This document shows, one piece after another, positions 1 to 24,000 of a stretch of DNA of 24,000 nucleotides. The stretch is from Rhizobium sp. P38BS-XIX (GTDB lineage Bacteria; Pseudomonadota; Alphaproteobacteria; Rhizobiales; Rhizobiaceae). The position numbers were made by a program, and so were the translations under genes. How positions within the stretch are numbered: the first letter of the stretch is position 1; every line of letters begins with the position of its first letter. The notes under the pieces were generated by a model. The model was not told the origin of the DNA. It did no database searches and was given only the letters and a program-made list of their open reading frames with translations. The stretch is from NCBI RefSeq assembly GCF_012641435.1, contig NZ_JABAIJ010000004.1, forward strand, positions 78,428 through 102,427, read 5' to 3'.

Positions 1-486
1 TGTTCGGTATGTGGCGTCCGACATGAGGGATTTATCACCGATCGGGCCTACAAACTTCCTGATGATGTTTGGAGCATTCCGGAGGCCGAGAGATCGGAAA
101 AGGCAAAGTTCGACAGCGATTTTTGCCAGTTGGGCGAAAGATTCTTCATAAGGTGCATTCTACTCGTACCATTTTCCGACTGCTCTGGTACGTTCGGCTG
201 GGGAGTTTGGGCGGAAGTCGATTGGCCCACCTTCGAGAGATATATGGAGCTGTACGAAGTGGACGGTTCAGCAGAGCCTGCACATAGGGGGCTCCTGGCG
301 AACGAAATCCCCGGTTATCCGCAGTCTCTGGGCAAAGGAATTGTAATTAATTTTGGAACCGCGTCTTCACGCCCCACCATCCGCCTCACCAGCGAGGATG
401 ATAGCCAGCTTGCGGAGGAACAGCGCCAGGGAATGGACCATACTCGACACCTCGAGATCATAGCTTCGATCGAGGCTACTAACTGA
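1..486 (+). CDS. DUF2199-like protein, 5' end cut by window edge
   Basis: Frame 1 is open from base 1 (CSVCGVRHEGFITDRAYKLPDD...DFCQLGERFFIRC...) and continues into the listed 130..486 ORF. The CxxCG..H start and the FIRC, FGWGVWAEV and QLAEEQRQGM motifs match my recollection of DUF2199. Stop TGA at 484-486. Confidence 0.75.
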   Translation, partial: CSVCGVRHEGFITDRAYKLPDDVWSIPEAERSEKAKFDSDFCQLGERFFIRCILLVPFSDCSGTFGWGVWAEVDWPTFERYMELYEVDGSAEPAHRGLLANEIPGYPQSLGKGIVINFGTASSRPTIRLTSEDDSQLAEEQRQGMDHTRHLEIIASIEATN

Positions 487-653
487 CTGGACGCGCCGAA
501 CGGTCAATAGTACGCAGCTGTCAACACGTCAGCATTCGGCCCAGACCAGTCATTGCTCGTCGCAAAAATCGGTCGTGAGTTACCGACTTTTGCGAGTGAG
601 TTTAGCGACGAAGATTTCCCTAAAGTTCAATCTAAGTGCTTCCGTTATGGAAT

Positions 654-1214
654 TCAGGAGTTGCGCGACATTGCCCGCAATCTATCCGCCATAAACTCGG
701 CACGCTGCTCAATCCCCACTAGAGGGAGCTCGACAATCTGATAGCCAAGTCGGGTATAGGTTTCAGCCATGATCATGCCTGTCGCCTCGGCTTCTTGCCG
801 ATCTTGCTTGCGCTCGGTGTCCTGCGTGAAAATGGCGTCCCAATACGGTGCGAGAAAAACCTGCTTGTTGTAGGGATAGATTTCCGCCGCCGCCTCTATA
901 TGAGCCGGAACAGGAAGATTGCAGAGTGTGAGATAGCCGACAACATCAGGTATCCCGCGATCCATAAGGACAGGCACATCACTTGCGACAGCCTCCTGAT
1001 AAGAACGCAACTCCCAACCCAACATGAGTTCAGCGAACATAGCTCGATCCGCCCACGGCAGCGCTGGCCCGTCAATCCTAACCTGATCTTGTATGATCGC
1101 TCTGCCTGCTTCTGGCATTGTGCGGAAGCCGCGCTCGGCCATCGCTTTAATCAGACTACTTTTGCCGGAACCGGGGCCACCGGTAACGACGAACATATGT
1201 TCGGCGAAAGCCAT
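654..1214 (-). CDS. P-loop ATPase (AAA_28 / NadR-type-like)
   Basis: 186-aa ORF with a Walker A motif at the N-terminus (VVTGGPGSGKSSL). A strong SD (GGAAGGAG) lies a few nt upstream of the ATG at 1214. No competing ORF is credible. Confidence 0.85.
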   Translation of the reverse strand: MAFAEHMFVVTGGPGSGKSSLIKAMAERGFRTMPEAGRAIIQDQVRIDGPALPWADRAMFAELMLGWELRSYQEAVASDVPVLMDRGIPDVVGYLTLCNLPVPAHIEAAAEIYPYNKQVFLAPYWDAIFTQDTERKQDRQEAEATGMIMAETYTRLGYQIVELPLVGIEQRAEFMADRLRAMSRNS

Positions 1215-1409
1215 AGAAACTCCTTCCGCGTGTGCGGTGAGATTACATTAAGTTGAAGGGTGAAGTGCATCCGTGCCCGCATTCAATGTGGCAGACGATG
1301 CAAAAAAGGGCTGAACCTGATACTATCTCAAGCTTGCCCAGCGTCAAAGTAGAGCGCCTGAAGGGGTAAGTCTAGGGAATTTTGCGACAGCCGCTACGTC
1401 TTCTTCTGG

Positions 1410-2975
1410 CAGATTTCGTTGAAAAACTCGCAGGATTGGCTACTCATCCGCCCGATTTCGTTTTTCCGGGCGGCGTACCTATGCTTATGTGCCCTGCGCT
1501 GTGGCGCAGGACCTCAATTCATGTCGCTCTCACGCAGCAATAACGCCAGATGGCGGCGTTTGTGGTCTGAGTTTTGCCAGCCTCCTCAGGTTCTGCGCCG
1601 TTGCGGCAAGCAGGAATTCGTCTCGCGCACAACATGGTCCCCGAAGTCAAAGACGCGCCACCCGTAGAATGCGTTTGAGATGCGCGAAGAGCATCTCGAC
1701 TTTCTTCCGGCGGTGACGCGACAGTTCATATTTTGGTGTAGCCGCAATTGCTCTGGCAACATCACGCGCATCTTCATTGAGATCGCGGGGCACTTTACGC
1801 ATAGGCGTCTTAGGACAACAACACTGCTTCAGGTCACAGACATCACAGTCCTTTTTGCTGGCACGATAAATCCGTGTTCCTTCGGCCGTGATCCCTGATC
1901 TCGGCGTATCGTAAGTGCGGTGGAACTGCTTCAGCTCGTTCCCGGCAGGACAGATGTATCGCGCGTTCTCAGCTTCCCAGGCGAAATCCGAACGTGAGAA
2001 GGTGCCGTCTGTGCGGTTCGACTTGTCAAAGACAGGAATGTGCGGCGCGATCTTCTTCTTGACCAGCCATGCCAAGTTATCGGCGGAACCGTAAGCACTG
2101 TCGGCAGCCACATAGTCCGGCCTCAAGCCAAAGCGATTCTCGGTCCTTTCGAGCATCGTGCGGGATGCCCCGACTTCGGCTTGGCGGATCGCACGCGTCG
2201 CCTCCACATCGACAATGACACCATGATCGGCGTCTATCAGATAATTGGTTGCGTAGGCGAAGAAGGCATGGCCTTTGTGAGCGCCGGTCCATTGGGCGGC
2301 AGGGTCAAACGGGGAGATGAACTTTGGCGTCACTGGCGACGCAGCACCGAAAGCGGCATCATCGAGAACAGCCAGATACTCCTGTACCGAACGGCTAGCG
2401 TCTTCCTTTGCTTCCCACTCGGCTCCTGGTACCGAACACTGCTTATTTGCATCCTCTGCTATAAGGCTGGCATCGACGGCAAATCCTTCCGCGCCCACCA
2501 ATCCCTGAGCGAGGCATCGCTCCACCACCGTTTCGAACATATGTCGCAGGATATCGCTCTGCCGAAACCTGCCGTGGCGATTCTTCGAGAAGCTGGAGTG
2601 ATCAGGTACCTTGCCGTTCAATCCGAGGCGGTAGAACCAGCGGTAGGCGAGGTTGAGATGGACCTCTTCACACAGCCGCCGCTCCGAACGAATGCCCATT
2701 GCGTAACCGACAATCAGCATCCGCATCATCAGTTCGGGATCGACCGAGGGACGGCCAGTGCTGCTATAGAAAGGCTTCAACTGCTCTCGAACGCCATCAA
2801 GTTCGAGATGACGGTCTATTCCACGCAACAGGTGCTCGGCGGGGACGTGATCATCAAGGCAGAAGTCGTAGAAGAGCTGCCCCGGAGTTGCCTGACATCC
2901 CATCATCGCCCAATCCTCCGCAAATCAATGAGGCGATTGAATCACGGTATGGGAGCACCGACAACGCAAATTCTG
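1410..2975 (-). mobile_element. IS5/IS1182-family insertion sequence (boundaries approximate)
   Basis: A single DDE transposase gene is flanked by imperfect inverted ends: cagatttcgttg at 1410-1421 against the reverse complement of 2962-2975 (cagaatttgcgttg). A second GATTTCG/GATTTGCG-like copy lies about 50 nt inside each end. No clear target-site duplication was seen. Confidence 0.55.
1647..2906 (-). CDS. IS5/IS1182-family DDE transposase, ORF ended by an in-frame TGA (possible pseudogene)
   Basis: The N-terminus (LFYDFCLDDHVPAEHLLRGIDR...GRPSVDPELMMRMLIVGYAMGIRSERRLCEEVHLNLAYRWF) is typical of this transposase family. The C-terminal R-x3-E-x6-K signature is present (RKKVEMLFAHLK). After the TGA at 1647-1649 the same frame continues for 38 codons (LRGPCCARDEFLLAATAQNLRRLAKL...) to a TGA at 1530-1532. 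SD GGAGGA sits upstream of the tandem ATGs. Confidence 0.9.
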   Translation of the reverse strand: MMGCQATPGQLFYDFCLDDHVPAEHLLRGIDRHLELDGVREQLKPFYSSTGRPSVDPELMMRMLIVGYAMGIRSERRLCEEVHLNLAYRWFYRLGLNGKVPDHSSFSKNRHGRFRQSDILRHMFETVVERCLAQGLVGAEGFAVDASLIAEDANKQCSVPGAEWEAKEDASRSVQEYLAVLDDAAFGAASPVTPKFISPFDPAAQWTGAHKGHAFFAYATNYLIDADHGVIVDVEATRAIRQAEVGASRTMLERTENRFGLRPDYVAADSAYGSADNLAWLVKKKIAPHIPVFDKSNRTDGTFSRSDFAWEAENARYICPAGNELKQFHRTYDTPRSGITAEGTRIYRASKKDCDVCDLKQCCCPKTPMRKVPRDLNEDARDVARAIAATPKYELSRHRRKKVEMLFAHLKRILRVARL

Positions 2976-3053
2976 AAAGCGATTATCGGGAGCTTCATAT
3001 AGAAGGAATCCTTCTCGCCCGCTTACTTGTCGACGAACAGATGACAGATCGTT

Positions 3054-3446
3054 ATGCCCGAATACACTCCAATCAACACTGGCGTCTCCATGGAGGCAAG
3101 CCTGAGTGACTTAGCAAACTTGCGTTGGGAGGCCGACGGAATTGAAGCGGATTTTATTGTACCGCATGATTCGGAGCATCTTCTACGAATTTCCTTCAAT
3201 CGAGCATGCATCGTTCGACTGGTTGATGAGATGCCACTAAGCACTGAGCATGAAGACAGTCTCAATTCTGGGCTGGTATCAGAGCATTTCGCATATTCGG
3301 TAACCGGAGCCACGTTTGAACGCTCACAATCAGAAGCGTGGAAGGCTTCCGTTGGCAATACAAAACATTACCGGTTTATTACGGGATGGGCATGCATGGA
3401 TGTTCTCTCGTCGGCCTTTCCGACTTTTGAATTGGTAAGTTCCTAG
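3054..3446 (+). CDS. hypothetical protein (130 aa)
   Basis: This is the only sizeable ORF here, with a protein-like composition. I recognise no family, and the SD is weak. Confidence 0.5.
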   Translation: MPEYTPINTGVSMEASLSDLANLRWEADGIEADFIVPHDSEHLLRISFNRACIVRLVDEMPLSTEHEDSLNSGLVSEHFAYSVTGATFERSQSEAWKASVGNTKHYRFITGWACMDVLSSAFPTFELVSS

Positions 3447-3593
3447 CTCCGCTCTGCCGTATTTTGACATTAGTCTTTACGAAAATCCGATATTTGCCGA
3501 AATGTTCGAAAGCGAGAATATCCCGATGGAGTTTTTCAACAGTATCGGCCCTAAGCGGACTTTCCATCAAAGGAAGTCGAAAGCTCATTTCCT

Positions 3594-3902
3594 CTAGGTT
3601 CGCATATTGGCAATGGTCATCTCGCTCAGATCGCGAATAAGCCCACTGACGTCGCCCCCAAGTTTTATCCAGTTTTGAGTTTGCTCCAGCGGTCGTGTGA
3701 AGCGCTCCCCGATTTTGGGCCAGACCACGAGAACCGGAAAACCTGATATACTTTGCGGACCTTGAACGGAGCCCCCGGGCCTGAACCAGGCTAGAGAGAT
3801 TGAGCGAATGGACGGGAGTTGCATGGAATTCACGACCGCAAGAAATTCAGACATAGATTTTATTTCAAGTGGCTTTTCTGAGATCAAGACGCTCCCCACC
3901 AT
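3594..3902 (-). CDS. hypothetical ORF (102 aa), doubtful
   Basis: The ORF has plausible composition. Its stop is followed by AGGAA and the ATG of a further 69-aa ORF. Its 5' end overlaps the likely GNAT start on the other strand, and I see no family recognition. Confidence 0.25.
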   Translation of the reverse strand: MVGSVLISEKPLEIKSMSEFLAVVNSMQLPSIRSISLAWFRPGGSVQGPQSISGFPVLVVWPKIGERFTRPLEQTQNWIKLGGDVSGLIRDLSEMTIANMRT

Positions 3903-4374
3903 AGAAGGAGGTCCAGCCTATGCAGACCCTGGCTGGATAGCATCCAGATTGGAATCAAGAATTGATCCGCTGTATCAGTTGAAGCAATTTTCTATTGCGA
4001 ATATTAATTCACATCGAGTTGGATTTATTCAAATACTTGATTTTGCCTTACTTAAAGACCACTTTCGTTTCCATAAGGCACTTGGATTATACGATGTGAA
4101 TGAGGAAGTATTAAACTTCAAAAAACCACTTTCGATTATCAATTCAATCTATGTCTGCAAGGACTTTAGGCGGCGCGGCATAGGTAGGGCGATGATAGAA
4201 CAGGTTAAAAACAATCGCGAACGCAGCATTGGAATCTTTTATTCGAAATATAATTCTGAGAATATTGAATTCTACCTAAATTCCGGATTTGTGAAATTTA
4301 TTCCTGATTATAACAATATCAAAAGAAACCAGGAAATTTTCCTGATGGTGGACGAAATTGCTTCGAGCGACTGA
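3808..4374 (+). CDS. GNAT-family N-acetyltransferase
   Basis: Classical acetyl-CoA binding motif A (IYVCKDFRRRGIGRAMIEQV), followed by a NSGF motif. The gene body is markedly AT-rich compared with its neighbours. The start is uncertain (ATG 3808 or 3823). Confidence 0.8.
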   Translation: MDGSCMEFTTARNSDIDFISSGFSEIKTLPTIEGGPAYADPGWIASRLESRIDPLYQLKQFSIANINSHRVGFIQILDFALLKDHFRFHKALGLYDVNEEVLNFKKPLSIINSIYVCKDFRRRGIGRAMIEQVKNNRERSIGIFYSKYNSENIEFYLNSGFVKFIPDYNNIKRNQEIFLMVDEIASSD

Positions 4375-4418
4375 CACTAAGTTTGACAGAAGCCATCCTT
4401 CCCAAAGGAGACAAATAC

Positions 4419-4718
4419 CTATTCGAACCTGAGCCAGGCTTCACCTTCTACGAGCCGACCACCATGCTCGCAGGCATCGCCCATGCGTGCAACCTTCTTG
4501 CCGTTGATCGTGGCTACGGACGAGCCGCCTGTAATCGCTGCCGTCGTCGGAACACCGGTACATACGCATTTATCGCCGACGGTCGCGAGAGGAACGCCGT
4601 TCACCTTGACGAAGCCTTGCTGGCACGATTGCACCGGCCCACCTACGTGGGGCTTCGGACCTGGATCGCACATCGGACAGACGTGCATTTGACCCTTCAA
4701 TGTTGCCGGGCTTCCCAT
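4419..4718 (-). CDS. PAAR-domain protein (T6SS spike tip)
   Basis: The 99-aa sequence MGSPATLKGQMHVCPMCDPGPKPHVGGPV...GDKCVC...INGKKVARMGDACEHGG matches the PAAR repeat pattern. SD GAGGGA lies 5 nt upstream of the ATG at 4718. Confidence 0.9.
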   Translation of the reverse strand: MGSPATLKGQMHVCPMCDPGPKPHVGGPVQSCQQGFVKVNGVPLATVGDKCVCTGVPTTAAITGGSSVATINGKKVARMGDACEHGGRLVEGEAWLRFE

Positions 4719-4848
4719 TCATATCCCTCACAAGTCATATGCGGGTTCGCCCGCTTCGTGTTCAACGGTCACCGCATCGGGACGCTATTTCCTGAGCCAG
4801 ATGTGACCAAGCTAAACATCACCTCGCTCTGCTCATCACTTTCCGGGT

Positions 4849-5808
4849 TTATGCTTTAGGCGTGAACAGCTTCGTGCCGGGGCAAACAAAACGCATCCAT
4901 TTCTCACCGTCAAAACGTGCGATGTCGTCATAGCCAAAGGACCACAACACATCGCCGATAGCCTGCAAACGATGCGCATTCTGCAATTTCGGAACAAGCC
5001 CGGTCTCGACCTTGGACAAGGTCCCCGAAGCATAGGTGTAAATCGCATTTACCGAGTTCACCCAGACTTGCCCCTTGAAAAAGGCGATGGAGAGGAATTC
5101 CTCATAGCAACCCAGGTTGCCAACACTGGTAAATCCACTTTGGGCGCTGCCGTGAAGAAGGGCGCCATTTCGACCGCAGGCCCACACCGTCCCGGAGGTG
5201 GGATCGGCCGCGACCGCGTTAAGCCAATCGCCCGACGGGTTGAATTCGTCCACCCAGATGCCATTGCTTCTGGAGCAGATCCGGCCTCTGCCACCCATTC
5301 TGGTCACGGCGTAGAATGACCCGCCCGACGCACACATGTCGGTTACGTCATAGTCATCATTGATGGACCCGAGCAACCCTTCGTCGAAATGTTCCCATTT
5401 TCCGGGGGCGATGCGCCGGTAGATTTGGCCAGCCAGGCCAAATGCGAAGAGTTCGTTGTTAAGCTGTTTGATTCCGCCGAGATAGCCAAGACCCAGGCAG
5501 CCGGACTTGTGCAGACCGGCATCGGCGATGTCTTCCTCGATACGCGTCGGAAGATGGAACCAGACCTTTCCTTCTTCCGAAACGCAGACAAATGCCGGAC
5601 GGTCCATGTCATCCGACTTGAACGTGCAGATGTCTCTGAAGATATCCTGGATATTCTCCAGCCCCCATTGGCCATCGGGTGTGCCGATGTCTTTAAGCAC
5701 GATGAGCTTGGTTGGCGGTTCGAATGGATCGCTGTCGCCAACATAGGCCAGGAACATGGCCAGATGGGGGTATTTGGCAAATCCGTTCCGAAAGCGTAGA
5801 TAGTCCAA
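4849..5808 (-). CDS. hypothetical protein, probable cognate immunity protein (beta-propeller-like repeats)
   Basis: The 319-aa ORF sits directly downstream of the effector candidate, with a 13-nt gap. It uses a TTG start at 5808 preceded by GAGGTG. Recurrent G-x-[VIL]-[WY] strand-like motifs occur (GKVWFH, GQIYRR, GSFYAV, GTVWACG, GQVWVNS, GDVLWSFG). The immunity role is inferred from position only. Confidence 0.7.
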   Translation of the reverse strand: MDYLRFRNGFAKYPHLAMFLAYVGDSDPFEPPTKLIVLKDIGTPDGQWGLENIQDIFRDICTFKSDDMDRPAFVCVSEEGKVWFHLPTRIEEDIADAGLHKSGCLGLGYLGGIKQLNNELFAFGLAGQIYRRIAPGKWEHFDEGLLGSINDDYDVTDMCASGGSFYAVTRMGGRGRICSRSNGIWVDEFNPSGDWLNAVAADPTSGTVWACGRNGALLHGSAQSGFTSVGNLGCYEEFLSIAFFKGQVWVNSVNAIYTYASGTLSKVETGLVPKLQNAHRLQAIGDVLWSFGYDDIARFDGEKWMRFVCPGTKLFTPKA

Positions 5809-5821
5809 TTTTCACCTCGCT

Positions 5822-6472
5822 TTATTCCAGTCCGTCGCCAATGCCACGTCCGAACAATCTGTCTATTTGATTTTGGTTGGGAAGTGGGCTCTTTTGATGC
5901 CTGATGGGAGCGTCGTCACCCATCTTCTCGAACGCTTTATCGACTTGGGACTTCAGGTCGCCCATCTTCCCTTCGCATTCCGGCTTCACCTTCTTGATCG
6001 CGTCCATCGCAATATCTTTGACCTGACCAAGCGTAGCGCCCGGCCCAAGGTTTTTGACCGCCCGATCCATCAGTTGATGTACACTAGTGTGTTCGGTATC
6101 ATCAAGGCAGATGCTTGGCCCGTCATCCAGCGAGGGCGCGTTTGGCAGCCGCAGGCTGTCATCTAGTCGTTTTCCGGCTCGAATCACATAATCGGCAATG
6201 ATGTGGTGTTTCTGCTGGTTCTCGCCGCATTTGAGTTTGTTGTACTTGTCAAATTTGCATTTGTCTTCTGGCGGGCAATTACCTGTTGCACAGGTGGCGG
6301 TGTCGGCCTTGGTCTGCGCGTCAGCCTGTGTGTCCGCATTCGGGGTATCCGAACTCAACCCAACGGCCAAAAGGATACCGCCGCCGATCCATGTTGCGGC
6401 GTTGACGAGCGCGGGACCCCAAACCGGTGCAGTTTCTACTACGAAATACCCTGCAGCCACTGCGGGAGGCAT
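5822..6472 (-). CDS. putative T6SS effector: hydrophobic N-terminus plus Cys-rich HNH/EndoVII-like C-terminal region
   Basis: The 216-aa ORF has an ATG that overlaps the TAA of the DUF4123 gene (TAATG at 6470-6474). Residues 1-40 are hydrophobic (AVAAGYFVV...WIGGGILLAVGL). QKHHIIADY (H89, H90), LPN(111)AP and TEH(128)TSVH(132) give an HH...N...H...H spacing reminiscent of the AHH/GHH/SHH toxin clades. Confidence 0.7.
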   Translation of the reverse strand: MPPAVAAGYFVVETAPVWGPALVNAATWIGGGILLAVGLSSDTPNADTQADAQTKADTATCATGNCPPEDKCKFDKYNKLKCGENQQKHHIIADYVIRAGKRLDDSLRLPNAPSLDDGPSICLDDTEHTSVHQLMDRAVKNLGPGATLGQVKDIAMDAIKKVKPECEGKMGDLKSQVDKAFEKMGDDAPIRHQKSPLPNQNQIDRLFGRGIGDGLE

Positions 6473-7422
6473 TAGCGATTCTCCCTTGCATAATTGAGAC
6501 TGGCCTGAAGCAACAGCTGTACACGCTTGTCGGGAGAAACAGCGGGATCGCGCGCCGTCATGACTTTGACGACGTCAGGATTTGTCGTGAGTTTGCCTGA
6601 TGTCGCGACCTGCATATAGCTCCACCGGGCAAGTGCGGCCTCGCTTTGAACGCCGTATTTGCGCCCCTCATTTATGTAGCCTTGCGTTACCGCGGACAGT
6701 TCGGCGTCGCTCATGGCGGCCGTTTGCGATGGGGCGACATTGCGCAGGTAATTGCAGATCCGCCGCTTCGAAGCCTGTGCCATCAAATCGTTCGTGGCCG
6801 ATATCTCACTTGGCGTAATAGCAAGCAGGCCTTTCGGCATGGGCGGGAGGTTGTTGGACTTTGTCACCCGCTTCATACCGCCATAGTCTGTGGCATTCAT
6901 GAAGATGGTCGTCGCCGGGCCGAGAATTCGTGCGAACTGCGACTTCGTAAATGAATGCAGCAATGATCCCAGTACGTTCGGGTCCCAATGGCGGAACAAT
7001 ACACGCTCATAGACAACTTTCTTGCCTGATCGGCCATCATTGCCCGCGATGCGGTCGTCCGGGACCAGAATCCGGTTGAGGGTTCGCAGGTGCTTGTAGA
7101 GCGCCGCCTCTCCGGCCGGACATGACCAGAACACAGCACAGGGCTTTTCCAACGCAAAGTCTGCAACCTGATCGCAGATATGCCTGTTGACGAGCGAAAC
7201 CAGCCACGGTCCGTCGCGCCGCCACTTGGGATCGCCTCCCGCGAGGAACAATGACCGGGCGGGAATGTCCAGACTGAGCAACTCATGCTGCAAATCATCG
7301 AAATGCGCGCCATCAAGCACGGCAAACGCTGGTCCCGCCGCCATCATGTCGGCGAGTCCCGTACGAAAACGCGTTGAGAACGCGTCCTCTTCGGCTGGCA
7401 TTGCGGTTTGCATGGCTGTCAT
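6472..7422 (-). CDS. DUF4123-domain T6SS effector adaptor/chaperone (Tap/TEC-like)
   Basis: FAVLDGAHFDDL, GPWLVSL and VLFRHWDPNVLGSLL correspond to the conserved DUF4123 blocks (YALLDGA, PWLV, FRFYDPRVL). The ATG lies 4 nt after the vgrG stop, with GAGGA upstream. Confidence 0.9.
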   Translation of the reverse strand: MTAMQTAMPAEEDAFSTRFRTGLADMMAAGPAFAVLDGAHFDDLQHELLSLDIPARSLFLAGGDPKWRRDGPWLVSLVNRHICDQVADFALEKPCAVFWSCPAGEAALYKHLRTLNRILVPDDRIAGNDGRSGKKVVYERVLFRHWDPNVLGSLLHSFTKSQFARILGPATTIFMNATDYGGMKRVTKSNNLPPMPKGLLAITPSEISATNDLMAQASKRRICNYLRNVAPSQTAAMSDAELSAVTQGYINEGRKYGVQSEAALARWSYMQVATSGKLTTNPDVVKVMTARDPAVSPDKRVQLLLQASLNYARENR

Positions 7423-7426
7423 CTGT

Positions 7427-9874
7427 TCAGGTCCTCACAAAAGGTGTTGAGGACTTCGCCATCAACCTGGGACAAGAGGGGCCTTGGCCCGGTCCGCCCT
7501 TTCTAAAGTCAATTTGGTCGCCTTCGATATCGATCTTAAGGGCGTGAAGCTTGATGCCTTGTTTGTTGATGGCAATGTAGCCGCCTGGAGCGGACAAACG
7601 AATCTCGGTACCGGCGTAGATCTCCCACACCTTGGACTCACCGTGAAATTTCTCCCCCGAGGCGATGTTGTAGAGTTCGCCGACCTGGACATTGATCTTT
7701 TTGCCGACGTTAGTGTGCTGTTCTTTGCCCACCTTTTCAATAAATGTTTGCCCCACATGTGTGACTTTACTCATGCCGATCTGTTCGACGCGGGCAATAC
7801 CAATGCTGTCATGCTTGAAGGTACCGGCTACGGTGTACATCATCCCCGGCAGGGAAAAGAGACCGCCGACATCCTGGCCCACGCCGGCTCCGGCTCCGGC
7901 AAGAGCCGTGCCAGCATCTGCGCGGGGGCTGGGACCGGACACCACGCCCTCCCGTGCGCTCAATCCCTCGCCTGATAGGAATCCCAGTGCCGAGGAAGCA
8001 ATCGACATGGCGAAGCCACCAAGTTCCGCGCCACCGCCACCAGCGATCTGACCCGCCTGCTGCAAGAGGCTGGCGGTTTGCCCTGCGAGCCCGGCTACAC
8101 CGGCGAGCGCTCCGAGAGCGCCAGCACCGGTCCCTCCCACGGTGAGGTGATAGGAGCCTCCGATTTCATGCTTCTGGTTGTTGGCGACCTCGACCGATCG
8201 ATTACCTCCGACGGAATGAACGTCGTGGCTGTCGATACGCGCCGTGCGGTCGTTGAGCACACGGGTCGTGTGGTCCTTCTGGGCATGGAAAAACATGTTC
8301 TCCCCGCCCGTCTTGTCTTCCAGCGAAAATTCGTTGAAGCCAACGCTCTTATGGGAGTTGGAGCGGAAGGTCGAACGTGTCTTGTTCGCCGGCAAATCGT
8401 AAGGCACTGTTTGCTTGGCATTGGGCGCGAGACCTAAGACCACAGGGCGATCCGGATCGCCGCCGATGAACGCAACCATTGCCTCCTGACCGATACGGGG
8501 GATGATCTGTCCGCCCCAGGTCGACCCAGCCCATGCTTGTGAGACCCGTATCCAAGGGCTATCGCTTCCGTCCTTCTTGGCCTTGCGATCCCATGGCATC
8601 CAAAGCTTAATCCGACCATGCTGATCCGTGTGGATCTCTTCTCCTTCCGGCCCGGCGATAAAGCCAACATGCACGCCGTCGATGCGCGGCTTTGAGGTGG
8701 TTCGGTGTGGCGTCGCCGGGACCCGGGCTGGCAGTGCAACAAAGCGGTTGGAATATTCCGGCTCATCCTGATCGGCCGCCTCGTAGGAATGATCGCGCGC
8801 ACTCACCTCCAGCTTGTGGACGACCATCTCTTCGAACTTGTTGGCGGGATTGGCGACATCATAGGGCTGGAATTTCTGGCCGACCTCCAGGGTGCGGACG
8901 GTCGAAGCGCCTTCGGTGAGATTGTGATCGACTTCGGTGGCCTGCATGCGCCACCTTGATTGCTTCTCCACCTCGGTGCTGTCGATGCCTTCGGATGCGG
9001 AGCCGACCCCGTAACCGCCGACGACTGAACCGAACTCGAACAGCTCGTACTTCTGATTGCCGTTGAGTTCGATCAACGAGGGAGCGTTTGCCGTGGGAAT
9101 ATCGACACGCAGGAAATTGTAATCCGCACCCGTGCGACGACCGGGAGAGTATTCGAAGCGCTGCAGCCAGTTGTTGATATGGTTGCGATCGGAACTCCCG
9201 AGAGCATAACGGACCTTTCCGTCTGCCTCATTGGTGGGCTTGTCATAACCGGATTGATGATCGGCAAGGACAAGGACGTGCTTGGCCGAGACCGCTCCTT
9301 TATGGCCACCCTCATGTCGGAAATAGTAGAAAATCCCGTCTGCTTCGAGACGACGAGTGAGGTAATCGAGATCCGTCTCGCCAGCCTGGACGGCATAGAC
9401 CATCGGCTTGGGTTGATGGATCACGCCCGATACGTCCGGCGCGGGCAAGCCGTGTTCGGAGAGCAACATCTGTGCAACATCGATACTCGACAGATGCTGC
9501 CATGTGCGCCAGTCCGATTTCTGGCTGAGCAGAAACAGTTGCGGCCTGATCACCAGCGTATAGGCCCGCCCGCCCCTGGTCAGCGGCGGGCCGGCCGTCA
9601 CGCTCTGAACGAGCCCGTTCCAGGTCTTGCGCTGTCCTTCTCCGATTTCCAGCGACACGTCGGCAAGCGTGGCAATCAACCTCTTGGGGTCTATCTCGCC
9701 ATCCTTGGCACGTACATCGATGCGCAAGTCGAACAGTTCATTGATCCCGGCTCGATAATAGAGGCGTTCTGCCAGAAGGACATCGGCTCCCAAAACCGTT
9801 TCAATCCGGAGGGTTCGATCAACCTGCGAAAAACCTTCGCTCATCAGCGTATCGCCAAGTTCGTCAAGCGCCAT
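7427..9874 (-). CDS. vgrG: T6SS spike protein VgrG (TssI) with Gly/Ala-rich C-terminal region
   Basis: The 815-aa ORF has a typical VgrG N-terminus (FSQVDRTLRIETVLGADVLL...INELFDLRIDV), a gp27/gp5-like core (GIFYYFRHE, RVSQAWAGSTWGGQIIPRIGQEAMVAFIGGDPDRPVV) and a beta-helix repeat region. Confidence 0.95.
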   Translation of the reverse strand: MALDELGDTLMSEGFSQVDRTLRIETVLGADVLLAERLYYRAGINELFDLRIDVRAKDGEIDPKRLIATLADVSLEIGEGQRKTWNGLVQSVTAGPPLTRGGRAYTLVIRPQLFLLSQKSDWRTWQHLSSIDVAQMLLSEHGLPAPDVSGVIHQPKPMVYAVQAGETDLDYLTRRLEADGIFYYFRHEGGHKGAVSAKHVLVLADHQSGYDKPTNEADGKVRYALGSSDRNHINNWLQRFEYSPGRRTGADYNFLRVDIPTANAPSLIELNGNQKYELFEFGSVVGGYGVGSASEGIDSTEVEKQSRWRMQATEVDHNLTEGASTVRTLEVGQKFQPYDVANPANKFEEMVVHKLEVSARDHSYEAADQDEPEYSNRFVALPARVPATPHRTTSKPRIDGVHVGFIAGPEGEEIHTDQHGRIKLWMPWDRKAKKDGSDSPWIRVSQAWAGSTWGGQIIPRIGQEAMVAFIGGDPDRPVVLGLAPNAKQTVPYDLPANKTRSTFRSNSHKSVGFNEFSLEDKTGGENMFFHAQKDHTTRVLNDRTARIDSHDVHSVGGNRSVEVANNQKHEIGGSYHLTVGGTGAGALGALAGVAGLAGQTASLLQQAGQIAGGGGAELGGFAMSIASSALGFLSGEGLSAREGVVSGPSPRADAGTALAGAGAGVGQDVGGLFSLPGMMYTVAGTFKHDSIGIARVEQIGMSKVTHVGQTFIEKVGKEQHTNVGKKINVQVGELYNIASGEKFHGESKVWEIYAGTEIRLSAPGGYIAINKQGIKLHALKIDIEGDQIDFRKGGPGQGPSCPRLMAKSSTPFVRT

Positions 9875-10196
9875 TCCCGCGTGCTCTCCCGAAATTCACA
9901 ACGTATGATCAGCAAGGCGTGATTACGATGCGAGTGCCACCAGTGTCCGACGCAATCTAAGATAGGTGCCGTCCTGGAAATTCAAGACCGCGATAAACGA
10001 AGATTTGACGCCCCAACAGCTCAGCCTGATTGCAGTACGGGCGCGAATTCGAAGTCTGGAGATAGCACCCACATCTATGCTCTCAAGCGCCTACCGCCTC
10101 GGGGTGGCATCGCTGGCGCATGGCGAGTGATGCTGCGTCGACAGGGGCGGCACATCAATCGCACCTTTAAGGATACCGCTTACGGATCTGCTGACG

Positions 10197-10925
10197 TTGC
10201 CTTCGAGCAGGCACGCGACTATCGGACGCAATCATGCACGCTTTGCCGCCGGCAACCCTGAGAGAGACGGCAAACTGCCTGAGAAGCGACAACACAGCGG
10301 CGTATCCGGCGTCTACAAGGCAGATCATCCTCAGCCGCGATGGGTCGCCTACATTTCCTCTCCCGACGGAGCAAGGACAAAGAGCTTTTCGATTTCAAGG
10401 TATGGTGATGTCGACGCAAAACACCGTGCGATCGTGAAACGGCAAGAATGGCTCGCGGATACTCCTTCAGCCTTTCACATCGTCGGCGAGGAATCCGAGG
10501 CGGTCGCACTCAGACAATTTCCCGAACGCCTTGAGCACGTCCCCAATGTCGCAAGTAGTCATCTAATGACTCGCGAGGCAATCGACGAAATTCTAGCAAA
10601 AATAGACACGGATTCCGATGCTCAGCGTCCCCTGCGGCTTCGAGTAACGGTCCATTATGATGCCAATTCCCGACTGAGGGCCATGGTCGCAAACAACAAG
10701 CCTTCCACACAGATGAAGCAGATAAGCGTTGGTACACAACGTCACCTGCTCGACAAACCTTTGGCACTGATGGGTCGTCGACTTCACCGCGCCATCACTG
10801 AGCTTTGCGGAGAGGATGTCGCTGGGGCGTTTCGGACTGAGCACGCAGGGCGCTTACTAGATCCCGACTTGTTGGACGAGAAACGGAGCGCAAACGTTGT
10901 GGTTTATGTCGCGGAACGCTCGTGA
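10197..10925 (+). CDS. AP2/ERF-like DNA-binding domain protein; longest ORF of an apparently frameshifted gene
   Basis: The ORF carries an AP2-like block (SGVSGVYKADHPQPRWVAYISSPDGARTKSFSISRYGDVDAKHRAIVKRQEW). It has only a TTG start. An upstream AP2-like repeat lies in another frame (see the finding), so this may be a pseudogene spanning about 10010-10925. Confidence 0.55.
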   Translation: MPSSRHATIGRNHARFAAGNPERDGKLPEKRQHSGVSGVYKADHPQPRWVAYISSPDGARTKSFSISRYGDVDAKHRAIVKRQEWLADTPSAFHIVGEESEAVALRQFPERLEHVPNVASSHLMTREAIDEILAKIDTDSDAQRPLRLRVTVHYDANSRLRAMVANNKPSTQMKQISVGTQRHLLDKPLALMGRRLHRAITELCGEDVAGAFRTEHAGRLLDPDLLDEKRSANVVVYVAERS

Positions 10926-11545
10926 TGCGATAGACAGAGATCTATCATACAACTCCAATACTGTATCCGGCTTACCATAACCAACCAAAGCTCGATGGTA
11001 TCTACGCTCTTGAAAGGATATGAACCACCGGCTATGTCATTGCGAGGACCGTAAAAGCCTATTTCTCCAATAAGTTGGCCTCAAGCCGTGGCCTCAAGCT
11101 CGATAAGGGCATAACTTGATCACTTACTGTGCAGCGTGAGACAGACCCTGCCCCCTATCTTTACGCCAATTTCATCGCCAACGCTAAAGCCGATACCTTC
11201 GGTCGGTACAGTCAGCCCAACGGTAATCTCGCCAGCGGTCTAATCAAAACCAGGTGCGCTAACCCGAAAATCGAACTGCCTGACCTGGCCACGGAAGGCG
11301 ATATCGGCGTCGGATGCACGAGCAGGCCTGAGCTGCCCACCCGAATGAGCAGTTGCCGTGAAATTGGGGGGCGGCCGACTGACGACAACATGGACGCGAT
11401 GGTCCGCCCCTCCCCCTTCGAGACACGATAGCCCCGCTTTTCCTGATGCCTTTAATCACACCTGGCGCGCCGTTGCCATCGCGTGCGCAGGGGACTACCA
11501 CTGGCCGACGCTACAGGCGGCCTGTACAGGTTCATCAACTCGGCA

Positions 11546-11574
11546 TTGACAAACACAGTATGCAGGGTTATATA
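11546..11574 (+). promoter_or_regulatory. sigma70-type promoter candidate (TTGACA-17 nt-TATATA)
   Basis: TTGACA at 11546-11551, an exact 17-nt spacer, and TATATA at 11569-11574. No ORF of credible coding quality lies downstream before the terminator. Confidence 0.45.
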
Positions 11575-11580
11575 GAGCCC

Positions 11581-11713
11581 ACTTGTTTTCGAGGTGGGAA
11601 CGGCTTCCCCACGCGCCATTCGCAAGAGTGGTTAGTAGTCGAAAGACCAAGAGATGCGGACGTTAGCGCCCGCCGAAAACAATCTAAAAAACCCGCCTTA
11701 TGGCGGGTTTTTT
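11581..11713 (+). ncRNA. candidate small RNA (~130 nt) between the promoter candidate and the intrinsic terminator
   Basis: The unit is bounded by the promoter above and a GC stem plus U-run at 11692-11713. It contains overlapping alternative hairpins (CCCAC 11578-82 / GTGGG 11594-98, and GGGAA 11596-600 / TTCCC 11605-09). I recognise no Rfam family. Confidence 0.35.
11686..11713. terminator. bidirectional rho-independent terminator
   Basis: The sequence is aaaaaa-CCCGCC-ttat-GGCGGG-tttttt: stem 11692-97 / 11702-07, A-run on one side and T-run 11708-13 on the other. It sits immediately after the TAA (11712-14) of the minus-strand 130-aa gene. Confidence 0.8.
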
Positions 11714-12104
11714 ACTTTGTGGCGACAATGAACTTTTTCCGTATCCGGCGTTCCAGCTTGTCCCGCGCAATGGGATATGTCGATTTGACGATGTAATTGC
11801 CATCCTTGGTCTGTTCCAGATGAACCGCCACCAGGATGATCACCTTATCGACCACATGCTCATAGATCAGCTCGACGCCAACATCCTTGTGCTGGGGCGC
11901 CTGCCCCACATGGGTCGGGGATTGCACGGCGCGATCGATGTAGCGCAGGCAAAGTGCAAACTCTTCCGCATGGCCTTTGATCGCATGCTTTTGCGCTGCG
12001 ACCGTAAAAACGACCTCTCCGGGGGCCGCCATTATTCCAAATGCCTTTAGCGTTTCGACGGGCAAAGGCCCAAGTTTCAGAGGCGTTAGCTTGTTATAGG
12101 ACAT
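11712..12104 (-). CDS. hypothetical protein, possibly a Barnase-EndoU-ColE5/D-RelE-like (PBECR-type) nuclease
   Basis: The 130-aa ORF ends at an intrinsic terminator. The layout (VVFTVAAQKHAIKGHAEEF...SPTHVG...IILVAVHLEQTKDGNYIVKSTYPIARDKLERRIRK) resembles phage PBECR small nucleases as I recall them. The family call is weak. Confidence 0.7.
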   Translation of the reverse strand: MSYNKLTPLKLGPLPVETLKAFGIMAAPGEVVFTVAAQKHAIKGHAEEFALCLRYIDRAVQSPTHVGQAPQHKDVGVELIYEHVVDKVIILVAVHLEQTKDGNYIVKSTYPIARDKLERRIRKKFIVATK

Positions 12105-12292
12105 TCATGCAGCTCATCAGGGTCGCTTACCCAATGCGCAACCGCACTGCGGACAATAGGTATGTTCAACGCGAAATGCACGGGTAAAATGGGTCTGCCG
12201 CAACGGTCCGGCACAAATTGCCAACCTCCTCTGGCAAAGTCATAGATCGTAGTATTCGCAACCCCCGCCTAACCTGATCCAAGAGCGATGCC

Positions 12293-13990
12293 ATGCCCCA
12301 CAATAACCAGAAGGCCGCCCTTGAGGCGTTGAGAGCGTTTGAGAAAGAGGCTGACAAGGAGGTGGCGGCGCTATCCATCTGGGGGTTGTCGTTCCGGGCG
12401 CTGTATTCGAGAATGCTCCTGATTGCCGATGCAGCGTTCAGCGGCGGACGATTTACCGGACATCGCCCACCGGATGCTGAGAAGGGTGCCACCACGCTGG
12501 CGCGTCTCTCGCTCTGCAGGGGCTATCTCAGTCGCACTGGCGCAGCCACGCAGAAGACATTGCGCAAGGATCTCGAGACGGTAACACAGCAGATGCATGC
12601 GGAGATCGGGAAGACGTTGATCTATGCCCATTTCAGCGAGCTGATGCCGTTCGCACACCGCGGCGCCTTCTGGGTTGAGCAGACGGGGGATGGCTTCCGT
12701 TTGTCATATCCGACCGAAGCCGCGGAACGGTTCGAGGCGCTGGACGTGATCGCCAGCGAACTCGCTTTGACCGTACTTGATAACGACTTTCGTGTTGATG
12801 TGGCGTGCTATCTGCGCATGATAGACACGTGGCCCCGCGGAGGAGGAAAAGACTTCATAACGAGCCTCCGCGCGGCCTACGATTTCCACTTGAACGGTGT
12901 TCACGAGAACATTTTTGTCGGCGCGACAGCCTATGAGCGGGTACTTGGATTCACCCATGATGAATTCCAGCGGGTAAGGGCGGCACTGATGGCCTATGCC
13001 ACATGGTGCCTCAACATGGCGAAGGCGGCGGAAGCCGGCGCTATTCAAGAGCGGGGAAAGACGCGAGTTCGCTACCTCCATACAGTCCACGAGTGGGTTG
13101 CTCCGCTTCATTCGTCGAAACAGGTACTGAGCGTGATCGATCAGCTCACCAAGGTTCCACGCAACCGTGTGAACAAGATCCTTGCATATTTTCAGGAGCC
13201 TGCAGTAGGTGGCCAAACGATCTCCGGCGACGGCTATCTGGCGCCGATCCAAGTCCTTGGCGACGCATTTCTCTTGTCACCGCGCTCGCTGCATCTGATG
13301 ACGCCGGAGCGGAATATCCTCTTTGTCCTTAATCAAGTCGGTCGCAAGCAGTTCGACGAACTAGTCTCGGCAGAACTCGAGCCTTCACTGCTTGCCCATG
13401 CGCGGCCCATTTTCGAGGCCCTGCCTGGCGTCGTGAGCAAGCCAAATGTCATCTGGGATGGTCGCGAGATCGATCTGGTTGCGTATTGCCAGAAGACCAA
13501 TTCGGCGGTTCAGGTTCAAGCGAAAGCGGCAATTCCGGCGAATGGCGCCCGCATGACCCGACAGGTGGAAGCCAACACGTTGAAGGCCGTCGAGCAGCTT
13601 CAGAAGATTGAAGACCTGAGCCCGGCTGAGAAGGACGAGATGATCCGAAAGGAATTCAAGGTCCATGCCGAGAATGTCCGATGGTCGTCGGCAGTCCTGT
13701 CTCGGTCTTCGTTCGGCACCGTCAAGGCCTGGCAAGCTATGGAGGGCCGCGCCGCCCTGAACCTGCAACTGCTGCAGGGCATCGCCAACACCGCCGCCGG
13801 TGAGGAGGCATTCGATCTTGCCACCCTTCCCGAGCACGCCATGAAGTCGATCAGCGATATCGCGGAAAAGGGTGTCGTATCCTGGCGTGAGGAAACGCTC
13901 GACGTGTTCGGGACAAAGATCAAGATCCCGCTTCTCGACCTCGATAATGAGGAAATTACTCGATACCGGGCAGCATTGATACGGCGCTGA
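12293..13990 (+). CDS. hypothetical 565-aa protein with C-terminal PD-(D/E)xK-like nuclease core
   Basis: This is a long ORF with no credible competitor. The core runs SAELEPSLL (helix E), then EID(394)LVAY, then VQVQ(409)AK(411); D is at nt 13472-74 and K at 13523-25. No Walker A motif. Confidence 0.85.
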   Translation: MPHNNQKAALEALRAFEKEADKEVAALSIWGLSFRALYSRMLLIADAAFSGGRFTGHRPPDAEKGATTLARLSLCRGYLSRTGAATQKTLRKDLETVTQQMHAEIGKTLIYAHFSELMPFAHRGAFWVEQTGDGFRLSYPTEAAERFEALDVIASELALTVLDNDFRVDVACYLRMIDTWPRGGGKDFITSLRAAYDFHLNGVHENIFVGATAYERVLGFTHDEFQRVRAALMAYATWCLNMAKAAEAGAIQERGKTRVRYLHTVHEWVAPLHSSKQVLSVIDQLTKVPRNRVNKILAYFQEPAVGGQTISGDGYLAPIQVLGDAFLLSPRSLHLMTPERNILFVLNQVGRKQFDELVSAELEPSLLAHARPIFEALPGVVSKPNVIWDGREIDLVAYCQKTNSAVQVQAKAAIPANGARMTRQVEANTLKAVEQLQKIEDLSPAEKDEMIRKEFKVHAENVRWSSAVLSRSSFGTVKAWQAMEGRAALNLQLLQGIANTAAGEEAFDLATLPEHAMKSISDIAEKGVVSWREETLDVFGTKIKIPLLDLDNEEITRYRAALIRR

Positions 13991-14114
13991 GATAATGAGG
14001 GCATCGTCCCGACCTGATCAGTGCCAAAGGCGGGCGATCATTCCGGGGCGGAGCAGATGTGTGTTCTCTGCGAAGCGGACTGGCGGCTTGCGATGATGGG
14101 AGTCGAGCAGATGA

Positions 14115-16091
14115 TCAGCTATCCACTCTTGGCTGTCGCCAGCCATGTCTGCCCGTCAAGAGCTGGATGTCAGCAAACGCTATCTCGGTCCAGAAATCTC
14201 TCGTCCCGAACGTGAGGTGCTTTAGAGGACGGAATGCGGCAGACACGGATGGCGCACGATCCAGTGCATAGAGTAGCTGGCCAAGGTCCATCCAATAAAC
14301 ATCGATGAAGTATGGGAACAAATCGAGCTCTCCTCGGTCATTGGTGGGCGCGATCTTGGCGAGCCGATCAAGAACCTCGGTTGTTGCCGCATTGAAGTCC
14401 TCAATAGCCTTTACATCTTCGGCCATAGGGCTGAGCGAACCGAACCTTCGGCCCAGAATTGCCGGCATGGCATTGGCGGTGAGCAACCGGTCCATGATTG
14501 GGCCGTAGCTCAGCGGAGAAACAGCCACCTTGAAAACCGTGAGATCTTCCGTCTTGTCGTCACCGGAAGTCAGGGGCGGTAGACCAGTCTTACGAAGATA
14601 GAAGTCGTGGCGCACCAGTTGCTTCAGCATCGCAAGGAAACTATCGGCGTAGTCGATAAATCCCGAGTAGATGATCCCCGATCGTGCTTTGGCGGTGAGC
14701 GACTTGGCCTTAGTCTCGAACAGCACGAGCGCGCCTTCATCCCGCGTGCCGACGTCAAGTTGAAACACATGGTTGTCGCGTTCGTAGGATACATCCGGCG
14801 CCACAATGGGTGGCGACTTCTCGCGGCACGCGGCCGCAATCGCCAATTCCAGCACCTGCCCCGTAACTTCGGCAGCTCGCGCTTTAGGTAACCGTTGCCA
14901 GATCAACCTAAACAGCATCTCGCAGGCGGCGTTGACCGCAAGCGGACGCGGCAGCAAGGCGACGCTGTTGTCCGGTGCTTCGAAGATCAGAAACCTGTCC
15001 TGGTTTCGGCGGTGACTGTCTGCCGGTTCTTTGTAGCCGGGATTGACCTTGTCTTTGTTGCCGAAAGCTTCGCGCCAAAGGATCGGGTGCGAAGCACGAA
15101 CTGGCCCGGATGCGAAAAGCCGAAGTTCGGTATCGTGACTCTGAACGAGGAGGAGCCGCAGCTCGTTCAGTAGATCGATTAACTTGAACCCGAGCTTTTC
15201 CTCATCGACCGGCTTCAGGCAAGCTTTCAGAGCATCGCCAATTTTCATCACGATGAGCTGCGGCGCCTGCGGAAGCGAAAACAGCTCGCGCCATGTGATA
15301 CTTTCCCTCAGAACCCGCTCGAACTCCTCTGGCGGAATCCCAGCCATTTGCTCGTACTGGCTGTATCGCTGGCAGTCGTGGATGGCGGCAAAGTCTCTCG
15401 CCAAATCCGTTAGCGTTTTCCAGGCAACCTCTGGCTTGTTTGCGCTGCCCGGAGAGCCCAGGTTAGCGATGGCAAGTGTTAGGAGCCAGCCCCATGGATA
15501 GGCGGGCTCATACTCTCCCGGCGTTGATGATACCCTGTTGCCGAAGATGAAAAACCCGTCATGGACTGCCTTGCTCTCAACCAATACCCGAAAAATCTGC
15601 TGGGCGCAGGAAGCTCCCCCTAAAAGCTTCACCAGCGAGATAACCTGATCGCAGATTTGCTTGACGGTTTCCAGCGATGCATACGGTCCGAAAGCCGAAG
15701 CTTCAATTCTATATCCTCGCTTCATCAGGCGACCCGCGGCCTTACCAACATAAACTACCCGCTCGGGCCATGACGGATCCTTAAGAAAGTCAGGCTGCTT
15801 CTTCGCCCAGCATATCGCTTCCATCCACGCCTCTGGGTGGTCGAAACCGACATATCGATCCCCGGACACATCCTTGCTCAATATGCCAAATGTGATTGCA
15901 ACTGCTTCGGACATTAGACCTGCTGAGGCCAAAATCTTAATTGAGTGCGACAATCGCCTGAGATCTGCTGCGTGCAAGCCACCTTCTGCAGCCGCTAGAA
16001 GTTTTCTGGGCGGACGCGGGTCGGCGAAGCAGCTCTCCTCGGCGTTCAGGAAATATTCCTCGAAAAGCTTATGATCATCTTTGTGCAGCAT
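14115..16091 (-). CDS. hypothetical 658-aa protein with PD-(D/E)xK nuclease core
   Basis: Long ORF. The core runs GQVLELAI (helix E), then FQLD(446)VG, then LVLFE(459)TK(461)AK; D is at nt 14754-56, E at 14715-17 and K at 14709-11. This is the classical D...ExK arrangement. No Walker A motif. Confidence 0.9.
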   Translation of the reverse strand: MLHKDDHKLFEEYFLNAEESCFADPRPPRKLLAAAEGGLHAADLRRLSHSIKILASAGLMSEAVAITFGILSKDVSGDRYVGFDHPEAWMEAICWAKKQPDFLKDPSWPERVVYVGKAAGRLMKRGYRIEASAFGPYASLETVKQICDQVISLVKLLGGASCAQQIFRVLVESKAVHDGFFIFGNRVSSTPGEYEPAYPWGWLLTLAIANLGSPGSANKPEVAWKTLTDLARDFAAIHDCQRYSQYEQMAGIPPEEFERVLRESITWRELFSLPQAPQLIVMKIGDALKACLKPVDEEKLGFKLIDLLNELRLLLVQSHDTELRLFASGPVRASHPILWREAFGNKDKVNPGYKEPADSHRRNQDRFLIFEAPDNSVALLPRPLAVNAACEMLFRLIWQRLPKARAAEVTGQVLELAIAAACREKSPPIVAPDVSYERDNHVFQLDVGTRDEGALVLFETKAKSLTAKARSGIIYSGFIDYADSFLAMLKQLVRHDFYLRKTGLPPLTSGDDKTEDLTVFKVAVSPLSYGPIMDRLLTANAMPAILGRRFGSLSPMAEDVKAIEDFNAATTEVLDRLAKIAPTNDRGELDLFPYFIDVYWMDLGQLLYALDRAPSVSAAFRPLKHLTFGTRDFWTEIAFADIQLLTGRHGWRQPRVDS

Positions 16092-16849
16092 CGGGCCACA
16101 CTATTCGATCCATCAGTCTTGCAAAAGGTTCCCGCTATCAGAAGGAGTGTATTAGAATAACTGCTTTTACATCCGATCATTGTTGAATGACCACAGTAGG
16201 TGCGCTCACCGCTCAAATGTGGCAACCATGGAGCGACCACTATATGACTGAGCTGCTTAAAACCTGACGTGCAGGATACCAACCCATCACTGCCAAAGGA
16301 GTTACGCAATCAGACCGGCAGCTCTCCAACGTCGGCGTTCCGATTTATATGGCTGACATAAAGCTGCGAAGCTAGCGAAGGTTTCGCCTTGAAGGGATAA
16401 GAACCGCCGGCCCGTAATCTGATTTGGCTAAGCTATTGAAAAACATCACCGCGGCGTGACGTTAGTCTACGTGACCGAACACACCGACCGGCGGATTTCA
16501 TGCGAATCCAACGTTGTGCGACACTTATTACCAGCACGAGATCACAGGGGTTTTTCATTTCCTCTCGCGAATGCTCAAACATCCGCGACCTAATTCGCGC
16601 CAACAGGGTTGCCATGCACATTGCCGGCGGGCAAAAAGATCATGGCCATATTTCCCGGCATAACCTATTTTGAGCGGTTGTTAATCTTAGACAGCGCATT
16701 ATAAATTGAGCCGCCGCGAGAGCCAGAGGCGTCCGCTCTGGACAGCCAAATGCGCTTTCTGCGGCTTGACGGCGTCAGTCACTCTCTTGGGCGAAACCCA
16801 TGCCCGACGCAGTACCGGCTCAGGTCATCGTTCTTCACTCGATAAGTCG

Positions 16850-17839
16850 TTAGAGGAAAATGTTGTTGCCGACGTCCATGAACGAGGCGAAGCCAAGATG
16901 ACCTTCGAGATGAATTTTCACCAGATAATTGCCATCTTGAAGCTGTGCAGGAAACCGCCAGCTCGTTGACGGCAGGGGTGGTCGCGCTGGGCTAGAGGGA
17001 TTTCGGTAGTCGACGCGCTTTGCCCCGTCAGACGACCACACATCGACACGGATATCGATAGGTGCGTAATCCTGTCGAGGGCTGAACTGTGCAACAACGC
17101 CATCACGCGCGATCGCGACTTTTTCGACGTAGACGAAACGCTTGTCGAATACGAGCAGGTCATCAGATACCAACACGCGGTCGCGCCACCCGTTGGCGTC
17201 AGGTCCGAGCATATGGAGGAGCGTCGATGCCTCTGCATCCGTCCTGCAGTAAATCCATTGCAAGGTTTGAGCCAATGACATCGGTGACGTCACCAAAACC
17301 TCCGCACACCGGTGATCAATGATTGAGCGATCACCTGCGATATCGCCTTCATGATAGACCTTGTGGAAGGGTATCGACGAAAAGTAGGCCTCGGTGTCAC
17401 CCACTGAAGCAGACGCGAGCTGCATGTTCCGGTCGCTAAAGCACACACCATCCCGAAGAAGGACGCTCCGAGCGTCGAAAACGAACATGATCAGGATCGG
17501 GGCATGGGAATTCTCGCCGTGGGCGCACTCGCCAGGCTTGCGGATACCCTCGATATGCCATTGCGTCGGAGTTCGCGGCCGGAAGTAAATCCGACCGAAC
17601 TCGTGTGCATGGTTGCGTGCGTCGATCACGCCAACGCCGGCAACATCCCTCACCCGCGCATTCTGGGCGTCGTTTCTCGACCTGAGATTCCCGTCTCTCA
17701 GGATTGCCACCGCGTTTTCGATTGGCGCATGATGAAAAAGCCTTGCCGGCCACCGACCACGATAGGGTCGGTAGCTCCCCGCCAGATTTGCCGACCAGGT
17801 GGCGATATGGCTGTCTACAAAAGCACCGCTCAGTGCCAT
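16850..17839 (-). CDS. darT: DarT-like DNA ADP-ribosyltransferase (DUF4433) with ~95-aa C-terminal extension
   Basis: RLFHHAPIENAVAILRDGNL, FGRIYFRPRTP, VCFSDRNMQ and HRCAE(180)VLV correspond to the conserved DarT/DUF4433 blocks (YHITHxxNL, YVPFYFxPRSP, FTDRH, AEFLV). I place the start at ATG 17839 (M87 of the listed 415-aa ORF), which overlaps the macro gene stop by 10 nt. Confidence 0.88.
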   Translation of the reverse strand: MALSGAFVDSHIATWSANLAGSYRPYRGRWPARLFHHAPIENAVAILRDGNLRSRNDAQNARVRDVAGVGVIDARNHAHEFGRIYFRPRTPTQWHIEGIRKPGECAHGENSHAPILIMFVFDARSVLLRDGVCFSDRNMQLASASVGDTEAYFSSIPFHKVYHEGDIAGDRSIIDHRCAEVLVTSPMSLAQTLQWIYCRTDAEASTLLHMLGPDANGWRDRVLVSDDLLVFDKRFVYVEKVAIARDGVVAQFSPRQDYAPIDIRVDVWSSDGAKRVDYRNPSSPARPPLPSTSWRFPAQLQDGNYLVKIHLEGHLGFASFMDVGNNIFL

Positions 17840-18741
17840 TGCAGCGTCATCTGTTCGGTTGACTGGGCATCGGCGGGCGCAATGCTCGTTGCCGGTTGGG
17901 CCAGTTCTAGTGCCAGCTCGGATGCCGCGTCGCCGAAGCGCTGTATTTCGATGAGACGGACGAATGGTAGCAAAGCAAGGAGCGATATCAGCGCGCTCCC
18001 ACTTTCGAACGCCGCCCAGCCGGCCTTCTCTTGAGTGAGAAAGCCCTTCTGGAGGGAAACCCAGATGCCCCAGAGGTCTTCGGCGTCGAAGGCCCACTCT
18101 ACATTGGGCGTCGATAGCCGGAGTTCGGTCCCATCATACTCAGCGCTGAGCCGTTCGTGCGAGCTCAAGTCGATGAAATTCGGTCCGGCGAGCTCGATGG
18201 CACGCGGAAGCATAGACAGAAATTCGGTGTAGGAGGGTGCAGTATCGATCTCCCCTGCCAGGATAGATGGCACGTGCTCCAGGTGTTCAGGCAAGCCGAT
18301 CTTCTTATCGAAGTCGTGGATAAAGATCTGGATTTTTAGGGGGGCTAGATAATGCTCCATCACCGGCTGCACGTTGTCCCAATTGAGACCTCCATTGCCA
18401 CAACCCAAACGCGGAAACGAGATTTCTCGGATTCCGAGCTCGGAGAAGCCACTTACGAACCTCTGAAGGCCCTGCTCGATCCATTCGAGTTTCGACGGAT
18501 TGCGCCAATGATCCTTCGTCGGAAAGTTCAGAACCCATTGGGTCGATCCTTTCCAAAGCCACAGCTTTCCCGGCCGAAGGAGCTTTTGCTCGCAGATCCT
18601 GCGATATGCCGCATACATCTGCGGCTCGCGGTCCCGGAACTCCTTTGCGATCCCTTTGCCCATGACTCCAACGCAATTCACTGTGTTGACCAGTGTCTGG
18701 GCGGACGACTCGAGCAGGCTGGTTCGACGGTAGATCAACAT
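17830..18741 (-). CDS. darG: DarG-like macrodomain protein (ADP-ribose hydrolase antitoxin candidate)
   Basis: From M39 of the listed ORF: MLIYRRTSLLESSAQTLVNTVNCVGVMGKGIAKEF...WVLNFPTKDHWRNPS...ISFPRLGCGNGGLNW. This is the DarG/TARG1-type macrodomain signature, followed by a ~150-aa C-terminal domain. The 38 upstream codons look non-coding. Confidence 0.88.
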   Translation of the reverse strand: MLIYRRTSLLESSAQTLVNTVNCVGVMGKGIAKEFRDREPQMYAAYRRICEQKLLRPGKLWLWKGSTQWVLNFPTKDHWRNPSKLEWIEQGLQRFVSGFSELGIREISFPRLGCGNGGLNWDNVQPVMEHYLAPLKIQIFIHDFDKKIGLPEHLEHVPSILAGEIDTAPSYTEFLSMLPRAIELAGPNFIDLSSHERLSAEYDGTELRLSTPNVEWAFDAEDLWGIWVSLQKGFLTQEKAGWAAFESGSALISLLALLPFVRLIEIQRFGDAASELALELAQPATSIAPADAQSTEQMTLQWH

Positions 18742-19326
18742 AGTGTTTGCCGCATTCCTTCCAACATAGTCTCGCGAGCATAGGTAGAACGAAAACGTGT
18801 TGATGTGAAGACATAGGCGGCATGTGGCATTGAAATCGAAATAGGCGCCCTTCAAAACCTCGAGAGGATGAAACTCGTATTGTCCCTCCCAACTGAAGTG
18901 GGTACCTGCTGATCAGTGACTTAACCTTACAGGGATGAGGAGATTTCACCTGGACGAGGAGGCCGTGGAGGTAGGAATTCGCCTAATTTTAACCGACCAA
19001 AGACGCTGAAGTTGAGGATCGAGCAGGAAGGTGCGATCTCACGATGGTAGCCAGGTCTTCAGCTGACGGAAATCGCGTACGCTGTTCTCGACAACATGAT
19101 CGGAGATTTTCTAATCATCGGAGTTATGGATAGCCAACTCGAGTAACAGTTTTCCCCTGCATGTTTGGCAAAAATGATACTCCCTGGCTAACGCAATGTC
19201 CTTGAACAATTCACGGGAAGGTAGCAATCTTGTAAGGGCTGACGGGAGCAAAAAATGGGCGATATGGCTTGTCCGTAGTGCCCCCCAAGGGGCCAAAGAA
19301 CTAGTTTGAAAAGATAGAGGGATTTG

Positions 19327-19647
19327 ATGGAAACTTGGCAAGCTGCTTTTGTTGGCGCTATTGGGGCGATTTTGCCTGACCTGCTCAAGGCAATCAGAAA
19401 GCGCTTCCAAAAACGGCCGGCTTATCTCGGTACGGGTTGGTATTGGTCGATGCTGGCCGTTTTGGCTGTATTGGGCGCCGTCGTCGTGGCGTTCCGCCAT
19501 CCTGCCGATGCCTTGGAGGGGCTGGCGTTTGGGGCCGTCGCACCGGTTTTCCTTGCTCAAATTCTCGGCGTCGAGAAAGATGACCATTTGGGCACCGAAG
19601 CTAAGCCCGACTTTATTCACCAGGTGCGCCTGTGGTGGGGGTCGTGA
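19327..19647 (+). CDS. small membrane protein (106 aa, 2-3 predicted TM helices)
   Basis: GAGGG lies 5 nt upstream of the ATG at 19327. Hydrophobic helices: AAFVGAIGAIL, WYWSMLAVLAVLGAVVVAF, LEGLAFGAVAPVFLAQILGV. The stop TGA at 19645-47 overlaps a GTG of the next gene. Confidence 0.65.
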   Translation: METWQAAFVGAIGAILPDLLKAIRKRFQKRPAYLGTGWYWSMLAVLAVLGAVVVAFRHPADALEGLAFGAVAPVFLAQILGVEKDDHLGTEAKPDFIHQVRLWWGS

Positions 19648-22600
19648 GAATTGTCGATGCGTCAATCAGGACCAGTCTGTTCAAACGAACGCTCACGCTG
19701 AGCGACATCGATCGCGCGGCCGATTTCATAGTGCCAGGACGAAATCTGCCGTTCGCACCCAAACCAATCAACCTTTGGAGTGAAGACGCTCAAAAGCAGT
19801 TTGATTCCTGTTTCGGTTCTTCGGGGATCGCCAGCGATCTCGACAAGCGCATGTTCAACAGAGCTGGTCCGACGATTCTTCGTGTCCCTGCAGCTGAAGC
19901 AGATCTTGTGCCGTGGGAGGCCTTCCAGCGTCAGCTGGATACGGCGAACCGTCGAAAGTTGGCGATTGTCAGGGCGATCGACCAAGATAAAGCCTTCAGG
20001 TTCGACAAGACGCCGTCGCGGATGCGGATCCTGGCGCTGGTGGGGCATCCGGGCGACGACACGGCCTTCGATCCCGGCAACGCTCAAACGTTTCTCACCT
20101 CTGTGTTCAACGCCGCCGTCACCGCAAATCCTCGGGTCGAAAGAGCGGTAGTGACTCAGCTTCGCCGCCAAAACCTTGCAGACTGCATCAGCGTGGTCAC
20201 CGATCTCAACCCTAACGTCCTTCTCTTCTTCGGTCACGGCGGGCATTCGCCGCCCAGAATACGACTCGCCGCAGGCGATGACGGCTGGATGGAGCTCGGC
20301 GCCTTTGTAGACGAAGTCTTCATGAACGCGTCCCAGCGGCCCGCGTTCTGGATTTTCTGGGCATGCTCACTTGCGGAGAATGCCAACCAGCCCGACCAAC
20401 ATCTCGATTCACCCCAGATGCTCAGTGTCCTTGGAGAGCGGGGCGGCATCGCGGCGTTGGCGATGCGATCGCGCATTCAAATCAGAACAGCGCGGGTCAT
20501 GCTTGAGGCACTCCTCAGCGCTATCGCTGCAGGTGAGCCTCTCGAGATCGCTGCCGGTCTATCGCGTGCGGCCTGCCTCGAAAGCTTCCCTGAGACTCGT
20601 GGGCGCATGGACTACGCCGCGCCGGCTGTCTGGTCGCGAAGTGAACCTGTCGACCGCATAACTTGGGGCGCAGACGAAGCCTTCCCAGCGTCATGGGTCG
20701 CGTTGCCCTTGATCGCAACCGGAAATGAATTTCCGGAATTCGCCGCCGGCAGTGCAGATGTCGATGATGTGACTGCCTCTCTCGCCGAAACTTGGGCTAC
20801 CCCGGGCCGTTTTTTCATCTCTACGAGCAATGGCGGAGAATCTGTCGAGGACGTTGCAGTTAGAGCGAGGCTCGTTGGCGTCGCGGCAATGATCCGTAAG
20901 CGGACCGGGCGCCCCGTCGTGCCGGTTTTCTTGCGCACAGGAACCACGTTCGACCAACGTCTGGGAAACTGGGCTGGAGATGCGCACGGCTATCTCGATC
21001 CGCGCTTTCATGACCGCGAACTGGCGATGGCGATCGCATCGATCGCCACCGAGCGCCTAAACGGCCTGTCGCGGTTGTTGGCCATTCCAGAGGTGGTCGT
21101 GATATTCTCCGAACCGCCAGATCGATCAGCCGGATGGGACGTATTGGCGAACACGCCGACAGGCTCCTCTGTTGTCGTGCTCGGGCGGTTTCCATCTGCC
21201 GAAACGGCAGGTTGGATTTTGGATACGCTTATGTTTCGCCCAAACGCTGAAGAACTCTCGAACATCATTGTGGAGGAGCCGCTCGGCTGCGCTATCCTTG
21301 GTGTGATCGAGCGACCTATCGCGTTACGTGAGGTAGAGCGCATGACGGGGTCGAGTGCAGGGGCTCTTGATCGGCTTGACCCTCTCCTCGTGCGCGTTGG
21401 CAGCCGGCGCGTCTTAGCGGAAACTGTCCGCAAAACGCTCCGCGACAACCTCGACAAAAACGTGGTCGTCGAAGCCCGTGAAAAATGCATTCACTTCCTC
21501 AGCGAAAACTCGGTTGAACATGACTTCGACGCCACTGTCGAAGTTTGCAACCAGCATCTGGCTCTCGGCCGCGACGCAGCAGCAGCGGAAGTGGTCAACG
21601 CCGCATGGGCGGTATGCGGCGACCTTTGGTCGGTCCAAAAACGCCTGCGTTTGTTCAATCTGGCCGCCACCCGCGCAAAACTTTGCGATCTACTCCAAGA
21701 CGATCTTTTGCTTGCTTTAGCGCAAGCAGCCGTCACCGCCCAGGAAACACAAGTTGCTCGGCTCGTCCTCGAAGCTTTCCGTCCGCGCTCTGCGACGCAC
21801 AAAGCTCGTCGACACGCTATGCTGGCCGAATGTCTAAAAGCCGATGCCGGCCGGCCGGCGGCGATCGCGGGGATGTGGCGGCATGCCAATGATGCCCTAG
21901 TAAGCGCCGAAGCCGCTGTCGCCGCCGGCGAGGGTATGACGGAAACCGATGTGCTGGCGTTCCGCCACGATCTCGCTCGGCTCGAGCAATATTTTCGACA
22001 CGATTATCAAGGCGCCTTGAAGCTGTACCAAGACATCCGTGACCTGCTTCGCACACAGGCTAAGAATGACATGGCATTGGCCTACCTGTTTGCTGCTTCA
22101 TCCCGCAATGCCGCAGAATGCCTACTCGATCCCGCCCAACGACCTCTCGACCCCACCATCCGAGAGCAAGCTGAGGATCTTGTCGAAGAGGGACTCGGTA
22201 TGGTCTCGATGTTTTCCCTCAAGCAGGTCGAAGCGGAGCTTCTGTATACCCGGGCCAGAATCGCCGAAGCCGCTGGCGACGATATCGCCGCGGCCGGGCT
22301 CCTTGCGCAACTGGCAAGTGGATCCAGCGCCCGAAACTATCCCCTGTTGGCTGCGATCGCCAACGATCGGCTTGCTTGGAACGAGCAGAGGCAGGGCCGC
22401 CGCGTTTTTAGCTGGGAAGATCTAGAGGGGCGCTTACGGATGCTCGATCTCTTCGATCATTCGTGGGCTGCAAGGGTTGCCATCAAAACCAGGCTACGTG
22501 CAGCCAAATTACTCTATCACCGCGGTTCTCAGCTCGATCTGGATCGGGCAAGACAGCTGCTTGAAGAGAACCATCGTGAATTCAGGCGCCTGACGCATCT

Positions 22601-22769
22601 GTCTGGAGGCGAAGATGCCCAAAACGCCGCTGGCACATTCTCTGGCCTCGACGTGCTTTCCGGCGGCTCCAGACAAACCTGGCGGGAATTTCTGGTCAAT
22701 CCGCTCTCACAGAGGATTTCGGAGGAATGGAAGAAGCGAACTGCCAAGGAAATGTGGGAGGCTGCGTAA
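19632..22769 (+). CDS. CHAT-domain (caspase-like) protease with C-terminal TPR-like helical repeats
   Basis: 1045-aa ORF with a His-Cys dyad in CHAT context: NVLLFFGH(202)GGH (nt 20235-37) and PAFWIFWAC(245)SLAE (nt 20364-66). The C-terminal ~400 aa are alanine/leucine-rich helical repeats (e.g. YQGALKLYQDIRDLL). The start is GTG 19632 (AGGTG upstream) or GTG 19644 (GTGA overlap). Confidence 0.88.
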   Translation: MVGVVRIVDASIRTSLFKRTLTLSDIDRAADFIVPGRNLPFAPKPINLWSEDAQKQFDSCFGSSGIASDLDKRMFNRAGPTILRVPAAEADLVPWEAFQRQLDTANRRKLAIVRAIDQDKAFRFDKTPSRMRILALVGHPGDDTAFDPGNAQTFLTSVFNAAVTANPRVERAVVTQLRRQNLADCISVVTDLNPNVLLFFGHGGHSPPRIRLAAGDDGWMELGAFVDEVFMNASQRPAFWIFWACSLAENANQPDQHLDSPQMLSVLGERGGIAALAMRSRIQIRTARVMLEALLSAIAAGEPLEIAAGLSRAACLESFPETRGRMDYAAPAVWSRSEPVDRITWGADEAFPASWVALPLIATGNEFPEFAAGSADVDDVTASLAETWATPGRFFISTSNGGESVEDVAVRARLVGVAAMIRKRTGRPVVPVFLRTGTTFDQRLGNWAGDAHGYLDPRFHDRELAMAIASIATERLNGLSRLLAIPEVVVIFSEPPDRSAGWDVLANTPTGSSVVVLGRFPSAETAGWILDTLMFRPNAEELSNIIVEEPLGCAILGVIERPIALREVERMTGSSAGALDRLDPLLVRVGSRRVLAETVRKTLRDNLDKNVVVEAREKCIHFLSENSVEHDFDATVEVCNQHLALGRDAAAAEVVNAAWAVCGDLWSVQKRLRLFNLAATRAKLCDLLQDDLLLALAQAAVTAQETQVARLVLEAFRPRSATHKARRHAMLAECLKADAGRPAAIAGMWRHANDALVSAEAAVAAGEGMTETDVLAFRHDLARLEQYFRHDYQGALKLYQDIRDLLRTQAKNDMALAYLFAASSRNAAECLLDPAQRPLDPTIREQAEDLVEEGLGMVSMFSLKQVEAELLYTRARIAEAAGDDIAAAGLLAQLASGSSARNYPLLAAIANDRLAWNEQRQGRRVFSWEDLEGRLRMLDLFDHSWAARVAIKTRLRAAKLLYHRGSQLDLDRARQLLEENHREFRRLTHLSGGEDAQNAAGTFSGLDVLSGGSRQTWREFLVNPLSQRISEEWKKRTAKEMWEAA

Positions 22770-23575
22770 TGGGAACCGGAAGCTTCGGAGGTGGTAGCGG
22801 ATCCGTCGGCGGCGGCGGCTCGGGAAGCGGATCGAAAGGGCACGGCGGCACCTCGAATGGAGCAGGGAGCGACGGTGGCGGTGGTGCAAAGGGTTCTCTG
22901 TTGCGTGCCATCGAAGGTTTGCGGGAAATTACACGGCGCCTCACCGCGGACCCAGATCAGGGGCGTTTGACTCGAGTCATCAATGAGTTGCTGCGCGACC
23001 GGGGCAGAGCTACTTTTTTTAGCGACATGCTAACAGACGGGTTTGCCAACGCGCTTCTCGGCGACCTCCTCGCGATTGGCGCGAGACTGCGAGCCGGTGA
23101 GGGCTGGGCGCAAATTGCGCAAAGCTTCGGGGTCGATGCAGGCCTAGGATCGATGCAAGCCCTTTGTGACGCGTGCATCGACCAGGCCTTACGAGCTAGG
23201 GCCTACCAGGTTGATGACCGGTATATTGAAAGCGCCTCGGCGGCCTTCCGAGAGTTCATGGTCGCGTCGGTCGGCGGAGACCGCATTCTGGCAACCCGTG
23301 GCGACGTTGCGCAGGTCGATGCAGCGATTGACCGCAATGTCTTCGCCAATGCGATCGGCGGGTTCTTGGGCGACCTTATTGGCCAGGTCCTTCAGGCCGA
23401 GTCCTACGTCGACCTGGGCGCGGCAACTCCGGCGGTCCAGCAAGCCTCCAATACTCTGGCGATTGCAATCTACGACCGATTCGATGCGAAGTTCGTCCAA
23501 AAAGGAAAAGCCGAACGGCGCGATGCGCTTCGCGTCATCGGTGAAAATTACTTTGCCTTGGTGACCGCCTCATGA
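22769..23575 (+). CDS. hypothetical 268-aa protein with Gly-rich N-terminal tail (QatB-like?)
   Basis: The ATG at 22769 overlaps the CHAT gene stop (TAATG), and GGGAGG lies 7 nt upstream. The protein begins [27 protein letters not shown]...GGGGAKGS and continues as a helical domain. The QatB resemblance is from memory only. Confidence 0.8.
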
Positions 23576-24000
23576 GCCTCAAAAACAAGAACCAGGTAAC
23601 TGTCGTCCTGCAGAAGGGACCGCGCCCGGAAAGCCAAAGCCAAGTTCTCGATCTGGATACTATCGCCTGGCACGACGGCATCGGAATAGGCTCTGAAGGA
23701 CTGCACCCTCGCGCACTCGATCTTCTCGAAATCATGCGTGTGGTCTGGGAAGTTGAGCGCTACGTCCCGAAGCGAATTTCAAGCCAGCGGCTGCGGCAGG
23801 TCTCGATCGCCATGCCGCTGCGCGAGCCGTCCGGTTGGTCCGTAACGGCGATGCAGGCGCTGACGGCAATGCTCCGCCTGCTTGGCAATACAGAGTGGCA
23901 GTTCGATTTCACGCAGCGGCAGGGATCCAACGCGCTCGACGCGCTTGCGGCGAACGCCGCCCGCACTAAGTCTGGCAAAGCAGAGACGGTCTCGTTGTTT
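23572..24000 (+). CDS. hypothetical protein, 3'-truncated by window edge (possible N-terminal domain of a QueC-like PP-loop enzyme)
   Basis: The ATG at 23572 overlaps the previous stop (ATGA). I translated 143 codons with no stop to base 24000 ([16 protein letters not shown]...[17 protein letters not shown]...[11 protein letters not shown]...KAETVSLF). It is absent from the ORF track because it has no stop in the window. Confidence 0.7.

Follow-up and report, generated by a model that had tools for sequence, protein, structure and literature searches.

A macro-first DarT-like gene pair in Rhizobium sp. P38BS-XIX: a probable distinct macrodomain-type DarTG lineage

Few systems are known to attach ADP-ribose to DNA bases in a reversible manner, and DarTG is among them. 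In DarTG2, the thymidine ADP-ribosyltransferase DarT2 is paired with the macrodomain protein DarG, as found in Thermus aquaticus/Thermus sp. 2.9, M. tuberculosis (Rv0059-Rv0060), EPEC and defence isolates of E. coli; DarTG1, found in E. coli C7, consists of the guanine ADP-ribosyltransferase DarT1 and a NADAR antitoxin. In the window analysed here (the whole stretch of 24,000 nucleotides from Rhizobium sp. P38BS-XIX), a DarG-like macrodomain gene precedes a DarT-like gene on the minus strand, which raises the question of whether this is an ordinary DarTG2 with exchanged genes or a separate kind of system. The comparisons below indicate that the locus is probably an intact, self-contained two-gene toxin-antitoxin/anti-phage cassette, belonging to a distinct macrodomain-type DarTG lineage whose nearest relative is DarTG2. 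This lineage is uncharacterised so far, and it may be mentioned in the supplementary trees of earlier DarTG papers.

The gene pair and the limits of the cassette

As read from the list of ORFs and the sequence of the minus strand, the macro ORF runs from the ATG at 18741 to the TGA ending at 17830, and the DarT-like ORF runs from the ATG at 17839 to the TAA ending at 16850. The junction between them reads CA-ATGGCACTGA, in which the overlap is exactly 10 nt; the order and coordinates given for the macro and DUF4433 ORFs in the initial annotation were thus reproduced. Such an overlap implies that the two genes are likely to be translationally coupled. As for the start of the macro gene, position 18741 (MLIYRRTS...) is favoured by the family alignment, and the shorter 277-aa PGAP call of this gene in CP120216 is probably a start-site error. 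The features of the locus are collected in Table 1.

Table 1. Coordinates of the features of the macro-DarT cassette in the window.
Feature	Position	Strand	Basis or remark
Antitoxin gene, DarG-like macrodomain protein, 303 aa	17830..18741	-	ORF, Pfam/PADLOC, AF2
Macro domain, DarG/TARG1 type, aa 1-146	18304..18741	-	phmmer, Foldseek, hhalign
Antitoxin C-terminal domain, aa 147-303	17833..18303	-	lineage-specific; no Pfam hit
10-nt overlap ATGGCACTGA	17830..17839	-	DarT start codon within the final codons of the macro gene
Toxin gene, DarT-like ADP-ribosyltransferase (predicted), 329 aa	16850..17839	-	ORF, Pfam, AF2
ART (DarT) catalytic domain, about aa 31-222	17174..17749	-	hhalign, profile against 7omv, Foldseek
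Toxin C-terminal beta-sandwich, FN3/Ig-like, aa 236-323	16871..17134	-	AF2, Foldseek
Conserved 5' region, about 200 bp upstream of the macro gene	18742..18941	-	four-way DNA alignment
Mobile cassette extent, DNA common to Agrobacterium leguminum pTiCFBP4996	16388..19188	-	blastn
Cassette core common to all three relatives	about 16802-18929	-	blastn

When the window is compared with three relatives by blastn, the common DNA covers 16388-19188 (94.7% identity), 16802-18941 (91.5%) and 16389-18929 (91.1%), that is, a cassette of 2.1-2.8 kb, and the genes flanking it vary from replicon to replicon. In the four-way DNA alignment, conservation begins about 200 nt upstream of the macro ATG. This conserved region contains a Shine-Dalgarno-like motif (AAGGAA), and CTTCAC-N17-CTACCT within it may be regarded as a candidate promoter; a scan for sigma-70 promoters and terminators around the operon gave nothing above chance level. 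The cassette occupies differing defence-rich contexts, with TIR, SIR2, reverse transcriptase, HEPN and VapBC neighbours, and one copy lies at precisely the hotspot where a sister plasmid has a canonical DarTG. The cassette is mobile between defence-island contexts on Rhizobiaceae plasmids. IS elements also lie near the cassette, and the region is mosaic.

Domain composition of the two proteins

The identity of the two ORFs, which the initial annotation had taken for DUF4433 and macro-domain proteins, is assigned by HMMs. Pfam DarT PF14487 (DUF4433) matches aa 35-222 of the 329-aa protein with 64.3 bits (cutoff 22.5), a profile on which canonical DarTs reach 94-219 bits, and PADLOC DarT gives 41.1 bits; the NCBIfam equivalog toxin_DarT (NF048013) gives only 28.1 bits, far below its cutoff of 150. 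In the hhalign comparison with canonical DarT, the ART domain is matched with a probability of 98.4% (E 6e-15, 20% identity). It is about 18% identical to DarT2, that is, a remote DarT homologue: phmmer of the protein against the PDB finds nothing at E<=1, and the family profile reaches 7omv only marginally (E 0.013). With the AF2 model (pLDDT 88.7, pTM 0.88), Foldseek matches Thermus DarT 7omy/7omv at E 1e-12 and TM 0.73-0.75, and Mtb DarT 7yk3 is also matched.

The roles of the active-site residues of Thermus DarT, including the stabilisation of the oxocarbenium ion by M78, have been reported (PMC9967889). By alignment, the equivalents of Thermus H13, N19, R51, H65, Y71 and E160 are H36, N42, R75, H79, Y85 and E180 respectively; five of them are invariant across the 30 sequences of the family alignment, the exception being R75 with a conservation of at least 90%. 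Glu180 (codon 17300-17302) is intact within RCAEVLV, in agreement with the earlier statement that the DarT blocks including this glutamate are intact. The position of M78, where Met is kept in canonical plasmid DarTs and in Mtb DarT, is taken in the lineage by invariant Thr92, followed by invariant Gln93; with Thr-Gln in place of this Met, the toxin could differ from DarT2 in its target or its kinetics. Two residues after the Arg, the toxin reads R75-N76-H77, the family consensus being R-x-H and occasionally E. At the position of Thermus H119 the toxin has N138; its reading as a DarT1-like Asn, and so as a sign of guanine specificity, was rejected, for the same Asn is found in T. africanus DarT and in Mtb DarT, which is specific for thymidine.

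Behind the ART domain, AF2 predicts a C-terminal domain of seven strands (pLDDT mostly >90), for which the Foldseek matches are the FN3 domains 5j7k and 6msv (probability 1.00, TMt 0.56-0.57), together with a CBM and GH2 Ig-like domains. Pfam gives no hit for it, and hhalign matches it to neither canonical DarT nor canonical DarG. This domain of roughly 100 aa is present lineage-wide, full-length members being 315-345 aa long.

In the 303-aa antitoxin (AF2 model, pLDDT 83), Pfam Macro scores 57.3 bits (cutoff 22). PADLOC DarG reaches 192.9 bits, with the alignment limited to model positions 1-145 of 329, and the NCBIfam equivalog antitoxin_DarG (NF048014) reaches 183.3 bits, below its cutoff of 250 and aligned to model positions 6-150 of 338 only. 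The macro domain itself is closely related to that of DarG: phmmer against the PDB finds the DarG macro structures 5m31 and 5m3i (E 1e-33 and 5e-32) with FPTKDHW aligned to FPTKKHW, Foldseek finds 5m3e/5m3i at TM 0.81-0.83 and 40% identity, followed by TARG1, and hhalign against the canonical DarG macro domain gives E 2e-67. The DarG-type catalytic lysine, equivalent to K80 of TaqDarG, is intact as Lys76 (codon 18514-18516). NADAR gave no hit in the antitoxin by Pfam, NCBIfam or PADLOC.

The C-terminal half of the antitoxin is predicted from secondary structure to be an alpha/beta fold with a helix-helix-helix-hairpin element, which may be winged-helix-like, and the protein ends in a disordered tail with the terminal motif QxxLxW. 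In the comparison of hhalign profiles, this half matches the canonical DarG C-terminal domain with a probability of 0.3%, a value that holds at the level of sequence and is compatible with structural likeness. It is kept lineage-wide, as a profile made of alphaproteobacterial members only finds 27/28 of the more distant members tested (E 1e-4 to 1e-55). Pfam, PADLOC and NCBIfam give no match for the C-terminal domain of either protein, nor for the large neighbouring ORFs.

Gene order and spread of the lineage

The lineage is represented in the genomes of 258 GTDB species, and its proteins fall into about 490 clusters at 50% identity. Its members are mostly alphaproteobacterial, and the rest come from Chloroflexota, Latescibacterota, Planctomycetota and further groups. 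In all of its assessable loci (77/77), the macro gene comes first and is closely coupled to the DarT gene, the toxin carries the FN3/Ig-like C-terminal domain, and the C-terminal half of the antitoxin has no detectable relationship in sequence to the DarT-binding domain of canonical DarG. Thus, the lineage is defined across phyla by three joint traits: the tightly coupled macro-first order, the FN3-like toxin C-terminal domain and the lineage-specific antitoxin C-terminal domain. The junction shows a 10-nt overlap in 36/76 homologous loci and an ATGA overlap in 19/76, the others having a spacing of -20 to +19 nt except for 3 disrupted loci. The recurrence of the same start codons, gene lengths and junction among homologous pairs shows that the gene pair is not a product of chance.

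Canonical loci are arranged the other way round. DarT is first in 8/8 canonical DarG-type loci of annotated plasmids and in 68/68 assessable loci of a further scan (80 metagenome loci and one Streptomyces plasmid locus), so that G before T occurs in 0/76 assessable canonical loci; the canonical DarG C-terminal-domain HMM is present in 73/81 of the canonical-type loci scanned. Rv0059/Rv0060, the DarT and DarG of Mtb (PMC5179494), are likewise toxin-first. This bears out the statement in the initial annotation that described operons are toxin-first, and answers the gene-order survey it proposed: G-then-T is not common in ordinary DarTG and is invariant in the lineage. In the tree, both proteins are reciprocally monophyletic with respect to the sampled canonical DarTG2, with a DarT identity between the two groups of 12-25%, and the possible antitoxin-first subtype suggested earlier is hence recovered as a separate lineage. 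Indeed, the extra FN3-like toxin domain, the unrelated-looking antitoxin C-terminal domain and the ART identity of about 18% show that this suggestion understated the difference.

Among the three Rhizobiaceae copies, dN/dS is 0.07-0.16 for both genes, and the cassette is under purifying selection. Across 79 loci no conserved third gene was found, the search returning only shadow ORFs inside the two genes. A tblastn search with the toxin as query gave no match in 50,697 phage records. Only one phage macro hit extended beyond the macro domain, and it belongs to a DarTG of the canonical T-first kind in Thermus phage phiMa.

Relation to known systems, rival readings and possible mechanism

The system most similar to the cassette is DarTG2. 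Both are two-gene modules with close gene coupling and a mobile defence-island setting, both have an N-terminal DarG/TARG1-type macrodomain on the antitoxin (K76 = K80), and both toxins have the DarT fold with the above six residues. The differences are that the gene order here is invariantly reversed; that the toxin is about 110 aa longer, with a two-helix N-terminal extension besides the C-terminal beta-sandwich, which canonical DarT1 and DarT2 lack; that Thr-Gln replaces Met78; and that the antitoxin is about 50 aa shorter, with a C-terminal domain of no detectable homology to the DarT-binding domain of DarG. DarTG1 is the example of a divergent DarT clade with a new base specificity, and resembles the present pair as a divergent DarT clade associated with a modification-reversing hydrolase (predicted here). 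However, the antitoxin here is a macrodomain protein rather than NADAR, the catalytic Asp of DarT1 (R52-x-D54) is missing with R75-N-H77 in its place, the DarT1 system is toxin-first, and no DarT1 structure is among the significant fold matches of the toxin.

Two further architectures illustrate the modularity of the family. DarHTG (Liu-DS3), which consists of the helicase DarH, DarT and the ARH-like DarG3 (NAR 2026, PMC13069673), is another recently recognised non-canonical DarTG; in contrast to it, the 79 loci have no UvrD-like helicase or conserved third gene, and the antitoxin is a macrodomain rather than an ADP-ribosylglycohydrolase (ARH) fold. Literature matches to "DarT3/DarG3" are mostly artefacts of superscript citations, the one real DarG3 being that of DarHTG with its different architecture. 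The DarTG fusion of Thermosipho africanus (7omu) also unites a DarT domain with a DarG-type macrodomain, and both window proteins match it, but it is one fused chain with DarT at the N-terminus, whereas here there are two genes, macro first, with an extra domain on each.

If the locus were an ordinary DarTG2 with its genes swapped by chance, it would not count as a subtype in any meaningful sense, and should match the Thermus, Mtb and EPEC systems in biochemistry and neutralisation. The closeness of the macro domain to DarG (about 40% identity with K80 conserved), the calling of the toxin as DarT by Pfam and PADLOC, the names given by PGAP to the two proteins ("DarT family protein" and "macro domain-containing protein") and the Asn of Mtb DarT at the H119 position all agree with this; yet it is improbable in view of the invariant order set against 0/76 in canonical loci, the separate clades of both proteins, the canonical DarG C-terminal domain absent at sequence level, the added beta-sandwich and the two NCBIfam equivalog cutoffs that the pair misses. 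A remnant in decay or without function, kept as a mere passenger of a plasmid, would fit the nearby IS elements and the mosaic region; this reading is effectively refuted by full-length ORFs with all catalytic residues present, by the low dN/dS and by an architecture maintained in several phyla.

It is also conceivable, though rather unlikely, that the transferase modifies something other than the substrate of DarT2 (RNA, a protein, or DNA at a different base or in a different sequence context) and that the macrodomain reverses that linkage, the pair then being only formally "DarTG-like". The ART domain is extremely divergent, the marginal profile match to 7omv being comparable to the distance between DarT2 and DarT1 (E 0.24); M78 is replaced by invariant T92-Q93; the FN3-like domain could bind another substrate; and there is the precedent that DarT1 modifies guanine (PMC11543638). 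On the other hand, the partner belongs to the DarG/TARG1 class with catalytic Lys, which cleaves thymidine-linked ADP-ribose (PMC9967889), the equivalents of R51, H65, Y71 and E160 are conserved (three of them invariant), His77 stands where DarT1 has its specific Asp two residues past the Arg, and Foldseek at E<=1e-3 yields DarT2 structures and none of DarT1.

Under the favoured reading of a distinct macrodomain-type DarTG lineage, the toxin would move ADP-ribose from NAD+ to a base of ssDNA, most likely to N3 of thymidine since its partner is a DarG/TARG1-type hydrolase, and the modification would block the DNA replication of both phage and host. The macrodomain would strip the adduct from DNA, and the antitoxin's own C-terminal domain or disordered QxxLxW tail, substituting for the canonical DarT-binding domain of DarG, may also keep the toxin inactive, perhaps via the toxin beta-sandwich; such a contact between the two C-terminal domains may be surmised from their co-occurrence. 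With the antitoxin first and the toxin start lying inside the overlap with the antitoxin stop, toxin translation would hinge on prior antitoxin translation, and the antitoxin would therefore be in excess, until infection or plasmid loss disturbs the balance and releases the toxin. More tentatively, the lineage may represent a third mechanistic DarTG class, in which the FN3-like domain and the antitoxin C-terminal domain or tail form a new interface for neutralisation or phage sensing, and the change of Met78 to Thr-Gln marks a target unlike the thymidine motifs of TNTC type modified by DarT2, be it a different base, nucleic acid or sequence context.

The lineage is widespread, occurring in hundreds of species including those with plant-associated Rhizobiaceae plasmids, and is lumped by current tools under "DarT family / macro domain protein". 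Its gene order is a clean lineage-defining marker, and annotation or defence-finder rules built on a toxin-first order or on the C-terminal domain of DarG may score it wrongly. The newly characterised DarTG branches have each brought new chemistry or partners so far, namely guanine modification with DarT1-NADAR, and a helicase and an ARH-fold antitoxin with DarHTG. As the present lineage lacks, at the level of sequence, the one canonical element that is known to silence DarT by binding it, and its toxin has gained a beta-sandwich, it offers a testable case of re-engineered toxin control and possibly of trigger sensing.

Gene pair and its surroundings

On the minus strand, a macrodomain (antitoxin) gene is followed by a DarT-like (toxin) gene, and the junction between them reads CA-ATGGCACTGA, with the DarT start codon lying 10 nt inside the macro gene. 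The ORF coordinates and this junction agree exactly with the 10-nt overlap described in the initial annotation, and the Glu180 that it had pointed out in the DarT-like protein is present within RCAEVLV. Its domain assignment also holds: the antitoxin is matched by Pfam Macro (57 bits) and the toxin by Pfam DarT PF14487 (64 bits, aa 35-222), with the PADLOC models in agreement (DarG 193 bits, DarT 41 bits). For the corresponding locus of Agrobacterium leguminum pTiCFBP4996 (L001 9979-10812, NZ_CP120216.1, WP_233283484.1), PGAP gives a macro gene of 277 aa, compared with 303 aa in NZ_CP035001.1; the shorter call is probably a start-site error, since the family alignment favours the longer MLIYRRTS start.

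Coordinates of the gene pair and of the other features in the window
Feature	Position	Strand	Remarks
Macrodomain (antitoxin) ORF	ATG 18741 to TGA 17830	minus	303 aa
Antitoxin disordered tail, aa 284-303	17833-17890	minus	low model confidence; conserved QxxLxW
DarT-like (toxin) ORF	ATG 17839 to TAA 16850	minus	329 aa
Type VI secretion cargo cluster	4849-9874	minus	
VgrG	7427-9874	minus	Phage_GPD, Gp5_C, OB domains
DUF4123 adaptor	6472-7422	minus	
Two ORFs downstream of DUF4123 adaptor	5822-6472, 4849-5808	minus	no family match
565-aa ORF	12293-13990	plus	flanks cassette
658-aa ORF	14115-16091	minus	flanks cassette
1045-aa ORF	19632-22769	plus	flanks cassette
282-aa ORF	22727-23575	plus	flanks cassette
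IS-type transposase	1647-2906	minus	DUF772 + DDE_Tnp_1
242-aa ORF	10197-10925	plus	sub-threshold AP2 domain match, 27 bits vs cutoff 33

The two ORFs downstream of the DUF4123 adaptor are plausibly an effector/immunity pair, and the IS-type transposase fits a mosaic, mobile region. Pfam, PADLOC and NCBIfam give nothing at E<=0.01 for the four large ORFs flanking the cassette, which are possibly defence genes of an uncharacterised sort; the 1045-aa ORF shows a GHGG...WACS His/Cys pattern, by eye reminiscent of CHAT/caspase-like proteases. As for the AP2 match of the 242-aa ORF, such domains in bacteria mostly accompany HNH or mobile elements.

Domains of the antitoxin and the toxin

The two halves of the system differ strongly in their closeness to canonical DarTG. 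The macro domain of the antitoxin (aa 1-146) is a close relative of DarG, matching the DarG macrodomains 5m31/5m3i at E 1e-33 and the canonical DarG macro profile at E 2e-67, and Foldseek gives TM 0.81-0.83 with 40% identity to DarG macrodomains, human TARG1 coming next. Lys76, in FPTKDHW, is paired by alignment with catalytic K80 of T. aquaticus DarG, and the comparison shows a complete predicted hydrolase site of the DarG type. The alignments of the PADLOC and NCBIfam DarG models end at about residue 145, and hhalign shows no similarity between a profile of the last 157 residues and the C-terminal domain of canonical DarG (probability 0.3%). This half is predicted to be an alpha/beta domain with a helix-helix-helix-hairpin element, which in the model may be winged-helix-like, followed by a disordered tail. 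In alphaproteobacterial members this tail closes with QxxLxW, and several distant members have the related QLxLF instead. The start codon of DarT, which overlaps this end of the gene, imposes some of the conservation (Trp-His-stop); QLxLF nevertheless persists where distant members have a different junction, which points to a short linear motif that binds the toxin.

The toxin, in turn, gives no phmmer match in the PDB and reaches only 28 bits against the NCBIfam DarT equivalog (cutoff 150); its 30-sequence family profile finds Thermus DarT at no better than E 0.013. Compared profile to profile with eight canonical plasmid DarTs, the toxin still aligns over 179 columns at 20% identity (probability 98.4%, E 6e-15), and the confident AlphaFold model (pLDDT 88.7, pTM 0.88) superposes on Thermus DarT (E 1e-12, TM 0.73-0.75) and also on Mtb DarT, with no DarT1 structure among its significant structural matches. 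When the residue roles of Thermus DarT (PMC9967889) are mapped through the alignments, H13, N19, R51, H65, Y71 and E160 correspond to H36, N42, R75, H79, Y85 and E180, all of them invariant or almost invariant across the family. The mapping shows a complete putative ART active site. The position of Thermus Met78 is taken by invariant Thr92-Gln93, and that of Thermus His119 by invariant Asn138. Residues 236-323 form in the predicted model a seven-stranded beta-sandwich resembling FN3, CBM and GH2 Ig-like domains, which has neither a Pfam match nor, by hhalign, a counterpart in canonical DarT. Both proteins bear lineage-specific C-terminal domains.

Spread and gene order of the lineage

A word-indexed search reached over 440 clusters of toxin relatives (90% identity). 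With clustering at 50% identity, an exhaustive profile search gave 490 at E<=1e-30, rising to 1275 at the looser threshold of E<=1e-3, and full-length members have 315-345 aa. Toxin relatives occur in 258 of 185,579 GTDB species genomes, mostly Alphaproteobacteria, together with Gammaproteobacteria, Burkholderiaceae, Chloroflexota, Latescibacterota, Planctomycetota, Myxococcota and Bryobacterales. The analysis took in 79 fetched loci, two plasmids and the window itself; 77 of these have a DarG-type macro gene directly upstream of the toxin and co-oriented with it, and the other five are disrupted or cut by a contig end. The junction is the window's 10-nt overlap in 36/76 and an ATGA overlap in 19/76; the others are spaced from -20 to +19 nt, three disrupted loci excepted. 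Antitoxin-first coupling is obligatory in the lineage, whose median lengths are 302 aa (antitoxin) and 327 aa (toxin) and whose loci hold no conserved third gene. Moreover, an antitoxin C-terminal-domain profile built from alphaproteobacterial members only finds 27 of 28 distant members tested (E 1e-4 to 1e-55), so the macro-first order, the FN3-like toxin domain and the antitoxin C-terminal domain travel together.

For comparison, a search with the T. aquaticus DarG macrodomain gave nine plasmid loci, eight of them annotated as DUF4433 (210-256 aa) and then macro (340-363 aa); the ninth, from Streptomyces, listed no upstream gene and was moved to a wider scan with 80 metagenome loci found by canonical DarG macro alignment. 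In these 81 loci, DarT came first in 68, macro in none, and DarT was undetected in 13 (eight cut upstream); the canonical DarG C-terminal domain was found in 73 and the toxin beta-sandwich in none. Rv0059/Rv0060 of Mtb are likewise DarT/DarG (PMC5179494). Neighbour-joining trees separate both the DarT and the macro proteins of the lineage cleanly from the sampled canonical sequences, and DarT identity is 12-25% between lineage and canonical and 27-97% inside the lineage. Gene order, C-terminal domains, trees and the Mtb comparison together leave standing the antitoxin-first variant proposed in the initial annotation: macro-first order is not ordinary in the canonical pairs sampled, and the lineage is more distinct from canonical DarTG than gene order alone implied.

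Toxin-first DarTG with an atypical DarT is also seen on Rhizobiaceae plasmids, namely A. tumefaciens pLN1 (L087 1725-3538) and another (L088 1776-3523). These DarTs, of 237-256 aa, score only 94 Pfam bits and share 22-24% identity with other canonical DarTs, so DarT2 itself is heterogeneous in Rhizobiaceae hosts.

Mobility, proposed mechanism and relation to known systems

The cassette is 97% identical in A. leguminum pTiCFBP4996, 93% in Rhizobium acidisoli pRapFH23c and 91% in an Allorhizobium undicola contig, with wholly different flanks in all three. The common DNA spans 16388-19188 of the window at maximum and about 16802-18929 at minimum, taking in about 200 bp of conserved 5' sequence, and the neighbours in relatives include TIR, SIR2, reverse transcriptase, HEPN/nucleotidyltransferase and VapBC genes. 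The sister plasmids pTiCFBP4996 and pLN1 are 99.9% identical across LysR-VapC-Phd/YefM up to a common breakpoint (L001 8529-8538, L087 1621, window ~16388), which is the cassette boundary; past it, pLN1 carries canonical darT-darG and pTiCFBP4996 the macro-first cassette. From this alignment the site looks like a defence-gene exchange hotspot, of which the two DarTG types are alternative occupants. A dN/dS of 0.07-0.16 indicates purifying selection on the toxin and antitoxin genes alike. The toxin has no match in 50,697 phage records; the antitoxin matches 527, and among the matches listed these cover roughly the macro domain only, phiMa excepted, consistent with orphan DarG-like counter-defence genes borne by phages. 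Thermus phage phiMa (L171 1818-3574, MH673674.1) encodes a complete canonical DarT (205 aa, 198 bits against the canonical DarT HMM) and then a DarG (357 aa) with the canonical C-terminal domain.

The toxin would ADP-ribosylate a base in ssDNA, most likely thymidine, because macrodomains of the DarG/TARG1 class are known erasers of the thymidine adduct, and the macrodomain would reverse the modification. The main rival is a different substrate, reached through the divergent active site and the added domain, for which the guanine specificity of DarT1 is a precedent; Asn138 is uninformative on base choice, as the DarTs of Mtb and T. africanus have Asn there too. The C-terminal domain or tail of the antitoxin would hold the toxin stoichiometrically, possibly via the beta-sandwich, a hold supplied in canonical systems by the DarG C-terminal domain (PMC11543638), and the start-within-stop overlap would couple toxin synthesis to antitoxin synthesis.

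Three DarTG architectures appear in the literature covered. DarTG1 has a NADAR antitoxin and DarHTG a helicase with an ARH-like DarG3, whereas the present lineage has a macrodomain antitoxin and no conserved third gene; DarTG2 shares the macro antitoxin but is DarT-first. Neither a macro-first lineage nor a beta-sandwich DarT is described in that literature, outside which LeRoux 2022 and Schuller 2021 lie, and a large published DarT tree (~5,000 sequences) may include lineage members without comment. RefSeq has already assigned the cassette genes generic names.

Follow-up and report, generated by a model that had tools for sequence, protein, structure and literature searches.

The region described here lies at the end of the window, by which we mean the whole 24,000-nucleotide stretch of Rhizobium sp. 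P38BS-XIX DNA that was analysed, and covers genes 1 to 4 of a conserved cassette of five. In this cassette a Qat protein-tagging core is combined with three further proteins, namely a caspase-like protease, an ASCH protein and a small membrane protein. Its four genes in the window are plus-strand open reading frames with overlapping boundaries (GTGA at 19644, TAATG at 22767-71 and ATGA at 23572-75), just as a first, sequence-only reading of this DNA by a model had described them. The sequence-level statements of that reading were all borne out on re-check, among them the lack of a Walker A motif, since a scan for the pattern [AG]xxxxGK[ST] found none in any of the four frames. The fifth gene and most of gene 4 lie beyond the window and were inferred from an orthologous locus with protein identities of 87-93%.

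The membrane protein and the CHAT protein

Gene 1 (19327..19647, plus strand), defined by its reading frame, junction and hydropathy, encodes a small membrane protein of 106 aa. It starts with ATG, with an in-frame TTG at 19324, and its stop codon overlaps the start of gene 2. Hydropathy places hydrophobic segments at residues 6-23, 36-60 and 63-83, corresponding to two to three hydrophobic helices, and there is a WWGS motif at the C-terminus. Family searches with this protein gave no significant match. The position of the gene is kept across 11 distinct loci, although sequence identity drops as low as 13-21% among them, and the gene is absent from one plasmid locus (L019).

Gene 2 (19644..22769, plus strand), read from the GTG at 19644, gives a 1041-aa product that is 100% identical to a database protein of the same strain, the hypothetical protein HGP17_14880. 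Homology and an AlphaFold model (pLDDT 87, pTM 0.84) divide it into a CHAT (caspase-fold) protease, a STAND-like module and a TPR-like array. The protein itself gave no Pfam match, CHAT included. It belongs to a family of ~1,050-residue proteins (131 representatives at E<=1e-30), and in a diverse sample of 46 members, 40 match Pfam CHAT (PF12770), at E-values as low as 3.5e-18. Gene 2 is thus a CHAT/TPR protein by transitive homology and fold, as the sequence-only reading had proposed.

The CHAT domain, of the caspase-hemoglobinase fold, covers approximately residues 75-335 (19866..20648, plus strand) according to the model, conservation and Foldseek, and is the best-conserved part of the protein. 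The candidate catalytic residues, His198 in the motif FFGHG (codon 20235-20237) and Cys241 in FWACS (codon 20364-20366), terminate strands b3 and b4 of the model, respectively, and occupy caspase-fold positions, and Cys241 is followed by a disordered loop (residues 242-252). These are the residues previously named H202 and C245 in a 1045-aa numbering. Together with W91, E92, R110, P190, R308 and W330 they are invariant in 46 diverse homologues. Since His198 is replaced by Ile in a widespread Mesorhizobium orthologue and by Asn in one other protein, proteolysis may not be essential everywhere. Foldseek matches included SAVED-CHAT (8tl0_C) and Csx29 (7zoq_A), and there were also weak matches to Peptidase_C25.

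The central alpha/beta STAND-like module, recognised by Foldseek and a P-loop alignment, spans approximately residues 385-530 (20796..21233, plus strand), a range inferred from lengths. Among PDB structures, Foldseek ranked 6mfv_A first for gene 2 (E 3e-9, 734 columns), which is a STAND ATPase with TPR, and SAMD9 and AVAST5 were also among the matches. In the family alignment the P-loop position is variable and without GK[ST], and no Walker A is conserved. With no Walker A and no conservation of the P-loop segment in the family, ATP-driven switching of gene 2 is unlikely. The earlier description of the locus as lacking an ATPase is correct as regards QatA and Walker A, neither of which is present, although gene 2 does carry this STAND-like module with its degenerate P-loop. 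The remainder of the protein, approximately residues 535-1041 (21246..22766, plus strand), consists of a winged-helix-like segment and a TPR-like alpha-solenoid, as seen from the model, Foldseek and Pfam. The model is all-helical from about residue 600, many TPR proteins were found by Foldseek, and TPR_12 and other TPR Pfam models match at least 8 of 46 family members. This part is presumably a sensor or scaffold.

The QatB-like and QatC-like proteins

Gene 3 (22769..23575, plus strand) encodes a QatB-like protein of 268 aa, characterised by its start and Shine-Dalgarno sequence, a family alignment, a model and Foldseek. Its start lies in the TAATG junction with the Shine-Dalgarno sequence GGGAGG 7 nt upstream, and its end overlaps gene 4. 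Residues 1-40 (22769..22888, plus strand), delimited by alignment and pLDDT, comprise an N-terminal acceptor motif and a Gly/Ser-rich tail that is disordered in the model (pLDDT <60), and a helical domain follows. The homologues share the MGT start, and the motif is near-invariant across 26 homologues of 25-66% overall identity, with M1, G2, G7-G9, S10, G11, G14 and G16 invariant and T3, F6 and G15 at least 90% conserved. This N-terminus resembles the acceptor N-termini of type IV CBASS CdnD and of QatB, which begins with MGTS and in which G2 is essential (PMC13279940).

The only fold match of gene 3 with a meaningful TM-score was QatB (9y01_A; TM-score 0.50, probability 0.91), at a weak Foldseek E-value of 0.63. 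When compared with canonical QatB by hhalign, only the first 12 residues aligned, with MGTSGSSxGxGS, and the helical domain had a probability of 1.3%. None of the QatB HMMs matched gene 3, and sequence profiles showed no homology beyond the N-terminal motif. The QatB-like assignment made in the sequence-only reading is thus supported by the MGT motif, the disordered tail, the gene overlap and the fold, but not by sequence homology. The gene 3 protein is presumably the substrate of the gene 4 enzyme.

The window contains the first 143 of ~430 aa of gene 4 (23572..24000, plus strand), a QatC-like QueC-family PP-loop enzyme identified by HMM matches and an orthologue. As previously noted, the frame exits the window as ...AETVSLF, which is two residues ahead of the SGGLDS loop. 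The fragment matches the QatC models of NCBIfam (6e-8) and PADLOC (2e-6). The full-length R. johnstonii orthologue, which is 93% identical over the fragment and reads ...AETVALFSGGLDS, matches NCBIfam QatC with 127 bits (7.6e-37) and solved PDB QatC structures at 6e-18. It carries SGGLDS and the zinc motif CGxCxPCxxRR, and the enzyme also keeps the R/F adenine contacts, ENG, HP and P(x)4TK, in agreement with the motifs listed in PMC13329287 and with the active-site residues given in PMC13279940. The gene 4 fragment is the N-terminus of a divergent QatC, a QueC-like PP-loop enzyme, and the earlier proposal of a QatC-like protein is upheld. Thr280, which is essential in P. aeruginosa QatC, corresponds to His in every QatC-like member examined, within the motif MTRHAHP. 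Since this residue differs, identity to canonical QatC is 27% and the score falls below the NCBIfam equivalog cut-off of 280 bits, gene 4 is placed in a separate QatC subfamily.

The fifth gene, conservation and neighbourhood

Downstream of gene 4, past the window end, the orthologous locus encodes an ASCH protein. The sequence-only reading had asked whether a TatD-like gene would be found here; it is absent, and the ASCH gene occupies the site. The protein matches PF04266, contains the GxKxxExR motif and, among PDB structures, matches the ASCH domain of ASC-1 (1e-12). At the position of the Thr nucleophile of the amidohydrolase YqfB it carries Glu (PMC6972931).

A check of co-conservation found the five genes syntenic, in the same order, in 11 distinct loci, across which the CHAT protein is as little as 19% identical and locus GC content lies between 33% and 61%. 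The set recurs with order and orientation kept in every related locus with sufficient flanking DNA, which is more than chance would produce. The CHAT, QatB-like, QatC-like and ASCH genes were together and in one orientation in all examined loci with flanking DNA, and the CHAT gene accompanied every QatB-like homologue whose locus was checked. Distribution is patchy, with 6 matches among 185,579 species genomes, and two of the cassette loci are on rhizobial plasmids. Within the window, DarT and DarG are encoded on the minus strand at 16850-18855, where Pfam and PADLOC confirmed the DarTG-like neighbours reported earlier. The neighbours at other loci include a type I R-M system, Lamassu and Shedu domains, HipA, a ubiquitin-like conjugation operon, integrases and IS elements, and known defence genes adjoin the cassette in at least five independent loci.

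The cassette is named by neither PADLOC 2.0, NCBIfam nor PGAP, and our literature search found no paper describing it, in keeping with the earlier remark that no named system has such a composition. It is apparently undescribed so far.

Comparison with known systems

The QatABCD anti-phage system was reportedly described by Gao and colleagues in 2020. The cassette shares with it a QueC-family PP-loop enzyme with the QatC-type N-terminal extension and motifs, an overlapping gene immediately upstream for an MGT-start protein with a long disordered tail and a helical body best matching QatB, and a defence-island setting. It differs in having no QatA (KAP ATPase) or QatD (TatD) but instead the CHAT-pseudoSTAND-TPR, small membrane and ASCH proteins, and its QatC-like enzyme has a C-terminal extension outside the QatC model. 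In type IV CBASS (Cap9-CdnD-Cap10; 10.1101/2025.04.06.647259), a QueC-family ligase is likewise paired with a substrate whose N-terminus is Gly-rich from Gly2, the CdnD peptide GGSGGSFGSG resembling the gene 3 motif, and a protein with a nucleobase-binding fold is encoded alongside (Cap10/TGT there, ASCH here). Unlike type IV CBASS, the cassette lacks a CD-NTase, a cyclic-nucleotide effector and a TGT homologue, and its QatC-like enzyme has the long QatC form, not the minimal one of Cap9.

Gene 2 resembles Csx29 of the type III-E Craspase, SAVED-CHAT and the gasdermin-activating proteases in its caspase-fold CHAT domain, His-Cys dyad and TPR-like repeats, and presumably in providing a switchable protease as the effector arm. 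In gene 2, however, CHAT is N-terminal and TPR C-terminal with the STAND-like module between them, and the cassette lacks a CRISPR, SAVED or gasdermin partner. Our literature search found no report of any CHAT system with a QatBC-like, ASCH and membrane partner set. The order of an N-terminal effector, a nucleotide-binding-like centre with winged helix and a C-terminal TPR sensor is that of Avs/STAND NTPases (AVAST5, 9nc9; STAND-TPR, 6mfv), from which gene 2 differs in the loss of the P-loop and in being accompanied by four partner genes (three at L019).

Discussion

Beyond the demonstrated gene identities, conserved motifs, co-conservation and defence-island setting, we infer an anti-phage role for the cassette from homology and neighbourhood. 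We consider it probable, on balance, that the region contains genes 1 to 4 of an anti-phage cassette of five, a structural variant of the Qat system. With the qualifications given above, the earlier reading of a QatB/QatC-like pair combined with a CHAT-TPR and a membrane protein is supported.

By analogy with the QatBC core (PMC13279940, PMC13376578, PMC13639016), the QatC-like enzyme would use ATP to activate a carboxylated small molecule and ligate it onto the alpha-amine of Gly2 of the QatB-like protein. Gly2 would be exposed by Met removal and would sit at the tip of the flexible Gly/Ser tail. The small molecule in QatBC and Cap9-CdnD is 7-carboxy-7-deazaguanine. Since His replaces Thr280, a different base may be ligated in the cassette, and the group may not be a deazaguanine. 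QatA and the nuclease QatD would be replaced by three other proteins, which probably act downstream of Gly2 tagging. Gene 2, with its Avs/STAND sensor layout, would use its TPR array to bind either the tagged partner or a phage cue, and assembly would switch on its CHAT protease. The ASCH protein, of PUA-like fold, is a candidate for reading or removing the nucleobase tag, a role that would parallel that of the TGT-like Cap10; as an eraser it is speculative, given the Glu in place of the YqfB nucleophile. The small membrane protein may serve as an anchor or as an effector that damages membranes, and the protease may release or activate it. The partners could help to clarify the function of the Qat protein tag.

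It is unlikely, though to be taken seriously, that the architecture is as described but the group placed on the N-terminal glycine is not 7-deazaguanine, or that the glycine is only adenylated. The His found at the invariant Thr280 in every member examined would fit this, and the Tyr/Asp pair by which QueC and Cap9 read CDG is already missing from QatC, whose chemistry was termed unresolved (PMC13279940). [quoted passage not shown] Another reading is that the locus is an ordinary QatABCD that has drifted, in which gene 2 would be a QatA (STAND/KAP-type NTPase) that has degenerated and the other genes would be fast-evolving orthologues. Gene 2 does occupy the QatA position upstream of the QatB-like gene and has a STAND-like fold in its C-terminal two-thirds, but QatA and KAP_NTPase models do not match it at E<=0.1, Walker A is missing family-wide and its best-conserved domain, CHAT, is missing in QatA. 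Given also the unrelated ASCH fold instead of QatD, the additional membrane gene and the fact that profile HMMs built from the cassette reach canonical Qat loci only via QatC, at ~100 bits against 235-740 bits within the family, we regard such drift as very improbable.

CHAT-TPR proteases elsewhere, for example those of Craspase and gasdermin systems, have quite different partners, and the L019 locus does without the membrane gene, so that two unrelated modules lying side by side might be considered, one made up of a CHAT-TPR protease and its membrane partner, the other of ASCH and a minimal QatBC-like pair. In P. aeruginosa, QatBC alone suffices for defence (PMC13279940). The start/stop overlap at every junction in the window, the linkage of four genes in one orientation from 87% down to 19% identity and the CHAT gene at every checked QatB-like locus make this highly improbable. 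That the cassette is non-immune, a regulatory or developmental protein-modification pathway such as protease-controlled signalling of the kind known for the cyanobacterial CHAT protease HetF, is improbable as well. A distant gene 2 family member weakly matches the HetF model, no defence HMM set calls the system, and most known links of ASCH domains are to RNA metabolism (PMC6972931), with which the ASC-1 match agrees. Against this stand the sporadic distribution, the location on plasmids or beside integrases and IS elements, the adjoining defence genes, and the closest characterised relatives, QatC with a QatB-type acceptor, which function in anti-phage defence.

Gene order and distribution of the cassette

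The four plus-strand genes with overlapping boundaries that the sequence-only reading described at the end of the window are all present. ORF1 (19327-19647), which encodes a small membrane protein, overlaps ORF2 (19644-22769) in a GTGA, ORF2 joins ORF3 (22769-23575) through a TAATG, and an ATGA overlap couples ORF3 to ORF4 (23572 to the window end). From its GTG start, ORF2 yields a product of 1041 aa that is 100% identical to the Rhizobium sp. P38BS-XIX database entry. For ORF3, which encodes a QatB-like protein of 268 aa, a start at ATG 22727 (equal to the 282-aa R. johnstonii annotation) was rejected since the homologues begin with MGT and 22769 is preceded, at a distance of 7 nt, by a GGGAGG Shine-Dalgarno sequence. 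At 282 aa instead of 268, the annotated R. johnstonii QatB-like protein carries 14 residues too many. ORF4 is represented by a 143-residue QatC-like fragment. The full-length fourth gene, and the fifth, were read from the orthologous R. johnstonii locus (L001), which stands in for the sequence past the window; the ORF2 protein of this locus is 87% identical to that of the window, the ORF4 fragment is 93% identical, and the full QatC-like protein has 430 aa.

Profile HMMs of the five proteins, run against six-frame ORFs from every fetched locus, found the complete set of five genes in the same order and on the same strand in 11 distinct loci, so that the synteny which the sequence-only reading had proposed to check for its four genes holds across genomes. 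Six of these loci belong to named genera (Rhizobium, Mesorhizobium, Paraburkholderia, Allosphingosinicella and two from Bradyrhizobium, including plasmid pUSDA123-1) and the other five are metagenomic contigs, one with 33% GC. Among the 11 loci, CHAT protein identity is as low as 19%. Canonical Qat loci were matched only by the QatC-like HMM, and weakly. An alignment-based contig scan found the cassette in 6 of 185,579 species-representative genomes; with a single protein as the query the same scan returned no match, and with the alignment it returned the 6 loci. On the Mesorhizobium sp. AR10 plasmid pMspAR10a (L019, 1-4743) the CHAT, QatB-like, QatC-like and ASCH genes are kept, the small membrane gene was not detected by the profile HMMs, and three IS110 transposase genes lie just upstream, which suggests that the membrane gene was lost by insertion.

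The QatC-like enzyme and its predicted substrate

The QatC-like assignment of ORF4 was upheld, the fragment itself matching NCBIfam QatC at 6e-8 and PADLOC QatC at 2e-6. The 430-aa R. johnstonii protein matches NF041925 with 127 bits (7.6e-37) and PADLOC QatC at 1.8e-33, and a PDB sequence search pairs it with the solved QatC chains 9zee_B and 9vlk_A at 6e-18. Since this orthologue reads ...AETVALFSGGLDS, the PP-loop begins two residues beyond the window end, where ORF4 breaks off, as had been noted, at ...SLF. Both SGGLDS and C(x)19CGxCxPCxxRR are found in the 93%-identical orthologue and in 6 further family members, and this SGGxDS loop and C-terminal Cys cluster place the predicted enzyme in the QueC / PP-loop ATP pyrophosphatase superfamily. 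The orthologue also keeps ENG, HP and P(x)4TK, which together with the Cys motif make up the motif list of the QatC cluster (PMC13329287). Pairwise identity to canonical QatC is 27%, and the score of 127 bits is far under the NF041925 equivalog cut-off of 280 bits. Judged by sequence, the QatC-like protein is a clear QatC homologue that represents a sister subfamily and not an equivalog. The position of the essential Thr280 of P. aeruginosa QatC is occupied by His, within a motif (MTRHAHP) that is unchanged in all seven family members read, and because of this change the base on Gly2 may be deazaguanine or another.

ORF3, whose product is the predicted substrate of this enzyme, had been called QatB-like, and the call held for its N-terminus, disordered tail and fold match, and failed for the QatB HMMs and for sequence homology of the helical domain. 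Neither ORF3 nor its orthologues matched the QatB models (PF28083, NCBIfam and PADLOC), of which Pfam PF28083 is present in canonical QatB sequences; pairwise BLASTP of the QatB-like protein against canonical QatB found nothing, and when the PDB was searched by sequence, ORF3 and its profile met nothing but low-complexity or chance matches. In hhalign, 26 ORF3 homologues and 28 canonical QatB sequences were aligned over 12 N-terminal columns with a probability of 1.3%, the counterpart of the ORF3 family N-terminus in canonical QatB being MGTSGSSxGxGS; sequence-level homology of the helical domain to QatB was ruled out by this comparison. The N-terminal 12-residue motif is near-invariant and is the best-conserved part of the ORF3 family (26 homologues). 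In the ORF3 model, residues 1-40 are disordered and are followed by a confident all-helical domain, for which Foldseek against the PDB returned QatB 9y01_A (TM 0.50, probability 0.91, E 0.63), every other match having a TM of 0.24 or less. On fold, the helical body may still be a remote QatB homologue.

Published work on QatB has shown that neither Gly2 nor the tail can be dispensed with (PMC13279940), that the tail reaches into the QatC active site (PMC13376578) and that a GTSKAY peptide carrying NDG can be detected (PMC13639016). In type IV CBASS, CdnD has GGSGGSFGSG as its acceptor peptide (10.1101/2025.04.06.647259). A Met-Gly start, a long disordered tail and an adjacent ligase gene are common to QatB, CdnD and the QatB-like protein of the cassette. 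With these, the conserved motif and the fold match to QatB, ORF3 has the defining features of substrates of the QueC-family N-terminal ligases, and we predict that it is one. Loss of the N-terminal tail through misannotation of QatB has been warned of (PMC13279940). On re-reading, the canonical QatB ORFs of two plasmid qatABCD loci (L016, 3395-4246, and L017, 3380-4246) extend upstream of the RefSeq starts and begin MGTSKGYGG... and MGTSGSSRG...; the RefSeq proteins have 181 and 197 aa and the extended ORFs about 283-288 aa, so that the RefSeq annotations remove the functional N-terminal acceptor tail.

The CHAT and ASCH proteins

For ORF2 the sequence-only reading had claimed a CHAT/TPR protease; the fold, the dyad and CHAT matches in distant family members agree with this, and a Pfam match of the window protein itself was not obtained. 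Neither ORF2 nor its 20 closest relatives matched Pfam CHAT (PF12770) or any other Pfam family, and PDB sequence searches with ORF2 and its profile gave low-complexity or chance matches only. An exhaustive profile search, however, gathered 610 representatives of the family (131 at E<=1e-30), nearly all of about 1,000-1,100 aa. Among diverse, more distant full-length homologues, 40 of 46 matched Pfam CHAT (best 3.5e-18) and several of the 46 matched TPR families. Since CHAT is matched in distant homologues but not in ORF2 itself, the link between the two is transitive. A 662-aa protein from a Polyangium MAG (L013 5722-7707), the only distant match that shares just the ORF2 N-terminal domain (residues 49-229), matches Pfam CHAT at 7.8e-8, and this sequence match independently ties the N-terminal domain to CHAT.

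The AlphaFold model of ORF2 (pLDDT 87, pTM 0.84) has the caspase-type strand order, with a topology of b1-a-b2-a-b3(H198)-a-b4(C241)-loop-a-b5-a-a-b6 in which His198 ends b3, Cys241 ends b4 and a disordered loop follows. The H202/C245 dyad noted earlier corresponds to His198/Cys241 in the 1041-aa numbering (motifs FFGHG and FWACS), and both residues are invariant in the 46 diverse family members. The model thus provides a candidate His-Cys dyad after b3 and b4 of a caspase-hemoglobinase fold. Among close relatives, 3 of 21 lack His198 (codon 20235-20237 in the window), with Ile in two and Asn in one; one of the two with Ile is a multispecies orthologue from Mesorhizobium that occurs on 19 contigs, and Cys241 is invariant throughout. 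Precisely the proteins that have no His198 carry a second His, H135 (in LVGHPG, following strand b1), where some others have Asp.

Foldseek matched ORF2 to SAVED-CHAT and Csx29, and also to SAMD9 and AVAST5, the top match being a STAND ATPase with TPR (6mfv_A, 3e-9, 734 columns). An active STAND ATPase was rejected since the family has no conserved Walker A: the P-loop segment of the central alpha/beta module is variable and has no GK[ST]. Its resemblance of fold notwithstanding, ORF2 is not placed among the STAND NTPases (Avs-like) by Walker A/B motifs. From the CHAT fold, the STAND/TPR fold match and the missing P-loop, the protein would comprise a CHAT effector, a pseudo-STAND module and a TPR sensor, in that order.

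A TatD-like gene had been looked for downstream, but the gene that follows the QatC-like gene, at a position beyond the window, encodes an ASCH protein of 140-160 aa in all orthologous loci. These products match PF04266 (6.8e-8 and 4.4e-7 in two orthologues), carry GRKxIEVR (family motif GxKxxExR) and pair, in a PDB search, with the ASCH domain of ASC-1 at 1e-12. A YqfB-type amidohydrolase was downgraded, there being a Glu at the position of the Thr nucleophile (comparison: PMC6972931).

Comparison with known systems and proposed mechanism

The cassette differs from QatABCD at each position. QatA is missing, with no QatA/KAP match (PF07693, NCBIfam and PADLOC) at E<=0.1 in the four ORFs or their orthologues and, as had been observed, no Walker A in any of the four ORFs by motif scan; the QatB-like protein is unmatched by QatB models, the QatC-like protein scores below its equivalog cut-off and the QatD (TatD nuclease) position holds the ASCH gene. 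Unlike type IV CBASS, the cassette genes encode no CD-NTase or TGT (Cap10-like) domain in any locus examined. In agreement with the earlier view that no named system has this composition, nothing in the cassette receives a name from PADLOC 2.0 or NCBIfam apart from the QatC match below threshold, and the genes appear in PGAP as hypothetical, 'CHAT domain-containing' or 'ASCH domain-containing'. The full-text literature returned no relevant paper on QatC with ASCH, and none on QueC with a CHAT domain or QueC-like with caspase; ASCH and CHAT are not mentioned in the accessible part of the QueC-family survey supplement text.

By analogy, we propose that the QatC-like enzyme would ligate an activated carboxylate base to Gly2 of the QatB-like protein. 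For the downstream roles we infer that the CHAT-pseudoSTAND-TPR, ASCH and membrane proteins would act as sensor, tag reader and effector in place of QatA and QatD. A more specific reading, which we consider improbable, is that the nucleobase-tagged N-terminus of the QatB-like protein is itself the switch ligand for protease assembly and activation, the protein-linked nucleobase being an immune second messenger or licensing factor. The guanine-like tag on its flexible tail would then dock in the P-loop-less STAND-like pocket, or in the ASCH pocket, and docking would substitute for nucleotide binding as the trigger of assembly and protease activation, after which the protease would either cut the tail, producing a tagged peptide signal, or activate the membrane protein and kill the cell.

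The 2026 structural papers leave the QatC reaction and later steps unresolved and find QatA and QatD partly dispensable. The cassette keeps the ligase-substrate core, and in place of both accessories it has proteins with activities that are easier to read out: a membrane protein, a His-Cys protease and an ASCH domain that is a candidate for base binding. If active, the cassette would offer a second, independent system for studying tag recognition, the tag as licence versus signal, and the killing step. Its composition also shows the QatBC module to be portable between accessory sets, like Cap-type modules in CBASS. In the QueC-family survey, qatA or qatD lies next to only about 34% of the QatC-cluster genes, the neighbours of the others being undescribed there (PMC13329287), and portability could explain part of the roughly two-thirds that are found without qatA and qatD.

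Genomic neighbourhood

Directly upstream of the cassette and divergent from it lies a DarT-DarG pair (16850-18855, minus strand), as the sequence-only reading had supposed, with DarT supported by PF14487 (2.8e-17) and PADLOC DarT (7e-11) and the macro-domain DarG by PADLOC (3e-57). As listed, the pair shares about 270 nt, so the true DarT start is probably further downstream. In other loci the neighbours include type I R-M, Lamassu and Shedu domains, HipA, a ubiquitin-like conjugation operon and integrases. The ubiquitin-like operon (Multi_ubiq, Prok-E2_E, ThiF/E1 and BubE) directly follows the ASCH gene in R. johnstonii (L001 15725-18213), which puts two different protein-conjugation immune modules side by side. 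Upstream of the same cassette are an AAA and Peptidase_S8 pair and a Trypsin_2-Endonuclease_NS protein.

Further to the left, the window contains a type VI secretion cargo cluster (4849-9874, minus strand) with VgrG (7427-9874; Phage_GPD, Gp5_C), a DUF4123 chaperone (6472-7422) and two ORFs without a family match (5822-6472 and 4849-5808), which could encode an effector with the matching immunity protein. Between this cluster and DarTG are ORFs of 565 aa (12293-13990, plus strand) and 658 aa (14115-16091, minus strand); as neither has a Pfam, NCBIfam or PADLOC match, they are uncharacterised candidates in the same variable island. A DDE transposase (1647-2906, minus strand; DUF772, DDE_Tnp_1) and a GNAT acetyltransferase gene (3808-4374, plus strand) at the left of the window fit a mobile or variable region.
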